IMG/VR virus record: IMGVR_UViG_2541047692_000008
Coordinates: 1 to 54,354 of that record
Reading direction: 5' to 3' (one strand)
DNA length: 54,354 nucleotides
Origin: a virus
Lineage: Duplodnaviria; Heunggongvirae; Uroviricota; Caudoviricetes
Shown: positions 1 through 54,354 of the stretch, piece after piece
How positions within the stretch are numbered: the stretch's first letter is position 1
How the letters are laid out: the number at the start of each line of letters is the position of its first letter
Program-made: the position numbers and the translations under genes
The notes under the pieces: generated by a model
The model's database searches: none
Told to the model about the DNA's origin: nothing
Seen by the model: the letters and a program-made list of their open reading frames with translations, nothing else

Positions 1-1215
1 ATGCTTACGGATACCAGGTTAAGGGCCATCGCCAACAAGCCATACGACGGTCCAAGCGAGATAGCTGATCGTGATGGCCTGTCAGCCAGGATAAGCCCAA
101 AAGGGAAAATTACTTTCCAGTACCGTTACAGATTCAACGGTAAGCCAGTGCGAATGAAGATCGGTGAATACGGGAAAATGAGTCTGAAAGACGCCCGCTA
201 TGCGGTGTCTGAATACAGGGAGTTGCTTACGAAAGGGAAGAATCCGGCACTGTGCGTAAAGCAGGCCATAGCCTTTGAGCAGGGCAAGCGATCTATATCC
301 GACGTAGTGGAAGACTATCTATCCCTGCCGAACGTCATTAAGCTGGTGGCATATAAAGAAGTCAAAAGCGCATTGATGCGCCACGTAGTCAACAAGTACG
401 GCGACTACATAGCTGACGACGTAACGACAAAACAGTGGATGGATATATTTGGCGAGATCACTGCGGCGGGTCACGCGGTTACGGCTGGTTTGATATTGAA
501 GCGAATGAAAATCATCGTTAACAGCGCAATCAGGCGTGGGCTAATGACTAACACGGCGATAAACAATATCCGTGTAGCTGACGTTGGCGAGCATTATGCG
601 GTGGGGGAGCGTTACCTTTCATGTGAGGAGATAGGCCACTTCTGGCGCACGGTAGACAGTTCGCAGATCTATCCGCAGAACAAAATAGCCTTAAAGCTAT
701 TATTGCTAACCGGGTGCAGGGTTGGTGAATTGCAGAAAATGAGAAGGGAACACCTAGATCTGGACAACGGTGTATGGACCGTTCCGGCGGCGGTGGCGAA
801 GACAAGAAGTGAAATCAGGCGGGGATTATCTGACTTGTCGATAAAAATGCTCAGGGAGGTTTTAACCTCCCATGAGTATGATTATGTATTCCCGCCAGTG
901 ATTAACGGCGGCAACAGGCCAGTAAACGTATCAGTGATAAAAGTAGCTGCAATATTCGTGCGTAAAAGGATGGGCGGTAAATCATGGTCCTGTCACGACC
1001 TCCGCAGGACGTGCCGGACACACCTTTCAGCTATAGGTGTTCCGGTACATATTGCAGAAAAGATCTTAGGCCATTCATTAAGGGGAATACTGGCGGTGTA
1101 CGACAAATATGATTATCTTGATGAACAAAAGGAGGCACTAAATAAGTTTGCTGATTATGTGTTATCTTTGGCTGACGTTAAACCAATCCGATCAAAGAAC
1201 TGCATTACGTCCTGA
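1..1215 (+). CDS. int: Tyrosine integrase, P4-type
   Basis: 404 aa; N-terminal LTDTRLRA...FQYRYRFNGK typical of P4-like integrase arm-binding domain; C-terminal HDLRRT...GH...Y catalytic region. ATG is at window position 1, so the upstream att region is not visible. Confidence 0.85.
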   Translation: MLTDTRLRAIANKPYDGPSEIADRDGLSARISPKGKITFQYRYRFNGKPVRMKIGEYGKMSLKDARYAVSEYRELLTKGKNPALCVKQAIAFEQGKRSISDVVEDYLSLPNVIKLVAYKEVKSALMRHVVNKYGDYIADDVTTKQWMDIFGEITAAGHAVTAGLILKRMKIIVNSAIRRGLMTNTAINNIRVADVGEHYAVGERYLSCEEIGHFWRTVDSSQIYPQNKIALKLLLLTGCRVGELQKMRREHLDLDNGVWTVPAAVAKTRSEIRRGLSDLSIKMLREVLTSHEYDYVFPPVINGGNRPVNVSVIKVAAIFVRKRMGGKSWSCHDLRRTCRTHLSAIGVPVHIAEKILGHSLRGILAVYDKYDYLDEQKEALNKFADYVLSLADVKPIRSKNCITS

Positions 1216-1385
1216 TAGCGGTACATAACGCCACGCCCGGTCCCAAGTACGTCAACCGGGTCGGGGAACGGAGTTCCGTTCCGTTCCCATTTTTTACGCC
1301 ATAAGTAAAACGTTCCCCTGCTAATTCCCCCAAGCATCCGGCAGATGGCAGGGCGACTAAGAAGGATTGTCCCGGTTTTATCCAT
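1155..1385 (-). CDS. AlpA/Xis-like excisionase or regulator
   Basis: 76 aa with HTH ...LLSRPAICRMLGGISRGTFYLWRKK...GRGVMYRYQDVMQF matching AlpA-family pattern; last gene of the minus-strand operon; 3' end overlaps int 3' end convergently. Confidence 0.7.
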   Translation of the reverse strand: MDKTGTILLSRPAICRMLGGISRGTFYLWRKKWERNGTPFPDPVDVLGTGRGVMYRYQDVMQFFDRIGLTSAKDNT

Positions 1386-2044
1386 TATTTATCCCCCGTG
1401 TATTCAACGTGTCCGATACATCCGTCAATAATAGCTTGCGCCATGTTGCGATAATCGCACGAAAATTCGTTGTCGCGGTTAAAGTTAATCTCTTTCGCCG
1501 CATCTTCACCGATAACCTTAGTAGCCAGTGCGAAAGCAATTTCAGCAAGTGCCTTTTCTTTCTGGTCAATGTGAATGCGATAAGAGTATTGTTTCCATGT
1601 AATTACCGTTTCCACATCTGATATTAATTTACTGTGAGCGATAGCCCAATTATCACCGAGATATAAAAACTTGACGACATCAAGAACCGTTCCGCTGGTC
1701 ATACCTACACAATCAAGCCACACATTAACAGGAGGTTTATCACCTACGGCCCATTCCGTTTTTTCTGGTTGCGTTTCGCAATCATGCCGCTCATCTTCGA
1801 TTAATTCATCAATGATCTCACTTTCTTTATTCATGCCGTCATCATCCTTATTAGATAAATTAGCGTATTTATCAAATTTCCAGCTTGCAGCCATAACCGA
1901 ATAAGTGCCGCCATCCGCGCGAACACCCAATAAATAGTATGATCCAAAATTATATTCTGTGCGGCATGTTGTTACCTCAAACGATGGGTAACACTCAGGG
2001 TTAGTGCGATGGCTAATCACGCCAATTGCTTTAAGTTTATTCAT
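1385..2044 (-). CDS. Hypothetical protein (219 aa), cargo next to xis/int
   Basis: Long ORF with RBS-like gagga upstream of ATG; acidic central region; no family recognised. Confidence 0.5.
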   Translation of the reverse strand: MNKLKAIGVISHRTNPECYPSFEVTTCRTEYNFGSYYLLGVRADGGTYSVMAASWKFDKYANLSNKDDDGMNKESEIIDELIEDERHDCETQPEKTEWAVGDKPPVNVWLDCVGMTSGTVLDVVKFLYLGDNWAIAHSKLISDVETVITWKQYSYRIHIDQKEKALAEIAFALATKVIGEDAAKEINFNRDNEFSCDYRNMAQAIIDGCIGHVEYTGDK

Positions 2045-2058
2045 TTGCTTATCCTCAA

Positions 2059-2235
2059 TTACGCCACAGTTACATTGTCAACTTTGATAAAATATTCAGG
2101 GTGATTTTCTATTTCGTGCTTAAAGTGCGCGTGACACAATCGCCAATCACGCACCTGGTTGTGAAAGTAATAAACGTATTCGCCATCAATCTTATACAAA
2201 ATGCCTGTAGGTTTAGCCATGTAATAACGAGCCAT
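2059..2235 (-). CDS. Small hypothetical protein (58 aa)
   Basis: ORF below the 60 aa track threshold found by hand; ATG overlaps the NinB stop (TAATG), suggesting translational coupling. Confidence 0.4.
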   Translation of the reverse strand: MARYYMAKPTGILYKIDGEYVYYFHNQVRDWRLCHAHFKHEIENHPEYFIKVDNVTVA

Positions 2236-2666
2236 TATTGCCCCCAGCGTTTTATGAATTCCTCGTTTAATTTCGTATCACCCGACCATTGAACATCATG
2301 TTCAGCACCGAACGAGTAAATTAATTCGATTAGTTCACTGAATTCTGATTTACTCATTCGACTTGTAGATGTTCCCAATACAACGAAGCCGGATTTATCC
2401 AGATTAGGCACGACGCCATATTTTTTAAGCCCGGCAGTGAATACCGCTTTCCAGTCTTCCGGCGACAGCTTCTTACCGTACCAATTAACCTGATCACTAA
2501 TGTCGGTTAGCAACGCCCATAGAAGGCTATTTTGGCTTAGCGAGCGGGTTTTCTCCTGGATGGTAATTATCAGCGGGCTTTTGCTATCAGGCTGGATCTC
2601 TCTTATCTGCCTGATAGCGTTTTCTTTTACGGCGTCGTTTACTATTTCAAATCTAATTTGCCTCAT
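2235..2666 (-). CDS. ninB: NinB-family recombination protein
   Basis: 143 aa; ...ITIQEKTRSLSQNSLLWALLTDIS...GVVPNLDKSGFVVLGTSTSRM... closely parallels lambda NinB as recalled. Confidence 0.85.
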   Translation of the reverse strand: MRQIRFEIVNDAVKENAIRQIREIQPDSKSPLIITIQEKTRSLSQNSLLWALLTDISDQVNWYGKKLSPEDWKAVFTAGLKKYGVVPNLDKSGFVVLGTSTSRMSKSEFSELIELIYSFGAEHDVQWSGDTKLNEEFIKRWGQ

Positions 2667-2860
2667 AATACACCGTTACTGTTTTTCCACTGCGCCCGCG
2701 CATACATGATCGCCTGCAAAGAAATTAGACGTGAGCTTGTCATGAAAGCGCTTTTTAAGTATCTCATATCAACCACAACAGGTTTATCAGGATCGTCACC
2801 GTGCATGTATTCCGCAATAGTGCTAAAGTCTTCAATGGTTAAATCTAACTCCTTATTCAT
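2663..2860 (-). CDS. Hypothetical protein (65 aa)
   Basis: ORF in operon context with overlapping stop/start to neighbours. Confidence 0.45.
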   Translation of the reverse strand: MNKELDLTIEDFSTIAEYMHGDDPDKPVVVDMRYLKSAFMTSSRLISLQAIMYARAQWKNSNGVL

Positions 2861-2869
2861 GATCGCCCC

Positions 2870-3076
2870 TCACACAATACGCATTGTGTTTCGTAATTCA
2901 CCGCGCAGCACCCGCAGTGCATCACGCATTGGTACAAAAACCCGGTTAAATTTTACGTGTTTATATTTCCGCATCAGTGGCGGTGTATACACCTTTGCGT
3001 CGTATACTTCCCACGGATAATAAACGCGCGTATCGTCAACAAACGTTTCAACTGAATAAAAGATTACCCGTATCAT
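2870..3076 (-). CDS. Hypothetical protein (68 aa)
   Basis: ORF in operon context. Confidence 0.45.
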   Translation of the reverse strand: MIRVIFYSVETFVDDTRVYYPWEVYDAKVYTPPLMRKYKHVKFNRVFVPMRDALRVLRGELRNTMRIV

Positions 3077-3630
3077 AATTCCAACCCCGTTTCACCGTTA
3101 AGTTTTTCGACCTCAAATACTGGTTTATCCGGCAGCAGGCCGTTATTTTTCCGGTATTCATTCAGGCGGCTGTCAAAATCAAACGCGAGATCATTAGCGT
3201 GACCGAAGCGCCCAGGTTTAAACAGTGAGTAAAAATTAAGGCCGTGTTTATTGGTATCTATGCAAAGCGTTTCATCCAGCACCATTAAACGCAGCGTGCG
3301 CGAAAGGTAATTCCACGGAATACCAGTTTCCGCGCTAATATCTCTCATTCGCTTTCTAACGTTGTAGTCAGTAAATAACGCGGCTACACGCTCGCGTCGT
3401 TGTTCGTATAAATATTTAATTCGATAGCCCAGCAAGCGGCGGCGCGGGCCAAAATATGTATACACCCGCTCAACCAGATTAGTGTCGATCAGGTGTTTAA
3501 CTGTTTCCGGCAAGCATCCGGCCTCGTCGTATTCCGCTGATAATCCGGTTTTCTGGCGTAGCTGGTGCATTGTTGCGATGCCATCAAGTTCAAGGATATT
3601 GATAATTTTTGCTTCAAGTTCAATGCTCAT
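3073..3630 (-). CDS. Hypothetical protein with possible N-terminal winged helix (185 aa from internal ATG)
   Basis: Track ORF 3073..3666; internal ATG at 3630 (MSIELEAK...) has a gagg RBS; immediately downstream of helicase gene. Confidence 0.5.
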   Translation of the reverse strand: MSIELEAKIINILELDGIATMHQLRQKTGLSAEYDEAGCLPETVKHLIDTNLVERVYTYFGPRRRLLGYRIKYLYEQRRERVAALFTDYNVRKRMRDISAETGIPWNYLSRTLRLMVLDETLCIDTNKHGLNFYSLFKPGRFGHANDLAFDFDSRLNEYRKNNGLLPDKPVFEVEKLNGETGLEL

Positions 3631-3709
3631 TGTTTTTCGCCTCGTTTTAAGCGCGAAAACAGCCACCAGAAAGCGGTCAACTTTCCGGTAAGCCGTTTGC
3701 TCAAGTTAA

Positions 3710-5131
3710 TTAAAAAGATGCGTTGTTCTGGCTGTTTCGTGGGGAGAATCGACTTGCCGCCGGACGTTGTTGCATTGACTGAATGCAAGCGGACGCCGCG
3801 CGGGCCTGGTCGCATGGGATGATGTTGCCGTTATCGTCAAACCGCTGGTAAACAGTCCCCGTTTTCCCGTGACGGTTTTTTGAAACGATGATCTCCATAT
3901 ATTCGCGGGCAACCGATTGTTCGTTGTAGTAGCCGTCGCGGTAGACCATGATGATCCGGTCTGCGTCCTGCTCAAGATTACCGGAATCACGCAGATCAGA
4001 ATTGTTCGGGCGCTTGTTCGGTCGTTCCTCAACGCGGCGGGATAATTGCGCCAGCGCCGCCACTGGCACGCGCAACTCTTTCGCCATCATTTTCAATGAC
4101 CACGACAATTGCCCTACGGCGAGATCATGACGTTCGGCCTTAGCCAGCTTCATTAACCCGATGTAGTCAATCATTACCATCCCCAGGTTAGGATGGTCCT
4201 GTTTCATCCGTTCGACGGTGGCGCGTATTTCCTCGATCGTTAACTGCGATGCGTCAACAATCCACACATCGAGATCGGCAAGGGCACTCATTCCCTGGGC
4301 GACGTGCGCCCAACCTTCGTCATCCAGTTTTACCGGATTACGTAGGCAATCCGTTGATAAGTTCCCAGCGCCAGCGATAGCACGTTCAGTCATCTGATCG
4401 AGCGACATTTCAAGCGTGAACAGCAAAACGCCGACCCGCTGACCTTCGCCGCCAGGGTATGGACGTTCAGCCGCCGCGCGGGCAATTGCCAACGCCAACG
4501 CCGATTTACCAGACCCTGGGCGTCCGGCGATAAGCACCAGATCAGTAGCATTAATGCCGCCTAACATTTCGTCGAGTGGGTCAATCCCTGTTTTGATGTT
4601 GTCAGAGTTCACGCCACACTCCATGCGTTTACTTAGCACTTCCGTGTATTCCTGGACCGCATCGCGCAACAGCACCGGGATAATTTGATCTTTTGTTACC
4701 TTTAATTTTGAATACCGGGAATCAAAATCTTTCATCGTCTCTTTGACGACTTCAAGCGTCCCTGTTTCCAGCTTGTAGCGAATGTCTTCCATTAGTTCCA
4801 GCATTTGCCGCCGCTGGTGTTCTTCCTGTAGTAGTTGAGCATATCCTTTCAGGTTGGCAGCAGAAGGACACGATCGCGCCGTTTGCATCAGCGGTACAAA
4901 ATTTTCGTTGCCAATCTCATCACCAACCAGCAAGGCGTCGATAAGATTTCTGTTTCTGGCTTGCGCCCGGATAATTTCAAAAGCCCGCTTATATAGCGGA
5001 ATAGTGAACACTTCAGGATCAAGCGTAGCGAGAACATCTTGCGCGTTAGGAGTAAGCCCACCTAACAGCAGGCCACCGATAACCGCCGATTCTCTTTCTT
5101 GCCGCAATGAGTTTACTTGTTCGGTTACCAT
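3710..5131 (-). CDS. DnaB-family replicative DNA helicase
   Basis: 473 aa; Walker A GRPGSGKS, Walker B-like VMIDYIGLM, C-terminal RecA-like region; ggagg RBS upstream of ATG. Confidence 0.85.
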   Translation of the reverse strand: MVTEQVNSLRQERESAVIGGLLLGGLTPNAQDVLATLDPEVFTIPLYKRAFEIIRAQARNRNLIDALLVGDEIGNENFVPLMQTARSCPSAANLKGYAQLLQEEHQRRQMLELMEDIRYKLETGTLEVVKETMKDFDSRYSKLKVTKDQIIPVLLRDAVQEYTEVLSKRMECGVNSDNIKTGIDPLDEMLGGINATDLVLIAGRPGSGKSALALAIARAAAERPYPGGEGQRVGVLLFTLEMSLDQMTERAIAGAGNLSTDCLRNPVKLDDEGWAHVAQGMSALADLDVWIVDASQLTIEEIRATVERMKQDHPNLGMVMIDYIGLMKLAKAERHDLAVGQLSWSLKMMAKELRVPVAALAQLSRRVEERPNKRPNNSDLRDSGNLEQDADRIIMVYRDGYYNEQSVAREYMEIIVSKNRHGKTGTVYQRFDDNGNIIPCDQARAASACIQSMQQRPAASRFSPRNSQNNASF

Positions 5132-5149
5132 TATGGCATCGCCTCCGGT

Positions 5150-6181
5150 TTACAAAATGGAATATTCAGGGTAATAAACAAAGCGCCCGATTTCCCCATG
5201 ATCCTGGCTATAAATAATCACCGCAGCCAGCCGCCGCGACCGCCAGCCGCCATTAGTCGAATAAGCGTCTTTACCCGCTAACGTGCCGTGATACTCAACA
5301 ACGCCTAACGATGATTCAATCAGCCGTTGATGATGCCAGTGCCCGCAATGAGCGTAAACCGCCGACGACTTGCCGAAATCTTCCCGCCAGTCAGAGACGC
5401 AGGCAGCCAGCAAATTTTCTGGTTTTTTGATAGTGTGACCGTGATGATAGGCAAGGAATGTTTTGCCGTACTGTGTGTGGTGTACGATAGCAGGGGACAC
5501 GTCAACCGTTACGCGCGGTTCATCTTCGTAAAAAGCAGCCAGCGCCGCACGTAGCCAGATCATTCCTGATTGGTCGTGGTTGCCGGATAATACCTGGATT
5601 TCGATTTCTTTGTGGTTTAACAACATCTTTCCTACCGCCCGCCGGACAGACCGGATCGCCACATAAACAAGTTTTGCGTAGCGTGAATCGCAATCAAGTA
5701 CGTGATTGCTTGATGGCGTCACTGGCAACAGCCCATCAGTGTGAAGAACATCCCCACCGAGAAGCAATACAGCTTTTTCAGACATCGGCGCTGCTCCTAC
5801 CGCGTAGTCAAAGAAATCATTTATCACGCGCTCAGCGATCCCAGTGTCGTAGCTTTCTCCGCATTCAGCTTTATGAGCAAGCGCCCCGATATGCAGATCA
5901 AATACTGGATAAAGGGCCAGGCTTTTTTGAAAATCAATTTCCGGCACTGGCACGGCCTCCGCGCGGGGCATTTCTTCCGTGAAAGCATCACAAGCCGATT
6001 GAATCAGCCTTTCCATTTCATCGCGATCACGGGCTGTTTTAATCCAGCGCATAATCACATTGCCATCTTTATCAACGAGCAATGATTCACCGTCAACACC
6101 GAAGCCAGGAGCGCGGCGAGTGGATATTAAACCGCGCTTCGCCAACCTTGCGCCCAGTCGTTCGACATTGCGTTTTGACAT
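5150..6181 (-). CDS. Calcineurin-like metallophosphoesterase with N-terminal HTH (N-terminus appears split by a frameshift)
   Basis: Motifs DLHIG, GGDVLHTD, GNHD, HHGH, GHWH; HTH ...YKQIAEKYGMSKRNVERL continues upstream of the annotated ATG in frame, while a well-placed RBS+ATG at 6249 is in another frame. Confidence 0.6.
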   Translation of the reverse strand: MSKRNVERLGARLAKRGLISTRRAPGFGVDGESLLVDKDGNVIMRWIKTARDRDEMERLIQSACDAFTEEMPRAEAVPVPEIDFQKSLALYPVFDLHIGALAHKAECGESYDTGIAERVINDFFDYAVGAAPMSEKAVLLLGGDVLHTDGLLPVTPSSNHVLDCDSRYAKLVYVAIRSVRRAVGKMLLNHKEIEIQVLSGNHDQSGMIWLRAALAAFYEDEPRVTVDVSPAIVHHTQYGKTFLAYHHGHTIKKPENLLAACVSDWREDFGKSSAVYAHCGHWHHQRLIESSLGVVEYHGTLAGKDAYSTNGGWRSRRLAAVIIYSQDHGEIGRFVYYPEYSIL

Positions 6182-6282
6182 GCCGTATTTTTCAGCGATC
6201 TGTTTATACGTTAAACCGTTTGTTCATCGCTGATCTTTCTTTGTGACATAGTGTTATTTCCTAAGGTTTACATTTTGTATAC

Positions 6283-7227
6283 TCATTGGCAGCAAACAAT
6301 CTCTTTGTATGCTTCTTCTACCATGTAGAATACTTCCGGACTGTAATAGAAAAACTCATTACTACCATTAAATTTTACAGGAAAGTTAATTTTATAATTG
6401 CTAAAAGCCTTATGCATCGTTCTTTCTAATTCATATATATTTTCGGTTGGTCCATATAGCGTTTTCACGATATGCAAATCAGGAATTATAACGCCTGCTT
6501 TATGTGCGCTTCTTAATACCTGATTTCTTCGCTCGTTCTCCTTAACACTTACACCTATTTTCATTTGTGTAGGTACTTCCAGATCATCAACCATGATGTA
6601 AAGTTTTCCGTGATCGTGGGATAAAAACCCGTATTTCGCGCATTTCTGGCAACCGCGCCCGTGTTTAATGTTGCAAGGTCTAGCCGACCACTCATGATCA
6701 CAGACCTTGCAGCGGCATAATACTTTTGTTTTGTCATTAACAATTTCACCTATCACTTCGATATTGGGATTAACCTTTGCAATAGCTGCAACTTGTTCTT
6801 CATGCGTCAATCTTTTTTGTCCTTGCTTTAATCTTGCGCATTTCGGGCAACCCATCCCGCGCTTAAGGTCGCCAGGAATAGGCGACCATTTATGATCGCA
6901 AACTTTGCAGCGGCATAATACTTTTGTTTTGTCGCCAGTAATTTCCCCCAATACTTCAACATCAGGGTTAACTTTCGCAATAGCTGCAACTTGTTCTTCG
7001 TGTGATAATATTCGTTTTTGCGCGCGTTTTAATACCCCGCATTTCTGGCAACCGTTACCTCGTTTAATGCTGGCAGGCTTAGTCATCCACTCATAATCAC
7101 AAACTTTGCAGCGGCATAATACTTTTGTCCCGCTGTTTACTATTCTCCCTAACACTTCAATATCAGGATTAACTTTCGCAATAGCTGCAATTTGCTCTTC
7201 ATGCGTCATCTTGCGCGGCATAATCAC
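6283..7227 (-). CDS. Zinc-ribbon triple-repeat protein with C-terminal T5orf172-like domain
   Basis: 314 aa; three about 66 aa repeats HEEQ(V/I)AAIAKVNP..KVLCRCKVCDH.W....K.G.GC.KC (two CxxC pairs each); C-terminal ...YIMVDD...KIGVSVKENERR...ELE..MHKAF...EFFYY resembles T5orf172/GIY-YIG-related pattern (recalled, not searched). Confidence 0.6.
   Translation of the reverse strand: MIMPRKMTHEEQIAAIAKVNPDIEVLGRIVNSGTKVLCRCKVCDYEWMTKPASIKRGNGCQKCGVLKRAQKRILSHEEQVAAIAKVNPDVEVLGEITGDKTKVLCRCKVCDHKWSPIPGDLKRGMGCPKCARLKQGQKRLTHEEQVAAIAKVNPNIEVIGEIVNDKTKVLCRCKVCDHEWSARPCNIKHGRGCQKCAKYGFLSHDHGKLYIMVDDLEVPTQMKIGVSVKENERRNQVLRSAHKAGVIIPDLHIVKTLYGPTENIYELERTMHKAFSNYKINFPVKFNGSNEFFYYSPEVFYMVEEAYKEIVCCQ
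6625..7206. repeat. Intragenic tandem repeat, about 198 bp x 3
   Basis: gcagcggcataatacttttg recurs at 6709, 6907 and 7109; corresponds to the three zinc-ribbon protein repeats. Confidence 0.8.
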
Positions 7228-7373
7228 TTCTCCTTGCTAAATCCAACAAAACGCCTCAGACGCGCTACAACGCAAAATTCCACCGCGTAACCCATTTGCA
7301 CAGGTTGCAGTGTCTTATTGCGTCAGAGGCGCTATCAGGTGTCTAATTTTTGATTTACAGAATGGTAGGTAGG

Positions 7374-7475
7374 TTATGGATTGACTAGAAGGAACAAACC
7401 GCCGAACAAAGCGACGTTAACAGCGATTGCGGCAGCGATGGCAAAAGCCAGGGCGAAAACGTGTTTACCGTCCAT
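7374..7475 (-). CDS. Small hydrophobic peptide (33 aa)
   Basis: Hand-found: MDGKHVFALAFAIAAAIAVNVALFGGLFLLVNP, preceded by gagagga RBS; lies in the 380 bp intergenic region upstream of the zinc-ribbon gene. Confidence 0.35.
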   Translation of the reverse strand: MDGKHVFALAFAIAAAIAVNVALFGGLFLLVNP

Positions 7476-7608
7476 TTTAAAATCCTCTCTGTAACGCTCT
7501 ATAACGAGCTAATCGCAAAAAGGTAAGCAAGTGTAGCACCACATGCGATTTAGCTCGCTGGTGAGGTTGTTTTGTGGGTAATTTTGGATTTTTGCGGATC
7601 GTGATTGG

Positions 7609-8655
7609 TCAAAGAGCGCCAGCGCGCGTATCACGTAGCGTTTTTGGTTTAAGCAGGAAATCAAGTGTCGCGGTGAAGCCATCGCCGAAGTAAAAATCTG
7701 AAGCCGTGTTTTTGAACGTTTCGAAGTAGGCGACAAAGCCGTTAATGCTTTTGTCTTTCAGGTAGTCAGTGAACGCATAGATCTTGCGTTCAAGATCCCG
7801 ATCCAGTTCGGCAGGTGGTAACAGGCCGTCAAACGTGCTGTTAAATGCTTCCACCACGTCGGCAGCGTTTACAGTGGCTGACAGTTTGCGCCATTGTTCA
7901 GCATCAGTCAGATACCCATCAAATTTAGTTACCCGGCAAATATTGATAGGCTTAGGTGTTCCACCACGGCTACGCCATTGCGTTAAAGCCCACTCAATCA
8001 CTAATGTGATCTCATCCTCCGTATACGCTTTACGTGTTTTTGTTTCTGTCAGTAGTTCGATGAATGGCTTCGCATCACGACATTTGCATCCTGCCTTGTC
8101 GTTGTAGAAGGCCAGGCAACGCAACGCCGCTTCGTTTACGCCATCCTGATTGACTATTTTTTGTTCATTTTCGACAATACACGAAGTGTATATATCTTTT
8201 TCTCTTTCTTCTTCTACTTCTAATTCATGACCCTTTCCTGACCCGGTCATGACCCTATCATGACCTTTTTGTGTTGGATTGATTAACTTTTCTAATTTTA
8301 ATTGCTCCTTAGCTGTGTTTATGGCGGCCCTGTAAGCGCTTTTAGAAGTCATTGATTGGTCCAGCCTTTTTAATAACTTTAGGCAAGTTATGTGGCCTTG
8401 AGAACATTCGAACAAACCGATTTCGATGAAGTATTTCATCATTTCTTCTATACGTTTTTCAGTCGATCCGACGTTTCGAGCAATGATTCTCGCGTCATGT
8501 CGTAGGTCAAAAGTCAGATTGTGCTGATCTACGTCATAAGTTATTAGTTCGAGGCAATACCAATAAAGCCCGTACCCTTCCAGGCCATAATCTAACAAAA
8601 CGTTTTGAAGTTTTTCATCGCGGTTCGCATCGCTGTCATGCTTAAACCACTTCAT
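7609..8655 (-). CDS. Phage replication initiation protein (DUF4373-like N-terminal domain)
   Basis: 348 aa; N-terminus MKWFKHDSDANRDEKL...YGLEGYGLYWYCLELI matches the Lin1244/Lin1753-type N-terminal pattern of phage replisome organisers; position upstream of helicase. Confidence 0.65.
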   Translation of the reverse strand: MKWFKHDSDANRDEKLQNVLLDYGLEGYGLYWYCLELITYDVDQHNLTFDLRHDARIIARNVGSTEKRIEEMMKYFIEIGLFECSQGHITCLKLLKRLDQSMTSKSAYRAAINTAKEQLKLEKLINPTQKGHDRVMTGSGKGHELEVEEEREKDIYTSCIVENEQKIVNQDGVNEAALRCLAFYNDKAGCKCRDAKPFIELLTETKTRKAYTEDEITLVIEWALTQWRSRGGTPKPINICRVTKFDGYLTDAEQWRKLSATVNAADVVEAFNSTFDGLLPPAELDRDLERKIYAFTDYLKDKSINGFVAYFETFKNTASDFYFGDGFTATLDFLLKPKTLRDTRAGAL

Positions 8656-8658
8656 AGA

Positions 8659-8926
8659 TCATCCCTCCGGCAACATCACTACATAGACATCACTGAATGC
8701 ATCAAGACGACAAACAAATCCTTTATCCATTAACGCGGCGAAGGCATCATGTACCGTATGAACAGGAAGTTCACACGTTGCGGCTACTTCTTTGCGTGAT
8801 GCATCATGTACCCGTCCTTTGTTATCTGCCTTTTCAGCCAGAGCCATTAAGACAAGTTTTTGAATCGGGCTATTAAGTTTTACGTTCCATGCTTTACTAA
8901 TCATGTTTATACTCATCGCATTTTCT
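8659..8926 (-). CDS. HTH DNA-binding protein at Cro position (early regulator or replication-associated)
   Basis: Track ORF starts TTG at 8994; ATG at 8926 (MSINMISKAW...) has aggagaaaa RBS; motif KLVLMALAEKADNKG typical of HTH_36-type winged helix; first gene of operon divergent from the repressor. Confidence 0.55.
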
Positions 8927-8994
8927 CCTATGGTTAGAGTGAACGCGCGGGCGGGCATCCCATTAGCATTAGATAGCAGTGACTGACCGCTCAA

Positions 8995-9221
8995 CAGATC
9001 CCGCCGTTGCGTGATATTTGTTTTTCGCTTCGCAGCGACACCGGATTTTTAAAGAGCATAAGGTAAGTGCCTTTTTGTGCCTTCCGTTATCTTTTTCCTT
9101 GCGTCTTTGCAAGTATGGCCTTACCTTGTCTGCAAGTTTACAAAATGGAATTTTAAGATCAAGGCTTAAAATACACGTTTTGTGACTTGCATCAAACTTT
9201 TTGAGGTTATAGGGTAGCGAC
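8995..9221. promoter_or_regulatory. Divergent immunity-region control region with candidate operators
   Basis: CTTGC/GCAAG inverted half-sites at 9097-9114 and 9124-9137, ACTTGCA at 9185-9192, plus GTTTACAAAATGGAAT at 9136-9151. Confidence 0.45.
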
Positions 9222-9869
9222 ATGAAAACAAAATGGTATGACTTAGCAAAGCAGCTCATGCGGGCGCAGGGCATGAGCCAGGATTCGCTCGCGGATCGTA
9301 TGGGGATAACTAAAGGCGGCCTGTCACACTGGCTGAACGGTCGCCGAGAGCCAAATCTTGAAGATATTGCGCGGATTATGCGCGAGCTTGGTCGTCGGCA
9401 GTTTACTGTTACACATGATGGCATGGTCATTGATGATTCTGTTTCTAATACACTTCAGGCCGTGCCGCCGCGTGATTTAGGTAGTTACCCGGTTATTGAC
9501 TGGAAGGACACAGTAAACAATATGGATGACGCAAGGCGTTCAGCATTACGACACGTTACGACTAGCGTTATTTGTTCAGATGACAGTTACTGGCTGGTTG
9601 CCAAAGGTGAATCAATGAACGCGCCGCAGGGGTTGAGCATCCCGGCGGGGACGATGATACTTGTGGACCCGCACGCGCCAGCTATTGACGGCAAACTGGT
9701 TATAGCCCAGCTTGAGGAAGGGCAGATACCGACGTTTAAACAGTTGATTATTGATGGAGGTCAAAGGCTTTTACGTTCGCTCAATCCGCTGTATCCGCCA
9801 ATCCCTATGAATCCAGAATCAAAAATTATAGGCGTGGTGGTTGATGCGAAGATCGTAAACCTGCCATAA
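9222..9869 (+). CDS. cI-like repressor (HTH-XRE + S24 LexA-type peptidase)
   Basis: 215 aa; N-terminal HTH (MSQDSLADRMGITKGGLSHWLNGRR), C-terminal S24 signature ...VAKGESMNAPQG...GTMILVDP...GKLVIAQL. Confidence 0.85.
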   Translation: MKTKWYDLAKQLMRAQGMSQDSLADRMGITKGGLSHWLNGRREPNLEDIARIMRELGRRQFTVTHDGMVIDDSVSNTLQAVPPRDLGSYPVIDWKDTVNNMDDARRSALRHVTTSVICSDDSYWLVAKGESMNAPQGLSIPAGTMILVDPHAPAIDGKLVIAQLEEGQIPTFKQLIIDGGQRLLRSLNPLYPPIPMNPESKIIGVVVDAKIVNLP

Positions 9870-9875
9870 ACATTA

Positions 9876-9899
9876 GCCGCCGAATGGCGGCTTTTCTTT
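9876..9899 (+). terminator. Rho-independent terminator after repressor gene
   Basis: gccgcc-gaat-ggcggc stem-loop followed by ttttctttg. Confidence 0.6.
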
Positions 9900-10274
9900 G
9901 CCTGGAAAACACCAAAACGTAAACAGAAAACGTTATTTATTATTTAAATATCAATGGCATATAAAATATTTTAAAAAAGTATACAAAATGGATTGACTCG
10001 ATGTTTTACGGGGCGTATATTGCGAGTCAAAGGAAGGGCGCAGGTAACAAAAGCAACTTCCTGGCACTTTAAAAATCAGGCTTAACACCTTGTCAACCGT
10101 GGAGTAACTCCCCGATGGGGGACCGAAAGCGGCACTGATAACAAGGCGCATGGGGTGTTTAAAGCGTTACATCCCCCACGAAACCGCACGCAAGGCGACG
10201 AGTCAGCTTGCTTGGAGTGAGCAAGGTCACGCCGGGAACGGCGATGATTGCGGGATTAGTTGAAAGATGTTAAG

Positions 10275-10313
10275 CCGCTCATTAACAATCTGGTCAGCCG
10301 CTGGAAGTGCGGC
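10275..10313 (+). promoter_or_regulatory. Candidate nut site (boxA-like CGCTCATTAA + boxB-like hairpin)
   Basis: cgctcattaa resembles boxA consensus CGCTCTT(T)A; 11 nt later gccgc-tggaagt-gcggc hairpin with purine-rich loop; about 60-95 nt upstream of the N-like ORF. Confidence 0.45.
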
Positions 10314-10408
10314 AATTAACGAAGATGATTTTTTATTAAGTATCATCAAGGATATACGGAGATCAGATTATGAGCGTTACAATTATATATGGTAAATGTG
10401 ATAGCAAA

Positions 10409-10660
10409 ATGAATGCCAGGGAACGCAGAAGGATAAAAAGAGAAAACGAAAGAAAATCATCACCTGCAATCAATAAAACAGACAATGTGGATAAAGCTAT
10501 TCGATTTGCAAACGAGGAAAGATGCAAACCAAATAGCATTAAAGAACGTCGCAAAGGATCAGTAAAATGGTATACGGAAAATGAAAGCGGCAGCTACTAC
10601 CACGCAACGCAACCACGCCATTTAGGGGAAAAACCCCTGGATAAAGTCCGCTACCATTAA
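10409..10660 (+). CDS. N-like antitermination protein candidate (arginine-rich motif)
   Basis: Track ORF 10370..10660; internal ATG gives N-terminal MNARERRRIKRENERK arginine-rich motif like lambdoid N proteins; small basic protein at start of operon. Confidence 0.45.
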   Translation: MNARERRRIKRENERKSSPAINKTDNVDKAIRFANEERCKPNSIKERRKGSVKWYTENESGSYYHATQPRHLGEKPLDKVRYH

Positions 10661-10806
10661 TACAAAATGTAAACATCCGGAGATGACATTATGGTTATTC
10701 AGGCGCTTCAATTCAAACTGGCAGTAGCGGAAATGCTTCACGATGCCGAAATGTGGAGCGCCGCGAATAAAGCCTTATACATAGTGTTAACAGCACGGGA
10801 GATTAA

Positions 10807-11451
10807 ATGGTGAAAACAGAGTTACATAAAAAGCTATGGACGGTTCAGCAAACGCTGAACGCGCCGAAAAATCAGCGTAATAATTTTGGTGGATATAATT
10901 ACAGGTCGGCGGAGGATATTTTAGAGGCGGTTAAACCACTGCTTCAAAGTATTACGCTGACTGTAAGCGATGAAATTGTCCTGATCGGCAATCGCTATTA
11001 TGTGAAAGCTACGGCGACGCTAAGCGACGGTGAAGACGAAATAGCGGTAACGGCTTACGCCAGGGAAGAAGAAAGCAAGAAGGGAATGGACGCAAGCCAG
11101 CTAACAGGTGCGACATCAAGTTACGCGCGAAAATATGCTTTGAACGGTTTATTCTGCATTGATGATGCGCGAGATCCTGATACTGACGCATACGCTAAGC
11201 AGACAGGCCAGCAGCCTCGCCAGCAGAAAAACCCACCAAAACAACAACCACAGCAGCAGAAAGCGCCGCCAAATCCTGATGAAGTATTAGCACGTTTCTG
11301 TGATGCAGCAGCGAAAGCGCAGGACGCTAACAAGCTGCGTGAAATATTTGGCAAATGCTGGAAATTACTACCGGAAGGATCGGAACATCGAATCAAGGCA
11401 AAAGATGTTTATGACATCCGGGTAGCAGAGCTTAACGGGGAGATGGGTTAA
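10807..11451 (+). CDS. erf: Erf-family single-strand annealing protein
   Basis: 214 aa; LNAPKNQ..NFGGYNYRSAEDILEAVKPLL...IGNRYYVKATATLSDGE...GMDASQLTGATSSYARKYALNGLF closely parallels P22 Erf as recalled. Confidence 0.85.
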   Translation: MVKTELHKKLWTVQQTLNAPKNQRNNFGGYNYRSAEDILEAVKPLLQSITLTVSDEIVLIGNRYYVKATATLSDGEDEIAVTAYAREEESKKGMDASQLTGATSSYARKYALNGLFCIDDARDPDTDAYAKQTGQQPRQQKNPPKQQPQQQKAPPNPDEVLARFCDAAAKAQDANKLREIFGKCWKLLPEGSEHRIKAKDVYDIRVAELNGEMG

Positions 11452-11867
11452 TGAGTTTAAATTCAATCACGCTGGGCGGGAATATCGGTAATGATATGGA
11501 GGTTCGCTACACACAAAACGGGAAAGCGATTGGTAGTTTTCCGTTAGCTGTAACGAATGGCTACGGCGATAATAAGCGGACAATGTGGGTCACTTGCCTG
11601 GTATTTGGTGAGCGTGCGGAAAAATTAGCGCCACATATCCGCAAGGGTGGAAAAATAGTGGTAAGCGGTCGCCTGGATGTTCGGCAATATGACCGGAACG
11701 ACGGCACGAAGGGAACGGCGGTAGAAGTGGCGGTTAACGAATTTGAATTCATGAACGTTAACCAACAAGGCCAGCAGCAAGGCCAGCAGCAGAAAGCGCC
11801 ACCGCCTCAAAATAATAACGGGAATAATCCGCCGCCGATGGACTTCGACGATGATATTCCGTTCTGA
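11451..11867 (+). CDS. ssb: Single-stranded DNA-binding protein
   Basis: 138 aa; OB-fold region, Gln/Gly-rich linker and C-terminal DDDIPF tail. Confidence 0.85.
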   Translation: MSLNSITLGGNIGNDMEVRYTQNGKAIGSFPLAVTNGYGDNKRTMWVTCLVFGERAEKLAPHIRKGGKIVVSGRLDVRQYDRNDGTKGTAVEVAVNEFEFMNVNQQGQQQGQQQKAPPPQNNNGNNPPPMDFDDDIPF

Positions 11868-11882
11868 TTCAATAGGTTAGCG

Positions 11883-12161
11883 ATGGGTGATTATTTAAAA
11901 GCACCGCCGCCGCCGCGAACAAAAGAGCAAGTTTTAAGAGAAGCCCGTGATCAAATCGATCGCGGGCTTTTTTTATGCGGCACGGCAGCGGATCGAATGG
12001 CGAAAAGATTTAGTGACCTGTACGCAAAGCAAATATGGTTCGACAACTGGCAGGCAAGTTTTTACCCACTACAGAAAGCTGATGATATGCATTGGCCTGA
12101 ATATGTCGATCCACGTATGCGCAAATATCGCGGGCGTATGGGCCAGGTTATTAACGATTAA
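11883..12161 (+). CDS. Hypothetical protein (92 aa)
   Basis: ORF in operon context. Confidence 0.5.
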   Translation: MGDYLKAPPPPRTKEQVLREARDQIDRGLFLCGTAADRMAKRFSDLYAKQIWFDNWQASFYPLQKADDMHWPEYVDPRMRKYRGRMGQVIND

Positions 12162-12175
12162 TGAGGTATTAAATC

Positions 12176-12400
12176 ATGATCGAAGATAAAGAAGTTGACG
12201 GAGAAATTCCTGACGGCGCTGATGAGCTTATCACTTTCGGCGGCGGGCTGTACGAATTCGAGACGTCTGCGGGCTGGGTTGATAAATGGCCTTTCCCTAC
12301 TCGACAGGAATTAAGCGAACGTAAATCATTTGGCGAAGATGCCGAACGCCTGGCGAATAATAAATGGTTGGATAAATTTATTGCGGAGGCTGATAAATGA
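12176..12400 (+). CDS. Hypothetical protein (74 aa)
   Basis: ORF in operon context. Confidence 0.5.
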   Translation: MIEDKEVDGEIPDGADELITFGGGLYEFETSAGWVDKWPFPTRQELSERKSFGEDAERLANNKWLDKFIAEADK

Positions 12401-12516
12401 GCATGGTAAAAATTGCGGCATTAGCCGCCGCCTTCGTTATTGGGGTGATTTATATCACAGCTTCTTTTTATGTCGCCGTTTTTATTGCTGAATTAATTGT
12501 TGCATTGTTGGGGTGA
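12397..12516 (+). CDS. Small single-helix membrane peptide (39 aa)
   Basis: Hand-found: MSMVKIAALAAAFVIGVIYITASFYVAVFIAELIVALLG; ATG overlaps previous stop (ATGA). Confidence 0.35.
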   Translation: MSMVKIAALAAAFVIGVIYITASFYVAVFIAELIVALLG

Positions 12517-12519
12517 GTT

Positions 12520-12639
12520 ATGAAGGTTTGCAAGAATATTGTGAGGGTCGCTTTTTGCGTTATTTGTTTCCTGTTTACGATTGTGTTTTGCGGCGCACTT
12601 GCGGCGGTGATTAGCTTTATTTGTAAAGGGGCGATGTGA
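12520..12639 (+). CDS. Small single-helix membrane peptide (39 aa)
   Basis: Hand-found: MKVCKNIVRVAFCVICFLFTIVFCGALAAVISFICKGAM; stop overlaps next start (TGATG). Confidence 0.35.
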   Translation: MKVCKNIVRVAFCVICFLFTIVFCGALAAVISFICKGAM

Positions 12640-12911
12640 TGGTTACTTGGAATGTAAAAGAGGGCGATCTTGTTGTTTTGCCAGAATATCGTAGCGACCC
12701 TGGTCTGGTTGTGCTGAACAAGACATATAACGATCTTGAACGCCCGATCCTGGTTAAATATCTGGATGGAACAATTATAGAGCCGCGTTTCTTCGACAAG
12801 ATTGAACTGAAGGCCCGCAATGTTCGCGTTAAGCCGTTCCGGGCTTATGTTGAAAACCACTGGCGGAAATTGTTCGCCGGACTGAATGGGATGTTCGGCG
12901 TATGGCTATAA
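12639..12911 (+). CDS. Hypothetical protein (90 aa)
   Basis: Track ORF 12636..12911 (GTG); ATG at 12639. Confidence 0.5.
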   Translation: MVTWNVKEGDLVVLPEYRSDPGLVVLNKTYNDLERPILVKYLDGTIIEPRFFDKIELKARNVRVKPFRAYVENHWRKLFAGLNGMFGVWL

Positions 12912-13093
12912 AAGAAGTAAAGGTTAAACACCTGAAAGGTGGGGAGCGCTTAAAGGCGTGGTGGGGCCGTGAATTTACAGCTACTGCTTTCAGATTCAGG
13001 CAAGGCGGAGAGGTCATTATATACGACGAAAACATGGATGAAGTTGGTAAATGGCATCTTGAGCAATATGTCGAGGTGTTAAATGAAAATTAA
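12902..13093 (+). CDS. Hypothetical protein (63 aa)
   Basis: ORF in operon context. Confidence 0.45.
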   Translation: MAIKEVKVKHLKGGERLKAWWGREFTATAFRFRQGGEVIIYDENMDEVGKWHLEQYVEVLNEN

Positions 13094-13415
13094 ATTCCAC
13101 AAAGCGTATGACGCTAACACAAACAAGCTATCACTATTTATCGAATTCGAACGCCGGATCGTGGTAGCGCCTTGGTCGCGGCGCTTTAATGACGCCGCCG
13201 GACGTAGACAATTCGCGGTCGATATGCTGTTACGCGGCTGCGGCCTTATGCGTCCGCTATCTGATTTAAAACGAATGATGCCGGGATCGTTCGGTCAGAT
13301 TGATGAAATAGAAATAAGCCCGGAAGAACTGAAACGTGAGCGTGATTTATTCCTTTCAAGCGAAGGAAACCCGTTTAATTCAGAAACTGAAATGAAATGG
13401 CATCATCCACTATAA
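13083..13415 (+). CDS. Hypothetical protein (110 aa)
   Basis: ORF in operon context. Confidence 0.5.
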   Translation: MKIKFHKAYDANTNKLSLFIEFERRIVVAPWSRRFNDAAGRRQFAVDMLLRGCGLMRPLSDLKRMMPGSFGQIDEIEISPEELKRERDLFLSSEGNPFNSETEMKWHHPL

Positions 13416-14047
13416 GGGTAAATATTATGAACAATATCAAAACGGCTTATTCACTCGGCAGCGAAGGCATGTTAATTACTCGCGACACAGAGGACGCGAG
13501 CTTTCACGAAGTGGTAACTAAGGATTATCACGAAGTTTTAAAAGATATGGAAGCAGGAGTGTATGACAGTGACTTAAATCTGGCGCTACAGATTGTTGAT
13601 ATTATGATGGATGCATCAATCCGCGATTACGTGTCTTTAAGCATGGAAGAAAAAACATCGGTAGCGCGTTATGTGTTCTGCCTCACTTTCGTAAGACGCA
13701 TGGAGGAGGAATTCGGACGCGCACCAGTGCCGGAAGATGTTGATCCGCTCGCGTTCGGAAGTGCTGTTATTTTCCCGTTGAACAAGGATCGGCTTGGCAG
13801 TGTTTCACTGCATTCTATGCGCGCCCTGATGAAAAAGGTCTTTGAGGTTAAGATGTTGCAGAAATTTATTGAGGAAGGACACGAAGAAGTGAACGTTAAG
13901 GCGTTTATTCCGGTGCTTTACGGAAATTTTGTTGGCGATGATATGCGCGCTAATGAATTAGGCGTACAGGCGGCTATAGCTACGCTTAACGAAGCAATGA
14001 AAAGTGCACAGCCTATTCATGAACAGGAAAAACGTGTACTGCATTAA
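13397..14047 (+). CDS. Hypothetical protein (216 aa)
   Basis: ORF in operon context; no family recognised. Confidence 0.5.
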   Translation: MASSTIRVNIMNNIKTAYSLGSEGMLITRDTEDASFHEVVTKDYHEVLKDMEAGVYDSDLNLALQIVDIMMDASIRDYVSLSMEEKTSVARYVFCLTFVRRMEEEFGRAPVPEDVDPLAFGSAVIFPLNKDRLGSVSLHSMRALMKKVFEVKMLQKFIEEGHEEVNVKAFIPVLYGNFVGDDMRANELGVQAAIATLNEAMKSAQPIHEQEKRVLH

Positions 14048-14050
14048 CAG

Positions 14051-14066
14051 CGTGATTGCGATCACA
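14051..14066. promoter_or_regulatory. GTGA-N6-TCACA palindrome with GATC (CRP-like site)
   Basis: cgtgattgcgatcaca; followed by atacattttgtat motif; intergenic upstream of gene 14147. Confidence 0.4.
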
Positions 14067-14146
14067 TAAATATACATTTTGTATTGTGATTGCATATCCG
14101 TTTTGTAAGCCGAAATCAAAAGGTTTACGGTGCGGAGGAAAACAAG

Positions 14147-14365
14147 ATGGCCCGCGAATTAATGCTTTATTGTGTTGAGGGTGGCGTAGGTAGTAATGCC
14201 TATGTCGCCGGGAAAGGCTATCCAGCCGATGAAGTGCTTTCTAATATGCACTTCCGGGAAAATGAAAGCCGGGTGTCTGTGTGGAAACGGTGCATTGATG
14301 GTATTGAGGTTGTAAGTATCGAACGGTATTTAGGCACGTTTGATTACGGTGTTATTGAGGCTTAA
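14147..14365 (+). CDS. Hypothetical protein (72 aa)
   Basis: Track ORF 14090..14365; internal ATG preceded by ggaggaaaacaag RBS. Confidence 0.45.
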   Translation: MARELMLYCVEGGVGSNAYVAGKGYPADEVLSNMHFRENESRVSVWKRCIDGIEVVSIERYLGTFDYGVIEA

Positions 14366-14463
14366 TTATGGACGACACATTGTTTTATATGTGCTGTTGC
14401 TGGGGTTTTATTGCCTTATGTCTGTTTATCAGGTGGTTTATTGAATACCATATGAGGTGAGGC

Positions 14464-14658
14464 ATGGAACAGAAAACTGATTATAGAATACCTGATGGCC
14501 TAAAATTAGTTGGCATTGGTTTCGGGTGTAGATTTGTATCTGACGCAAAAGGAGCGATTTATTTAATACGTCTTATTGATGGCGTTCAACATATAAGGAG
14601 ATTAGGAATTTACATCAAAGCATTCAGAAGAGGTTATTTAAAAACTCATGAAATTTAA
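14464..14658 (+). CDS. Hypothetical protein (64 aa)
   Basis: ORF only; weak support. Confidence 0.35.
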   Translation: MEQKTDYRIPDGLKLVGIGFGCRFVSDAKGAIYLIRLIDGVQHIRRLGIYIKAFRRGYLKTHEI

Positions 14659-14851
14659 ACATTACATGGAATGGAAAATTCCAGAAGCAGCAACAAAGGC
14701 AGCGCCAGGAAATGTTTCTGGCGTTTATTTTTATATGGATGGCAAATGGTATTTCGGCAGCAGGCCGGATCGCTACTATCAAGAAATATGCAAGCCTCAC
14801 GTATGGGATATTAAAGAGCGCGTGAAAGGCGGGGTAATTGAGGACGTTTAA
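14648..14851 (+). CDS. Hypothetical protein (67 aa)
   Basis: ORF in operon context. Confidence 0.45.
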   Translation: MKFKHYMEWKIPEAATKAAPGNVSGVYFYMDGKWYFGSRPDRYYQEICKPHVWDIKERVKGGVIEDV

Positions 14852-14852
14852 A

Positions 14853-15080
14853 ATGATGCGTGCAATTATTGACTTCATTATTGGATGGTTATTTTGTTCT
14901 TTTTTCGTATTCTCATGTATAGCTACGGTTTTTATTGGAATTTTATGTGGTGTGTCGTTTGTTACATGGGAGCTACCAGAAATTCCATCACCTGATGATG
15001 CGCTTTATATATTAAGGGTTATTATTGCTGTTAGTGTATTTGTTGGGTTCTTTTTCGCTGATTCTACTGATGATTTATAA
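14853..15080 (+). CDS. Small integral membrane protein (75 aa)
   Basis: Two or three hydrophobic segments (IIGWLFCSFFVFSCIATVFIGILCGVSFV..., VIIAVSVFVGFFF). Confidence 0.45.
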   Translation: MMRAIIDFIIGWLFCSFFVFSCIATVFIGILCGVSFVTWELPEIPSPDDALYILRVIIAVSVFVGFFFADSTDDL

Positions 15081-15081
15081 A

Positions 15082-15315
15082 ATGGCTTTATTTAACCTGT
15101 CAGAGCCGCAATTTAACGCCGTAAAGACTGCCGCCCGCGCCGCGCTTTCGGCCTGCAAGGCGGAGGTAGAAAAGAACGGATACAGCGATAAAGCCACGCG
15201 GCTGATATTAGATAAGCATTATCGCAAGGTCGCCCCGCTAATCAGTATTGAGCGTTTTGTGTGGTTGGTGGGGTATCTGAATAACCGCTGGGGAACGGAA
15301 CAGGATTATTTCTAG
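15082..15315 (+). CDS. Hypothetical protein (77 aa)
   Basis: ATG at 15082 right after previous stop; track ORF 15025..15315 starts earlier. Confidence 0.45.
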   Translation: MALFNLSEPQFNAVKTAARAALSACKAEVEKNGYSDKATRLILDKHYRKVAPLISIERFVWLVGYLNNRWGTEQDYF

Positions 15316-15324
15316 GTGGACGTA

Positions 15325-15864
15325 ATGAAAAATGATTACGGCGGCAGCCATACGCCGAAAGAAATAAAAGACTTATGGCAAACGCCAAAACCCGTTTTTA
15401 GAGGAATGGATCGGGAATTCGAGTTCGTCGCGGATGTGGCGGCAAACAAGGAAAACGCATTAATCCCGCGATATATAACCGAAGAAATGGACACGCTCCA
15501 TTATCCGTGGGGAGCGGTGGCGATGCCTGGTGAGTATGTCTGGATGAATCCGCCATATTCTAATCCGGGACCATTCGTTGATAAGGCGGCGCTTGAACAT
15601 CAACGAAATCACATTGGCTGTGTAATGCTATTGCCCGCTGACATTTCTGTTAGCTGGTTTATGAACGGCGTGGAGACGGCAAACGAATGCCGATTAATCA
15701 CGCGCGGGCGGCTGGCGTTTATCAATGCTGCAACAGGGAAACCAGTAAGCGGGAACAATAAGGGGAGCTTGTTCTTGATCTGGCATCCACGATGCAGACA
15801 TGAATGTATTTTCACGCAGATAACACGTAAAGAGCTATACGCGAGAGGCGCAAATAATGACTAA
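15325..15864 (+). CDS. dam: Phage N6-adenine DNA methyltransferase (Dam-like)
   Basis: Contains MNPPYS (NPPY catalytic motif) and surrounding pattern typical of phage Dam methylases; aggtgga RBS before ATG 15325. Confidence 0.75.
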   Translation: MKNDYGGSHTPKEIKDLWQTPKPVFRGMDREFEFVADVAANKENALIPRYITEEMDTLHYPWGAVAMPGEYVWMNPPYSNPGPFVDKAALEHQRNHIGCVMLLPADISVSWFMNGVETANECRLITRGRLAFINAATGKPVSGNNKGSLFLIWHPRCRHECIFTQITRKELYARGANND

Positions 15865-16265
15865 GGCAGCAGATTTATTAAGACTTGCAGCAGAAACCAT
15901 AGAGCAAAGAGGTAAGCAAAACGGCTACGACAAAAAAGAGGAAAAATCAGCGCCAAAAATAGCCACTATTTACAACGCTAAGAAGGGGGGCAGATTTAAC
16001 CACGCTTGATGTATGGGATCTGCTAATTTGTCTCAAGGAGGCGCGTTTAGAGGCTATTTTGAGCAATAACAGCGATCCGACAGACACACTAATTGATTTA
16101 ATTAGCTATAACGCGCTAAAAGCTGAGCAAATATTAACGGAGCGGGAGGAAGAGCAAAAGAAAAAACAGGGCGTTTTTGATCTCCCTATCGGTGGATTGA
16201 AGAAAACTTTTGCTGACCTTGCCGGACCAGAACCATCTATTGTACCGGGGCAATCCCACCTGTGA
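15857..16265 (+). pseudogene. Possible single gene split at a G6 homopolymer (15985-15990)
   Basis: ORF 15857..16009 (50 aa) and ORF 16059..16265 (TTG-initiated in the track) join into one ~136 aa reading frame if the G6 run is one G shorter. Confidence 0.3.
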
Positions 16266-16349
16266 TGTTTAACGGTGGTGAGATTACTAATTGGCTTGAT
16301 GTGAAGTTTGACAACGAATCGCTATTACGCGCGGCGGGGTATCATAAAA

Positions 16350-16853
16350 ATGGAAAGGGTGACAATTGACAGGTTATTAGCCTGCGTTTATGTCGCCGTT
16401 TTTGTGATCATCAATCTTATTGTTAATCATTGCGGCCCGTGGGTAATTCCGATCACCACGGTAGCCGCCGTGTGTGTCAATATGATGATCCGTGACCTCC
16501 TGTTATATGACGGCGGCCTGAAATGGTCGGCTACAACATGCGCCGCCGCTGGCGCAATCACGGTGCTGATAAATTACGACGCCGGAATGGTGGCGATCGC
16601 GTCATTCGTTGCGGTTGTTTCCGGTGCACTTATTTCTGGCGGCGTTTACCGGGTTTTGCCTGGTGGCTTTGATTCTAAACGTTGGCCTGCAAATATAGCG
16701 TCCGCCATTGGTGATGCGTTAATTTTTCCTACGCTATCGTTTATGGCGTTTATGCCGGAAATATCAGCTATGCAATTCATCTCAAAAATGGCAGCGGTAA
16801 CGGTGATCACCATCATTATGCGCCGCTATTTCACGTTTGAGGGTAGAAAATGA
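16350..16853 (+). CDS. VUT/DUF165-family membrane protein (YhhQ-like, queuosine-precursor transporter family)
   Basis: Multi-pass membrane protein; ...ASAIGDALIFPTLSFMAF... resembles the conserved GN.SDT.AFF region of YhhQ as recalled; track ORF starts TTG at 16308. Confidence 0.55.
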   Translation: MERVTIDRLLACVYVAVFVIINLIVNHCGPWVIPITTVAAVCVNMMIRDLLLYDGGLKWSATTCAAAGAITVLINYDAGMVAIASFVAVVSGALISGGVYRVLPGGFDSKRWPANIASAIGDALIFPTLSFMAFMPEISAMQFISKMAAVTVITIIMRRYFTFEGRK

Positions 16854-17608
16854 GCAGGGCTAAACATTGGTTAAATAATTGGCTTAGAAGTTGGGTGGTG
16901 TGGTCGCTGTACGACGGCAGCGGGTACGCCGTTAAAGATTGGGCGGAAGCTGGATATAAGTGCTATTGCTTCAACTATGACGGCGCAAATCACGGAGATT
17001 ATGAAGGCGTTAAAATCATTCATCCAAATATTGAATACGTTAACGTCTGGATTGATAGCCATTTCCTGGTAATGTTCTCCCCTGAATTGTCTGTTTATCC
17101 AGAGCCTGACATTATCCTGGGCTTTCCTCCATGCGACGATCTCGCTGTGTCAGGCGCTCGCTGGTTCGTTGATAAATACAGGAAAGATCCTTGTTTTCAG
17201 AATAGGGCGGCAAGAAACGCAATGTTGGTTGAATCTCTGGCTAACATGTATAACGTGCCGTGGATGGTGGAGAATCCTGTTGGTGTGCTGTCAACGCTAT
17301 GGCGTAAACCGGATTTTATCTTCAATCCTTGCGCTTACGGTGGCTACCTGCCGGAAGATGACAAGCATCCTGCTTTCCCTGATGTTTACCCACCGCGCGA
17401 CGCGTACACGAAGAAAACTTGCATATGGTGCGGCAACGGATTCAGGCAGCCGCTTTTTAGACCTGTAGATCTTAACTCTGGTGATAACCCTGGGTGGGCG
17501 AAAACCGGAGGCAGGACGAAACGAACAAAGATGATCCGCTCACTAACACCGCGTGGCTTTGCCCGTGCTGTATTCCTGGCTAACCATGACCGCGTTTTAT
17601 CGGACTGA
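16850..17608 (+). CDS. Divergent DNA C5-cytosine methyltransferase-like protein
   Basis: Motif I-like LYDGSGYA, motif IV-like GFPPCDD (PC followed by D instead of Q), motif VI-like VENPVG; translationally coupled to the VUT gene. Confidence 0.5.
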   Translation: MSRAKHWLNNWLRSWVVWSLYDGSGYAVKDWAEAGYKCYCFNYDGANHGDYEGVKIIHPNIEYVNVWIDSHFLVMFSPELSVYPEPDIILGFPPCDDLAVSGARWFVDKYRKDPCFQNRAARNAMLVESLANMYNVPWMVENPVGVLSTLWRKPDFIFNPCAYGGYLPEDDKHPAFPDVYPPRDAYTKKTCIWCGNGFRQPLFRPVDLNSGDNPGWAKTGGRTKRTKMIRSLTPRGFARAVFLANHDRVLSD

Positions 17609-17630
17609 AGTTTACAAAATGGCGTCATTG

Positions 17631-17646
17631 CGTGATATGGATCACA
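17631..17646. promoter_or_regulatory. GTGA-N6-TCACA palindrome with GATC (CRP-like site)
   Basis: cgtgatatggatcaca flanked by inverted tttacaaaatgg (17611-17622) and ccattttgtata (17678-17689). Confidence 0.4.
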
Positions 17647-17767
17647 TAATGGCGCTTTTCGCCTTGTTCTGGTGCATCCATTTTGTATACTTCAAGCAAA
17701 CAAAATGCTCTTTAAAAATCCGGCAGCGCTGAAATGCGTAGAAATCACCTGAAAAGGAGAGAGCATT

Positions 17768-17944
17768 ATGTCTTTTGATGATTACCAATGGCATGACGAC
17801 TATGAACGAGAAAGCGTTATGCGTGCAATGTGCAATGTATGCAGCACGAAGAAAGGAGGCTGTAACGAGTGCAACGAATGCTTAGAACATTGGCTAAGGG
17901 CCGGACACGCCGAAAGGCTGAACGAAACAGAGAATCAAAAATAA
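17768..17944 (+). CDS. ninF: NinF-like small cysteine-rich protein (58 aa)
   Basis: Hand-found; aaggagag RBS; ...ERESVMRAMCNVCSTKKGGCNECNEC... parallels lambda NinF pattern; precedes ninG as in lambda. Confidence 0.5.
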   Translation: MSFDDYQWHDDYERESVMRAMCNVCSTKKGGCNECNECLEHWLRAGHAERLNETENQK

Positions 17945-17958
17945 TCGGGGTGGTTTTT

Positions 17959-18564
17959 ATGCAAAACCCTAAAAAACCCATAAGACGCCGTTGCAAATGC
18001 TGCGGCGTTTTTTTTGAGCCTAAATATCACAATCAAACGTGGTGCAGCGATGAATGTCTGGAAGAACTGAAGTTTGACCAGCTATGCCGCGACCGTGAGA
18101 AGGCTATGAAGGCTATGGAGCGGAAGAAACGCCGTGATAGCCAGAGGGAAGAACGCAACCGGAAGCGTAAACAGTTAAATCCGCGTAGTTATTGGATCAA
18201 ACAAGTTCAAAATGTATTTAACGCCTATATTCGCGAACGTGACGCGCGCTTGCCGTGTATATCTTGCGGGACTTACTACGGTGAGCAATGCGGGTGGGAT
18301 GCAGGTCATTACAGGACGGTAGCCGCCGCCGGACACCTTCGCTTCAACGAGGATAATTGCCATAAGCAATGTAGGCACTGCAACCAGACACTAGACGGCA
18401 ACATCGGAGGGTATCGCCCGGCGCTGATTCGAAAAATTGGCCTCGCCAGGGTGGTAGCTCTGGAGAACAACAACGATACGCATAAATGGACGATTGCAGA
18501 ATGTAAGGAGCTAATAAACATCTATCAGGCGAAATTGGACGCCTTAAGGAGAAAGGCAGCATGA
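17959..18564 (+). CDS. ninG: NinG/Rap recombination protein
   Basis: Track ORF starts GTG at 17869; ATG at 17959; RRRCKCCGVFFEP...PRSYWIKQVQNVFNAYIRERDARLPCISCG...WDAGHYRTVAAAGHLRFNEDNCHKQC... closely parallels lambda NinG as recalled. Confidence 0.85.
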   Translation: MQNPKKPIRRRCKCCGVFFEPKYHNQTWCSDECLEELKFDQLCRDREKAMKAMERKKRRDSQREERNRKRKQLNPRSYWIKQVQNVFNAYIRERDARLPCISCGTYYGEQCGWDAGHYRTVAAAGHLRFNEDNCHKQCRHCNQTLDGNIGGYRPALIRKIGLARVVALENNNDTHKWTIAECKELINIYQAKLDALRRKAA

Positions 18565-18968
18565 ATGAATATTCTTTTAGCCTGCCTTACCCGCCATCGA
18601 ATAATCGCTATTACCGACATTCGCGCGGTTTTCACTATATCAGCAAAGTGGGGAAGGAATACAGGGAACAAGTAAGAGACATCATCGAGCTATTAAATTT
18701 AAATATTAACCTACCTTGCCGACTGGCAATTGCCATTTACGCCGCGCCGCCGGATAACCGGATCAGAGATCTGGATAATATCCCTAAATGCCTTTTTGAC
18801 AGCCTTACTTATGCCGGATTCTGGAGGGATGACGGGCAAATTGACTCAATAAAAATTGTCCGCTGCCGGAAGGTAAAAGGCGGACGCTTGTTTATTAAGA
18901 TCCGCGAACGCGGCGACCTACTACCGGATATTGACGAATACGCGACTAATATGTGGGGTGAGCAATGA
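18561..18968 (+). CDS. rusA: RusA Holliday-junction resolvase
   Basis: 135 aa; LPYPPSNNRYYRHSRG...RDLDNIPKCLFDSLTYAGFWRDDGQI...KGGRLFIKI matches RusA family. Confidence 0.85.
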   Translation: MNEYSFSLPYPPSNNRYYRHSRGFHYISKVGKEYREQVRDIIELLNLNINLPCRLAIAIYAAPPDNRIRDLDNIPKCLFDSLTYAGFWRDDGQIDSIKIVRCRKVKGGRLFIKIRERGDLLPDIDEYATNMWGEQ

Positions 18969-19147
18969 AAAACGAAGTTAAAGATCTGCAAATAGATATT
19001 CAGCGCGACGAGCGTGATTTAGAGACGGTCCGACAAATCCAGGCTTTCCACATGCGCGAATTACTTGCGCTGAAAGAGTTCGAAAGAAAGCTGGTGCAAT
19101 CCATTTCTGATCGTAAACGGCTGGCGGCGCGTTATGAGGGCAAATAA
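18965..19147 (+). CDS. Hypothetical coiled-coil protein (60 aa)
   Basis: ORF coupled between rusA and Q-like gene. Confidence 0.45.
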   Translation: MKNEVKDLQIDIQRDERDLETVRQIQAFHMRELLALKEFERKLVQSISDRKRLAARYEGK

Positions 19148-19875
19148 TGAATTTAGAATCCATTCTAAAATTCCACTTTCCTAAATCACCGCGATTATCT
19201 GACGAAAGCCGGGGCACGTCCCCGGACGCTCTTAATACGACGGATGCGCTAACCGCTGCGGGTATGGCGCAATCGCGCGTAGAGCTTGGATATGGCGCTT
19301 TTTTAGGGAAGATGGAACTATCACAAGCCGAAAAACATAGGGCCGTAGTTTTGCTTACAGAGCGTTTAAGGGCTATGGCGAAAGATTACGAATACGTGAT
19401 GGAGTTAAACGAGGATCAGCGCAATGGACTTATTATTCTTGTTGCCGTTTTCGCGTTTCGGGATTATTGCCAGAGTGCGGCGACCGAAAAAGTTTGCCCT
19501 AAGTGCGGCGGCCACGGGCATTTACCAAATCCATATTGCAAATACACATCGACAATTTGTTCGCGGTGCAACGGCAAAGGCTACGTTAAAAACCATTGCC
19601 AACGTTGCAAGGGGCGCGGAGAAGTACCGGATAAAGCAGCCAGTGAAGCGGCGGAAATGCCAGTATTCAAAACGTGCCAGCATTGCGGCGGGCGCGGGTA
19701 CTCGCGTTTCCCGGTAGATCTCGTCCGGCAGGCCGTTAACCAGCTTGTTTTCCCGGTAAGCAGATCAACATGGTGGAAGAAATACCGGGTTTTCTATGAA
19801 GACGCCATAGCGGAGCTATTCAAAGAAGAGGCCCGCGCGGAAAGCGAAATTAAACGAGTGACACGGGGTGAATAA
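19147..19875 (+). CDS. Q-like late antitermination protein candidate with four CxxCxGxG zinc motifs
   Basis: 242 aa; N-terminus MNLESILKFHFPKSPRLSDE resembles Qin/82-type Q as recalled; position after ninG-rusA; CPKCGGHG, CSRCNGKG, CQRCKGRG, CQHCGGRG repeats (DnaJ-like zinc finger pattern). Confidence 0.55.
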   Translation: MNLESILKFHFPKSPRLSDESRGTSPDALNTTDALTAAGMAQSRVELGYGAFLGKMELSQAEKHRAVVLLTERLRAMAKDYEYVMELNEDQRNGLIILVAVFAFRDYCQSAATEKVCPKCGGHGHLPNPYCKYTSTICSRCNGKGYVKNHCQRCKGRGEVPDKAASEAAEMPVFKTCQHCGGRGYSRFPVDLVRQAVNQLVFPVSRSTWWKKYRVFYEDAIAELFKEEARAESEIKRVTRGE

Positions 19876-20078
19876 TGGACAAGTTAGAAATAAACGATCA
19901 GTTTGCCGTTATCTTGTTCGAAGATAAAACGGGCGGCGCGTGGTGTAAGAAAGTAACTGGTGCAGAAGCGCGATTGATATTGGGTATGGCAAGCGCATTA
20001 AACGAAGGCGAATTGCCAGCCGTACCTATTGAGCCTGTTCACATTTACGGGAGGAATAGAGAAGATGAAAATAATTAA
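19875..20078 (+). CDS. Hypothetical small protein (67 aa)
   Basis: First ORF of dense small-gene block; ATG overlaps the Q-like gene stop. Confidence 0.45.
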   Translation: MDKLEINDQFAVILFEDKTGGAWCKKVTGAEARLILGMASALNEGELPAVPIEPVHIYGRNREDENN

Positions 20079-20412
20079 TATCGGGTGGTTATATTGCGAA
20101 AACTGCGACGACGACGGCATGGTTGTTAAGACTGAAAAAGGTTGCGGCTTCTTTTTGTATCAAGGCGATAAGTTTGTTTGTCCGCGATGCGGTGGTCATG
20201 GTGAGATAGAAATTATTGAAGATAGTGCTACAGCACCAGAGCCGGAGCGCATTGTTCTTGACGAAAAAATAAAAATTCATCCTGATTTATTGCAGCAAAT
20301 TATCGATCACATATCGGCAGCAGCAATCTATGCAGATAATAATTATCATCGTAAAATGAACGTAAAACGTGTTCTTGAGCAGTATTTCGAGGGTGGTGAT
20401 AATGAAGCCTAA
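20065..20412 (+). CDS. Hypothetical zinc-ribbon protein (115 aa)
   Basis: ATG at 20065 with gggagg RBS; CENC...CPRCGGHGE motif. Confidence 0.5.
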   Translation: MKIINIGWLYCENCDDDGMVVKTEKGCGFFLYQGDKFVCPRCGGHGEIEIIEDSATAPEPERIVLDEKIKIHPDLLQQIIDHISAAAIYADNNYHRKMNVKRVLEQYFEGGDNEA

Positions 20413-20671
20413 ATTAAAAGAACATGAATTCATGGATCTTGTAAACGGAATAACTGATAAGTCCAGGACTTATTCAAATACACAACAATTAAGGGCTGTG
20501 ATAGTTACTGAATTAAGGAAATATATAGACCTAAGAGATCCGGTCGATGTTATGACGATGGACGAGGCCATCAAGCGCCGTTCGGCTGAATGGTCAGTGA
20601 GTAATACCGGATTAACCGGATATATTGAAGGCTATAACGACTGTTTACAGGATCATAGCGATGGCAAGTAA
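20402..20671 (+). CDS. Hypothetical protein (89 aa)
   Basis: ATG at 20402 (MKPKLKEHEF) with gagggtgg RBS. Confidence 0.45.
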   Translation: MKPKLKEHEFMDLVNGITDKSRTYSNTQQLRAVIVTELRKYIDLRDPVDVMTMDEAIKRRSAEWSVSNTGLTGYIEGYNDCLQDHSDGK

Positions 20672-20969
20672 AGACCTGCATTTGAATCTGAAAGGGGAAT
20701 ACTTCCACGCCATCCGGGCGGGAAAGAAGGTGGAAGAATACAGGCTTTACAATGACTATTGGCGTAAACGCCTGGAGGGGCGGGAATATGAACGCCTGAT
20801 CATTAAGCTGGGGTATCCAGCCAGCCACGAAGCGCACCGGATCATAAACCTGCCTTATTTCGGGTACGAAGTAAAAACTATCACGCATCCATTATTCGGC
20901 CCTGATCCTGTTAAGGTATTCGCAATTAAATGTGATGTGAATTGGATGTTAAGGTGGGGTGAGCAATGA
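20661..20969 (+). CDS. Hypothetical protein (102 aa), possible PUA/ASCH-like fold
   Basis: ATG at 20661 (MASKDLHLNLKGEYFHAIRAGKKVEEYR); fold guess is weak. Confidence 0.45.
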   Translation: MASKDLHLNLKGEYFHAIRAGKKVEEYRLYNDYWRKRLEGREYERLIIKLGYPASHEAHRIINLPYFGYEVKTITHPLFGPDPVKVFAIKCDVNWMLRWGEQ

Positions 20970-21181
20970 AAAAAGCTGGCCTGTCAATCAGTCGTGTGTT
21001 GTGCGGCGACGAAAGCGAGATCCGCATAGAAATTAAATTTAGCACGGGTAAAGAGATAATTCTCTATACGACACCTGAAAACCTGACGCTGGCGCTTACT
21101 GGTAAATCTGAAACGCCGTGCGACGTCCGGTTGCGCAATATTGAGATTAAGGAAATAGGAAGGGTGAGAAATGAAAAGTAA
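20966..21181 (+). CDS. Hypothetical protein (71 aa)
   Basis: Operon context. Confidence 0.45.
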   Translation: MKKAGLSISRVLCGDESEIRIEIKFSTGKEIILYTTPENLTLALTGKSETPCDVRLRNIEIKEIGRVRNEK

Positions 21182-21383
21182 CCGTAAACGCCTGGTAAGG
21201 TCATATGACAAAGCGTTAAAGGTTTTTGATGATCTGCGACACAATAAACGCCAGCGCCGCAAATGGGCGCGAATGCTTGTTGGTGAATGGCATAACGAAG
21301 ATTTCTTTCTGGAAGCGCGGCACATGACGCAAGAAGACGCGGACCAATTAGCTTACGATAACGTTTATTATATGATGTGGTGA
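21171..21383 (+). CDS. Hypothetical basic protein (70 aa)
   Basis: Operon context. Confidence 0.45.
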   Translation: MKSNRKRLVRSYDKALKVFDDLRHNKRQRRKWARMLVGEWHNEDFFLEARHMTQEDADQLAYDNVYYMMW

Positions 21384-21387
21384 CAAT

Positions 21388-21753
21388 ATGCAAATAATCC
21401 TTGATTACCTTTGCCACGCTGCAAATACAATTTTTGGCATGTATCAGCAACAATTCCTCAAAGAATGGGACGACATGCTGAATGATATCCTCGATAAAGG
21501 ATTAATAATGGAGGTTGACGAGCTTACAATCAAATTTAATTATGAGGGTGAAATTTATCTAATTTGGGTCGGGAATAGATGGTATTCATACGGTCATATT
21601 TATTCAATTGGCGATAAATACATTAAACGAAGCCAGGAATTCAGACCGCGCTTCCGAACAATGCGCCGCCTGCATGATCTGCATATGAAGTTATTCGAAG
21701 ATCAGGAAGCACGGGAATTATTCAAAATTTACGGGGATAAATCATGGAGCTAA
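21388..21753 (+). CDS. Hypothetical protein (121 aa)
   Basis: Operon context. Confidence 0.45.
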   Translation: MQIILDYLCHAANTIFGMYQQQFLKEWDDMLNDILDKGLIMEVDELTIKFNYEGEIYLIWVGNRWYSYGHIYSIGDKYIKRSQEFRPRFRTMRRLHDLHMKLFEDQEARELFKIYGDKSWS

Positions 21754-21974
21754 AAATCTGGCAGGCTATCGACGTGGTTGATAACGAATTATCTATGTTT
21801 GTCACTGACGGAAAGCGCGTGGTGATCGCCACATGGACGCGCAACCATGATGATATTACTTTTCGTCGCAAGGCTGCGGAGTGGCTTTTCTCTGATGAAG
21901 GCTACACGATGAATATCTCCCAGCTTGCCAGAATGAAGGATGAAAAGCTGGTAGATAGTTACACGACTGCATAG
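21744..21974 (+). CDS. Hypothetical protein (76 aa)
   Basis: Operon context. Confidence 0.45.
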   Translation: MELKIWQAIDVVDNELSMFVTDGKRVVIATWTRNHDDITFRRKAAEWLFSDEGYTMNISQLARMKDEKLVDSYTTA

Positions 21975-21984
21975 TGGGGCAAAT

Positions 21985-22218
21985 ATGCGTATCTATGAAC
22001 ACAAGCGGGATAAAACCCGCTTTTTTGTTCGTGCTGGCGTGGCGTACCAGTATCACGAATGTGGATATATTGAGGTGCTTGCTTACAACCTGGATTTCGA
22101 ACAAGAAAAAGAATGGTTTGACTTTAAGATTTACCGTAAGCGCAAGCCAACGCGCGACGAACGACACGCTATCCGGGACTTTTTAATCAGCATAGACCAC
22201 TGGGAGGCAGACGAATGA
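21985..22218 (+). CDS. Hypothetical protein (77 aa)
   Basis: Operon context. Confidence 0.45.
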   Translation: MRIYEHKRDKTRFFVRAGVAYQYHECGYIEVLAYNLDFEQEKEWFDFKIYRKRKPTRDERHAIRDFLISIDHWEADE

Positions 22219-22502
22219 GAGCGAAGAAAACAGCAGATCAGAAAGCGTTAGTTATCACTACAACTGATGTGTCGTTATTCACGAAGGGTGAAGAAATAGA
22301 TCTTAAATTACTTTTCGGCATGTTTGAGCCACACGAAAAGCCGTGGTTCGTGCATGAAGACAAACAGGGAAATATGCGCGTAGTAGTGCCGGACAAAAAC
22401 AGCGACATATTTTTTGCTATTCCAGACCCGTTACATGACGGTGAATTGCTGGCGGTATTGTTGATCGCTGATGCTGTTACTTATAAAGGGAAAGAAATAT
22501 GA
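22215..22502 (+). CDS. Hypothetical protein (95 aa)
   Basis: Operon context; overlapping stop/start. Confidence 0.45.
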   Translation: MRAKKTADQKALVITTTDVSLFTKGEEIDLKLLFGMFEPHEKPWFVHEDKQGNMRVVVPDKNSDIFFAIPDPLHDGELLAVLLIADAVTYKGKEI

Positions 22503-22726
22503 AAGTTAAATTCTTGCACGATCACGGCTACCCATCATTAAAACGCGTGGTAGGGGAAACGGTAGACGTTGTTCATTCTGATGATGTGACCTGCGTCATT
22601 TTGGGTAAAGACCTTATCGCTCACGGTGCTGATGATTACTACATTAACCCGGCGTGGTCATATACGTTTAGCCTGGGCGACTTCGTAGGCGATAAGGGGC
22701 GCGGCTTGCAAGTAGTCGAGGGTTAA
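22499..22726 (+). CDS. Hypothetical protein (75 aa)
   Basis: Operon context. Confidence 0.45.
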   Translation: MKVKFLHDHGYPSLKRVVGETVDVVHSDDVTCVILGKDLIAHGADDYYINPAWSYTFSLGDFVGDKGRGLQVVEG

Positions 22727-22730
22727 TATC

Positions 22731-22946
22731 ATGGACGTTTACGAAGATTTATACCTTCAAACAAATACCAGCACTTTTTATTTTTTGAAAAACGGCGTCG
22801 TATATCGCAGCGATGACGGGGTAATAATGAAAGAGTGGCTATTTAAACGCAAAGACCTACTTGATGACCTGGTTTTTGCCGGGATATTCCGTAAACGTCC
22901 GGCTAACCTGGAAGAAGAAATGCTGATCGACGAGGTATTAAAATGA
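22731..22946 (+). CDS. Hypothetical protein (71 aa)
   Basis: Operon context. Confidence 0.45.
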   Translation: MDVYEDLYLQTNTSTFYFLKNGVVYRSDDGVIMKEWLFKRKDLLDDLVFAGIFRKRPANLEEEMLIDEVLK

Positions 22947-23194
22947 AAATCAAGGTAAGTTATTTCAGGGCGAAAGATAAGGCCACTGGACGGATGATGG
23001 CTATTCTGGTTAACGAAGCGAATTATATGTTCTTCCTTCAACCGTGGTGCATTGCCGATCTTAATGACGATTATCGCCGCCACGCTGCGCGTAGTGCTGT
23101 AGGCATGAAAGGCTGGCAGCCGCGCGACATGGAAAACTATAGCGAGTGGAAATTGGTGGTAAAATACACGGTCGATTATAAAGGGGTTTTCTGA
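22943..23194 (+). CDS. Hypothetical protein (83 aa)
   Basis: Operon context. Confidence 0.45.
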   Translation: MKIKVSYFRAKDKATGRMMAILVNEANYMFFLQPWCIADLNDDYRRHAARSAVGMKGWQPRDMENYSEWKLVVKYTVDYKGVF

Positions 23195-23418
23195 TGTTTG
23201 TAAAATGTATAAAGTCTCGTTTCCCTAATCTTTTTGTGGTTGATGAGATTTACGACATAGAAACGCTAATAAGCAGAACTAACGATATTCAGTACATTTA
23301 TGATGAAGATGGCGATCCGTGGTTTTTTTATAACGATCTCAATGGTAGCGGATTCGTTGATGGCGTTGGCGGTAATGGTGTGCCAGTTGCGCTATTTATA
23401 AATGCAAATAAGGAATGA
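23194..23418 (+). CDS. Small protein, tandem paralog 1 of 4
   Basis: Shares pattern [KR]C..S....F..G.IY.V....D..YI..D..G..W.[FY] with the next three ORFs. Confidence 0.5.
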   Translation: MFVKCIKSRFPNLFVVDEIYDIETLISRTNDIQYIYDEDGDPWFFYNDLNGSGFVDGVGGNGVPVALFINANKE

Positions 23419-23630
23419 ATATCATGTATGTTAGATGCACTGAATCAAAATCATCATGCTTTGAGGTTGGCGGAATATATACCGTAGCTCACCTGACTGG
23501 TGATGAACTTAACACCCAATACATTAAAGACGACCACGGAGACGCGTGGCGCTATTGGGATTGTTACGCGCGTGGACACGTTGCCAGCCAGTTCAGTACG
23601 GAACCGATCGCGCGTTTTGTTAAGTGGTGA
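23415..23630 (+). CDS. Small protein, tandem paralog 2 of 4
   Basis: MYVRCTESKSSCFEVGGIYTVAHL...QYIKDDHGDAWRYW; alternative ATG at 23424. Confidence 0.5.
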   Translation: MNIMYVRCTESKSSCFEVGGIYTVAHLTGDELNTQYIKDDHGDAWRYWDCYARGHVASQFSTEPIARFVKW

Positions 23631-23639
23631 GGTAGTGTT

Positions 23640-23879
23640 ATGAGACAGAATCAGAGATACCAGTGCACATACTCACGATGCAGCGCGTTTTTTAAGAATG
23701 GCAAGATCTACGAAGTCGGAGCGGCATTGTTTGACGCAAAGGATCAGGAATATATTCACGCCATTACTGACGACCAGGGCCAGTTATGGCGATTTTATAA
23801 GATGGGATGTGGAACTGCGCTTGTTTATGCGCGGGCTTGTGGTGGTGCTTTTGCTGCGTTTTCGTATGTAGGTGCATAA
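23640..23879 (+). CDS. Small protein, tandem paralog 3 of 4
   Basis: YQCTYSRCSAFFKNGKIYEVGAAL...EYIHAITDDQGQLWRFY. Confidence 0.5.
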   Translation: MRQNQRYQCTYSRCSAFFKNGKIYEVGAALFDAKDQEYIHAITDDQGQLWRFYKMGCGTALVYARACGGAFAAFSYVGA

Positions 23880-24099
23880 AATGATTTTAACGTGTAACGA
23901 ATCGGGATTAGGTTGTTTTGAGGAAGGAGCACAGTACACGGCTGAAAAACCGATGGGATTGTCTCCTAAATTTCCGTTTATCGTCGTGACTGACACTTAC
24001 GGTCACTTATGGTATGCAGGGCCGCTAGGCGGTATTGGTCGTTATGTTGTCCGTAGTTCGGATGGGGCGATGAAGGTTACTTTTACGGAAGAAACGTAA
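23872..24099 (+). CDS. Small protein, tandem paralog 4 of 4
   Basis: MILTCNESGLGCFEEGAQYTAEK...FIVVTDTYGHLWYAG; alternative ATG at 23881. Confidence 0.5.
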   Translation: MHKMILTCNESGLGCFEEGAQYTAEKPMGLSPKFPFIVVTDTYGHLWYAGPLGGIGRYVVRSSDGAMKVTFTEET

Positions 24100-24100
24100 A

Positions 24101-24116
24101 TGTGATCTGTATCACA
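24101..24116. promoter_or_regulatory. TGTGA-N6-TCACA palindrome with GATC (CRP consensus-like)
   Basis: tgtgatctgtatcaca; followed by inverted tacgaaatggca / tgccattttgtta pair (24119-24160). Confidence 0.45.
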
Positions 24117-24197
24117 AGGTTTACGAAATGGCATTGTTTCGACAGTGCCATTTTGTTATAAAGAAGCTGAAGAGAGAACGATGCGGAGGGTAGAAAA

Positions 24198-24476
24198 ATG
24201 AAACGCTGGATTAACAAAGAAGTCGAATCTCGCTTAAACGCATTTTGGGAGATGGTGGAGAAAGAAGACCCAGCACACGCTGCAAGCCCTTACCTGAACA
24301 ACATCGAATATCACTACATTGCAGCAAACAACGCGGAGTTCGAAGAAGAAGGTGGAGCCGACAAGTTCGCACAAAGCAACGCATTCAACAACGCAAACGA
24401 AATGATGATGGCAGTCATCGAACAGGCAGAGGAAGACTACGAATGCAAATCACTTGAATTTGCACGCATGGCATAA
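24198..24476 (+). CDS. Hypothetical acidic protein (92 aa)
   Basis: ggaggg RBS; follows an intergenic regulatory region. Confidence 0.5.
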   Translation: MKRWINKEVESRLNAFWEMVEKEDPAHAASPYLNNIEYHYIAANNAEFEEEGGADKFAQSNAFNNANEMMMAVIEQAEEDYECKSLEFARMA

Positions 24477-24485
24477 GGGGGAACC

Positions 24486-24623
24486 ATGAACGCTAACGCT
24501 AAATATCCGGCCTGGGTTTTCGAACTATACGCCCGCTACTTTGAAGTATTGGCACCAGGTGAAGAAGCATTAAGCATTGACGAATACGCGGAGTGCTTAG
24601 GATTTAGAGGAGGAGAAGAATAA
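24486..24623 (+). CDS. Small hypothetical protein (45 aa)
   Basis: Hand-found; aaggggga RBS; fills gap between flanking ORFs. Confidence 0.35.
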   Translation: MNANAKYPAWVFELYARYFEVLAPGEEALSIDEYAECLGFRGGEE

Positions 24624-24635
24624 ACACGGGGCAGA

Positions 24636-24917
24636 ATGGCCCCATCAAACGGAGTAGAAATTATGGTTGTGATCAGACTATGGCGCGGAGTTAGTAGGCT
24701 TGATGGCACATACAGCCGTGTAATTGAGGTTGTTAACAATAGTCGGTTTTATGAACTGGAATACAGCGAAAAAAGGGAGAATGAATATTTGAGCGAATCG
24801 ACCCCTATGTGGTGCAAAGTGGCTGGCCTTTCTTCACTTATGCGTTGCGGGTTTTATACAGATTATAACACGCTAACAGATGCCGAACTGGTGGCAACTC
24901 TTTACGAAGGAGAATAA
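24636..24917 (+). CDS. Hypothetical protein (93 aa)
   Basis: Operon context; alternative ATG at 24663. Confidence 0.45.
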   Translation: MAPSNGVEIMVVIRLWRGVSRLDGTYSRVIEVVNNSRFYELEYSEKRENEYLSESTPMWCKVAGLSSLMRCGFYTDYNTLTDAELVATLYEGE

Positions 24918-24920
24918 ACA

Positions 24921-25244
24921 ATGACTAAATTTATCAGCGTTAAAGTTTTCCGTGGTACTTTACCGAACGAAGAAAGATTGGGGGAATTCGCCGGGCAACC
25001 TGGCGCATGTTTCCGTGTAGCCACTGAAGACGATGCGCATGTTAAATGCTTCCACGTATCGGAACCGCCTTTTAATGCAGACCATCTTGAAGACCCGGAT
25101 AGAATTAAAAGCCTAGTTTTTGCCTATCTGATGTTCCAGGGTATCGCTAATATGGAAGTGGAATTGCTTGGCGCTGAACTGGCGGCAGAATACAAAATCA
25201 CTAAAGCAGAAAGTGGAGGGTCGGAAATTGAGCGCATCAAATAA
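24921..25244 (+). CDS. Hypothetical protein (107 aa)
   Basis: Operon context. Confidence 0.45.
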   Translation: MTKFISVKVFRGTLPNEERLGEFAGQPGACFRVATEDDAHVKCFHVSEPPFNADHLEDPDRIKSLVFAYLMFQGIANMEVELLGAELAAEYKITKAESGGSEIERIK

Positions 25245-25479
25245 ACCTTACAAAATCCGGTGTAAAGGCGAATACCCTGGGTTTACGATTGGTTGCGAAT
25301 ACCTGGGCCACATTGGGTACGGCCCTTTCGGTGAATTAGGGATGAATACGCTGGACGACGACGGCGACAGCCGGACGCTCGATCTTGATACGGATGACTT
25401 CGAATATATCCCTCCAGTTACTTACCGTGCCGTAGATGATTTCCTGGCTGAACAAGAAGATGATGAAGAGGATGATTAA
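25228..25479 (+). CDS. Hypothetical protein with strongly acidic C-terminus (about 83 aa, TTG start)
   Basis: ggaggg RBS 7 nt before TTG 25228; track ORF begins at ATG 25168 inside the previous gene; C-terminus ...DDDGDSRTLDLDTDDFEY...EQEDDEEDD. Confidence 0.4.
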   Translation: MSASNKPYKIRCKGEYPGFTIGCEYLGHIGYGPFGELGMNTLDDDGDSRTLDLDTDDFEYIPPVTYRAVDDFLAEQEDDEEDD

Positions 25480-25481
25480 CT

Positions 25482-25622
25482 ATGGATGACGAATACGTTA
25501 ACAATTTTATTGTTATGTTTCTTAGTGAAAATTGGCGCATGTTTGAACATTATTGTTTTGAGCGCGGGGAAAATGCTGAAGAAATATATCAATATTTAGG
25601 CGGGGAGAAAGAGGATGATTGA
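25482..25622 (+). CDS. Small hypothetical protein (46 aa)
   Basis: Hand-found; gaggatga RBS. Confidence 0.35.
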   Translation: MDDEYVNNFIVMFLSENWRMFEHYCFERGENAEEIYQYLGGEKEDD

Positions 25623-25809
25623 ATGTCTTATCATTGCTGTGTTTCTCCTTTATATTGCTGGCGCTATCCTGATGTCTTGTTTTATCAAATCTAATGATCT
25701 CGATCGTGGTGGTCTTGAGATTCCTTTCTGGCCTGTAGCGGTGTTTATTGCTCTCGTAGATGCCGCGCGCGCGCAGATCAAAAGGGTTATTAAGGAGCGC
25801 AAGAAATGA
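25615..25809 (+). CDS. Small membrane protein (64 aa)
   Basis: Two hydrophobic helices (IIAVFLLYIAGAILMSCFI; FWPVAVFIALV). Confidence 0.45.
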   Translation: MIECLIIAVFLLYIAGAILMSCFIKSNDLDRGGLEIPFWPVAVFIALVDAARAQIKRVIKERKK

Positions 25810-25988
25810 TTGAAGATGGTATATACGCCGTAACACTAATCGACAAGATGTTTTATCGCATAGAGGGTGGTGATATTCGCGTTTGCGTTAGCGATGGTGA
25901 GTGGGTAGCGCCAATCATCAAGACGACGCGAGAAACAATTAAAATCTGGCTTGATAATGGCGATTTGGTGAAAGTTAGTGATTTGTAG
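25806..25988 (+). CDS. Hypothetical protein (60 aa)
   Basis: Last ORF of the block before the terminator and holin. Confidence 0.45.
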   Translation: MIEDGIYAVTLIDKMFYRIEGGDIRVCVSDGEWVAPIIKTTRETIKIWLDNGDLVKVSDL

Positions 25989-26051
25989 CCATAATCGCGC
26001 ATAAAAAACAAATAGATTAAAATATTTCCTAACAATGCGAAATTGTAATTA

Positions 26052-26075
26052 CCCGGCCACGAGCCGGGTTTTTGC
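26052..26075 (+). terminator. Rho-independent terminator upstream of holin (candidate tR')
   Basis: cccggc-cacga-gccggg followed by tttttgctttgtt; about 20 nt before the holin RBS. Confidence 0.6.
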
Positions 26076-26093
26076 TTTGTTGGAGGAAAATCT

Positions 26094-34978: not shown

Positions 34979-36031
34979 ATGTTGTTTAATAAACACAACC
35001 TTGCTACCAACAGCCGCATTCGTGCCCAGTGGGATCACCTTTGGGCGCAGCGCAACATGTTCAATGATCAGGACGGCGCTCTTATTGCCGCAAATATGGC
35101 AAACATGACCGCTGACATCCTGGCATGTAATGCCGTTGGCGGCTTCGATCAGGAGTTCTGGAAAACTGTCGATAACCAGATTATCGAAATGAGCACCGAA
35201 GAGACTGGTATTGAAATCGTAAACGATTTGATGGCTGTGCAAACCGTATTGCCAATCGGTAAAACCGAGAAAATGTACAGCGTATCCGGTGATATTAACG
35301 ATGAAGTTGTCGTTAGTATCGATGGTCAAGCCCCGCATGGCTTCGATCACACTGAATATGGCAGCGATGGCGACCCGATCCCGATGTTCGCAGCGGGTTA
35401 CGGTGTCAGCTGGCGTCATTCCGAAGGTCTGAAAACTGTTGGTATTGACCTTGCACTGGATAGCCAGCGCCTGAAACTGCAAAAATTCAACAAGGCCCGC
35501 GTTGATTATTACCTTAACGGTAACGCAAAAATCAACGTCAACGGTAAACCTGGCCAGGGTATTAAAAATCACCGCAATACCCAGCAACTAGTCATGACCT
35601 CCGAAGATCTCACCACTGACGGATTCGATGCTCTCATCAAATTCTTCACCACTGGTGCATTCGGTGTTATGGCCCGCAACAACCGCGTTGACCAGTATGA
35701 TCTCATGTGGGTGTCACCTGAAATTATGGCTAACCTGGCAGCGCCGCACATTGCAAACGGGACTGTCGTAGGCAGTGTTCTGAATATCGTTAAACCGTTC
35801 ATTCCGGTTAAAGAAATCCGTCAGACCTATGCACTGAAAGGCAACGAGTTCATTGCCTATCAACGCCGCCGCAACGTCATTACCCCGCTGGTTGGTATGA
35901 CTACTGGCGTAGTGCCTCTGCCGCGCACCATGCCTACCGATAACTACAACTTCAAAATCATGTCTGCCGAAGGCTTACAAATCACCTGCGACATGCTGGG
36001 CCGTTCCGGTGTTGTTTACGGTCACAAATAA
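34979..36031 (+). CDS. Major capsid protein candidate
   Basis: 350 aa; strong RBS aagaggtga; followed by strong terminator; position and size fit. Confidence 0.6.
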   Translation: MLFNKHNLATNSRIRAQWDHLWAQRNMFNDQDGALIAANMANMTADILACNAVGGFDQEFWKTVDNQIIEMSTEETGIEIVNDLMAVQTVLPIGKTEKMYSVSGDINDEVVVSIDGQAPHGFDHTEYGSDGDPIPMFAAGYGVSWRHSEGLKTVGIDLALDSQRLKLQKFNKARVDYYLNGNAKINVNGKPGQGIKNHRNTQQLVMTSEDLTTDGFDALIKFFTTGAFGVMARNNRVDQYDLMWVSPEIMANLAAPHIANGTVVGSVLNIVKPFIPVKEIRQTYALKGNEFIAYQRRRNVITPLVGMTTGVVPLPRTMPTDNYNFKIMSAEGLQITCDMLGRSGVVYGHK

Positions 36032-36050
36032 TTTCGTATTTCCTGTAACT

Positions 36051-36079
36051 CCCCGGCGCGATGCCGGGGATTTTTTTTT
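36051..36079 (+). terminator. Rho-independent terminator after capsid gene
   Basis: ccccggc-gcgat-gccgggg followed by T9. Confidence 0.65.
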
Positions 36080-36097
36080 GTATGTGGAGCAAACAAA

Positions 36098-36484
36098 ATG
36101 GTCACTACAGAACAGGCGCGGGAATATCTTGAAAGCCAGGGTATTGACCTGCCAGACATTATCTTATCTTTGCTGGTGGAGCAGGCAAATAGCGTTAATG
36201 AATGCCTTGATGCCAACTATCCGGCCTCCACTGCAACATTGATTCAGCTTTATCTGATTGGCCTGTTAGGACTAAGCCAGGCTGATAAATACGTTTCCTC
36301 GCAGACTGGGCCGAACGGTGCGAGTCAGTCATACCGCTATGTCGATTTCAACAAACGATGGAAGGCGGCCTATTCGTTGCTTTACTCCATTGATAAACAT
36401 CACTGTACAGCCGAACTGATTCCAGCAGATCCAGAAAACACCGCGCACGCAGGGCTTTGGATAGGTAAAAGTGGGAGGATGTAA
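36098..36484 (+). CDS. Head-tail connector/completion protein candidate (128 aa)
   Basis: Position after capsid gene; no motif recognised. Confidence 0.4.
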   Translation: MVTTEQAREYLESQGIDLPDIILSLLVEQANSVNECLDANYPASTATLIQLYLIGLLGLSQADKYVSSQTGPNGASQSYRYVDFNKRWKAAYSLLYSIDKHHCTAELIPADPENTAHAGLWIGKSGRM

Positions 36485-36486
36485 CA

Positions 36487-36672
36487 ATGTGGAACGACCT
36501 GACATTACCGGATCCGTTATTGCCGAAACTGTTTACCCGCGTATGGGTGAAGACAGACACCGGGCGACAGGTAGCCGCCTACCTCAATGATGCTGGCGAA
36601 TGGGTAATTCTTTGCCCGCGCGTGGCGAAAACCCATCCGAAAATTGTTAAATGGAGCTATGGCTATGAGTAA
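36487..36672 (+). CDS. Hypothetical protein (61 aa)
   Basis: Operon context. Confidence 0.4.
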   Translation: MWNDLTLPDPLLPKLFTRVWVKTDTGRQVAAYLNDAGEWVILCPRVAKTHPKIVKWSYGYE

Positions 36673-37033
36673 GATCGCGAGATTCAGTTACAAGGCATTA
36701 GCCACCATTTACCCCGTAACGCGTGACGACTGGACAAACTCCGACGTATACGGTGCGCCATACCTGGTAGATTGTGCATGGGAGCGTACTGACGGAACCG
36801 CAACAGACGCAAACGGGAATGAGGTTAGCAACACGATAACCGTATATACCGAACTGCTTCACAAGATGCAGCCAGTGCAGCTCCCTGAAAAAGGATGGAT
36901 GCTTGCCACTGGTGACACTACTGCTATTTCCGACCCGCTGGCGGCTGGGGCCAACTTTATAACCGGAATCGTTGAATGGGACATGAGCATGTTTAACGAC
37001 ACGCCGGATTATAAGATCGTAACAGGGGGTTAA
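36665..37033 (+). CDS. Head-tail joining protein candidate (122 aa)
   Basis: Track ORF 36644..37033; ATG 36665 overlaps previous stop. Confidence 0.4.
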   Translation: MSKIARFSYKALATIYPVTRDDWTNSDVYGAPYLVDCAWERTDGTATDANGNEVSNTITVYTELLHKMQPVQLPEKGWMLATGDTTAISDPLAAGANFITGIVEWDMSMFNDTPDYKIVTGG

Positions 37034-37035
37034 TT

Positions 37036-37476
37036 ATGCCTATTAAGGGCGTTAAACGCGTCAGGGAGCGATTGAAGCAGGAGCTAAAGGAAATTACAGA
37101 CAGAAAAACGCACGATGTATTATGGCGAGTGGGGCTTGTTGCTGGTGGATTTGCTGCAAATATGACGCCGATCGATACTGGTTTTTTAATTAACAGTCAA
37201 TTCCAGTATATAGGTGACACTCCTGAGGGTATGCAATTACGTCTGGGTTATACCGCCCGCTACGCTGAATGGGTGCATGACATGCCGGGCACATTAAAAG
37301 GCCAGCCGCGCGAACATTTCGGTAAAACCAGAGAAGGCGTCGAATTTGGCGGCGGTACTGGTAAGGGTAATTACTGGGATCCGAACGCGGAGCCTGAATT
37401 TTTGCGCAAAGCATTCGAGGAACCAGATAATGCAGACGATATTTATAAAACGATTATAGAAGGTTACAAGACATGA
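37036..37476 (+). CDS. Tail completion/neck protein candidate (146 aa)
   Basis: Operon context. Confidence 0.4.
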   Translation: MPIKGVKRVRERLKQELKEITDRKTHDVLWRVGLVAGGFAANMTPIDTGFLINSQFQYIGDTPEGMQLRLGYTARYAEWVHDMPGTLKGQPREHFGKTREGVEFGGGTGKGNYWDPNAEPEFLRKAFEEPDNADDIYKTIIEGYKT

Positions 37477-37859
37477 AACGCAGCGAGGTTTACGACGAAA
37501 TAAGGGATTGGATTAAATCCCACGGGTACGACGAAGGTTATATTTTGCAGGCCCGTTTCTGGAATGAGCGATCCAATTCGAATAACAGCAGATATATTGT
37601 CATACAGCAAAACGGCGGCGCGGCGGGAGAAGAGGCGATAACCCGTGACTATTTTCGCATCCTGGTTATTTCAGCGCGTAACGATGCAAATATTAGTGAA
37701 GTGGAAGACCTCGCCGACGCAATACGTCAAAGTATGATAACCGAGTATAAAACTGATAAAATTACACACATGAAGCCAGTTGGCGCTATTCCCGCAATGC
37801 AGACGAGAGAAGGGCGCTTTATTTTTACCGTAGCTTTTCAAACCATAATATCCAGATAA
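37473..37859 (+). CDS. Tail terminator/neck protein candidate (128 aa)
   Basis: Operon context; precedes major tail gene. Confidence 0.4.
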   Translation: MKRSEVYDEIRDWIKSHGYDEGYILQARFWNERSNSNNSRYIVIQQNGGAAGEEAITRDYFRILVISARNDANISEVEDLADAIRQSMITEYKTDKITHMKPVGAIPAMQTREGRFIFTVAFQTIISR

Positions 37860-37872
37860 GAGGTAACTAAAC

Positions 37873-38349
37873 ATGTCTCAGACTTGCGAAAAAGGCACGT
37901 TTACAGGCCGTGACGTTGCTGTATTCTTCGCTATCGCTTGTCCAAATGCGAAGCCGGAAGCTGAAGCGTACAAAGCGTTAGGCATGATGCGTGGTAAAAC
38001 ACTTTCCGTTGAATGGGAAACCGCTGACGCCACCGCCGATAAATCAGCCGATTACACGAAAGAATCAATGGTTACTTACAAATCCGTTTCTTTCTCCGGC
38101 GACGGTGTGTCCCGCACTGAAGAAATCCATAATCAGAAAGCGCTGAAACGCCACGTAATTACGCCAGGTGAAACCACCGGATCACAACCTTATGTATGGC
38201 TGAAGATCGTTTCTCCTGTAGACGTAACTGAAGGCCCATTCCTTTGCACTTCCTTTAAAGAAGAAGATCCGCATGATGATGTTTCCACCTGGTCTATTGA
38301 GTGCGAAAGCGCTGGCAAGGTAACGGTAGGCGACGTTCCGCCAGCATAA
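37873..38349 (+). CDS. Major tail tube protein candidate
   Basis: 158 aa; strong RBS aagaggtaacta; followed by terminator; upstream of chaperone-position gene and tape measure. Confidence 0.6.
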   Translation: MSQTCEKGTFTGRDVAVFFAIACPNAKPEAEAYKALGMMRGKTLSVEWETADATADKSADYTKESMVTYKSVSFSGDGVSRTEEIHNQKALKRHVITPGETTGSQPYVWLKIVSPVDVTEGPFLCTSFKEEDPHDDVSTWSIECESAGKVTVGDVPPA

Positions 38350-38366
38350 CAGCCAATATTAACAAT

Positions 38367-38392
38367 CGGGGCCATTTGGCCCCTTTTCTTTT
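38367..38392 (+). terminator. Rho-independent terminator after major tail gene
   Basis: ggggcc-attt-ggcccc followed by ttttctttt. Confidence 0.55.
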
Positions 38393-38404
38393 AAGGTGAA
38401 TACT

Positions 38405-39103
38405 ATGATCCATGTTCGTACAGGACAATTTGCTGCCGTGGTGAACGGTAAGCGCTATGAGTTTAATCCTTGCTTTGCTGCGATGGCTAAAATCGGCAAC
38501 GATAGTGAGCTTGTCGAATATTTCGCACTTATCCACGGCGGCAAATATCCATCACGATTGCCAGCAGATCCAGACCTACGCAATCGCATTCTGGCGCGGT
38601 GTTATGGTGAAATAGTTCAGACATCAATGCACATCCTGAAATGTTGCTCAGACGACGAAATAGGCCCGTTATTGGGCGAATGCTGGTTTACTCCTTCGGG
38701 TAAGTTAAAGTTAAAGCCCGGATTAATGCCGATCGAGGATATCATCACGCTTGCGCAGCACTGCATGTACCACGGTCTTATTGGTGATGGCCCGGAAGAA
38801 GAGTCCGGGGAAATCCCGGAAGGGGAATATAAGCCGACTTTTAACGTCCTTGAATTCGTCTATTCTGCCGTTGCTCACCTGGGCTTGTCAGAATCGGAAG
38901 CATGGAATATGACAATGACCGGATATAGGGCCGCTGTACGCGCTAAAACGCCGCCAGACGAAAGAAACGAGAAAAGCAAGCCAAACATTCACATAAATAA
39001 ACGTGCTTATGACGAGCAAATGGAGGCCGCTAAAAAGGCACTAGAAAGAATGAAAAATCGTGAGCAAGAAAAGCCCGGTAGATCCGGGCGTTTTGCTAAT
39101 TGA
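38405..39103 (+). CDS. Tail assembly chaperone candidate (232 aa)
   Basis: Track ORF 38396..39103 (GTG); ATG 38405 after aaggtga RBS; position between tail tube and tape measure; no frameshift site identified. Confidence 0.4.
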   Translation: MIHVRTGQFAAVVNGKRYEFNPCFAAMAKIGNDSELVEYFALIHGGKYPSRLPADPDLRNRILARCYGEIVQTSMHILKCCSDDEIGPLLGECWFTPSGKLKLKPGLMPIEDIITLAQHCMYHGLIGDGPEEESGEIPEGEYKPTFNVLEFVYSAVAHLGLSESEAWNMTMTGYRAAVRAKTPPDERNEKSKPNIHINKRAYDEQMEAAKKALERMKNREQEKPGRSGRFAN

Positions 39104-39470
39104 AATCTTTAATTGCTGTACCTGGTGAACTGTGTGTGATTGTATTGTATACAGACTTTGCCTTACTGCGATCTTTCCATTCTTTTAGGATGCAGTTATC
39201 AAACTTTGCGATAACCCTTGAAGGGGATAATTCTTCAACATCCATGTAAGTAAATCCTATCGTGCTGGTTACTGAATACCATACGTGATAACTATAATTA
39301 CCGTCATGCTCGATTCTTTGTGGTTCCCCCATTATTTTATTCACTTGCTCACAAGTCATTCCAACTTGCAAATTTTTATCAGCTAACTTAACGAAATCAG
39401 TTGATCTTGCGCACCCTGTAAGAGCTAAAGCCATAACACCAATGAGAACCGCTTTGATTATTTTTTTCAT
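39096..39470 (-). CDS. Lipoprotein (moron, opposite strand to late operon)
   Basis: 124 aa; signal peptide MKKIIKAVLIGVMALALTGC with lipobox LTGC. Confidence 0.65.
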   Translation of the reverse strand: MKKIIKAVLIGVMALALTGCARSTDFVKLADKNLQVGMTCEQVNKIMGEPQRIEHDGNYSYHVWYSVTSTIGFTYMDVEELSPSRVIAKFDNCILKEWKDRSKAKSVYNTITHSSPGTAIKDFN

Positions 39471-39480
39471 GATTTACCCC

Positions 39481-40140
39481 TTAATTCCAGTTGCAAGCGT
39501 TTTTCACTTTGTCGATGTGGTTATAAAGACCATCAATGTTAAACACTGCTTTCTCAATGTCGCCAGCTTCCGGCACTACTTCAATGATGAATTGTTTTTC
39601 GTTAACCAGTTTTTTAATCATTGGGATGGCTTTTTTGCCGTCCCATAATCCAAGAGCTTTATAATTAGTTGACCGCCACCACTCAGTAGCTACAGCTTTG
39701 TGAACGCCGATCCGGTAGTTAATATAAGTAGTGTCCCCGGCGTCAGTTACATGGTGTGACCATGCTACGAACATTTTTGTTTTATTACCCTGGCAAGCGA
39801 TTGTTAATACCGGTTTATTCTTATCCTGTGCCTTCAGTGTCGGGAAAGCATCAAGACTTCCGCTGAATTGTTCTGCTTTCACAAAAAGGAATACGTTTTT
39901 TGCGTCCTGCATATCATCTTTTCTTTCAACTACAAGCCACTGTTTACCAGCATTTTCTTTTTCTAACTGTGCATCGTATGCGGCTTGTTTTGCTTGTTGT
40001 TCTGCAAGCCATTTAGCATTTTTCTCTGCTAATGCTTGTTGCTCTTGATTGGTCACTATAGGCGCTTTTTCATTATCCTCATTGCAACCAACCAGACCCA
40101 ATACCGCCGCAATCATTGCCACTTTTGCTAACCGTTTCAT
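39481..40140 (-). CDS. Lipoprotein (moron, opposite strand to late operon)
   Basis: 219 aa; signal peptide MKRLAKVAMIAAVLGLVGC with lipobox LVGC; Q/A/K-rich linker. Confidence 0.65.
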   Translation of the reverse strand: MKRLAKVAMIAAVLGLVGCNEDNEKAPIVTNQEQQALAEKNAKWLAEQQAKQAAYDAQLEKENAGKQWLVVERKDDMQDAKNVFLFVKAEQFSGSLDAFPTLKAQDKNKPVLTIACQGNKTKMFVAWSHHVTDAGDTTYINYRIGVHKAVATEWWRSTNYKALGLWDGKKAIPMIKKLVNEKQFIIEVVPEAGDIEKAVFNIDGLYNHIDKVKNACNWN

Positions 40141-40187
40141 AACCCACCACGCTAACTTGATTTACTGACCATTCCCTTTAGCTTCCT

Positions 40188-40227
40188 TATACAAAATGGA
40201 GTCGTTGAAGTAAAGCCATTTTGTATA
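40188..40227. promoter_or_regulatory. Perfect 12-bp inverted repeat of dispersed motif (TATACAAAATGG / CCATTTTGTATA)
   Basis: tatacaaaatgg-N16-ccattttgtata immediately upstream of tape measure gene, followed by cagatcaca. Confidence 0.5.
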
Positions 40228-40267
40228 AAATAGATACACAGATCACATTTTTGCATGAGGTTAAATC

Positions 40268-42610
40268 ATGGCTACCAGTGTAGGTACAATTTATTACGAA
40301 GTTGATGCGAAAACTGGTCAACTTCTCGTTGCACAACGACAGGCAGACCAGGCCTTTGATCGTATAGAGCGCGGCGCAAAACAGGCTGACCGCCAGGTAA
40401 ACACCCTGAAAACATCCATCAAGGCACTGACCAGGGTTATCCATCTGCTAATTGCTGCGGAGGCTGTGCGCCAATTTATGGATATGGCGGAGCAAGCAAA
40501 AATGCTTCGCGTAAAAATCAAAATGCTTACGGGCGATACGGAGTCCGCCGGACGGGTTTTCGACGGCCTGAAAGCAATATCCAGGGAGACGGGGCAGAGC
40601 CTGAAAGATACTGGCGAATTATGGCAAGGCCTGGCTATCTCACTAAAAAACACCTCCGCTACGGAAGGGCAATTGCTTAACCTGGTTGGCACTATTCAGA
40701 AAATGGGTGCATTAGGCGGCGCGTCAGCGGAACAGATGTCTAACTCAATGCGTCAATTCCGTCAGTCTATCGACGGCGGTGTTCTTCGTGCCGAAGAATT
40801 TAACAGCCTGCTTGAAAATACGCCGACCATCGTACAAACAATGGCCCGCCATATGGGATTATCAATGGGCCAGTTCCGCGCCGAAATGCTGGACGGCAAG
40901 ATCACGGCTGAAAGGATGGTTAACGCAATACAGGCGGCTACGCAGGAAACAAACGATAAGTTTGCTCAGTTGCCGCGCACATCCGGCATGGCTATCAATG
41001 AGCTTAAAGTAGAAATTATGGGCCTTGTTGAGCAGTTGGATGATCTTTTTGGCGTGTCAGATGGCGTTGTTTCAGCTATCGACTTGATCACGAAAGGCGT
41101 TAAAGGGCTTGGCGATGGCGCTAAATTCGCTAAAACCTGCTTCGACACACTCAAAACGGCTGGTAGCGAATTTATCGACATGTTTGATGATGTGGCTGTT
41201 AAGGCTGGAGAGGTGGCAGAGAAGATCATCGCAATGGTGACGCCAATCAAGGCGCTAATGGATGGCTATAAATGGATGAAGGAGGTAGTAGGAGAGCAAA
41301 CCGACGAATATAACAGCAACTACGAGAAGAAATACGGGAAGACCGTTGGCAAGGTCATGCAACTACAGGATGATCTGACCGCAGCAATCCAGGCTACAGA
41401 AGAAGCAAGGAAAAATGAACAGAATGCTGCCAATGACGGAGCGATTACCGGATTCGACAAGCCAGTAGACAAGCCGAAAAAACAGAAAAAAGAGAAGAAA
41501 TCGGAAGCTGATCGGCTTGGTGACAAAGGTATAAGCGTTTCTGATCAGTACAACAAAGACGCCGCCGCCATGCGCAAAGCGTTGGAGAACGGCAAGGCCA
41601 TTGATGCTGCATTTGCCCAGGGTAAAATCACGCTCCTTGAGTACCGCGCCGCGCAAAAAGGGATCGGCAAGGAACTGAAAGAAGAATTAGCACAAATTCC
41701 GGTAGATGAATTGCGTGATAAATGGTCACAAATAGTAAGCCCGATGGATCAGCTAAAAGGCGAAGTTGACCCCATCCAGCAGGCGCAAAATGAATGGGCC
41801 ATCCGTAAGCAAATGCTTATAGACCTGGGCGCTACTGAAGCGCAACAGAAACAGGAATTGTTAGCCTATGAGCAACAGATCCGCGATCTGAAATGGGAAC
41901 AATGGCAGGCGCAAAGCGACACAAACGGCCTTATCGGTGATTGTGTTAATGGCCTTAAAGGCGGAATGAGTAATGCGCTTGTTGGCCTGTTAAACGGCAC
42001 TCAATCATTGAGTGATGTTTTTGCTAACTTAGGAAGCAATATACTCGGCAATATCGGTAACAGACTCTCAGACATAGCTGCAAACTGGATAGCAGATCAG
42101 ATCATGATGGAGACACAAAGCAAGGCCACGCAAACAAGTACAACAGCAAGCGCGGTAGCAGCTCAGGGAAGCATTGCTGCGGCGGCGGCCCCAGCAGCGG
42201 CGGCAACTGCGGCGTCAACTGGCGGTAGCTGGGCGGCGGCTGGTTCGGCGGCGCTCACTGCGATCATGTCGCTGGCTACGTCAATTTTCGGCGGCGGTCG
42301 CTTTAATGGTGGTAGCGTCATTGGTGGTAATATGTACCGCGTAGGGGAACACAACAGGCCGGAGCTATTCCAGACATCTAACGGCAATCAATATATGATC
42401 CCTGGCGAGAACGGCAGAGTTATTCCGGGCCGTGATATTGGCGGCGGTGGCGGTATTAGTATGCCTGTCAGTATCAGCATTCAGACCACGAACGGATTCA
42501 GCGACGAAGACAGCCGCAGACTTGAATTAACAATGGAACGTGTAGCCATGAAAATGATAACAAGGGAATCTCAAAGACCAGGCGGAATGTTGCAACCTCG
42601 CCGCAAATAA
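40268..42610 (+). CDS. Tail tape measure protein
   Basis: 780 aa; long alpha-helical protein with Gly/Ala-rich C-terminal segment; position upstream of lambda-like M, L, K, I, J. Confidence 0.85.
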   Translation: MATSVGTIYYEVDAKTGQLLVAQRQADQAFDRIERGAKQADRQVNTLKTSIKALTRVIHLLIAAEAVRQFMDMAEQAKMLRVKIKMLTGDTESAGRVFDGLKAISRETGQSLKDTGELWQGLAISLKNTSATEGQLLNLVGTIQKMGALGGASAEQMSNSMRQFRQSIDGGVLRAEEFNSLLENTPTIVQTMARHMGLSMGQFRAEMLDGKITAERMVNAIQAATQETNDKFAQLPRTSGMAINELKVEIMGLVEQLDDLFGVSDGVVSAIDLITKGVKGLGDGAKFAKTCFDTLKTAGSEFIDMFDDVAVKAGEVAEKIIAMVTPIKALMDGYKWMKEVVGEQTDEYNSNYEKKYGKTVGKVMQLQDDLTAAIQATEEARKNEQNAANDGAITGFDKPVDKPKKQKKEKKSEADRLGDKGISVSDQYNKDAAAMRKALENGKAIDAAFAQGKITLLEYRAAQKGIGKELKEELAQIPVDELRDKWSQIVSPMDQLKGEVDPIQQAQNEWAIRKQMLIDLGATEAQQKQELLAYEQQIRDLKWEQWQAQSDTNGLIGDCVNGLKGGMSNALVGLLNGTQSLSDVFANLGSNILGNIGNRLSDIAANWIADQIMMETQSKATQTSTTASAVAAQGSIAAAAAPAAAATAASTGGSWAAAGSAALTAIMSLATSIFGGGRFNGGSVIGGNMYRVGEHNRPELFQTSNGNQYMIPGENGRVIPGRDIGGGGGISMPVSISIQTTNGFSDEDSRRLELTMERVAMKMITRESQRPGGMLQPRRK

Positions 42611-42614
42611 ACTA

Positions 42615-42642
42615 AACCCCGGTGCAATGCCGGGGTTATTTT
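42615..42642. terminator. Stem-loop terminator after tape measure gene
   Basis: ccccgg-tgcaat-gccgggg followed by ttatttttcg. Confidence 0.55.
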
Positions 42643-42696
42643 TCGTATTTATAAACGACCATTCCGCGCGATATATCCCCTTTCGAATATCTCGAC

Positions 42697-42951
42697 TCAC
42701 TTATGAGTGCCTTTCACGCCACATAACTTGTTATAGGCATGGTGCTCAACAATTAACCAAACCTTCAAATCTTCGCTAAACAGCCTCCAATCAAGATTGA
42801 TATCCATTTTGTATCCGTAACCGTCGCGTAACTTTTTGGGGTAAACTTCTTTTCTCAGAAAGGCTTTAAGTAATTCCTTACCTTTCTTGATGATCCGGTC
42901 CTGTGCGTTTTTCTGTGCTTTCAGATTTCTGTCAATCGCTACCAGTTTCAT
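42697..42951 (-). CDS. Hypothetical protein (84 aa), possible RelE/YafQ-like toxin
   Basis: C-terminus ...DWRLFSEDLKVWLIVEHHAYNKLCGVKGTHK loosely resembles YafQ/RelE C-terminal pattern; second gene of a two-gene minus-strand cassette. Confidence 0.4.
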   Translation of the reverse strand: MKLVAIDRNLKAQKNAQDRIIKKGKELLKAFLRKEVYPKKLRDGYGYKMDINLDWRLFSEDLKVWLIVEHHAYNKLCGVKGTHK

Positions 42952-42968
42952 AACTCACCCCATCATCC

Positions 42969-43124
42969 TTAGTTAAGTGCCTTCAGGAAGAAGTCCCGGT
43001 ATTCATCTTCTTTCGCATTCATCATGAATTGACCGTATTTGAATGCGTCGTCGAAACCCTTAACGATTGCTATTTCCACTTGTTCGAATGCGTTATTTAG
43101 CATTACTACTACATAGCGTTTCAT
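42969..43124 (-). CDS. Small protein (51 aa), upstream partner of 42697..42951
   Basis: Hand-found; strong RBS aaggagg; MKRYVVVMLNNAFEQVEIAIVKGFDDAFKYGQFMMNAKEDEYRDFFLKALN. Confidence 0.4.
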   Translation of the reverse strand: MKRYVVVMLNNAFEQVEIAIVKGFDDAFKYGQFMMNAKEDEYRDFFLKALN

Positions 43125-43231
43125 TTTGGGCCTCCTTCGTTGGTACTACTTTCTTCTTGCTTTCTATATACATCTTGTTGCGTGCTATGTGAAGCCATTT
43201 TGTAAACTAGCTATAATCATTGTGACAATGA

Positions 43232-43261
43232 TCTTATTTTTCGCGTAGAAGCGCGTAAAGA
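43232..43261. promoter_or_regulatory. Conserved 30-mer (copy 2) upstream of tail gene M, with TATAAT nearby
   Basis: tcttatttttcgcgtagaagcgcgtaaaga; TATAAT at 43212-43217; flanked by ccattttgtaaac and tatacaaaatgtaac. Confidence 0.5.
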
Positions 43262-43291
43262 TATATACAAAATGTAACTTGTGGGGGTTTT

Positions 43292-43645
43292 ATGCCGGAA
43301 GTGTTCAGATGGACGCCGCAAAGAAGCTACAGCGTGACCAGGAAGCCAGACGTATCTGTTGTTAAGCTGGGCGATGGTTATGAGCAAAGACAGGTAAAAG
43401 GTATCAATCCATTGCTTGATAGCTACACCCTGGTGTTTAAAGGCAGTAGCGCCGGATGTGGTGATGGTGGAAACGTAGCAATCCAGGCGGAAGCATTCTT
43501 GAGGGCGCGCGGCGCGGTCGAGGCTTTTTACTGGTCGCCGTCAATGGATAACGTGCAAAGGCTTTTTGTCTGTCGGCAATGGAGCATGACTAAAGACGGG
43601 CCTTTGTACACGCTAAACGCAACGTTTGAGCAAGTTGTTGGCTAA
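43292..43645 (+). CDS. Minor tail protein M (lambda gpM-like)
   Basis: 117 aa; FRWTPQ..., GDGYEQRQ, C-terminal FEQVVG parallel lambda M as recalled. Confidence 0.8.
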   Translation: MPEVFRWTPQRSYSVTRKPDVSVVKLGDGYEQRQVKGINPLLDSYTLVFKGSSAGCGDGGNVAIQAEAFLRARGAVEAFYWSPSMDNVQRLFVCRQWSMTKDGPLYTLNATFEQVVG

Positions 43646-43842
43646 TGGGGGTTGTTATGTACGGGACTTGTGTAGTTGACAAAACTTACGCTTTTACATT
43701 GTTTGACGACTATGAGATCAACGACCTTACTGTAAAAGCTGACAACGGCGATATATGGTATCTTCACGACGTTGGTGATGGGTACGTTGGGTGTAGATCC
43801 CGGGAAGGGAAGGAGGTTTTATTTTTGGTTGATGGCGTATAA
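43645..43842 (+). CDS. Hypothetical small protein (65 aa)
   Basis: ORF inserted between M and L genes. Confidence 0.4.
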   Translation: MGVVMYGTCVVDKTYAFTLFDDYEINDLTVKADNGDIWYLHDVGDGYVGCRSREGKEVLFLVDGV

Positions 43843-43847
43843 ACACG

Positions 43848-43875
43848 ACCCCGCGCGAAGCGGGGTTATTTTTAT
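43848..43875 (+). terminator. Rho-independent terminator
   Basis: accccgcgc-gaa-gcggggt followed by tatttttatt. Confidence 0.55.
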
Positions 43876-43998
43876 TCTATTTCCATTAATGCTATATTTT
43901 CTGCTATCGTTTTCCAGTCCAGATCTACAGCATGAACGCCAAATACTATCAACCCCATTATTATTAGCGCCAAAACTTCTATTTTTATAATCAGTCAC

Positions 43999-44247
43999 CT
44001 ATAAGTTATCACGCAGATAATTAACGCCCTTATCAGTGACGAATGAATGGTTAACCTGGTTTTCATCCGTCATGATGATGAATAACTTTTCATGTAGGTA
44101 TTTCGCTTTCGGGTACAGCGTTAAACAGACCTGGTACAGTATCCCGCGCTCAATCAGCAAATCAATAAATTCGTGTTCATGATAACCGATGAGGCGGGCG
44201 GCCTGTTTCAACGTGTACACATAATCACCGTGATTGCGCCGCCCCAT
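43999..44247 (-). CDS. Putative HTH DNA-binding protein (82 aa)
   Basis: YTLKQAARLIGYHEHEFIDLLIERG helix-turn-helix-like segment; last gene of three-gene minus-strand cassette. Confidence 0.5.
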   Translation of the reverse strand: MGRRNHGDYVYTLKQAARLIGYHEHEFIDLLIERGILYQVCLTLYPKAKYLHEKLFIIMTDENQVNHSFVTDKGVNYLRDNL

Positions 44248-44256
44248 GTTGCCGCC

Positions 44257-44604
44257 TTATTTATCGAATGCTGAAAGGTTATCGATACAGAAATCTTTCG
44301 CCGCTTTTTCGTATTCGCGTTTTGCTTCTGGATCGTCAGCCGGGAAACCTTTTGCGTGTATTTCACCAGGGCAAGACTGGTCCATAGAATCTGCATAATA
44401 AGCAGTGAAGCTACCATTAATATCTTTCGGGTTCATATCTTCCACCTCATCAACTATCTGTACCGGATTAGCAGCATATTTCACTGGATGGCCTAAACTA
44501 CATTCAAGAATCCTGCCTTCTTCCAGGGCTACTTCTTCGCTATCAAATAATCCGAAACACTCCTTGCTACCACTTAACCACACATCAAGACTGTATTTTT
44601 TCAT
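44257..44604 (-). CDS. Hypothetical acidic protein (115 aa)
   Basis: Track ORF 44257..44706; ATG 44604 (MKKYSLDVW...) overlaps upstream gene end by 20 nt. Confidence 0.45.
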   Translation of the reverse strand: MKKYSLDVWLSGSKECFGLFDSEEVALEEGRILECSLGHPVKYAANPVQIVDEVEDMNPKDINGSFTAYYADSMDQSCPGEIHAKGFPADDPEAKREYEKAAKDFCIDNLSAFDK

Positions 44605-44773
44605 TTTTGTTAGCCTCATATTTGACAGGTTCGATCTGGTATCCCAAAAGGCGGTCATCCTCAGCAAGTAAAAGCGCGTCAACCAATGCTTCACCCTCGT
44701 CGTCATACAGGGCGATAACCTTTTCCCTACCGTCTGTCATGAATACCGTCAACTTCCATAGCTTTTCAGTCAT
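44585..44773 (-). CDS. Hypothetical small acidic protein (62 aa)
   Basis: Track ORF 44585..44893; ATG 44773 preceded by ggaggtg RBS; MTEKLWKLTVFMTDGREKVIALYDDEGEALVDALLLAEDDRLLGYQIEP... Confidence 0.5.
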   Translation of the reverse strand: MTEKLWKLTVFMTDGREKVIALYDDEGEALVDALLLAEDDRLLGYQIEPVKYEANKNEKIQS

Positions 44774-44868
44774 AACGCACCTCCGCGCCATTTTGTTAAC
44801 TATGCTTCCGTTTGAGTAAAATATACATATTGTAAAAACCGCGATCAATCCATTTTGGTATGATTTAG

Positions 44869-44884
44869 CGTGACGCAGATCACA
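44869..44884. promoter_or_regulatory. GTGA-N6-TCACA palindrome with GATC
   Basis: cgtgacgcagatcaca in the intergenic region between the minus-strand cassette and gene L. Confidence 0.35.
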
Positions 44885-44902
44885 GAATGACAAGGTGAGA
44901 AA

Positions 44903-45607
44903 ATGCGCAATATTCCGAGAGAAATGATTATTGATTCCGTCGATGCCGGAGTCGGCGCGGTAATTGACTTGTTTGAATTAGACCTCACGCCCCTGGGTGG
45001 CGAGGTTATCCGCTTCCATTCCGGCGTGAATGGCTATTACGGCCCGGTTATCTGGAAGGGGGTGGCTTACAACAGCTACCCTATCGAGGCCACTGGCTTC
45101 GAAATGAAAAACGAGGGTGTCTATTCACGCCCGCAAATGGTTGTAGCCAACATTGGCGGCCTAATCACCGGGATGAATAACGATTTCAACGACCTGCGAG
45201 GAATGAAAGTTACACGCCGCCAGGTGGAAGTAAAATACCTGGACGCCATCAACTTCCCCAACGGCAACCCGGATGCAGATCCGTCTATCGAGGCGGTGTC
45301 TTTTTACGTCGTTGAGGCGATGAGCGAAGAAACAGCCGACCAGGTGCAATATGAGCTGTCAACGCCAATTGATGCTGACAAGGCGGTTATCCCAGGGCGC
45401 ACAATCCTTGCTGACGTTTGCCAATGGCAATATCGCGGCGACGGTTGCGGATACAGTGGCGGCCCTGTAGCTACTGATAAAGACGAATCGACCAGCGATC
45501 CAAAGCTGGATAAATGCAGCCACCGCCTGAGCGGTTGCCGTTTACGTTTCCCGCGCCCGAATCCGTTACCAATTTCATGTTTCCCAGGATCGAGCAAGGT
45601 GGGTTGA
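44903..45607 (+). CDS. Minor tail protein L (lambda gpL-like)
   Basis: 234 aa; C-terminal Cys cluster ...CQWQYRGDGCGY...CSHRLSGC as in lambda L. Confidence 0.85.
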   Translation: MRNIPREMIIDSVDAGVGAVIDLFELDLTPLGGEVIRFHSGVNGYYGPVIWKGVAYNSYPIEATGFEMKNEGVYSRPQMVVANIGGLITGMNNDFNDLRGMKVTRRQVEVKYLDAINFPNGNPDADPSIEAVSFYVVEAMSEETADQVQYELSTPIDADKAVIPGRTILADVCQWQYRGDGCGYSGGPVATDKDESTSDPKLDKCSHRLSGCRLRFPRPNPLPISCFPGSSKVG

Positions 45608-45609
45608 TT

Positions 45610-46341
45610 ATGGCACTTGAAGATAAAATGATTCGCTATGCAGCAGCCCACCCGCGCGAGGAAGTGTGCGGGCTGGTGATAGATAACGATTATTTTTACC
45701 CGTGCGCTAACGTGTCTGAAACGCCGCACAACAGCTTTAAAATCTCGCCTGACGATTATATCAAAGCTGACGAATTGGGCGTTATAACAGCCGTTTTCCA
45801 CTCTCACGTTGAAGATATTCCGGTATTGTCGGCACGGGATCGACAACAGCAGGTTATTTCCGGCCTGCCGTGGTTTTTATGTTCCGGTGGCATGGTGAGG
45901 AAATTCCGCCCGGTGGCGCACCTGTTAGGCCGTAAATTTGAACACGGGAAAACAGATTGCTACTCGCTTTTTCGTGACGCCTATCACCTTTGCGGCGTGG
46001 ATCTGCCTGACTTTGAACGCCACGATGGGTGGTGGCTGCGTGGGGAAAACCTGTACATAAAAAACCTGCCATTGAACGGGTTTTTCATGGTTGATGCGCA
46101 AAGCATTCAGCCTGGTGACGTGATTATTCGCCAGCCGTTCAAGGGTGCTGACCCATGTCACGCGATGATTTACCTGGGCGATAACACTGTTTTGCATCAT
46201 GACAATGCCGGACTGCTAAGCCGCCGCGAGCAAATGCGGCCCGCGTATGTTCGACAAACGCATTCAATATGGAGATCTGACAAATGCTCAAATTTAGATT
46301 TACGGGCAATCTTCGAAGATATTACGGCAAAGTGTGTTTAA
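45610..46341 (+). CDS. Tail assembly protein K (lambda gpK-like, JAB/MPN + NlpC/P60)
   Basis: Track ORF 45514..46341; ATG 45610; HSH..D metal-binding pattern and C...H cysteine peptidase-like C-terminal domain. Confidence 0.8.
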   Translation: MALEDKMIRYAAAHPREEVCGLVIDNDYFYPCANVSETPHNSFKISPDDYIKADELGVITAVFHSHVEDIPVLSARDRQQQVISGLPWFLCSGGMVRKFRPVAHLLGRKFEHGKTDCYSLFRDAYHLCGVDLPDFERHDGWWLRGENLYIKNLPLNGFFMVDAQSIQPGDVIIRQPFKGADPCHAMIYLGDNTVLHHDNAGLLSRREQMRPAYVRQTHSIWRSDKCSNLDLRAIFEDITAKCV

Positions 46342-46814
46342 ACGTTGATACGCCAGCACAAGGACTTAGCCTATTGACCGCGCAGAATCAGGAGTTCAAG
46401 AAGGCTTTTTTAAATACACCTTTGCGGTTACGGATTGCCGGGAAAGATTATAACGAAAAGACGGCCCCGGCAGCGGTTAATAGTAAATACCCTGACGGAA
46501 CTACCGTCATTATTGCGCCAGTAGTTGAAGGCGGTATTGCTGGGATTGGTGTTGTAGGCTGGATCCTGATTGGTGTTTCGGTGGTTAGCGTTGCGTTCTC
46601 AATCTTTATGTCCCGCAACATGAAGATAAAAACATCGGCAGAAAGCGCACAAGATAACACCATAACGAACAACACCTACACCAGCATTGAAAACAAGGTG
46701 GGCCAGGGTAGACCAGTGCCAATACTATTAGGTGAAATGAAAATAGGTTCAAACGTCGGATCGTTAGGCATAGACACAAGCAACAATAGAGACGCCTTAG
46801 ACGTTGTAAGTTAA
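46284..46814 (+). CDS. Tail assembly protein I (lambda gpI-like)
   Basis: 176 aa; ubiquitin-like N-terminal region and hydrophobic segment; position between K and J. Confidence 0.75.
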   Translation: MLKFRFTGNLRRYYGKVCLNVDTPAQGLSLLTAQNQEFKKAFLNTPLRLRIAGKDYNEKTAPAAVNSKYPDGTTVIIAPVVEGGIAGIGVVGWILIGVSVVSVAFSIFMSRNMKIKTSAESAQDNTITNNTYTSIENKVGQGRPVPILLGEMKIGSNVGSLGIDTSNNRDALDVVS

Positions 46815-46827
46815 CAGGAGAAAAACC

Positions 46828-49800
46828 ATGAGTAGCGGCGGCGGCAAAGCCAAAACACCAACATTATTGAACGATAACCTGTATCACAAACAGTTTTATC
46901 GTGTTTTAGATATTCTCAGCGAAGGGCCGATATACGGTCCGGTAAACCAGAAAGCGCCATTGAATGACGTGATGCTTAATGACACTCCTGTTACTGACGC
47001 AAACGGGAATACATCAATTCCGGGGATTAGTATAGCCTGGCGCAACGGCACGGCTGACCAATCGCCGATTAATGGTTTTAACGCCATTGAGTCAACCGTT
47101 ATTGTCAACGCAAAGGTAACTCACGACACACCAATAATCAGGACTGTTTCAGATCCAAACGTTACCCGCGTCAGGTTGAATCTTGGTGTTGATGCTCTCG
47201 TTCAGTCAGATGAAAAGGGCAATCAATATAATACATCCGTCATGTTGATGGTTGATGTTAAACCGTCATCATCTTCTACGTGGTCGCTGATTAAAGACAT
47301 ACACATTGGCCCTGGTAAACAAAGCGGTGAATACCTGGAAGCTCACATCATTAAAGCGCCGGATGAAAAACCGTTTGATATTCGCGTTCGTCGCATAACA
47401 CCAGACAGCAACGGCGATCTATTGCGGAATGATACGCGGTGGAGTAGTTACAGCGAAATAATAGATGATAATCTGTCTTATCCTCATACCGCTGTAGCTG
47501 GCGCCGTAATTGACCATGATCAGTATACTGATACGCCTACCCGCACCTATCACCTTCGCGGCCTGATTGTTGATGTGCCTGACAACTACAACCCTGAAAC
47601 GCGCACATATTCAGGTTTATGGCTTGGTGGATTTAAAAAGGCGTATACCAATAACCCTGCATGGCTTTTCCGGTATCTGGTTAAAAACGAGCGCTTTGGA
47701 CTTGCTCGACATGCTGGTTACATTGATGTTGATGATGGCGCTTTGTACGTGCTTTCTCAATACTGCGATCAGTTGGTTGATGATGGCTATGGTGGCCTTG
47801 AACCTCGCATGACGCTTAACGCTTACATTACGGAGCAAATGAGCGCCCGCGACCTACTGGATAACATCGCAGGTATGTTCCGTGGTATCGCGTTATGGGA
47901 CGGACAACGTCTTACCGTGATGATTGATGCGCCACAAGATCCAATCGCCACCATCACAAATGCAAACGTCGTTGATGGCGCGTTTACTCGTTCAAGTATC
48001 GCACGCGCAGAATGCTACAACGCCGTGATCGTATCCTGGACTGACCCTGAAAACGGCTGGGAGCAATCAAAAGAATATGTCGCAGATGATAAACTAATCG
48101 CCCGTGATGGTTATAACGAAACCACGTTGGAGGCGTTCGGTTGCACTTCACGCGGGCAAGCGCACCGCGCTGGTAAATGGCTGATCGAAACAGCGAAACG
48201 CGAGCCGTCAAAATTCACATTTAAAATGGCCCGTGACGCCATTCACTTTACGCCGGGGGATATAATCGAGATCCTCGATAATAATCGCGCAGGCGCTCGT
48301 TTAGGCGGTCGCATCGTGGCGAACAATGGCAGAGCGATCACGGTCGACAAGGTTGATTCTGAATATATCGCGGCTGGCGACACCATCAGCTTACTTGATA
48401 GCGATGGTAAATTTAAAAAACACCAGATCATCGGAGTTAACGGGAACATTATCACCCTTGCAGCCGCCCCGGCGTGGATTCGTAACGGCACTGTTTTTGC
48501 TGTATCAACCAACGCAGCAAAACCCGTTTTATGTCGAATCACCAGTGTAGCAGAAACAGAAAATAACAGCGTATACACCATCGAGGCCGCACAGCATGAT
48601 CCACATAAGCAGGCCGTAGTCGATAATGGCGCAATCTTCGAGATCAATAACGACACGCTTAATCACTTCCGCGTGCCGAACATTGAAAATCTGAAGGTGT
48701 TAAACGTTGGATCTGAAACGGTTCAATGTCGCGCAACATGGGAAACACAGACGACAACGCGTCGCCTGACCTTTGAGATTCGCGTGTATAACGCCGAAGG
48801 CGCTGTAGTTAAAAGCTACGAAACCACGAATTACAGTTATGATTTTTATGGCATTGATGCTGGCAACTACTCATTAGGCATTCGTGGCAGAAATGACACG
48901 GGCATGAAGGGTGCGGAAAGCATTGTCGATCTGGTTATTGGCGCACCAGCGGCCCCAGTTGGCGTTAATTGGGTTCCCGGTGTATTCCAGGCTACAGTTT
49001 ACCCGATCAGCAGAACAACGCTCACCACTGATACCAGTTACGAGTTTTATTACTCAGGTGAAACGCAGATCACTGATCCGGCATCAATAACCACTAAAGC
49101 ACAATATACCGGGCGTGGTCATCAGTGGACGTTTGGCGGCATGAATACAGGTCACACATATTACGTTTATGTGCGCGCGCGTAACGCTTTTGGTGTGTCT
49201 GACTTTGTGGAAGCGTCAGGTAAGCCAACAGAAAACTTTGATGAAATTACCGATTACGTCACCAAAGACGTAATGAATTCCAAACAATTTAAAGAAATGG
49301 TTGGTGACATTAAAGATCTAGGCGACCGCACTGATCTTATCGAAAGCGCTACGAATGACCTTAAAACTGCTACTGACAACCTCAAAACTGCAACTGATAA
49401 TCTGACCAACATAACTGACGATTTAAGGACTGAAACTGACAACCTAACCATAGAAACAGGATCAATAAAAGCTGATACTGATACGCTCAAAAAAGAAACG
49501 GAAGATCTTTATAAAAAAGTTAAGGAAAACGCCGATGATATTGGACAGCATGAGTCGAGAATCGACTCGCTGGAGGTGTCTAGCGAAAAAGTTGGCAGCG
49601 AACTGGCGCAAGCAAAAGCAAGTCTGCAAAACGCCTCACTTGCTCTTATTAATAACTCGCTTGCACAGACTAACACTCGCGTAACTCTTACCGCTCAGTA
49701 CAAGAAAGGCAGGACAGAGACGAAAGCGGAAATTGACCGCATTGACAACGTTATCGCTGAAGAGAAAAAAGCGACAGCGGAATCACTGGAAACCATCACG

Positions 49801-51798
49801 GCAGAAATGAATGTGATGGACACAAACCTTAAAGGTCAGATCTCTAATGTGCAACGCGCAGTAGCTGACGAGGCCAGCGCCCGCGCTGAAGCTATTAACG
49901 GTGTAAATGCCTCAATAAGCAATCTTGACAAGAAAACTGACGCCAGCGTAAACCGTCTTGATCAGGCAATTGCAGACGAAACAAGTGCGCGTACTCAGGC
50001 TATCAGCGACGTGAACGCAAGTATCTCAACACTTGACAAGAAAACTGACGCCAGCGTTAAGCGCCTCGATAATGCAATATCAGATGAAACGCAGGCAAGA
50101 AGCGACGCAATAACAGTGGTTAAAGCTGATTTAACAACGCTTGAAAATAACACAAATGCCAGTGTTAGCCGTCTTGATCAAGCTATCGCTGATGAATCAA
50201 GCGCACGTGCTCAGGCGATATCAGGTATCAGCGCGACGCTTGGCGGCGTTAAAAGTGAGGTTGATAAAAACAGCGACGAGATAGATCAGGCGAAAGCAAG
50301 TCTGCAAAACGCATCTCTGGCGCTTATTAATAACTCAATGGCGCAAAGCAAGATGAGCACTGTTATTGAGGCGAAATACAGGAAAGGACAAACAAAAACA
50401 AAAGCGGAAATAGCAAGGGTAGACACAGCAATCGCAGATGAGGCGAGCGCACGCGCAGAAGCTATTAGCAACGTTAACGCCAGCGTCAGTAGTCTTGAAA
50501 GCAAAACCGACGCGAGCGTTTCCCGTCTTGATAAAGCAATCGCAGATGAGGCGAGCGCACGCGCAGAAGCTATTAGCGGGGTTAATGCGTCAATTTCCAC
50601 GCTCGATAGCAAGGTGACAAGCAACGTAACCAGGATGGATAAAGCGATCGCAGATGAGAAGAATGCACGCACTGACGCAATCAGCAGCCTTAACTCATCG
50701 CTTACCAGTACGATTAATTCGAAAGTATCCGAAGTGTCAACTGCACTTTCTACGCATGAAACATCAAGCGCGGAAAAATTTGGCCAGATCTCGGCATCTT
50801 TCGACGATGTAAACTCAAGCATCACGGAATGGTCACAGGCTATGGCAACGGCAGACGAGGCATTGTCAACCAGAATCGACCAGTTGAAAGTAACTATTAA
50901 CGGAAACACAACGGCGATAGAAACGACATCAAAAGCACTGACTGACTTCAAAGGTAACGTTGATGCGTCATATTCAATTAAGATTGCCACTGATAAAAAC
51001 GGTATGAAATACGCTACAGGAATGTCGCTCGGCCTTACTGGTAGCGGGACTAACGTTCAATCGCAGTGTATTTTCCTCGTTGACCGTTTCGTGCTTATGA
51101 CTGCGGCAGGTGGCTCCTATCAGACCCCGTTCTATGTTACTAACGGTGCTTGCTACATCCGTGATGCGTGGATCAGAGACGCATCAATCACTACCGCGAA
51201 GATTGCGCAGCAAATTCAGTCAACCAACTATAAAGCTGGTTCGGCTGGCTGGATGCTAAATAAAAACGGCAATGCGGAGTTCAACAACGTCACTGTACGC
51301 GGTACGGTGTACGCAACATCTGGTAAATTCACTGGTGAGATTCAGGCCACAAGCGGGAAGTTTAAAGGTACAGTAGAGGCAAAGTCATTTGTCGGTGACG
51401 TTGCTAACATGGGGGTTGGTCCAGATCGAGTGCTTGGGCATAACGGAAGTTATAGCGCAACCATCACATATAAAGACAGCACGGATAATGCATTGACGAA
51501 ATCAGTTATGCTTATGGCGACTATTTCATTAATGTCTGGTGAATATAGATCCACTTATAACGTAACGTTTAGTTGCGGAGATAAAAACAAAACAATTTCA
51601 TATTACGTGCCTTATGGTGGATGCACATTAACAGTGCAATGCGCTTTTTCTGGTTTAAAAGCATCAGATATTATCGGGAAAATATATTGTCCTCAAACAT
51701 CATCATCTGAAGGATACGCATATTGTACCGCGTTGTATTCTCCAACAATGATAGTAGCAAGAGGCACCGGATCATTTAGAACATCAACGACAGCATAA
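46828..51798 (+). CDS. Tail tip host-specificity protein J (lambda gpJ-like) with inserted coiled-coil repeat region
   Basis: 1656 aa; N-terminal 900 aa closely parallel lambda J as recalled (ISEGPIYGPV, WSSYSEIIDD, YHLRGLIVDVPDNYNPETRTYSG, FGCTSRGQAHRAG); residues about 930-1300 are 40-aa tandem repeats. Confidence 0.9.
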   Translation: MSSGGGKAKTPTLLNDNLYHKQFYRVLDILSEGPIYGPVNQKAPLNDVMLNDTPVTDANGNTSIPGISIAWRNGTADQSPINGFNAIESTVIVNAKVTHDTPIIRTVSDPNVTRVRLNLGVDALVQSDEKGNQYNTSVMLMVDVKPSSSSTWSLIKDIHIGPGKQSGEYLEAHIIKAPDEKPFDIRVRRITPDSNGDLLRNDTRWSSYSEIIDDNLSYPHTAVAGAVIDHDQYTDTPTRTYHLRGLIVDVPDNYNPETRTYSGLWLGGFKKAYTNNPAWLFRYLVKNERFGLARHAGYIDVDDGALYVLSQYCDQLVDDGYGGLEPRMTLNAYITEQMSARDLLDNIAGMFRGIALWDGQRLTVMIDAPQDPIATITNANVVDGAFTRSSIARAECYNAVIVSWTDPENGWEQSKEYVADDKLIARDGYNETTLEAFGCTSRGQAHRAGKWLIETAKREPSKFTFKMARDAIHFTPGDIIEILDNNRAGARLGGRIVANNGRAITVDKVDSEYIAAGDTISLLDSDGKFKKHQIIGVNGNIITLAAAPAWIRNGTVFAVSTNAAKPVLCRITSVAETENNSVYTIEAAQHDPHKQAVVDNGAIFEINNDTLNHFRVPNIENLKVLNVGSETVQCRATWETQTTTRRLTFEIRVYNAEGAVVKSYETTNYSYDFYGIDAGNYSLGIRGRNDTGMKGAESIVDLVIGAPAAPVGVNWVPGVFQATVYPISRTTLTTDTSYEFYYSGETQITDPASITTKAQYTGRGHQWTFGGMNTGHTYYVYVRARNAFGVSDFVEASGKPTENFDEITDYVTKDVMNSKQFKEMVGDIKDLGDRTDLIESATNDLKTATDNLKTATDNLTNITDDLRTETDNLTIETGSIKADTDTLKKETEDLYKKVKENADDIGQHESRIDSLEVSSEKVGSELAQAKASLQNASLALINNSLAQTNTRVTLTAQYKKGRTETKAEIDRIDNVIAEEKKATAESLETITAEMNVMDTNLKGQISNVQRAVADEASARAEAINGVNASISNLDKKTDASVNRLDQAIADETSARTQAISDVNASISTLDKKTDASVKRLDNAISDETQARSDAITVVKADLTTLENNTNASVSRLDQAIADESSARAQAISGISATLGGVKSEVDKNSDEIDQAKASLQNASLALINNSMAQSKMSTVIEAKYRKGQTKTKAEIARVDTAIADEASARAEAISNVNASVSSLESKTDASVSRLDKAIADEASARAEAISGVNASISTLDSKVTSNVTRMDKAIADEKNARTDAISSLNSSLTSTINSKVSEVSTALSTHETSSAEKFGQISASFDDVNSSITEWSQAMATADEALSTRIDQLKVTINGNTTAIETTSKALTDFKGNVDASYSIKIATDKNGMKYATGMSLGLTGSGTNVQSQCIFLVDRFVLMTAAGGSYQTPFYVTNGACYIRDAWIRDASITTAKIAQQIQSTNYKAGSAGWMLNKNGNAEFNNVTVRGTVYATSGKFTGEIQATSGKFKGTVEAKSFVGDVANMGVGPDRVLGHNGSYSATITYKDSTDNALTKSVMLMATISLMSGEYRSTYNVTFSCGDKNKTISYYVPYGGCTLTVQCAFSGLKASDIIGKIYCPQTSSSEGYAYCTALYSPTMIVARGTGSFRTSTTA
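49600..50730. repeat. Intragenic tandem and duplicated repeats within J
   Basis: gcgaaagcaagtctgcaaaacgc at 49606 and 50290 (681 bp apart); about 120-bp periodic units encoding TDASV.RLD.AIADE.SAR..AI..VNAS. Confidence 0.75.
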
Positions 51799-51800
51799 AA

Positions 51801-51826
51801 AACGGGGCATAAGCCCCGTTTTTTTT
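51801..51826. terminator. Terminator after J
   Basis: aacggggc-ataa-gccccgtt followed by T8. Confidence 0.65.
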
Positions 51827-51837
51827 ATGCATTGTTT

Positions 51838-52083
51838 TTATTTTTTACACCCATCATTTACACCAGAAAAATGGATAGGTAAATTACATTCACTGTCAAT
51901 AATTTTACCTTGTAGTTGTTTTTCTTTCCATGAGTCAGTATTGAAATAACTCGAACGTTGGTTATCAAGGCCAGTATCACCATATTGAGCAGTGCCAGCA
52001 TCACTCTTATCTGTCGAATTTACAGAAGCAAAAGCACCAAAAGACAGAGCTGATAAGATGCAAGCAACAATTAGTTTTTTCAT
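51838..52083 (-). CDS. Small secreted protein with signal peptide (81 aa)
   Basis: Track ORF 51838..52140; ATG 52083 after aaggtga RBS; MKKLIVACILSALSFGAFASVNS signal peptide; two Cys in mature part. Confidence 0.55.
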   Translation of the reverse strand: MKKLIVACILSALSFGAFASVNSTDKSDAGTAQYGDTGLDNQRSSYFNTDSWKEKQLQGKIIDSECNLPIHFSGVNDGCKK

Positions 52084-52219
52084 TGTATTCACCTTACTGT
52101 TTGTTTTACTGTCATTTGTTGTTCGTGATGATCCACCCATCCGATGAGCAAATCACCGCAGAAGCTATCATTTCGTATGTTGATATAGATCAAAAAATAC
52201 ATTATGTATAAACCAAAAG

Positions 52220-52235
52220 TGTAACACAGATCACA
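52220..52235. promoter_or_regulatory. TGTAA-N6-TCACA palindrome with GATC upstream of tail fibre gene
   Basis: tgtaacacagatcaca followed by caaaatgg motif. Confidence 0.35.
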
Positions 52236-52280
52236 AAATGGTAGAATTGTTTAGTTAATTAACAAAACGGAGTTATTGCG

Positions 52281-54354: not shown

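Follow-up and report, generated by a model that had tools for sequence, protein, structure and literature searches.

In phage lambda, the nin region (ninA-ninI) lies between ren and Q, belongs to the N-antiterminated delayed-early genes and is largely dispensable for growth. In Stx phages, the interval from Q to the lysis cassette holds late-expressed cargo. This cargo lies after pR'/tR' and depends on Q (PMC8065619). The mEpimmI group of phages, its variable regions, Gp17 with nutR2 and the terminator t5 were described recently (Negrete-Mendez et al., 2025; PMC11893012); the genes of the variable regions were taken there as hypothetical or flexible, and the transcription of the block treated here, its internal cassette and its protein folds were outside the scope of that paper.

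The window analyzed here (54,354 nucleotides) is the genome of a mEp021-like ("mEpimmI") temperate coliphage, for which megablast matches were limited to mEp phages, MagusPhagus and, among 5426 complete E. coli genomes, the prophages of 35. Its block of small genes between Q and the lysis genes is a variable accessory region of these phages and is ordinary in kind. We propose, with modest confidence, that the block is an early, flexible accessory module of small host-interaction proteins in a mEp021-like phage.

Organization of the Block and Its Flanks

The left flank is a Q antiterminator of the lambda-Q family (19147-19875, + strand; PF03589, E 4.8e-30; PHROG 127), which matched the lambda Q structure (PDB 7ubm) with E 8e-37 and contains an extra Zn-ribbon insert at approximately residues 115-149. 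On the right lies a lysis cassette (26094-27245, +), which encodes holin, lysozyme and Rz with embedded Rz1, as also annotated in relatives; 26094-26294 encodes an HP1-type holin. In lambda, the end of Q is 77 bp from the pR' start site and only 677 bp from S, and the initial annotation was right that this is an unusual place for a block of small genes. Like the nin region, the block packs small genes of one orientation densely together, with coupled translation, but the nin genes lie upstream of Q and the block downstream, its genes have no sequence relatives in the nin region and its content is far more variable. Since the NinF-, NinG- and RusA-type genes of this phage sit upstream of Q, the block does not consist of ordinary nin genes.

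The block (19875-25988) contains 25 ORFs, all on the + strand, of 45-121 aa with internal ATG/TTG starts, and is 97.5% coding. Between Q and the holin gene there are 26 junctions, of which sixteen overlap (by 1-17 nt) and eight are gaps of 2-12 nt; the only larger gaps are 98 nt (24100-24197) and 105 nt (directly before the holin gene). The six-kilobase run of about 25 co-oriented ORFs, its tight packing through overlapping stop and start codons, the Q-like gene on its left and the terminator just before the holin gene (hairpin 26051-26069 with U tract), all described initially, were thus recovered. The 25 ORFs are real genes, beyond what chance would give, because dN/dS is 0.05-0.42 in 24 of them (informative pairs from 38 related loci, among which o18 had zero such pairs and was left out), RBS motifs and start/stop overlaps are present, and 23 of the 25 products match PHROGs, every one a family of unknown function. 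None of the 25 products matched Pfam at threshold, PADLOC or PDB sequences, in agreement with the earlier statement that no family could be recognized. Some members are nevertheless known from elsewhere: o04 is ASCH-like, o12 is homologous to a mEp021 protein detected in virions, and early genes of rV5-like phages include relatives of o18.

Gene Content and the Conserved Core

The 98-nt gap divides the block into 17 genes (sub-block A, o01-o17) and 8 genes (sub-block B, o18-o25), all on the + strand. Sub-block A begins with two flexible genes, o01 (19875-20078; 67 aa, acidic; phrog_35000, unknown function; dN/dS 0.07) and o02 (20065-20412; 115 aa; dN/dS 0.19). The zinc-ribbon Cys pairs noted earlier in o02 form a Cys4 N-terminus (CENC...CPRCGGHG, with a CxxC pair) that matches the DnaJ_CXXCXGXG Zn finger below threshold, and o02 has a VCPxCGGHG knuckle in common with Q. 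Next come o03 (20402-20671; 89 aa; phrog_29262; dN/dS 0.22) and o04 (20661-20969; 102 aa, basic; phrog_625), an ASCH-like, putative RNA-binding protein. Homologs of o04 (80-99% identical) carry the PGAP names ASCH domain or RNA-binding protein, with E of only 0.021 for o04 against Pfam ASCH, and adjoin EaA/Ea22 in lambdoid, Stx and P22-like phages. Homologs of o05 (20966-21181; 71 aa; phrog_1222; dN/dS 0.05) occur in virulent siphophages of 44 kb as well as in Stx/lambdoid phages; in lambdoid phages, early-left accessory regions carry the relatives of both o04 and o05. These genes are followed by o06 (21171-21383; 70 aa, basic, with the Arg-rich segment RHNKRQRRKWAR; phrog_8758; dN/dS 0.15) and o07 (21388-21753; 121 aa; phrog_16975; dN/dS 0.10).

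A small core follows, consisting of o09 (21985-22218; 77 aa; mEp021 gp39; phrog_30442; dN/dS 0.07), o11 (22499-22726; 75 aa; mEp021 gp40; phrog_5009; dN/dS 0.07), o12 (22731-22946; 71 aa; a 93% homolog of mEp021 gp41) and o13 (22943-23194; 83 aa, basic; phrog_38609; dN/dS 0.08), plus, where the locus covers it, the near-core o08 (21744-21974; 76 aa; mEp021 gp38; phrog_38280; dN/dS 0.12; in 8 of 8 annotated relatives). Between them lies the flexible o10 (22215-22502; 95 aa; phrog_33175), present in 4 of 8 relatives. The core genes occur in every covering relative, including the minimal mEp021 block, and are under strong purifying selection (dN/dS 0.05-0.12). Gp41 of mEp021 was detected in virions by mass spectrometry and is conserved in 48 of 48 published genomes (PMC11893012). 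Each of these observations would also suit a core (o08, o09, o11, o12 and o13) of needed regulators or assembly or DNA-handling factors with the flexible genes as passengers, and the detection of a core protein in virions sits more easily with a structural or late role than with an early role. However, the core proteins have no similarity to known replication, packaging or morphogenesis families (Pfam, PHROGs, PDB sequences), and such a role would account for at most 5 of the 25 genes; we therefore consider it possible but doubtful as an explanation of the block, and prefer the early accessory module.

Sub-block A ends with four tandem genes of a putative Gp54(Bas11)-like family: o14 (23194-23418; 74 aa; phrog_31142), o15 (23415-23630; 71 aa; the modeled member), o16 (23640-23879; 79 aa) and o17 (23872-24099; 75 aa; GTG start, alternative ATG at 23881), paralogs 1 to 4, respectively. 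BLASTP gave E 3e-7 for o14 and E 5e-5 for o17 against o15; the family HMM also matched o17, and its E of 8e-35 for o14 is circular as the seed alignment includes o14 itself. For o15, just 7 clusters were found in 5.8 billion proteins. The likeness to the six-stranded beta-barrel of Gp54 of phage Bas11 (PDB 9axb), a trigger of the defense protein CapRel-SJ46, comes from a predicted model at 11% identity, and a search for a profile-level sequence match to Gp54 gave none. Unlike Gp54, o14-o17 are diverged tandem copies and belong to a temperate phage.

Sub-block B opens with o18 (24198-24476; 92 aa, acidic; phrog_7287), which has homologs (54-61% identical) in rV5-like virulent phages. The early-gene cluster ORF165-177 of the virulent phage rV5 likewise has runs of small genes of unknown function, and ORF167, the 54% identical relative of o18, lies in this small-ORF cluster just downstream of an annotated sigma70-type promoter; in rV5, however, separate host-type promoters are annotated for each gene or pair, and o18 is the only shared gene. 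The next genes are o19 (24486-24623; 45 aa, acidic; phrog_22232; dN/dS 0.09), o20 (24636-24917; 93 aa; phrog_32200), o21 (24921-25244; 107 aa; phrog_23107; dN/dS 0.33) and o22 (25228-25479; 83 aa, TTG start; dN/dS 0.09; in 34 of the related loci searched). The acidic tail reported for o22 is present (net charge -16, poly-acidic C-terminus EQEDDEEDD), the DNA mimicry suggested for such acidic proteins is conjectural, and the phrog_25234 alignment begins at residue 21 of the longer o22 ORF. After o23 (25482-25622; 46 aa, acidic; phrog_15754), o24 (25615-25809; 64 aa; phrog_10061; GRAVY 0.83) encodes a small membrane protein, as had been noticed: it alone among the products has hydropathy windows that reach 1.6 or more, and its hydrophobic segments lie at approximately residues 1-24 and 33-51. 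The final gene is o25 (25806-25988; 60 aa; phrog_15318; dN/dS 0.21).

Rather than being special to this sequence, the block is a family-wide flexible region of mEpimmI phages, here in a copy of typical size. It occupies the same locus as their variable regions, with homologous Q-to-holin blocks in mEp010, mEp044, mEp554, mEp013, mEp021, mEp515, MagusPhagus and E. coli prophages. The Q-to-lysis interval always contains such a block, of 1.9-7.1 kb in the 16 related loci with both ends, and gene number is 25 here versus 8 in mEp021. Gene order is common to the relatives and content is mosaic; the first block genes vary while Q is conserved, and fusion proteins occur. Comparison of these loci shows that, around the conserved core, genes of the block are gained, lost, duplicated in tandem and fused in frame.

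Regulatory Elements Within and After the Block

The 24100-24197 gap contains a perfect CRP core, a conserved hairpin and a promoter-like site. The CRP-type palindrome TGTGATCTGTATCACA (24101-24116; flank AAATGTGATCT) is the single exact TGTGA-N6-TCACA in 54 kb, and its left half GTGATCT is conserved in 20 of 20 unique versions from relatives. Since seven near-matches of the palindrome lie at gene junctions across the genome, it could instead be the site of a phage protein. The hairpin (24123-24156, +; -19.6 kcal/mol, z -6.5) is followed by TTTTGTT and resembles an intrinsic terminator at the end of sub-block A; it is kept in 27 loci, in which A/G changes preserve pairing and the genes flanking the cassette differ, and ARNold terminators are annotated at its place in mEp010 and mEp044. 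The putative promoter P_int (24134-24162, +) has a -35 TTGTTT, a 17-nt spacer, TGn and a -10 TATAAA, with the CRP centre at approximately -60.5 as read from the sequence; its -10 is without the usual final T and its -35 matches at 3 of 6 positions. A second, paralogous copy with the same geometry (40160-40250, -) is kept in 16 relatives and lies upstream of lipoprotein morons (39096-40140, -). Some relatives do not have the internal cassette.

With the promoter-like cassette before it and t5 after it, sub-block B (24198-25988) resembles a lambdoid moron, but has eight coupled genes versus one or two. The suggestion of a late-expressed moron locus is not supported for the whole block; only the last eight genes look moron-like, and they would depend on their own promoter rather than on Q. 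The same flanks could point to a lysogenic-conversion or prophage-defense island, with the block, or at least its last eight genes, expressed from the prophage to the benefit of the host, for instance by excluding other phages. The cassette precedes lipoprotein genes of a kind shown to exclude phages in the mEpimmI group, and the CRP core suggests control by host physiology. Still, this seems unlikely, as PADLOC found nothing, the proteins concerned are small (45-107 aa) and lack enzymatic or sensor domains, o18 has relatives in rV5-like phages, which are strictly virulent so that a lysogen benefit is impossible there, the strength of the promoter is doubtful and a separate promoter is missing for the first 17 genes.

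An early accessory module agrees better with the 87-bp leader before the holin gene (26007-26093, +), the proposed pR'/qut region. The leader is kept in 38 related loci, is almost invariant (alignments of 9 and of 24 unique sequences) and is the sole fully conserved non-coding DNA of the locus; left of 26006, the 24 unique sequences have several unrelated versions of DNA. Its candidate parts are a QBE (AAACAAATAGAT, 26007-26017), a -10 TAAAAT (26018-26023), a pause element AACAAT (26031-26036), t5 and the RBS GGAGG, and the layout TAAAAT-N7-AACAAT followed by a terminator parallels TAAATT-N6-AACGAT of lambda. Terminator t5 (26051-26075, +) has a 7-bp G+C stem, a 5-nt loop and a U tract (hairpin -18 kcal/mol, z -4.4); the loop varies among the 24 unique sequences, but the stem does not. 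It corresponds to TERM_5 of the mEp021 record and is listed as experimentally demonstrated (PMC11893012, Fig. 7 legend). Because this layout parallels lambda pR' and ends in t5, the block probably sits upstream of the late promoter, within the delayed-early operon. The proposed promoter has a poor -35 in the studied phage (TCGCGC) and was not called by a consensus promoter scan, which called GTGAAA-16-CATAAT (25968-25995) instead. Leader conservation (95.4%) is no better than that of the adjoining holin gene (96.5%) and therefore does not by itself prove a regulatory role. The working phage mEp021 keeps the leader and has no internal cassette.

At the other end, the Q stop and the o01 start overlap in ATGA, which leaves a promoter no space between the two genes, and no promoter-like site stood out at the start of the block. 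Together with the promoter-like leader and terminator after the block, this makes "accessory early-gene block" the best fit among the readings offered initially. It also bears on whether the block is late cargo, like stx in Stx phages, with a late promoter at or before its start, 25 Q-dependent late genes and t5 as a second terminator ignored by Q-modified polymerase. In both cases kilobases of DNA part Q from the lysis genes, and the presence of the o12 homolog gp41 in virions suits late expression. In the phage studied here, however, the pR'-like leader and terminator come after the cargo, and Q needs a promoter-proximal pause site, for which this leader has the sole lambda-like promoter/pause/terminator layout. 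Moreover, the Q-o01 junction contains no conserved non-coding DNA, the first genes differ among relatives despite the conserved Q, and the terminator-like internal hairpin would be pointless, though harmless, in a Q-read operon. Late cargo is therefore quite improbable.

Proposed Role of the Block

That most of the ORFs are spurious and the DNA is non-coding or decaying was rejected on the substitution pattern and has a negligible probability, given also the coding density, RBS motifs, overlaps, PHROG matches and two confident AF2 models, even if recognized domains are absent and many members, such as o15 with its few clusters, are limited to one phage lineage.

In the proposed early accessory module, the anatomy would place the block after the Q gene but before the site at which Q acts, with the late promoter, pause element and t5 packed into the conserved leader. 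Lying upstream of that promoter, the 25 genes would belong to a delayed-early rightward operon of nutR2, ninF/ninG/rusA, Q and the block, transcribed by RNA polymerase that the N-like Gp17 has modified, with coupled translation. In the cassette (24100-24170), the hairpin would end the first 17 genes and a weak sigma-70 promoter with CRP site would serve the last eight, which would be bounded by this promoter and t5 much like a moron operon. What the present analysis adds to the description of the family is the leader as a pR'-like region and the internal cassette with its second copy.

The products are small and mostly acidic (pI below 6 in 19 of 25), with no enzyme domains found in the Pfam, PADLOC and PDB-sequence searches. 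Their repertoire comprises four predicted Gp54-like barrels, one protein each of ASCH-like, zinc-ribbon and small membrane type, and a core protein associated with virions. We infer that they probably bind host or phage macromolecules, in host takeover, counter-defense or regulation.

A block of small genes between Q and the lysis genes

With a length of 54,354 bp (genomes of the group are about 52–57 kb), mEp021 synteny and nucleotide similarity, the window belongs to the mEpimmI phages, which are Nus-dependent non-lambdoid temperate coliphages from human faeces and in which about half of the genes are 'flexible' and sited in variable regions (PMC11893012). In lambda, cI and cro are divergent, whereas the CI-like repressor gene of the window (9222–9869; HTH_3 and Peptidase_S24) is on the plus strand, along with the long run of rightward genes.

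The initial annotation described a run of about 25 co-oriented small ORFs at 19875–25988, and this interval indeed contains 25 consecutive plus-strand ORFs of 45–121 aa (o01–o25) with a coding density of 97.5%. From Q to holin, 16 junctions overlap (by 1–17 nt) and eight have gaps of 2–12 nt; the only larger gaps are 98 nt (24100–24197) and 105 nt (before the holin gene). Most gene starts are preceded by a purine-rich Shine–Dalgarno-like motif. Compared with counterparts in 38 related loci, median dN/dS was 0.05–0.42 per ORF for all but o18, which was the one ORF of the 25 to lack informative pairs. PHROG families, every one labelled 'unknown function', were matched by 23 of the 25 ORFs, and AlphaFold gave two confident models of block proteins. 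The substitution pattern, PHROG matches and models therefore confirm the block, which is no chance pattern. It is a coding, family-wide flexible region with a core and a shell, and also holds a four-copy paralogue array and a conserved internal cassette.

The block matches mEp010, mEp044, mEp554, mEp013, mEp021, mEp515 and MagusPhagus at 84–86% identity over 19–67% of its length, and block plus flanks match mEp010, mEp044, mEp554, mEp013, mEp021 and MagusPhagus at the same identity. Prophage matches to the block occur in 35 of 5426 complete E. coli genomes. The surrounding NinG, RusA, Q, holin, lysozyme and Rz genes keep the same order in the relatives, with 78–100% protein identity except for one divergent holin (57% in N25). 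Among the 16 related loci having both Q and the holin leader, the Q-to-holin interval ranges from 1.9 kb (mEp021, eight genes) to 7.1 kb, so that the 6.1 kb of the window is typical. The relatives have gene order in common but differ mosaically in content: all those whose locus extends over the region carry o09, o11, o12 and o13, o08 is near-core, o19, o21, o22, o24 and o25 are common, and the remaining genes come and go. Two in-frame fusions in related prophages (relatives' proteins P0065/P0066), one joining an o16-like N-terminus to an o21-like C-terminus and the other an o14-like N-terminus to an acidic o22-like C-terminal tail, show that gene-joining deletions occur within the array.

Outside the phage group, only o04, o05, o06 and o18 have relatives (GenBank phages, E ≤1e-5). 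Those of o04 and o05 adjoin EaA/Ea22, within the early-left region, in Stx, HK022 and P22-like phages; o05 additionally has relatives in virulent 44-kb siphophages. A single relative represents o06. Relatives of o18 occur in rV5-like virulent myophages; the one in rV5, ORF167, is part of a series of small ORFs and closely follows an annotated sigma-70-type promoter.

Proteins encoded in the block

The initial annotation recognised no family among these proteins, and this stood: none of the 25 reaches a Pfam family, a PDB sequence or a defence model of PADLOC-DB (E ≤0.01). Nor did the block turn out to consist of ordinary lambdoid nin genes, as none of the NinB, NinE, NinF, NinG, NinH, NinI and Rap/RusA families (Pfam, PHROG) is present among its products. 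The nin region of lambda lies between the replication genes and Q, whereas the block starts at the Q stop codon; NinF-, NinG- and RusA-type genes of the window are upstream of Q (17768–18968). Nineteen of the 25 proteins have a pI below 6. We infer that the block products act by binding host or phage partners, either in takeover or counter-defence or by being sensed by defence.

Genes o14–o17 are tandem paralogues (pairwise E 3e-7 to 5e-5) with PHROG 31142 in common. The family is tiny, with seven clusters for o15 among 5.8 billion proteins, and a search of 1.84 billion representatives with its profile gave some dozen small relatives, together with weak matches to a blade motif in long propeller proteins. 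The latter (Reg_prop/NHL) reflect a common D..G..W blade-like motif and were not taken as evidence of homology, and o22 was rejected as a fifth member (HMM E ~1). The model of o15 predicts a six-stranded barrel with a prominent β1–β2 loop, as in Gp54 of phage Bas11. Gp54 is a non-essential 66-aa protein of unknown function that directly activates CapRel-SJ46, and its barrel topology was described as very rare (PMC11578894). A Foldseek search against viral models gave many uncharacterised proteins with the same fold (TM 0.7–0.83), from T1-like phages and related siphophages. At the sequence level, the o14–o17 profile found no PDB sequence at E ≤0.79, and the Gp54 entry 9axb was absent at E up to 10.

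The product of o04 is likely an ASCH domain member. Homologues with 80% identity are named ASCH or RNA-binding at NCBI, and Pfam lends weak support, the match to PF04266 (E 0.021) covering only the N-terminal 25 positions and scoring below the gathering cut-off (15.9 against 21.2 bits). A RegA-like translational repressor was suggested for mEp021 gp41, a homologue of o12 (PMC11893012), but o12 did not show the fold similarity to RegA and this assignment is unsupported here.

Flanking genes and position of the late promoter

The gene left of the block (19147–19875) encodes a Q antiterminator of the lambda family (PF03589, E 4.8e-30; PDB 7ubm, E 8e-37). It aligns with lambda Q over the full length and has an extra segment at about residues 115–149 with two additional CxxCxGxG zinc knuckles (zinc-ribbon); the VCPxCGGHG motif of Q recurs in o02. 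The right flank encodes an HP1-type holin, followed by lysozyme and Rz/Rz1. The terminator that had been noted before the holin gene was recovered as a hairpin with a 7-bp G+C stem (26051–26069) and a U tract (−18 kcal/mol, z −4.4). It corresponds to TERM_5 of the mEp021 record, and t5 is among the experimentally demonstrated terminators of mEpimmI phages (PMC11893012).

The Q stop codon overlaps the start of o01. Conserved non-coding DNA was not found after Q, where the first block genes differ between relatives. The leader before the holin gene (26007–26093) is almost invariant (24 unique sequences from 38 related loci), and the DNA left of it occurs in several unrelated versions. In the lambda record, pR' reads TTGACT-17-TAAATT-tgactc-AACGAT-GGG, in which the sigma-dependent pause element, AACGAT, occupies +1 to +6 (PMC9388147). 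The leader has TAAAAT (26018–26023), atttcct, AACAAT (26031–26036) and GCG, followed by the t5 hairpin, which is the same layout and predicts a leader RNA of about 45 nt. Directly upstream of the −10 hexamer is a conserved AAACAAAyAGAT, in the position of the Q-binding element of lambda; the candidate element of the window is AAACAAATAGAT (26007–26017). The −35 region is poor in the window (TCGCGC) and reads TTGTAG in other phages. A consensus promoter scan favoured GTGAAA-16-CATAAT at 25968–25995, which is found in one sequence variant only, and leader conservation is no better than that of the adjacent holin gene (95.4% vs 96.5%). Judged from this layout, the leader would contain a Q-responsive promoter, a pause site and a terminator, with the block upstream of all three.

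If the leader holds the Q-responsive elements, the block upstream of it would be delayed-early: located after nutR2 but before the late promoter, and transcribed together with Q. The N-like antiterminator Gp17 acts at nutL, nutR1 and nutR2 (PMC11893012). The cytosine methyltransferase gene is followed by a long inverted repeat of high stability (17606–17694; −37 kcal/mol, z −6.0), which encloses a CRP-like site and lies just upstream of a boxA-like TGCTCTTTAA (17707) in the presumed nutR2 region; the repeat probably represents the t4/nutR2 region of the published mEp021 map. From its position downstream of nutR2 with no intervening promoter, the block would be read from pR by N-antiterminated polymerase. 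A near-consensus antisense sigma-70 promoter (TTTACA-18-TATAAT, 11/12) is present at 23175–23204 (−), in coding sequence at the o13/o14 junction; it points into o13 and the core genes and may be due to chance.

In lambda, 77 bp separate the end of Q from the pR' start site, whereas here Q is encoded 2–7 kb from its presumed loading site. A search for closer Q relatives adjoining a similar leader found that the nearest non-mEp Q proteins are <38% identical, and neither the leader nor a close Q turned up when one genome per bacterial species was scanned.

Junction cassette and its second copy

The 98-nt gap contains an element that is conserved in 27 related loci despite differing flanking genes. 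It includes a CRP-type palindrome, TGTGATCTGTATCACA, which is perfect in the window and its sole exact match in 54 kb, and a hairpin followed by TTTTGTT (−19.6 kcal/mol, z −6.5) in which A/G changes preserve pairing. The same hairpin is an annotated ARNold terminator in mEp010 and mEp044. It is overlapped by a promoter-like TTGTTT-17-TGtTATAAA. The cassette (about 90 nt) is present in two paralogous copies, at 24097–24170 in the block and at 40160–40250 (−), with the consensus AAATGTGATCT..TACrAAATGGC..CCATTTTGT..ATAAaGAAGCT. Both copies have 56 nt from TGTGA to the −10-like hexamer, placing the CRP centre near −60.5. The second copy is kept in position in 16 relatives, and both are conserved across the phage group though the cargo behind them varies. 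The cassette would be a junction element that ends transcription arriving from upstream and perhaps initiates a weak transcript, possibly with help from CRP. As such it would split the block into sub-blocks A (o01–o17) and B (o18–o25), the latter bounded by cassette and t5 like a moron operon, and these last eight genes may have their own promoter. The cassette cannot be the late promoter, since mEp021 lacks it and keeps Q, leader and t5; other small-block relatives lack it too. An Rfam search of the window yielded no family at gathering score, and relaxing the limit to E 5 for 23900–26300 brought up no meaningful match.

CRP-like palindromes (TGTGA-N6-TCACA, ≤1 mismatch) occur seven times (9181, 12444, 14051, 17631, 24101, 44869 and 52220) against 1.4 expected, a count that 0 of 100 shuffles reached. 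According to the ORF map all seven lie at gene junctions, 34–137 nt upstream of plus-strand gene starts including that of the CI-like repressor gene, and may be bound by host CRP or serve a phage protein as operators. The 14-mer GTTTACRAAATGGC has 11 occurrences with ≤2 mismatches (5148, 9136, 9979, 15073, 17610, 17677(−), 24119, 32193, 40215(−), 43194(−) and 44787(−)) against 1.2 expected (0 of 100 shuffles), and in many cases makes up one half of an inverted repeat where modules meet.

The second cassette copy precedes, at a distance of 76 nt, two lipoprotein genes with lipoboxes on the minus strand (39096–40140), set against the tail genes. The larger lipoprotein matches the type VI secretion VasI family (PF11319, E 1.2e-15) and the smaller one has sub-threshold matches to DUF7738 and BamE domains. 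They are not the tested Lpp021/Lpp010, as megablast gave no nucleotide match in any phage record including the deposited mEp phages; mEp013 shares the cassette and lacks these genes. Also on the minus strand among the tail genes are a probable toxin–antitoxin pair (42697–43124), made up of a ParE-like toxin (PF24732, E 9e-12) and the 51-aa ORF immediately before it, and an 82-aa protein with a KilAC antirepressor domain (43999–44247; PF03374, E 1e-6).

Possible role of the block

Temperate phages can be expected to carry accessory regions of this type, and small early phage genes of unknown function are a source of many inhibitors and triggers of bacterial immunity. We propose, as a speculation that is more probably wrong than right, that the block functions as an arms-race island, in which the four diverging Gp54-like barrels and the acidic products would inhibit host immune sensors (e.g., CapRel-type toxin–antitoxin fusions) or act as decoys for them, being made early, before Q fires. 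Under this reading sub-block B would be an operon under cAMP-CRP control, with expression from the prophage as well. Alternatively, the block could be an island of benefit to the prophage. A moron is inserted between conserved genes with its own promoter and terminator and is expressed from the repressed prophage; sub-block B, with the promoter-like cassette site (24134–24162) upstream and t5 (26051–26075) downstream, may be arranged in this way. The core genes could also have disguised housekeeping functions. Late, stx-like cargo is the least likely of these three alternatives, since such Q-dependent genes lie downstream of pR', the pause site and tR', whereas the block appears to lie upstream of the sole lambda-like layout (26018–26075).

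Published genomes already contain the locus, with its products called 'hypothetical proteins', and phage accessory regions are a familiar kind of thing. What is new is its location, with Q on one side and the presumed Q site on the other, the putative junction cassette and the predicted Gp54-like array. None of these features is surprising in kind and their interest is moderate. Still, the block offers 25 conserved candidates from a phage group common in the human gut, among them a four-copy array of a fold whose only known case so far, going by the model, is one CapRel trigger. If the leader is pR', these phages would be a natural test of whether Q must be made close to its site, and if the proposed arms-race role is true, this phage family would use one conserved junction cassette (CRP site, hairpin and promoter) at several places in the genome, as a portable plug for cargo that varies.

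Follow-up and report, generated by a model that had tools for sequence, protein, structure and literature searches.

Gp54 of phage Bas11 is a non-essential protein of 66 aa that adopts a six-stranded barrel fold, the topology of which was termed very rare (PMC11578894). In a direct interaction with the antitoxin domain of CapRelSJ46, during which it unfolds in part, Gp54 sets off an abortive defense; the authors speculated that Gp54 may inhibit another defense system (PMC11578894). Gp54 is one of a small number of phage proteins for which direct recognition by an immune sensor of bacteria has been demonstrated, and in the later literature we found no function added for Gp54. We identified Gp54 as bas11_0054, in which 11 of the 11 residues named in the paper match, and it is represented in the databases by PDB entry 9AXB, by Pfam family PF25180 ('Phage antiviral trigger protein Gp54') and by phrog_7421. 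A second point of comparison is the mEpimmI group of coliphages, which a 2025 paper presented as a new lineage of siphoviruses with approximately half of the genes being 'flexible' and located in variable regions (PMC11893012). The small proteins described here, on which our literature search retrieved no study, add to these systems a predicted Gp54-like fold in a sequence-distinct family and the occurrence of this family as combinatorial tandem arrays in temperate phages.

The stretch of DNA that was analyzed (the window) comprises positions 1 to 54,354 of IMG/VR record IMGVR_UViG_2541047692_000008, and by its sequence it is a temperate coliphage of the mEpimmI (mEp021-like) group. In a megablast search of phage genomes with positions 22000-26000 of the window, the only phages matched were mEp021-like 'mEpimmI' temperate coliphages (mEp010, mEp044, MagusPhagus, mEp554, mEp013, mEp021 and mEp515; 83-86% identity over 23-67% of the query), and the array including its terminator shares 99.8% identity with a prophage in the chromosome of E. 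coli N25. The array was present in 19 of 5426 complete E. coli genomes, on the chromosome every time, and no copy was found in a collection of species-representative genomes. It occupies a variable region with a Q-like antiterminator gene on one side and the lysis genes on the other (Table 1), an interval that is filled with a run of small 'hypothetical' genes in related phages. The surrounding genes are all on the plus strand and the array is packed into this same-strand operon without gaps. Homology between the window and mEp021 breaks off at about position 23195, i.e. at the start of paralog A. A small gene just upstream of the array site in mEp021, mEp021_41 (L006 5448-5696), is annotated as 'virion structural protein', and its putative positional counterpart in the window is located at 22731-22946.

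Table 1. Coordinates of the paralogs, the flanking genes and the candidate transcription signals in the window.
Feature	Position	Strand	Remarks
Q-like antiterminator gene	19147-19875	+	phrog_127, E 3e-77
Paralog A	23194..23418	+	74 aa, acidic, pI 4.2; annotated by PGAP in E. coli N25
Paralog B	23424..23630	+	68 aa; alternative start at 23415 gives 71 aa
Paralog C	23640..23879	+	79 aa, mildly basic; best-conserved subtype across related phages
Paralog D	23881..24099	+	72 aa; most divergent copy
Terminator-like hairpin closing the array	24123-24163	+	15-bp stem, UUCG loop, U-rich tail
Weak promoter-like site	25968-25995	+	GTGAAA-16-CATAAT, just upstream of the holin gene
Second, stronger terminator	26051-26079	+	ACCCGGC...GCCGGGT and T tract; ~55 nt after the promoter-like site
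Holin and lysozyme genes	holin ATG at 26095	+	other flank of the array

A previous inspection of the DNA, which we refer to as the sequence-only reading, had listed four plus-strand ORFs (23194..23418, 23415..23630, 23640..23879 and 23872..24099), and all of them are present at these positions. For B, the start at 23424 is favored by its Shine-Dalgarno context, by the PGAP annotation of the near-identical N25 prophage and by database homologs, and for D the start at 23881 is favored by its Shine-Dalgarno context and by homologs; the alternative start of D is a GTG at 23872 that overlaps with the end of C. A good Shine-Dalgarno sequence (aaagggg) precedes A, and the stop codon of A overlaps with the earliest possible start of B. 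Start and stop codons within the array are thus overlapping or closely spaced, indicating co-expression of the four genes. Neither transmembrane segments nor signal peptides were detected in A to D and the pI of A, B and D is in the range of 4.2-5.8; the four products are soluble, cytoplasmic and for the most part acidic, each with a single domain and a length of 68-79 aa. In the RefSeq/PGAP annotation of the near-identical N25 prophage (L030, NZ_CM165897.1 1993453-1996819), C is left without a CDS and D is reduced to a C-terminal fragment of 48 aa. The locus thereby flags under-annotation, with one gene missed and another truncated in a RefSeq genome that contains this prophage.

The proposal that the four genes are diverged paralogs was borne out by Smith-Waterman comparisons against 1000 shuffles, in which the similarity was far beyond chance. 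The z-values were 12.4 for A-B, 10.1 for A-C, 9.1 for B-C and 9.0 for B-D, and for each of these pairs the observed score was reached by none of the 1000 shuffles. Lower values were obtained for C-D (z 3.4) and A-D (z 0.5), so that D, which has no appreciable similarity to A, is joined to the family through B. Leave-one-subtype-out profiles recovered every subtype, and a profile constructed without D and D2 still detected D-type proteins with an E-value of 5e-5 (784-ORF scale). In an alignment of 14 sequences, the invariant columns were C, S, F, Y, D, G, W and a C-terminal F. These columns agree with the shared motif that the sequence-only reading had put forward, except for the 'Cys pair' at its N-terminus, of which one Cys is invariant and the second is present in B, C and D and absent from A.

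No other ORF of the window qualified as a significant member of the family. Four candidates for additional paralogs (22215-22502, 24636-24917, 25168-25479 and 43630-43839; z 4-6, E 0.003-0.5) were rejected because none was significant with the broad profile. In the third of these candidates, a TTG at 25228 is preceded by a good Shine-Dalgarno sequence, giving an ORF at 25228-25479 on the plus strand with a very acidic tail; its N-terminus resembles the family motif (YKIRCKGEYPGFTIGCEY...LDDDGD) without the Trp, with a non-significant profile E-value of 0.48. The small plus-strand ORF 43630-43839 matches phrog_3249 (E 1.5e-22) and has a weak likeness to B (z 5.8, 'VKADNGDIWYLHD'), with E-values of 0.003 for the four-sequence profile and 0.07 for the broad profile; it may have the same fold or represent a chance match. 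This ORF is located downstream of a 780-aa ORF (40268-42610) that is presumably the tape-measure gene.

Among the PHROG clusters, phrog_31142 matched B (E 1.6e-40), A (E 3.4e-9) and C (E 2.5e-5), and D matched none. Scanning A to D against Pfam, NCBIfam and PADLOC, the content of which is defense systems and not inhibitors, retrieved no family, and a sub-threshold match of D to DUF6436 was the sole signal. A profile search of all PDB sequences yielded nothing significant. We found neither an annotated homolog that would give a function for A to D nor homology to characterized inhibitors in Pfam, PHROG, NCBIfam or the PDB sequences. A known structural or housekeeping protein, the identity that the sequence-only reading had named as speaking against its proposal, was likewise not found for A to D among the Pfam, NCBIfam and PADLOC families.

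To describe the variation of the array, 29 loci were classified, consisting of the window, six cultured phages and 22 IMG/VR contigs, the latter being a biased set because they were chosen for carrying a homolog of C. Ten subtypes were distinguished (A, B, B2, E, G, H, C, D, D2 and F), and phages have between 0 and 5 copies. The arrangement [A B] C D of the window also occurs in loci L008 and L015, and other related loci carry B2 C D, G E H C D, E H C D, B2 H C D, A B H C D2 or B2 E H C D. E is the only copy in mEp554, mEp013 contains B2 and a C chimera without D, and mEp021 contains no copy. The 3' pair of C and D (or D2) varies very little, exchange affects the 5' part ([A B], B2, G, E and H), and A and B were always found together. 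The location of the array in a non-core, variable region, as initially proposed, was confirmed by the viability of mEp021 without any copies and by the differences in number and combination among related phages. The genes are a dispensable cassette array that is reshuffled between phages, with dispensability being judged by comparative genomics. Subtype F, the divergent tenth member (78 aa), was found outside the array in mEp044 (L002 382-702; leave-out profile E 3e-5), where its gene lies between a resolvase gene and the Q-like gene, upstream of the latter.

A word-indexed search returned 36 and 50 protein clusters, every one from E. coli or phage, and an exhaustive profile search of 1.84 billion representatives revealed no small relatives outside E. 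coli and its phages. Members of the family occur in mEpimmI (mEp021-like) coliphages and prophages only. The databases additionally contain frameshifted and chimeric members, and approximately 7% of the members are disrupted according to a rough count by member numbers. In the database proteins P0019 and P0027, N-terminal halves of A and B continue into the acidic tail of ORF 25228-25479 with the junction at or near the D-x-x-G-D motif, indicating deletions of roughly 1.9 kb between the array and this ORF. Chimeras of C end with the C-terminus of ORF 24921-25244 or of ORF 25806-25988. The chimeric members are the result of deletions between array genes and downstream genes. A T7 run inside A (23322-23328) is the frameshift point in four independent clusters (P0020, P0022, P0023 and P0024), in which the frameshifted A runs on in an alternative frame; alternative-frame ORFs in the array are located at 23300-23401, 23500-23643 and 23698-23871. 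Frameshifted forms were also observed for B (P0033, P0035) and C (P0017, P0025, P0030), and they may stem from prophage decay, from slippage or from errors of assembly.

The tandem paralogs had been taken as a sign of diversifying selection, and this part of the sequence-only reading was not supported by the substitution rates. Across the 29 related loci, the median dN/dS of orthologs was 0.08-0.19 within subtypes (0.12 for C with 133 pairs and 0.14 for D with 65 pairs), and the lone A pair had a value of 0.42; these ratios are gene-wide and therefore speak against gene-wide diversifying selection. The low values indicate purifying selection within every subtype and consequently that A to D are real coding genes. 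No nucleotide-level repeats were found among the four paralogs and no compositional anomaly was detected, indicating that the duplications are old and not recent. In the absence of nucleotide repeats, the diversity of the array is best attributed to old paralog divergence together with cassette reshuffling and not to rapid evolution by point mutation.

The hairpin that closes the array had a predicted RNA folding energy of -25 kcal/mol (z -4.3), and none of 200 shuffles was equally stable. At the equivalent spot after the last family gene, Rho-independent terminators are annotated in mEp010, mEp044 and mEp554. No convincing plus-strand promoter was found ahead of the array, and promoter-like sites in the region were no more common than in shuffles. 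The best sigma-70-like match in the region is on the minus strand (23204-23175, TTTACA-18-TATAAT, 11/12), exactly at the start of A and pointing leftwards, and may be due to chance. Closer to the lysis genes, the weak promoter-like site is followed by the second terminator, a GGAGG sequence and the holin gene. The layout of positions 25968-26079 resembles pR'-tR' of phage lambda, the target of Q, and may represent the start of late transcription. Since this promoter-like site and terminator are placed before the holin gene, the array may form the distal part of an antiterminated early-right operon transcript and not belong to the late operon.

AlphaFold2 models that were calculated without templates and from shallow alignments of 14-17 sequences had six strands and no helix for both B (pLDDT 88, pTM 0.75) and D (pLDDT 90, pTM 0.75). 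The AlphaFold2 weights are older than the 2024 structure of Gp54. Among solved structures, Gp54 of Bas11 (PDB 9AXB) was the only strong match of these models, and the predicted fold is a small beta-barrel of six strands that has the topology of 9AXB. The conserved residues (C, S, F-x-x-G, Y, D-x-x-G-x-x-W and F) are located on or beside the predicted strands and the beta3-beta4 turn, and the parts that vary between subtypes are the long beta2-beta3 loop and the C-terminal third. Conserved strands combined with a variable loop and a variable C-terminal third are as expected for a scaffold that presents different binding surfaces. A Foldseek search of predicted viral structures (BFVD) retrieved many uncharacterized small proteins of T1-like coliphages with TM-scores up to 0.84, several of them per phage, and such proteins were the top-ranking matches in BFVD.

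At the sequence level, the family could not be connected to Gp54. PF25180 (gathering threshold 27 bits) did not match A to D at E<=1 or the divergent members at E<=10, a probability of 0.1% was obtained when the family was compared with the Gp54 alignment by hhalign, and 9AXB was not retrieved by the profile search of PDB sequences. A bridge via gp71 of Bas11 failed on the Gp54 side (hhalign probability 1%). By eye, the two families have in common a conserved F-x-x-G before strand 2 and a conserved G-x-x-W at the beta3-beta4 turn, and these elements are suggestive; the match between the predicted fold and Gp54 could also reflect convergence on a small barrel. Weak PHROG matches were obtained for B and C with phrog_4927 and for A with phrog_2684, the family of Bas11 gp48. 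In Bas11 itself, gp71 (phrog_9181; L007 45147-45338, plus strand) matched the broad profile with an E-value of 1e-4 (724 ORFs; hhalign 50%, P 2e-4) and the second domain of gp48 (phrog_2684; 37578-37943, minus strand) matched it with an E-value of 0.008. These similarities suggest that T1-like genomes encode several barrels of this kind. With its weak links to proteins of T1-like phages, the family looks like one branch within a larger, unnamed group of small barrels from phages. The N-terminus of Bas11 gp79 (47216-47653, plus strand) matched the family profile with an E-value of 0.06, and gp71, gp48 and gp79 carry the motif C..S....F..G..Y...D..G..[WYF] of the window family.

We consider it reasonably probable, though far from assured, that the array encodes protein-binding accessory modules aimed at host or defense proteins, which are perhaps visible to host sensors. 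This reading is derived from the combination of the predicted fold with its variable surfaces, the dispensability of the genes, the exchange of cassettes and the precedent of Gp54. Each barrel would act as a binding module for a host or defense protein, and the array would constitute a set of such binders for counter-defense or host takeover. The same proteins could be what host sensors of the CapRel type detect, as is the case with Gp54. The lack of signal peptides and membrane segments together with the acidic character of A, B and D favors a soluble cytoplasmic role and disfavors binding to nucleic acids. Inhibition of a variable host factor, as suggested by the sequence-only reading, would be a plausible role for A to D, supported indirectly by the match between the predicted fold and Gp54. 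As a counterargument, a conserved role within the phage would explain the purifying selection and the near-constancy of the C-D pair as well as the targeting of a host factor would.

A single phage-internal function could be exerted if the copies formed one hetero-oligomeric complex, e.g. a C-D core supplemented with A-B or E-H. The pairing of C with D (or D2) in nearly all arrays and of A with B in every case, the coupled translation suggested by the overlapping or close start and stop codons and the purifying selection on all subtypes are in line with such a complex. However, mEp554 with E only, mEp013 with B2 and a C chimera but no D, and mEp021 without any copy are all viable, and we therefore regard a common complex as unlikely. 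Lambdoid prophage genes between Q and the lysis cassette often benefit the lysogen, which raises the question whether the array consists of moron genes that are expressed from the prophage, for example to exclude other phages. The position between the Q-like gene and the lysis genes, the terminator closing the array and the occurrence only in prophages and temperate phages would be consistent with this function. In contrast, no convincing plus-strand promoter precedes the array, no gaps separate the genes from the surrounding same-strand operon, a PADLOC match is absent and the proportion of about 7% frameshifted or chimeric database members (rough count) suggests that the genes are dispensable in lysogens, which makes a moron function doubtful.

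Barrels of the Sm, KOW or cold-shock type could bind nucleic acids and modulate transcription or antitermination in these Nus-dependent phages, but with A, B and D being acidic (pI 4.2-5.8), with matches to SH3, KOW and OB-type folds far below the match to Gp54 and with no Pfam match, we judge this explanation to be highly improbable. Even less credit can be given to the idea that the proteins are fragments of approximately 1.5 blades that assemble into a beta-propeller of the 'two-component regulator propeller' type (Reg_prop, PF07494). The four-sequence profile indeed matched long Reg_prop proteins, approximately 50 in number and each in 4-13 stretches, with E-values down to 9e-12, and one stretch aligned to profile positions 8-66 with 15.9 bits. 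However, single stretches scored 3-16 bits and the E-values are sums over homologous repeats, the Pfam model did not match A to D, hhalign against the repeat alignment gave 6% probability over 26 columns, and both models are closed barrels with Gp54, not a propeller, as best match. The resemblance is confined to the motif of an I-x-x-D-x-x-G-x-L-W hairpin, and homology to Reg_prop was rejected because of the low scores per stretch and the hhalign result, so that the propeller fragment reading is largely refuted.

The reading of the array as a set of protein-binding accessory modules can be sharpened to a model in which the copies are combinatorial Gp54-like barrels and each of them binds another of the host's immunity proteins at its sensor domain, which is thereby blocked or decoyed. 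In this specific form the proposal is speculative and in our estimation improbable to a degree similar to a moron function. If true, the Gp54 fold would acquire a first function and there would be a reason for phages to retain a protein that is detectable by defense systems, and the repertoire would adapt by reshuffling of cassettes between phages and not by point mutation. Phages with 0, 1, 3, 4 or 5 copies, the cultured mEp phages included, provide a natural and genetically tractable set for two questions, namely what the fold does and whether defense sensors see it.

Compared with known small barrels, the window family differs from SH3-like barrels, which consist of five strands with RT and n-Src loops and of a 3-10 helix, by its six predicted strands and by scores for such barrels that are far below the match to Gp54. 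The PHROG clusters that it touches (phrog_31142, phrog_4927, phrog_2684 and phrog_9181) have no function or description and do not capture the tandem array or the variation of its cassettes. The triggering of CapRelSJ46 was shown for Gp54 only. With Gp54 the family shares the character of a small accessory protein that the phage does not need, as judged for the window family by comparative genomics, whereas its beta2-beta3 loop is longer than that of Gp54 and a C-x-x-S at its N-terminus is invariant. Gp54 is encoded by a single gene in a virulent T1-like phage, while the window family occurs as 3-5 tandem, diverged copies in a temperate phage.

Follow-up and report, generated by a model that had tools for sequence, protein, structure and literature searches.

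Temperate siphophages carry morons such as bor and lom of lambda, and tail-region morons of HK97 and HK022 are said to have been described by Hendrix and colleagues. Among the mEp021-like ('mEpimmI') phages, a group reported to be as frequent in human faeces as the lambdoid phages, the lipoproteins Lpp021 and Lpp010 have been shown to exclude phages of the same group (PMC11893012). SDIC4B (AWY87_RS12625 of S. marcescens 2880STDY5682973), a protein with a VasI-like fold, is reported to give 10-200-fold phage protection on its own (preprint, bioRxiv 10.1101/2024.01.28.577318). It is encoded on the chromosome in Serratia defence islands, usually beside BrxR, and according to its authors has no BLAST similarity to VasI (bioRxiv 10.1101/2024.01.28.577318). 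VasI itself (V. cholerae VCA0118) contributes to T6SS-dependent killing, its only known phenotype (PMC3166118), and the role of the T6SS accessory protein VasI/TagO is still given as unknown (PMC13584744).

The locus described here lies in a 54,354-nucleotide stretch of viral DNA (the window) from a gut E. coli prophage of the mEp021-like group. These phages are non-lambdoid (PMC11893012), and the lambdoid label used in an earlier note on the sequence is incorrect. Two genes on the minus strand, antisense to the structural operon, are located between a DUF6246 gene and the tape measure gene. The first gene of the cassette (gene 1, 39481-40140 in the ORF list) encodes a protein of 219 amino acids, and the second (gene 2, 39096-39470) encodes one of 124 amino acids. 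The spacer between them, read directly from the sequence, is 10 nt long (39471-39480, minus strand), and an SD-like AAGGGG overlaps the stop codon of gene 1, 6 nt ahead of the gene 2 ATG. The overlap and the short spacer suggest co-transcription and perhaps coupled translation. RefSeq/PGAP calls both genes at identical coordinates in E. coli N25, where the stretch is 100% identical. Both are real genes under purifying selection, gene-wide pairwise dN/dS being 0.16-0.25 in gene 1 and 0.07-0.16 in gene 2, compared with 0.14-0.33 in the adjoining DUF6246 gene. Pairwise dN/dS over the few sequences compared gave no sign of gene-wide positive selection and no arms-race signature.

On the left, the DUF6246 gene (38396-39103, plus strand; PGAP start 38405; Pfam DUF6246 E=2e-54; phrog_791, unknown function) converges on the cassette and shares its last 8 nt with the end of gene 2. 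On the right is the tape measure gene (40268-42610, plus strand; Pfam TMP_3 E=2e-49; phrog_1538). The cassette had been placed between a tail chaperone and the tape measure gene. The tape measure neighbor stands, but the DUF6246 gene takes its putative chaperone label from its position only, the place of a tail-assembly chaperone. Literature searches on the RefSeq protein accessions, DUF6246, and the PHROG ids found no functional reports.

The gene 1 product has the N terminus MKRLAKVAMIAAVLGLVGC, continuing with NED, and the gene 2 product has the N terminus MKKIIKAVLIGVMALALTGC, continuing with ARS. In both signal peptides a K/R-rich n-region and a hydrophobic core of 11-12 residues precede a lipobox that fits the pattern [LVI][ASTVI][GAS]C. 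Specifically, the 219-aa protein has LVGC, with the cysteine at position 19 and Asn at +2, and the 124-aa protein has LTGC, with the cysteine at position 20 and Ala at +2. By the same motif rules these are the only lipobox ORFs in the window (six frames, every start codon, ORFs of at least 40 aa). The lipobox cysteine is invariant or almost so in alignments of the two families, and on the basis of motif rules and conservation both products are predicted to be lipoproteins. The proposal in the earlier note of two opposite-strand lipobox genes at 39096-40140 is thus borne out by the exact ORF coordinates, the PGAP calls, the LTGC and LVGC motifs, and the conservation of the cysteines.

Behind its signal peptide the 219-aa protein has a long predicted helix (about residues 31-63), rich in Ala, Gln, Glu, and Lys, and a VasI/TagO β-sandwich (about residues 55-218). 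The Pfam VasI family (PF11319) matches residues 55-218 over profile positions 25-184 of 184 with 58.1 bits against a gathering cut-off of 26.5 (E=1.2e-15). All close relatives have a precomputed match to the same family, and the RefSeq name of the protein is TagO. Identity to E. coli VasI is 32% over 114 residues. The Cys116/Cys216 pair is invariant in the family and aligns with cysteines of E. coli VasI and of the TagO of P2-like phages, and the C-terminal ACxW motif of VasI is kept. Thus, the C-terminal domain, cysteine pair, ACxW motif, and periplasmic export are common to the 219-aa protein and T6SS VasI/TagO (PMC3166118). However, a lipobox and a helical stalk replace the usual Sec signal and N-terminal part in the 219-aa protein, which is encoded in a prophage tail module. 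With the NCBIfam equivalog TIGR03360 it scores 47.4 bits, far below the cut-off of 124.2, whereas the VasI of the EDL933 T6SS cluster scores 257.4 and other phage TagO-like proteins score 47.5-75.9. No T6SS gene occurs among the 69 features annotated in the N25 stretch that matches, comprising host flank and about two-thirds of the prophage. Identification as a true T6SS VasI was rejected on the sub-equivalog score and the lack of a T6SS cluster, and the protein is retained as a domain relative.

TagO-like genes are also found in other phages. In P2-like prophages they are in the variable stretch that separates ogr from int, the site of the 'old' defence gene, and in Brucella phage BiPBO1 a TagO-like gene is directly 3' of the repressor gene. 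The VasI gene of E. coli EDL933 is situated inside the T6SS cluster, between tssH and tssA. The structure models of both lipoproteins are of moderate confidence (pLDDT about 70). A profile search intended to deepen the TagO-like alignment returned the same 12 clusters and only two fragments besides, and because almost no new sequences were added the TagO-like model stays at that level. A sequence-based search of solved structures gave no significant match for either protein or for the family profiles.

In the 124-aa protein the lipobox signal peptide is followed by a small α/β domain of BamE/OsmE/BLIP type. Fold similarity together with transitive profile homology identifies it as a remote lipoprotein of the BamE/OsmE/BLIP fold. 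Direct profile scores are below the respective cut-offs for BamE/SmpA_OmlA PF04355 (18.9 bits; cut-off 23.2), DUF7738 (21.2 bits; cut-off 24.6), and OsmE NF008423 (17.8 bits; cut-off 65), and identity to BamE/OsmE/BLIP-like proteins is 15-18%. Cys40 and Cys93 are almost invariant in the family, which is tiny and phage-borne, with 29 matches among 1.84 billion representatives. The plasmid collection gave three weak BamE-like matches of ∼30% identity and nothing else. Proteins of the BamE/OsmE/BLIP fold usually act by binding another envelope protein; nothing points to the 124-aa protein joining the BAM complex. Neither product had been nameable in the earlier note. The 219-aa protein can now be called VasI (PF11319)/TagO-like, and the 124-aa protein is assigned a BamE/OsmE/BLIP-type fold.

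The interval between the DUF6246 and tape measure genes is a cargo hotspot with conserved borders. Its left border is a bidirectional intrinsic-terminator-like hairpin (39073-39089, both strands; GCCCGG-loop-CCGGGC with T-runs on either strand), which starts 7 nt beyond the gene 2 stop codon on the minus strand, within the convergent 3' end of the DUF6246 gene. Terminators are annotated at the matching position in mEp021, mEp044, and mEp013. Its right border is an inverted repeat (40187-40228, no strand) with perfect 13-nt arms, TTATACAAAATGG-16 nt-CCATTTTGTATAA, that are almost invariant in five phages. Between these borders mEp021, MagusPhagus, and several E. coli prophages carry a Sec-secreted protein of 137-138 aa, and mEp044 and UMNK88 carry a membrane protein of 100 aa. 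The slot of mEp013 holds a 124-aa lipoprotein (82% identity) and a 59-aa membrane protein, and in M1/5 a TagO-like lipoprotein is accompanied by an unrelated protein of 106 aa. The TagO-like gene stands alone (61% identical) in one prophage, and in others a homologue of the 124-aa protein (64% identical) is paired with a 129-aa secreted protein. The two genes, being found apart as well as together, are independent modules. A signal peptide or transmembrane segment is present in six of the seven cargo types, and the first-position cargo genes have a common N terminus, MKRLAKV/M, despite unrelated mature domains, which suggests that the slot is reserved for exported proteins.

Like the morons of temperate siphophages, the cassette is an extra transcription unit in the late operon with lower GC content (0.38-0.42, compared with 0.46-0.52 on either side) and a terminator of its own; it is present in some close relatives and absent from others, and its products are directed at the cell envelope. 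The moron status claimed for it is upheld by the terminator, the atypical composition, and the presence/absence polymorphism. The cassette is rare: at least 80% of the query is matched in 14 of 5426 complete E. coli genomes. Unlike those morons, the slot has fixed borders with a conserved inverted repeat, its first-position cargo has a common signal-peptide N terminus, and it separates the chaperone-position gene from that of the tape measure, two genes that are usually contiguous. As known now, the cassette is an ordinary-looking uncharacterised moron, one of its two genes being already family-named by RefSeq.

The cassette proteins share with Lpp021 and Lpp010, with Cor of phi80, N15, and HK022, and with Llp of T5 that they are phage lipoproteins encoded in the structural region on the opposite strand. 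However, those proteins are short and unrelated to them in sequence. Lpp021 of mEp021 is gp81, of 72 aa, and its gene is 3' of J, outside the DUF6246-tape measure slot. The cassette lies ∼6.7 kb upstream of J and is not adjacent to the receptor-binding tail fibre. At the post-J position the window encodes a Sec-type secreted protein (51838-52140) and no Lpp-type lipoprotein. Profile and fold searches linked neither cassette protein to Cor, Llp, or Bor, which had been offered as precedents, and membership in those families was rejected on that ground. The PADLOC defence models gave zero matches for both proteins, the other slot cargo, and the phage TagO-like homologues; the version used (v2, 2023) is older than the description of SDIC4. 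The likeness to SDIC4B, drawn from its description, consists of a VasI-type fold outside T6SS clusters, in the case of SDIC4B in a conflict locus. Unlike SDIC4B, the 219-aa protein has a clear Pfam VasI match, and no BrxR or WYL gene adjoins the cassette among the window ORFs or in the N25 annotation.

An envelope or exclusion role is the most plausible reading of the locus. Taken as a whole, the proposal of a leftward-transcribed moron whose two independent envelope lipoproteins protect the lysogen is tentative, with somewhat less than an even chance of being right throughout. Transcription would run leftward, against the late operon, from 40187-40228 and would probably end at the 39073-39089 terminator. 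Both proteins would be exported by Sec and then acylated at the lipobox cysteine. Because neither has Asp at +2, we infer that Lol would probably sort them to the inner leaflet of the outer membrane. The 219-aa lipoprotein would there present a VasI/TagO-type β-sandwich on a helical stalk of ∼30 residues reaching into the periplasm, and the 124-aa lipoprotein would present a small BamE/OsmE/BLIP-fold domain. Acting independently, with no obligate pairing, they would most likely bind either a periplasmic or membrane component needed by an incoming phage or the tail-tip or ejection proteins of that phage, and infection would be stopped after adsorption or at DNA entry. If expressed in the lysogen, they probably alter its envelope and perhaps block other phages. 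The anti-phage part of the proposal is supported by SDIC4B, by the positions of the TagO-like genes in P2-like and Brucella phages, by Lpp021 and Lpp010, and by the lack of a lipoprotein at the post-J position.

Should either lipoprotein block infection, VasI/TagO and BamE-like folds would join the short list of exclusion factors that act in the periplasm, and VasI/TagO would gain a tractable single-gene phenotype. With its conserved borders and roughly seven interchangeable types of cargo, six of which are exported, the slot provides a list of candidate envelope defence or conversion genes. A more general idea, which we regard as speculative and quite improbable, is that the VasI/TagO domain is a general periplasmic module that engages tail-like injection machines on their way through the envelope. 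The T6SS would use its own copy, and phages (mEpimmI, P2-like, and Brucella) would have captured it repeatedly. Here it would be tethered to the outer membrane by its helical stalk to intercept the tape-measure/tail-tip conduit of a superinfecting phage or incoming T6SS spikes, and the slot, given its fixed regulatory inverted repeat and the signal-peptide N terminus common to its cargo, would be a dedicated exchange site for such periplasmic defence proteins.

The only known VasI phenotype, T6SS-dependent killing, fits a part in interbacterial conflict equally well (PMC3166118). The TagO-like lipoprotein could modulate the T6SS of the host itself or shield the periplasm against T6SS attack from outside, and the BamE/BLIP-fold protein could be an orphan immunity or inhibitor protein directed against a periplasmic toxin (a T6SS effector, a colicin, or a lysozyme-like enzyme). 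We consider this unlikely. Lysogenic conversion for fitness or virulence, with no role in conflict, has rather poor prospects; it would involve serum, osmotic, or envelope-stress resistance of the Bor or OsmE kind, or host-cell interaction of the IalB kind. Neither protein resembles Bor/Iss or OsmE above threshold, the cassette is rare in complete E. coli genomes, and the succession of unrelated small exported proteins in the slot of relatives looks more like conflict-driven turnover.

Adjacency, common orientation, and the 10-nt distance would also suit an obligate two-component system, a sensor with its effector or an anchor with its partner, that works only jointly, and the two genes occur together at 96-100% identity in the 14 complete E. 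coli genomes. However, the same slot can hold either one without the other: TagO is missing beside the 124-aa type in mEp013 and in the prophages carrying P0020, and the 124-aa protein is missing beside the TagO type in M1/5 and in the prophage carrying P0010. An obligate system was rejected on that ground as highly improbable. Location in the tail gene cluster beside the tape measure gene is the one observation that speaks for periplasmic factors of the lytic cycle, concerned with tail or tape-measure handling, spanin-like lysis, or DNA ejection. Tail assembly is cytoplasmic, though, the genes run antisense to the structural operon with a terminator at their border, and the viable, plaque-forming phages mEp021, mEp044, and MagusPhagus lack them or have unrelated proteins in their place. 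A holin, a lysozyme, and a lysis protein are annotated ∼11 kb upstream in the N25 prophage. With the lysis genes elsewhere and the cargo not conserved, a lysis or spanin role was rejected, and a lytic-cycle function of any kind is scarcely credible.

The envelope or exclusion reading calls for expression of the cassette from the prophage, and several sequence features near its head may bear on this. The leader (40141-40186, minus strand) has an SD-like GGTGGG just 5' of the gene 1 ATG and forms a block that is conserved in relatives. The adjoining 40187-40228 segment is probably a divergent regulatory or promoter region for the cassette and the tape measure gene. A consensus scan called no sigma-70 site 5' of gene 1, the scan counts being no higher than the shuffled expectation and hence uninformative. 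As an RNA element, the inverted repeat has a z-score of only -1.9. Within it, on the minus strand, is a weak candidate promoter, TTTACT-17-TATAAG (9/12, no T at -7). A conserved 13-mer of the cassette head recurs near the repressor gene (9222-9869) and at the heads of other transcription units, and its regulator could equally repress the cassette in lysogens.

Gene 1 (39481-40140) and gene 2 (39096-39470), both on the minus strand, were found exactly where an earlier note had placed them. Gene 1 encodes a 219-aa protein with the N-terminus MKRLAKVAMIAAVLGLVGC, followed by NED after the predicted cleavage site, and gene 2 a 124-aa protein with the N-terminus MKKIIKAVLIGVMALALTGC, followed by ARS. 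The lipobox signal peptides claimed for them were borne out on checking: both proteins combine a basic n-region with a hydrophobic core 11-12 residues long, and both lipoboxes fit [LVI][ASTVI][GAS]C. The lipobox cysteine is invariant across the 219-aa family and nearly invariant across the 124-aa family. A scan of all six frames of the 54 kb window, from each start codon and in ORFs of at least 40 aa, detected lipobox candidates only in these two genes. By motif rules and conservation, both products are thus predicted lipoproteins. Under the Lol-sorting rules, the lack of Asp at position +2 predicts an outer membrane lipoprotein; the +2 residues here are Asn (219-aa protein) and Ala (124-aa protein), and so both would be anchored in the outer membrane. 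The E. coli N25 chromosome carries a 100%-identical stretch, in which PGAP annotates the two genes with matching coordinates. Nei-Gojobori dN/dS values against homologues in other prophages were 0.16-0.25 for the 219-aa gene and 0.07-0.16 for the 124-aa gene, with 0.14-0.33 for the adjoining structural gene in the same comparison. Judged by these data, both ORFs are real genes on which purifying selection is acting.

The earlier note held that neither protein resembled one that could be named. Both can be placed. The 219-aa protein matches Pfam VasI (PF11319) over residues 55-218 with 58.1 bits, well above the cut-off of 26.5, and RefSeq has already assigned its family name, TagO, to gene 1. 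The protein was rejected as an equivalog of VasI from type VI secretion systems (T6SS), scoring 47.4 bits against a TIGR03360 cut-off of 124.2; VasI of the E. coli EDL933 T6SS cluster scores 257.4 bits. The two proteins are 32% identical over the C-terminal 114 residues and have in common both cysteines and the ACxW end. For the 124-aa protein, which defines phrog_18614, no curated family scored above threshold, BamE, DUF7738 and OsmE all being sub-threshold. An exhaustive profile search of 1.84 billion representatives retrieved only 29 proteins at E<=1e-3, two of them at E<=1e-10. Pfam BamE was above cut-off in 8 of the 10 best-scoring relatives scanned, which places the 124-aa protein, by profile evidence, as a distant, phage-borne relative within the BamE/OsmE/BLIP fold group, whose proteins typically bind another envelope protein. 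On these matches, the gene 1 product is a divergent VasI/TagO-domain protein and the gene 2 product a remote BamE-fold lipoprotein. Profile and fold searches gave no match to Cor, Llp or Bor for either protein, and both also fall outside the mEpimmI Lpp types. Both families are already present in PHROGs, labeled "unknown function"; a literature search found no paper on either protein.

At 90% identity, the close 219-aa family falls into 12 clusters, with E. coli and metagenomes as the only sources, and remoter TagO-like proteins (27-35% identity) are found in other temperate phages. In the P2-like prophages 500465-2 and P88_4B11, the variable region that separates ogr from int contains a zinc-ribbon membrane protein with a TagO-like gene after it (L006, 3358-4588; L007, 2936-4166); the "old" defense gene of P2 sits at this position. 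Brucella phage BiPBO1 has its TagO-like gene directly 3' of the repressor gene (L008, 2410-3827). These versions carry ordinary Sec signals; a lipobox and stalk are confined to the mEpimmI branch. PADLOC models gave no match in the TagO-like loci of the P2-like prophages or BiPBO1; the zinc-ribbon and TagO pair may be a candidate defense system. That temperate phages appear to have captured VasI-type domains repeatedly is among the more distinctive points.

The closest phage relatives of the window are MagusPhagus and the Mexican phages mEp044, mEp554, mEp010, mEp013, and mEp021, with 81-87% identity over the flanks. These belong to the non-lambdoid, Nus-dependent "mEpimmI" group (PMC11893012), and the location is therefore not a lambdoid tail region, as had been supposed. 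Its right neighbor is indeed the tape measure gene (40268-42610); on the left, the DUF6246 gene (38396-39103) sits where the tail chaperone would be expected, and the name chaperone follows from position only. In each relative examined, the slot holds one or two minus-strand genes, which differ. The cargo is a 137-138 aa Sec-secreted protein (mEp021, MagusPhagus, and E. coli 09-00049, LSU61, GN05505, and E21845/O/A), a 100-aa protein with two transmembrane segments (mEp044, UMNK88, and E21845/O/A), the 124-aa lipoprotein (82% identity) with a 59-aa membrane protein (mEp013), a TagO-like lipoprotein (94.5% identity) with an unrelated 106-aa protein without signal peptide (E. coli M1/5), a lone TagO-like gene of 61% identity (prophage contig with homologue P0010), or a 64%-identical homologue of the 124-aa protein with a 129-aa secreted protein (prophage contigs carrying homologue P0020). 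Of the seven cargo types, six carry either a signal peptide or transmembrane segments. The gene pair of the window itself occurs in 14 of 5426 complete E. coli genomes at 96-100% identity.

The first-position cargo genes share the N-terminus MKRLAKV/M and near-identical DNA, whether they encode the TagO-like lipoprotein or the 137-138 aa and 129-aa secreted proteins (window 40120-40140; L001 3690-3710; L013 3517-3537; L019 5579-5600). A common start on unrelated mature proteins points to recombination joints inside the signal-peptide codons and suggests that cargo is swapped there. This fixed-border slot with a shared signal-peptide start is another of the more distinctive points. In MagusPhagus, mEp044, and mEp021, an additional conserved stretch of ~190 nt lies between the inverted repeat (below) and the cargo gene; it is absent from the window and mEp013. 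It holds a minus-strand ORF of ~26 codons (MKNYYRPNEHEHYADFIEEMLKALKNKK; L001 about 3755-3835, with matching stretches in L002 and L003), inconsistently annotated between records.

GC content is 0.38-0.42 over 39000-40350 and 0.46-0.52 in both flanks. The genes are separated by 10 nt, and a Shine-Dalgarno-like AAGGGG overlaps the gene 1 stop codon. Starting 7 nt past the gene 2 stop, and still within the 3' end of the convergent DUF6246 gene, a GC-rich hairpin (39073-39089) has T-runs on each strand; the records of mEp021, mEp044, and mEp013 annotate terminators at the matching position. At the other border, 47 nt upstream of gene 1 and 40 nt upstream of the tape measure ATG, is a perfect 13-nt inverted repeat (TTATACAAAATGG-16 nt-CCATTTTGTATAA, arms 40187-40199 and 40216-40228). 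Its arms are nearly invariant in five phages, including mEp021, mEp044, mEp013, and MagusPhagus, with non-homologous cargo to their left. As an RNA fold it is only marginally stable relative to shuffles (z = -1.9). In a sigma-70 scan upstream of the cassette, the sole promoter-like element, TTTACT-17-TATAAG inside the inverted repeat, failed the criteria; the cassette promoter would lie there.

With up to 2 mismatches, the 13-mer TTATACAAAATGG occurs 16 times in the window against 2.7 expected, a count reached in 0 of 100 shuffles (2192, 5148, 6270, 9136, 9979, 10658, 17610, 17678, 40187, 40216, 42804, 43195, 43263, and 52199; weaker sites 31173 and 32193). Most are intergenic and stand at the head of a transcription unit, on one strand or the other. 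The CI-like repressor gene (9222-9869) has a copy 73 nt upstream, and another directly adjoins the best sigma-70-like promoter (9993-10021). In each of three minus-strand cassettes of the tail region, a copy lies 58-75 nt upstream of the first ORF start codon, and related loci retain those upstream of the tape measure gene and of the next tail gene. The 13-mer at the cassette head is a putative regulatory element, also found beside the repressor gene, and adds uncertainty as to expression.

The two exported lipobox proteins are encoded in an exchangeable, apparently autonomous antisense unit with the build of a classical moron; the cargo of this slot in relatives is almost always exported as well. 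Protection of the lysogen against superinfecting phages is the role we rank first, tentatively and at a little below an even chance. We do so because a preprint (bioRxiv 10.1101/2024.01.28.577318) reports 10-200-fold protection of E. coli and Serratia against phages by proteins of VasI-like fold encoded outside T6SS clusters (SDIC4B), because other prophages have TagO-like genes beside the repressor (Brucella phage) or in the variable region (P2-like), and because lipoprotein exclusion is demonstrated in the mEpimmI group (Lpp021 and Lpp010). A further reason is that no Lpp-type lipoprotein was found in the window, either at the post-J position, which in mEp021 holds the proven exclusion lipoprotein Lpp021 (PMC11893012), or by the six-frame lipobox scan.

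The cassette would be transcribed from the prophage, and both lipoproteins would be anchored in the outer membrane with their domains facing the periplasm. They would act independently of each other, since each gene occurs without the other; that they form an obligate pair is improbable. A T6SS or toxin-immunity role is the foremost rival, though an unlikely one. VCA0118 (VasI) is not needed for Hcp and VgrG secretion yet aids the killing of amoebae and bacteria, by a mechanism not established (PMC3166118), and a 2026 review still gives TagO/VasI function as unknown (PMC13584744). Conversion of the host to greater fitness or virulence is rather less likely again, and a function in the phage's own assembly or lysis is very improbable given viable relatives without both genes.

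Other minus-strand units interrupt the same region. The cassette at 42615-43275, directly after the tape measure gene, is bordered by a bidirectional terminator (42615-42637) and a 13-mer pair (43195 and 43263). Within it lie the gene for an 84-aa protein (42697-42951) that matches a ParE-like toxin domain in Pfam (E=9e-12), and an ORF of 51 aa (42969-43124); the unit may be a toxin-antitoxin-like or defense module. A third block (43999-44706, minus strand) has a counterpart in the N25 prophage, where the annotations name a fragment of a KilAC antirepressor, a small "transporter," and hypothetical proteins. The post-J ORF (51838-52140, minus strand) encodes a small Sec-type secreted protein, MKKLIVACILSALSFGAFA followed by SVN after the predicted cleavage, without Pfam match. 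Just past the large terminase gene, the N25 gene matching about 30990-32384 (plus strand) bears the PGAP label "anti-CBASS protein Acb1 family protein."

Follow-up and report, generated by a model that had tools for sequence, protein, structure and literature searches.

Within its tail operon, the phage genome analysed here carries a small two-gene cassette on the opposite strand, which is a phage moron and whose second gene encodes an 84-aa protein that belongs to the RelE/ParE toxin superfamily. The explanation that we prefer, at a probability of about one half, is that the moron carries a RelE/YafQ-like effector, probably an RNase, that needs no dedicated antitoxin, and that the 51-aa product of the first gene is either an optional modulator or an unrelated passenger. 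What carries this reading is the fold predicted for the 84-aa protein, the natural loss of its small partner in related loci, and the surroundings in which its relatives are found in other phages.

The window, by which we mean the whole stretch of 54,354 nucleotides (1-54354), has the appearance of an entire mEp021-type genome (about 54 kb); it contains no tRNA genes, and no Rfam family reaches the gathering score in the cassette or anywhere else in the window. It belongs to the mEp021/mEpimmI-type temperate coliphages, and its cassette region shares 82-93% DNA identity with mEp554, mEp021, mEp013 and MagusPhagus. The stretch 42640-43291 is 100% identical to prophages in E. coli M1/5, FAH and MS 21-1, and these are three human isolates. 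Of 5,426 complete E. coli genomes, only 35 have a related cassette, in a single copy every time, and the paper describing the mEpimmI genome is silent on both genes. The features of the cassette and its flanks are collected in the table.

Table. Features of the cassette and of its two flanks in the window (positions are those of the window)
Feature	Positions	Strand	Basis or remark
Tape-measure gene	40268-42610	+	one flank of the cassette
Bidirectional intrinsic terminator	42615-42637	both	stem AACCCCGG...CCGGGGTT, T-runs on both strands
84-aa gene	42697-42951	-	ORF list and sequence; PF24732 (ParE_like), phrog_1525
Weaker Shine-Dalgarno-like sequence GGGGTGAG for the 84-aa gene	42954-42961	-	sequence; within the 17-nt gap
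51-aa gene	42969-43124	-	ORF list and sequence; phrog_29810
Shine-Dalgarno sequence AAGGAGG of the 51-aa gene	43131-43137	-	sequence; 6 nt before the ATG at 43124
Candidate -10 TATATA, TG before it (TGTATATA)	43165-43170	-	17 nt after the -35
Candidate -35 TTCACA of the cassette promoter	43188-43193	-	read from the sequence
Perfect 17-bp palindrome ATCATTGTcACAATGAT	43216-43232		about 25 bp upstream of the candidate -35
Lambda M-like minor tail gene (Pfam Phage_min_tail)	43292-43645	+	other flank of the cassette

Two frames as short as these (51 and 84 aa), read on the strand opposite to the late operon, could be suspected of being chance reading frames in an intergenic spacer. We count this reading as refuted, since across about 50 related loci dN/dS is 0.072 for the 51-aa and 0.086 for the 84-aa frame (calculated from 30 and 37 distinct DNA sequences, respectively), against values above 1 (1.1-2.4) in the two shifted frames that served as off-frame controls; moreover both ORFs match PHROG families, the 84-aa ORF also matches Pfam, and a strong ribosome-binding site and a terminator are in place. 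The 51-aa and 84-aa ORFs are genuine genes.

The initial annotation had described the cassette as lying opposite to the late operon after the tape measure gene, with a 51-aa ORF behind a strong AAGGAGG ribosome-binding site followed 18 nt later by an 84-aa ORF, and with terminator hairpins on both sides. The ORF list and the sequence bear out the order, the strand and the ribosome-binding site, and place the pair between the tape-measure and the M-like genes; the gap between the two ORFs (TAA to ATG), however, measures 17 nt (42952-42968), and only the downstream hairpin stands. This bidirectional terminator, which is the same element as inverted repeat I2, sits where the tape-measure gene (stop at 42610) and the 84-aa gene converge; on the minus strand it closes the cassette, and on the plus strand it comes after the tape-measure gene. 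The upstream hairpin CGCGcttctaCGCG (~43240-43258) was rejected as a terminator: it has a 4-bp stem and no T-tract, and it was not called by the terminator scan.

Upstream of the first gene, the arrangement TTCACA-N17-TATATA would constitute a sigma-70-type promoter driving both cassette genes. Its two cores, TTCAC and TGTATA, do not vary among 37 distinct promoter sequences of related phages; a consensus promoter scan passed it over, since the final T is missing from the -10. The palindrome further upstream, which occurs only once in the window, might perhaps be an operator. It is perfect only in the lineage of the window, and it is for this reason that we reject it as a generally conserved operator: in related phages it is degenerate, and where relatives were checked by eye no more than 4-5 of the 8 arm positions pair. 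Within the 51-aa coding sequence (43014-43047) lies a perfect inverted repeat of 8 bp (CGCATTCA / TGAATGCG, 18 nt apart), which is probably due to chance, or else forms a hairpin in the mRNA.

The composition of the cassette sets it apart from its surroundings: the GC content drops to 0.37-0.42, from about 0.50 in the tail genes on either side, and the GC skew reverses. Its content also varies among relatives, in which 0-3 extra genes follow the 84-aa gene; the window holds the minimal two-gene version, and the downstream end of the cassette is therefore the spot at which cargo is exchanged. It is this combination of a low-GC insert on the opposite strand of a tail operon, a terminator, a conserved putative promoter and variable cargo that makes the cassette a moron. 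The morons HK97 gp15 and phi80 Tai likewise lie on the opposite strand in a late structural operon, with a terminator and a putative promoter, a deviant GC content and cargo that varies among relatives, and phi80 Tai has been described as an opposite-strand 'non-contiguous operon' inside the late operon (PMC11364771). The proteins of the present cassette are unrelated to those of HK97 gp15 and phi80 Tai, however, and the cassette has no known defence phenotype and no PADLOC match. Loci of related phages with one to three additional small genes between the 84-aa gene and the terminator include L001 (1584-2918), L002 (2499-2786), L003 (2579-3005) and L014 (1995-2383), and one such extra gene, in mEp021, encodes a zinc-ribbon protein.

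The 84-aa protein is basic (pI 9.9), bears the RefSeq name 'ParE family toxin-like protein' and matches Pfam PF24732 ParE_like (ParE-like toxin domain) with 45.3 bits against a cutoff of 24.4 (E=9e-12), over positions 2-67 of the 67 of the profile. Its homologues, both close and distant, all carry PF24732. An AF2 model (pLDDT 86.9, pTM 0.74), built from an alignment of 18 sequences with identities down to 26%, gives a compact alpha/beta fold that can be superimposed on solved toxins, with the topology beta(3-7)-beta(10-13)-alpha(18-32)-beta(47-50)-beta(55-59)-beta(65-69)-alpha(70-77), and its best matches in BFVD are jumbo-phage proteins annotated as 'ParE-like toxin domain', with TM 0.7-0.8. 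At the level of sequence, the protein has no match in NCBIfam or PADLOC, neither its sequence nor its profile retrieves a RelE or ParE from the PDB sequences, and hhalign gives no alignment between the PF24732 family profile and the sequences of E. coli YafQ (identical to PDB 4ML2) and RelE; the link to these toxins is therefore one of fold and Pfam family only. The initial annotation had seen in the C-terminus of the protein (...DWRLFSEDLKVWLIVEHHAYNKLCGVKGTHK) a loose resemblance to RelE/YafQ-type toxins, and at this level of family and fold the Pfam match, the RefSeq name and the model uphold it.

Within the superfamily, the model points to the RNase branch. In the structure comparison HigB, YafQ, RelE and YoeB rank above the ParE structures, and the nearest structural neighbours are all active mRNA interferases, so that, as modelled, the RNase branch (RelE/YafQ/HigB) is closer to the 84-aa protein than ParE is. 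The Pfam name would lead one to expect a ParE-type DNA-gyrase poison instead, and ParE does share the superfamily with the 84-aa protein. We nevertheless hold this to be very improbable, not only on account of the lower scores of ParE but also because the model begins with a beta-hairpin, followed by one helix, and has its C-terminal helix after the sheet, where the ParE architecture has an N-terminal two-helix hairpin. Moreover, the cassette has no ParD-like (RHH) partner, and an independent annotation of a family member leads to YafQ: the PF24732 protein of Klebsiella phage Muenster is entered in GenBank as 'putative YafQ-like ribonuclease toxin', its annotators having obtained an HHpred match to YafQ 4MMG at 97.7%.

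The family alignment, down to 26% identity, shows K40, L41, R56 and H70 to be invariant and K23 and N74 to be nearly so, and throughout the PF24732 family residue 73 is either Y or F. By eye, K40/R56/H70 and position 73 would line up with R61/R81/Y87 of RelE and H87/F91 of YafQ; as hhalign returns no alignment, we only infer this correspondence. The 84-aa protein also departs from the RelE/YafQ/HigB/YoeB mRNA interferases in having no detectable sequence similarity to them and in the replacement of their first helix by a beta-hairpin in the model.

The 51-aa protein is a real, strongly conserved protein that is specific to the mEp021-type group, in which alone homologues of it were found; it is identical in 20 of 49 loci. 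It is acidic (pI 5.1), hydrophobic and rich in aromatic residues, and it does not look disordered. Its sole family match is phrog_29810, of unknown function. Neither as a single sequence nor as a profile does it match anything in Pfam (E<=1), NCBIfam, PADLOC or the PDB sequences, and it matches no antitoxin or DNA-binding family, be it RHH, HTH, Phd/YefM, AbrB or another known antitoxin. The HMM search against toxin and antitoxin families that the initial annotation had suggested as a check thus yields PF24732 for the larger protein and nothing for the smaller. It may be that the 51-aa protein tempers or assists the 84-aa protein.

This brings us to the proposal, made in the initial annotation, that the two genes form a pair resembling a toxin-antitoxin (TA) module. 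As a canonical type II system, the 51-aa protein would bind and neutralise the 84-aa toxin and might autoregulate the promoter, and the module would stabilise the prophage or abort infection by other phages as the labile antitoxin decays. The layout suits this reading well: two small co-oriented genes with a 17-nt gap share one promoter region and one terminator, and a small acidic protein with the stronger ribosome-binding site comes first and a basic protein with a toxin fold second (pI 5.1 against 9.9), which is the textbook type II order. The palindrome upstream of the putative promoter also speaks for it in the lineage of the window, although it is not kept in relatives. Linkage is close, with both genes present in about 95% of loci (43 of 45 IMG/VR contigs and 33 of the 35 complete E. 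coli genomes that have the cassette). Furthermore, the databases contain a fair number of truncated 84-aa products (about 11 protein clusters), and in Ecol_244 the 84-aa gene is frameshifted while the 51-aa gene is intact; such damaged 84-aa genes fit the decay of a toxin gene.

Against the TA reading stands, above all, the natural loss of the 51-aa gene. In one event a clean deletion of this gene has brought the ATG of the 84-aa gene directly behind the first ribosome-binding-site region; it is carried by E. coli UMNK88 and by two IMG/VR contigs (L030 and L033), which have since diverged from each other and which, like UMNK88, retain the promoter-like sequence and an unremarkable 84-aa protein. 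In the other event, a Q32stop mutation interrupts the 51-aa gene in four genome-scale contigs (L107 and three similar ones), the 84-aa protein of which is 100% identical to that of five loci with an intact 51-aa gene; a restart at Met34/35 could still give the C-terminal 18 residues in this allele. These are independent natural losses of the 51-aa gene in which the 84-aa gene is intact behind the same putative promoter; a lysogen does not need the 51-aa protein in order to keep an intact 84-aa gene linked to that promoter. The converse, a locus that has the 51-aa gene but no trace of the 84-aa gene, was not seen. In chromosomal RelE-type modules the loss of the antitoxin is not always lethal, and the partner-less variants therefore weaken the TA reading without excluding it.

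Other observations point in the same direction. The smaller protein is better conserved than the larger (pN 0.053 for the 51-aa and 0.123 for the 84-aa protein), which is the reverse of the usual pattern for an antitoxin and its toxin. Partner-specific covariation is absent, in that identical 51-aa proteins are paired with 84-aa variants of 67-100% identity and the identities of the two proteins are hardly correlated (r=0.13). The 51-aa protein, small and hydrophobic as it is, resembles no recognised antitoxin; it is not RelB-, DinJ-, YefM- or HigA-like, and in being dispensable in nature it differs from the partners in the RelE/YafQ/HigB/YoeB modules. PADLOC matches neither protein, and members of PF24732 occur elsewhere with neither a 51-aa homologue nor an annotated antitoxin alongside. 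On the evidence of natural variation the TA pairing is doubtful, and overall we consider it unlikely: the layout and the contrast in pI that had suggested it are real, but the losses of the 51-aa gene, the partner-less relatives and the missing antitoxin-family match tell against it.

Members of PF24732, a family of small basic proteins, were found only on phage or prophage DNA and on a few unclassified metagenomic contigs, by contrast with the RelE/YafQ/HigB/YoeB interferases. An HMM search of a library of 1.84 billion proteins returned only 10 proteins at E<=1e-3, and more members were obtained through a profile word search; pattern-limited scans of 185,579 species-representative genomes gave no close relative of either the 51-aa or the 84-aa protein, and a literature search found no mention of PF24732. 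In T7-type early regions the gene stands next to a gp0.4-like gene, and also directly upstream of the phage RNA polymerase. A jumbo-type member (P0109) matches 70 phage records, mostly genomes >300 kb; in phage Muenster the gene lies inside the terminal repeat, by a kinase gene; in an HK97-like Serratia phage it lies by a ParB-like gene; and further contexts are provided by Kosakonia phage Kc237 and by other arrays of small ORFs. The neighbours of the distant genes thus differ between contexts. Beside those distant members whose flanks were compared there is neither a 51-aa homologue nor an annotated antitoxin, and the neighbours at the metagenomic loci show no similarity to the 51-aa protein (phmmer E>0.3). 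As far as the loci surveyed here go, PF24732 has the look of a branch of the RelE superfamily that is carried by phages and often lacks a partner. As to the jumbo phages, the gene is one of a series of small genes in the terminal-repeat region (L105, which is Muenster, 2001-3517; L006, 3001-3853), and one or two genes further downstream comes a gene for a putative protein kinase; a 116-118-aa protein encoded upstream of it is similar in two jumbo-type contigs (L006 and L010).

T4 RegB offers a precedent for such an arrangement: it is an early phage endoribonuclease that acts on mRNA, has a RelE/YoeB-like fold and has no known antitoxin (PMC3014915), which makes it the best analogue in function of those PF24732 members in lytic phages that have no partner. 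One could also imagine that the 84-aa protein has kept the RelE fold without being a nuclease, binding instead to the ribosome or to another protein, for example as a decoy or in anti-defence, which would explain why phages carry a gene of this type without an antitoxin. That the 84-aa gene is tolerated without its 51-aa partner, that many lytic phages have PF24732 in an early or accessory region, that sequence similarity to the catalytic RelE or YafQ families is undetectable and that, in an alignment read by eye, the equivalents of RelE K52/K54 are not conserved would all agree with such a role. We regard it as improbable all the same, since K40, R56 and H70 are invariant across distant members, as expected of a catalytic or RNA-binding site, and since the closest structural neighbours are without exception active mRNA interferases.

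Returning to the moron effector that we prefer, we picture its action as follows. The moron would be transcribed from its own sigma-70-type promoter, apart from the late (tail) operon, and transcription would end at the bidirectional terminator. The 84-aa protein would most likely be a ribosome- or mRNA-directed endoribonuclease that, at its native level of expression, works without a dedicated antitoxin in the manner of T4 RegB. In the prophage, its expression from the moron promoter may lead to modulation of the host or to the exclusion of other phages, and during lytic growth late transcription would be expected to silence the cassette; in the lytic relatives, the PF24732 protein would presumably be used early in infection. 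The 51-aa protein, which would be co-transcribed and is specific to the lineage, could then modulate the effector or simply travel with it.

A more far-reaching version can be put forward, though only tentatively and with clearly less confidence. PF24732 might represent a phage-wide family of minimal, antitoxin-free RNases of the RelE/YafQ fold, a widespread equivalent of T4 RegB in function, which lytic phages (jumbo and T7-like) would use within the first minutes of infection and temperate ones would carry as a moron, and in the mEp021 group the 51-aa protein might be a new kind of small, folded and non-essential modulator of such an RNase.

Should the preferred reading be true, a toxin-fold gene accompanied by a small ORF in a prophage is not automatically a TA or abortive-infection module, and a part of the RelE superfamily would have been taken over by phages as free-standing effectors. 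It also raises the questions of what a RelE-like protein does for the phage and why the lysogen tolerates it; the partner-less alleles (the UMNK88-type deletion and Q32stop) and the homologues in lytic phages are ready material for such tests. If the TA reading were true instead, few antitoxins would be smaller than the 51-aa protein, which would also found a new antitoxin family. Either result is incremental, as the 84-aa protein already has a name in both RefSeq and Pfam and the analysis demonstrates no new principle.

The region that follows the cassette holds further small genes. Directly after the minor tail gene, a 65-aa ORF (43645-43842, plus strand) begins with an ATG overlapping the stop of that gene. 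It falls into phrog_3249 (E=1.5e-22), a family of unknown function, and the annotations of mEp021, mEp554 and MagusPhagus list it as hypothetical. Beyond it, between the M-like and the L-like tail genes, lies a second minus-strand moron (43847-44893). Three proteins are encoded in it: an acidic one of 62 aa (about 44585-44773; phrog_29559), one of about 115 aa (phrog_38567), which lies within the ORF 44257-44706, and one of 82 aa with a KilAC/ANT domain (43999-44247); the 51-aa protein of the first moron shows no homology to the product of the first gene of this second one. The second moron has a promoter-like site of its own (44848-44820, with TGTATAT) and a bidirectional terminator (43847-43867), and it is kept in all relatives, with variable content.

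Follow-up and report, generated by a model that had tools for sequence, protein, structure and literature searches.

The central tail fibre gene J in the window, i.e., the whole 54,354-nt stretch that was analysed, encodes a protein whose repetitive middle part is probably the expanded alpha-helical shaft of the trimeric central tail fibre, grown by in-register multiplication of repeats. This reading is carried by the anatomy of the repeats, their predicted helicity, their position relative to the J protein of phage lambda, a series of alleles, and the independence of stalk length from the receptor-binding class. [quoted passage not shown]

The gene J (tip attachment / central tail fibre protein, 1656 aa; 46828..51798, plus strand) was identified from the ORF list, its translation, Pfam, phrog_31 (“central tail fiber J”), and the lambda match, and its reading frame is open through all 1656 codons. 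It stands last in the order L-K-I-J of the tail module, with the ORFs of L, K (NlpC/P60), and I located upstream, and the same order is annotated in relatives. The Pfam search detected the domains FNIII-A_GpJ, Phage-tail_3, Ig_J, Ig_J_second, and Phage_Tail_Tip, with E-values of 1e-15 to 1e-34 for the N-terminal hub and FNIII domains. Lambda gpJ (8iyk_J) matched the protein at E=8e-187; its length, given as about 1130 residues when the DNA was first inspected, is 1132 aa in the PDB chain. Residues 1–851 of J aligned with lambda gpJ 1–858 (E=6e-181) and residues 1355–1528 with lambda 837–1000. The alignment at both ends thus places the excess of approximately 525 residues within the helical neck of lambda, which bears out the expansion of about 500 residues that the sequence-only reading had proposed inside J. 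The NCBIfam model NF049904 (lambda_TipJ) gave J a score of 724.7 bits, below its cut-off of 1950; therefore, J was regarded as a homologue with lambda J architecture and without equivalog status.

The conserved hub and FNIII part (aa 1–815; 46828..49272, plus strand), delimited by Pfam and the lambda alignment, is collinear with lambda gpJ 1–~822, and this N-terminal anchor stops at residue 814–815 in 40 of the 40 relatives. At the distal side, the Phage_Tail_Tip domain (PF09327, E=2.9e-40; aa 1363–1500, 50914..51327, plus strand) corresponds to the beta-prism of the lambda central straight fibre, as indicated by the match to lambda 837–1000 and by AF2, which shows beta strands there. The last 156 residues (aa 1501–1656; 51328..51795, plus strand), for which the Pfam search gave no match, form the variable C-terminal receptor-binding region that defines the receptor-binding class. 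Nine tail classes were distinguished at this terminus among the 40 relatives, and receptor contact is assigned to it in the text of PMC11893012. An antisense ORF at 50286–50990 had no family match and was dropped as a gene, and the promoter and terminator scan of 49000–52400 yielded fewer sites than shuffled sequences did.

The whole alpha-helical stalk (aa 816–1362, 547 aa; 49273..50913, plus strand) was equated with the expanded lambda shaft on the basis of its composition, the AF2 prediction, and its flanks, which align on either side to lambda residues 808–860. Lambda residues 809–861 form an alpha-helical shaft, a trimeric three-helix bundle under FNIII-2 (Ge and Wang, 2024, PMC11101478; PDB 8iyk, 8xcj). 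The proximal part of the stalk contains a heptad run (49345..49533, plus strand) of approximately nine TDNLKTA-like 7-residue units with the 3.5 period of a canonical coiled coil. Tandem Repeats Finder (TRF) detected a 21-nt repeat at 49348–49397, inside this run, and the heptad number differs among relatives through 7-residue indels in register, including a 63-nt deletion (3 heptads) in L037, which also carries a deletion of 354 nt. The run shows autocorrelation at lags 7, 14, and 21, with a peak below or equal to the shuffle maximum.

The heptads are followed by two super-repeat blocks on the plus strand, each consisting of a header and tandem 36-residue (108-nt) units. The header of block A (aa 927–1000; 49606..49827; AQAKASLQNASLALINNS...YKKGRTETKAEI...) was recognized by its match to the header of block B and precedes four tandem units (aa 1001–1144; 49828..50259), which were delimited by direct repeats and an HMM. 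The header of block B (aa 1153–1190; 50284..50397; lag-226 autocorrelation of 0.52) precedes three tandem units (aa 1191–1298; 50398..50721), which were defined by the HMM, the alleles, and AF2 and constitute a polymorphic array. The stalk ends in a distal segment (aa 1299–1362; 50722..50913, plus strand), a non-repetitive helix leading into the beta-prism according to AF2 and the profile alignment with pyocin and T1. The interval 49600–50730, to which the expansion had originally been assigned, frames the super-repeat blocks (49606–50721) well and omits the heptads and the distal helix. The two headers share 51% amino acid identity, and a 59-nt repeat within them (49609–49667 versus 50287–50345) is 83% identical. 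The spaced duplication noticed earlier is real, and its offset is 678 nt (49606 versus 50284), i.e., 226 aa, rather than 681 nt.

Families of direct DNA repeats are spaced 108 nt apart. The unit had been described as 40 aa long; it is in fact 36 aa, and the consensus string given with that description itself has 36 characters. Autocorrelation of residues 927–1300 produced peaks at lags 226 (0.52), 190, 36 (0.38), 154, 118, and 72, compared with a maximum of 0.196 in 300 shuffles. Seven 36-aa units were found in J, each with an HMM E-value between 1e-15 and 1e-18; since the HMM was made from those same units, the autocorrelation serves as the independent check on them. In 88 distinct units, the core comprises about ten positions (T1, V5, L8, I12, E15/T16, R19, I23, V26, I30, and L33), of which E15 is conserved in 92% and R19 in 82%. 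The unit follows a 7-7-11-11-type pattern with a period of 3.60, in which polar core layers of Glu and Arg are conserved.

At the DNA level, the 36-mer units share just 44–69% identity, and this low identity left TRF blind to the 108-nt array: in the segment 46000–54354, the program reported the 21-nt heptad repeat only. Outside block B, third-position identity at conserved residues is 0.20–0.50, and exact runs do not exceed 14 nt. Most of the units are thus old and synonymously diverged, which argues against high instability of the array as a whole, with the exception of one unit pair. This pair consists of adjacent block-B units that share an identical 43-nt core (50427..50469 and 50535..50577, plus strand), which occurs exactly twice in the window.

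The stalk contains no proline and 76 alanines in 548 aa. Its dominant hydrophobic period, compared with shuffles, was 3.58 for the whole stalk; the values of 3.5 for the heptads and exactly 3.60 for the 36-mers were at or above the shuffle maxima. AF2 run with a 47-sequence MSA predicted a single helix over aa 1190–1352 (construct residues 2–164), with pLDDT of 90–98 across the three block-B 36-mers. Single-sequence AF2 of aa 801–1656 also gave helices over aa ~802–1372, at low confidence; the mean pLDDT of 48.8 made this model unfit for a fold search. In the same low-confidence model, the helix breaks at both YKKG motifs, which may point to a kinked or folded-back stalk instead of one 80-nm rod. 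The available text of PMC11893012, which gives the length of mEpimmI tails as ~130 nm and makes no mention of very long tip fibres, also weighs against a rod.

When the insert alone was searched against Pfam, sub-threshold coiled-coil look-alikes only were retrieved (Exonuc_VII_L, Baculo_PEP_C, SF-assemblin, and others), with no globular family among them; weak matches of the stalk were to SMC coiled-coil arms only, and T1 gp33 was the sole match of the insert in a phmmer search of the PDB. Homology to solved coiled coils is confined to the two ends of the stalk, and the 36-mers themselves lack it. Within the reach of sequence tools, the coiled-coil nature proposed by the sequence-only reading is supported, namely by the absence of proline, the periods of 3.5 and 3.60, the AF2 helix, the position of the lambda shaft, and homology to the F2 pyocin. 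From homology and periodicity, we infer that the stalk would pack as a parallel trimeric coiled coil with knobs-into-holes contacts.

The protein is the same as the J protein of the mEpimmI group, which in the text of PMC11893012 comprises mEp021, mEp010, mEp013, mEp044, mEp515, mEp554, and 38 prophages. The repeat region 49200–51000 is 100% identical to that of the Escherichia coli M1/5 prophage (CP053296), which appears in a table of that paper; the whole J gene differs from that of M1/5 by 2 substitutions, and nucleotide identity to the mEp phages is 84–90%. This 2025 paper mentions “repeats of different length” in J proteins. In its searchable text, the word “coiled” occurs 0 times, and the coiled-coil nature, the 36-residue unit, the heptad run, the in-register allelic series, and the relation of mEp515 to mEp021 by loss of 1002 nt are not described.

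Comparison of closely related genes revealed a series of copy-number alleles. Block B contains three units in the window and in M1/5, four in GN04592 and L026 (0–2 substitutions), five in LP-26-E1-261 (1 substitution), and two in L027 and L028 (1–3 substitutions). The junction units in the gain and loss alleles are reciprocal chimeras, with the junctions inside the 43-nt core. Furthermore, the J protein of mEp515 is that of mEp021 with 0 substitutions and one in-register deletion of 1002 nt (334 aa), which corresponds to stalks of 407 and 741 aa, respectively; as each of these phages is plaque-forming, both stalk lengths work. Every indel seen was in frame and in register. The 2–5-unit alleles and the mEp021/mEp515 pair provide strong sequence-level support for the proposal that the repeats are recombinogenic and could vary the length of the tail tip. 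Copy number was not fixed among the relatives compared, and Pfam and AF2 revealed no globular domain in the repeat region.

Short-read assemblies can collapse or expand repeat arrays, so the repeats and the copy differences might be assembly errors, or the region might not be translated within J. We find this hardly credible. The units are 108 nt long, and the identical core of just 43 nt is below the typical read length. The alleles recur in independent genomes and viral contigs: that of the window was found in 6 complete genomes, which represent 5 distinct assemblies, as well as in 7 viral contigs, and the 4-unit and 2-unit alleles were found in 2 sources each. The 1656-codon frame is also uninterrupted, and mass spectrometry of mEp021 virions revealed their J protein, as stated in the text of PMC11893012.

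Across 40 J proteins, 34 of them distinct, stalks measure 336–827 aa and occur in 16 distinct lengths. In an 18-protein set, the number of 36-mers ranges from 3 to 14, and its correlation with stalk length is r=0.987; a word-indexed protein search, whose output consisted mainly of J fragments and lacked full-length proteins, was of little use for copy counts. Several stalk lengths were present in every receptor-binding class having at least three members among the 40 proteins. Thus, repeat number sets the length of the stalk rather than the choice of receptor, and stalk length behaves as a module of its own, separate from the receptor-binding domain. According to the receptors given in the text of PMC11893012, LamB users have 4–12 units, and of the two OmpA users, one has 4 and the other 12. 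The earlier suggestion that the repeats could vary host range finds no support when host range means receptor choice, and repeat number as the determinant of receptor specificity was dropped on the basis of these unit counts and of the stalk lengths within classes.

The same survey bears on near-neutral length drift, in which the stalk would be merely a helical connector and copy number would wander by recombination without any length-dependent function. The lack of a link between the 16 lengths and the receptor-binding class would fit such drift, as would mEp515 and mEp021, both of which use OmpA on the same laboratory host according to the text of PMC11893012. However, the shortest stalk still has 336 aa, and none of the relatives surveyed has a lambda-like shaft of ~50 aa. 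The in-frame and in-register character of all indels also speaks against drift, and the units are conserved as protein while their synonymous sites have diverged, which points to purifying selection on each unit. Drift appears rather unlikely to us.

The expanded-shaft reading was further compared with known systems. Lambda gpJ and J belong to one family and share the domain order of hub, FNIII-1/2, helical shaft, beta-prism, and receptor-binding domain. However, the lambda shaft is ~50 residues long and non-repetitive, whereas the J stalk of 547 aa (336–827 aa in relatives) consists of 7-, 36-, and 226-residue repeats that are polymorphic in copy number. The J-like T1 gp33 (PDB 9l9p_S), which matches the distal stalk and tip of J at a profile E-value of 6e-91, likewise carries helical repeat modules (“IADETQAR...”) directly upstream of Phage_Tail_Tip, but it has another repeat unit in far fewer copies and a total length of 1172 aa. 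Its repeat region is unresolved in the map and is represented by an AF3 prediction only, as an alpha/beta fibre of ~37 nm (PMC11945409).

The distal stalk and tip of J also match the F-type pyocin (PA0641 type) fibre F2 (25vf_A; profile E=6e-80), with residues ~998–1085 of the F2-pyocin CFP aligned to the distal stalk. The F2-pyocin shaft has been resolved by cryo-EM as a trimeric coiled coil (bioRxiv 10.64898/2026.02.24.707460). In contrast to J, the pyocin shaft keeps a mainly continuous heptad register, broken by a single stutter, and is not described as a tandem-repeat array; it is 2–5 times shorter than the J stalks and does not align with the 36-mers. Entries 9YG8–9YGD of the PDB, which belong to the F7 pyocin paper, were absent from the structure matches of J; entry 9ZE4 is cited in a paper on Pseudomonas phage DEV, and 25VF in a paper that compares the F-type pyocin with the tail of phage lambda.

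The pyocin homology raises the tentative possibility that the stalk is, in addition, a fold-switching energy store, which would add to the shaft reading rather than exclude it. A metastable coiled coil would refold to a beta-prism on receptor binding, as the F7 pyocin fibre does, with Phage_Tail_Tip seeding the prism. [quoted passage not shown] Each 36-mer would provide about one beta-hairpin per chain; thus, copy number would set the size of the prism and the stored energy. He et al. [quoted passage not shown] The switch is demonstrated in the pyocin and merely suggested for J, in which the motif and Glu-Arg i/i+4 pairs are also present in the 36-mers: each unit has a reverse match (ASVSRLDKAIA, positions 3–13), a forward match (ARAEAISGVNA, 18–28), and the E15-R19 pair. 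In both orientations, the motif occurs 29 times in the stalk versus 7.5 +/- 2.6 in shuffles, with 0 of 2000 reaching 29, counts that are inflated by the non-independence of the repeat copies; its matches cluster in the 36-mers, and the heptad run has none. The homology of the distal stalk and tip with the pyocin fibre also speaks for a switch, and Phage_Tail_Tip, homologous to the pyocin and lambda prisms, begins at aa 1363, directly C-terminal to the coiled coil, at the position of a non-switching beta-prism seed.

However, the motif is loose and may be matched by Ala-rich amphipathic helices. AF2 with the MSA returned the helical state only, in a monomer run that is no fair test of the switch. 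Lambda and T5 lack an equally extensive switch, according to He et al. (PMC12874032), and one of 340–830 residues would be 2–5 times any observed. The tolerated difference of 334 aa between mEp021 and mEp515 also argues against a finely tuned energy need. The more specific proposal that the 36-mer is a modular fold-switch element, a coiled coil in the virion and a beta-hairpin prism layer after LamB/OmpA binding, is unlikely in our opinion. If it were true, the shaft of 340–830 residues would exceed every protein fold switch known so far, the number of repeats would govern how far a non-contractile tail moves and with what energy, and the dose-response would be directly testable with mEp021/mEp515 and the 2–5-unit alleles.

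Another proposed role of the shaft, perhaps through its header or YKKG segments, is that of a docking platform for the N-terminal ends of the fibre protein encoded downstream, in the way that the shaft of the F-pyocin binds its side fibres. A fibre gene (52281–54077) lies a short distance downstream of J, and the header, a non-36-mer segment, is itself duplicated in some relatives. However, both stalk length and the number of header copies (0–2, counted by a strict pattern that misses some variant spellings) vary among relatives with the same downstream fibre type. The side fibres of lambda attach elsewhere on J, which is a further argument against docking, and we consider this role very unlikely.

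According to the preferred reading of an expanded shaft, growth would have occurred by in-register multiplication at three nested levels, i.e., heptads, 36-mers, and the 226-residue super-repeat of header and 36-mers. Unequal homologous recombination between units, or slippage between them during replication, would change copy number; the present hot spot would be the 43-nt identical core of the two adjacent block-B units, and rarer events would fuse diverged units in register. Such a shaft would keep the beta-prism and the receptor-binding domain distant from the tail tip, with a predicted reach, if fully extended, of ~80 nm for J and ~50–120 nm across relatives, or ~5 nm per 36-mer. Receptor binding would then lead to rearrangement of the shaft, as in lambda. 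The adaptive meaning may be to tune how far the receptor-binding tip extends through surface polysaccharide towards LamB-/OmpA-type receptors.

Variable coiled-coil repeats are expected in phage fibres, and J is otherwise ordinary as a finding of a genome scan. How non-contractile tails sense a distant receptor and then perform the work of opening and penetration is still being worked out, and the shaft of the central fibre, which rearranges in lambda and switches its fold in the F7 pyocin, has been newly implicated there. The phage group represents a natural series of shaft lengths from 336 to 827 residues, in which some alleles are otherwise identical and some length variants are already plaque-forming phages with known receptors. 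It would therefore be a convenient system for relating shaft length to receptor access through O-antigen or capsule, to adsorption kinetics, and to ejection. In addition, the 36-mer may serve as a ready-made 5-nm “ruler” module for engineered phage or tailocin fibres.

The tail-tip gene J (46828-51798, plus strand) lies 3' of homologues of L, K (NlpC/P60), and I and encodes a protein of 1656 aa, which PHROGs labels central tail fibre J. The Pfam domains FNIII-A_GpJ (aa 88-214), Phage-tail_3 (aa 335-492), Ig_J (aa 609-707), Ig_J_second (aa 709-811), and Phage_Tail_Tip (aa 1363-1500) were identified in it. In the alignment to the solved structure of lambda gpJ (8iyk_J, 1132 aa), aa 1-851 corresponded to gpJ residues 1-858 and aa 1355-1528 to residues 837-1000; therefore, the ~525 extra residues form a single insert within the short alpha-helical shaft of lambda. 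In lambda, gpJ residues 809-861 form a three-helix bundle with FNIII-2 on one side and the beta-prism on the other (Ge & Wang, PMC11101478).

Direct-repeat families in the DNA of J are spaced by 108 nt, and the units line up when the protein is printed in a register of 36 residues. Residue autocorrelation over aa 927-1300 peaked at lags 226 (0.52), 190, 36 (0.38), 154, 118, and 72, against a shuffle maximum of 0.196, and showed no peak at lag 40. The consensus string proposed in the sequence-only reading was correct, but its length of 40 aa was not, as the string itself counts 36 characters. Of the seven good 36-aa units, block A (aa 1001-1144) holds four and block B (aa 1191-1298) holds three. 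A header (AKASLQNASLALINNS...YKKG.T.TKAEI) stands 5' of each block, and header and units together make up a 226-aa super-repeat. The spaced duplication that had been reported is present, although the 59-nt DNA repeat pair lies 678 nt apart and not 681. Upstream of the blocks, a heptad run (aa ~840-902) is built of 7-aa units encoded by a 21-nt tandem repeat. The 108-nt array was not detected by TRF because DNA identity among the units is merely 44-69%. An antisense ORF of 234 aa (50286-50990, minus strand) lies wholly within the repeat region; it had no PHROG match and probably reflects the periodic alanine-rich codons rather than a gene.

The whole stalk (aa 816-1362; 49273-50913) lacks proline, is poor in aromatic residues, and has 76 alanines. 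Along the heptad run its hydrophobic period was 3.5, and each of the two 36-mer blocks had a period of exactly 3.60; an N-terminal control of equal length had neither. Across 88 distinct 36-aa units from relatives, the conserved hydrophobic positions were 5, 8, 12, 23, 26, 30, and 33; E15 (92%) and R19 (82%) were conserved in the gap between hydrophobic positions, with T1 at the seam. The approximately ten core positions per 36 residues follow a pattern similar to 7-7-11-11, with polar layers in the core. Single-sequence AF2 predicted, at low confidence, a helix over aa ~802-1372 that is interrupted at both YKKG motifs. With a 47-sequence alignment, aa 1190-1352 were modeled as a single continuous helix followed by the beta-rich tip domain, with pLDDT of 90-98 across all three block-B units. 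The family search returned no globular match to the insert, its sole matches being SMC coiled-coil arms below the threshold. The profile of the distal stalk and tip matched T1 gp33 (E=6e-91), the J-like gp24 (23gd), and the F2-pyocin central fibre (25vf_A, E=6e-80). The last alignment ran through pyocin residues ~998-1085, which form a trimeric coiled coil by cryo-EM (10.64898/2026.02.24.707460). The lack of proline, the two periods, the AF2 helix, and the distal homology to the pyocin coiled coil thus support the coiled coil proposed from the sequence alone, and we infer that the 36-mers are packed as a trimer.

In the F7-pyocin J homologue, receptor binding turns a coiled coil into a beta-prism (He et al., PMC12874032). 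A full fold switch of this kind, in which the stalk would refold to beta-prism, is compatible with a shaft, and we consider it rather unlikely here. The strand motif SxSxxMxxLxS with Glu/Asp-Arg pairs (He et al., PMC12874032) matched the stalk 29 times, compared with 7.5 +/- 2.6 in shuffles. These matches were limited to the 36-mers, each carrying a reverse and then a forward match, with none in the heptads, and the E15-R19 pair agrees with the Glu/Asp-Arg description. However, the motif is loose, the repeat copies are non-independent, monomer AF2 gave helix alone, and viable phages tolerate a 334-aa difference in the stalk.

The helical shaft varies in length among closely related genes. The repeat region of the window is 100% identical to those of prophages of E. 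coli M1/5 and MS 21-1, and J genes of 4971, 5079, and 5187 nt occur in prophages sharing identical L, K, and I proteins. Relative to the window J, viral contigs L027 and L028 (two block-B units) lack one 108-nt unit and differ by 3 and 1 substitutions; M1/5, with three units like the window, differs by 2 substitutions. One 108-nt unit is added in GN04592 (2 substitutions) and viral contig L026 (0 substitutions), both with four units, and two are added in LP-26-E1-261 (five units, 1 substitution). The gained unit is a chimera of the front of unit 2 and the back of unit 1, and the unit remaining in the loss alleles is the reciprocal chimera. The crossover fell within a 43-nt exact repeat (50427-50469 = 50535-50577); no other long stretch is identical in any two units. 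The array has one hot spot active at present. Outside block B, the third-position identity of unit pairs, taken at conserved residues, was no more than 0.20-0.50, which indicates an old array that has been preserved as protein. In addition, J of phage mEp515 equals that of mEp021 with zero substitutions, minus 1002 nt (334 aa) removed in a single in-register deletion whose junction has an identity of just 5 nt. J of viral contig L037 has deletions of 63 nt (three heptads) and 354 nt, and the heptad run differs among relatives by whole heptads. The range of 2-5 block-B units in near-identical J genes, the chimeric junctions, and the 16 stalk lengths bear out, at the sequence level, the suggestion that the repeats are recombinogenic and vary in length; the proposed comparison across related prophages likewise found variable copy number (18 J proteins).

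In 40 J proteins, drawn from phages, prophages, and viral contigs, stalks were 336-827 aa long and came in 16 distinct lengths. The number of 36-mers (3 to 14 in the 18-protein set) correlated with stalk length at r=0.987, and repeat number sets stalk length. Nine C-terminal (receptor-binding) classes were distinguished among relatives, and several stalk lengths occurred in every class with at least three members, those of the window's class being 408, 418, 511, 547, 583, and 619 aa. As shown in PMC11893012, LamB is required by mEp010, mEp013, mEp044, and mEp554 (9, 4, 12, and 12 units in our count), and OmpA by mEp021 and mEp515 (12 and 4 units). Unit counts vary within both groups; therefore, the receptor is not chosen by repeat number, which speaks against the idea that the repeats vary host range by way of receptor choice. 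For a stalk that forms a straight coiled coil, at 0.148 nm per residue, the calculated reach of the tip would be ~81 nm for the window J and 50-122 nm in relatives, with 5.3 nm per 36-mer.

Directly downstream of J, a small ORF on the opposite strand (51838-52140, minus strand) encodes an N-terminal signal peptide (MKKLIVACILSALSFGAFA...) and gave a weak PHROG match alone, to phrog_2243 (unknown function). In mEpimmI phages, this slot is occupied by superinfection-exclusion lipoproteins (PMC11893012), and UMNK88 has Cor in it. A fibre protein (52281-54077, plus strand; 598 aa) has a GTA/head-spike-fibre domain and a match to phrog_1419, 'tail protein'; relatives have pyocin-knob/S74 peptidase proteins of ~840-1100 aa or 'tail fiber domain' proteins of ~1140-1160 aa in its place. 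The differing fibres therefore point to a second host-recognition module swapped independently of J. Between I and J, mEp021 has an HNH endonuclease gene (L003 2437-3003), and mEp515 has the same 567-nt ORF annotated as hypothetical (L002 2437-3003); it is absent in the window and the other relatives compared. The window has 54,354 nt vs. 53-55 kb in related phage genomes, and in the tail region it is almost the same as the M1/5 prophage adjoining ydaN/zntB. The window is probably a whole prophage.

Four 36-aa units were searched exhaustively against 1.84 billion cluster representatives; just 85 proteins matched at E<=1e-3, and 35 matched at E<=1e-10. Outside mEpimmI-type J proteins, the strict 36-mer is essentially absent. 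Helical modules of a looser 'AIADE..AR' type are present in further J-like proteins (one of 1922 aa) and in very large fibrous proteins, and T1 gp33 has its own version, unresolved in the T1 map. In the 1922-aa protein (P0065), whose modules are loosely related, FNIII-A spans aa 92-219 and the tip domain spans aa 1769-1903, so that its stalk is possibly near 1000 residues, in another lineage. PF28217.1 is annotated just upstream of PF09327 on three 36-mer-bearing fragments (P0001, P0002, and P0004) and may already model the repeat region.

The prophage belongs to the mEpimmI group; M1/5, GN04592, MS21-1, and UMNK88 all appear in tables of PMC11893012. That paper already noted 'repeats of different length' in these J proteins, and its searched text makes no mention of coiled coils. 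In pyocins, J homologues with long coiled-coil shafts are already known. Given this membership and these shafts, the J stalk is a real, well-behaved case of a known type. This analysis adds the 36-residue, 3.6-period unit, the heptad run, the series of reciprocal alleles at the 43-nt core, the equality of mEp515 J with mEp021 J less 1002 nt, the observation that stalk length does not depend on receptor-binding class, and the fold-switch motif match. We propose that the stalk would be a modular trimeric helical shaft of adjustable length, which would hold the beta-prism and receptor-binding domain at a distance from the tail tip and would evolve via in-register unequal recombination or slippage. 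Phages mEp515 and mEp021, both OmpA-dependent and from the Mexican collection, are a ready-made isogenic pair for stalk-length tests. The most plausible benefit of such a shaft would be access of the tip, across O-antigen or capsule, to porin-type receptors.
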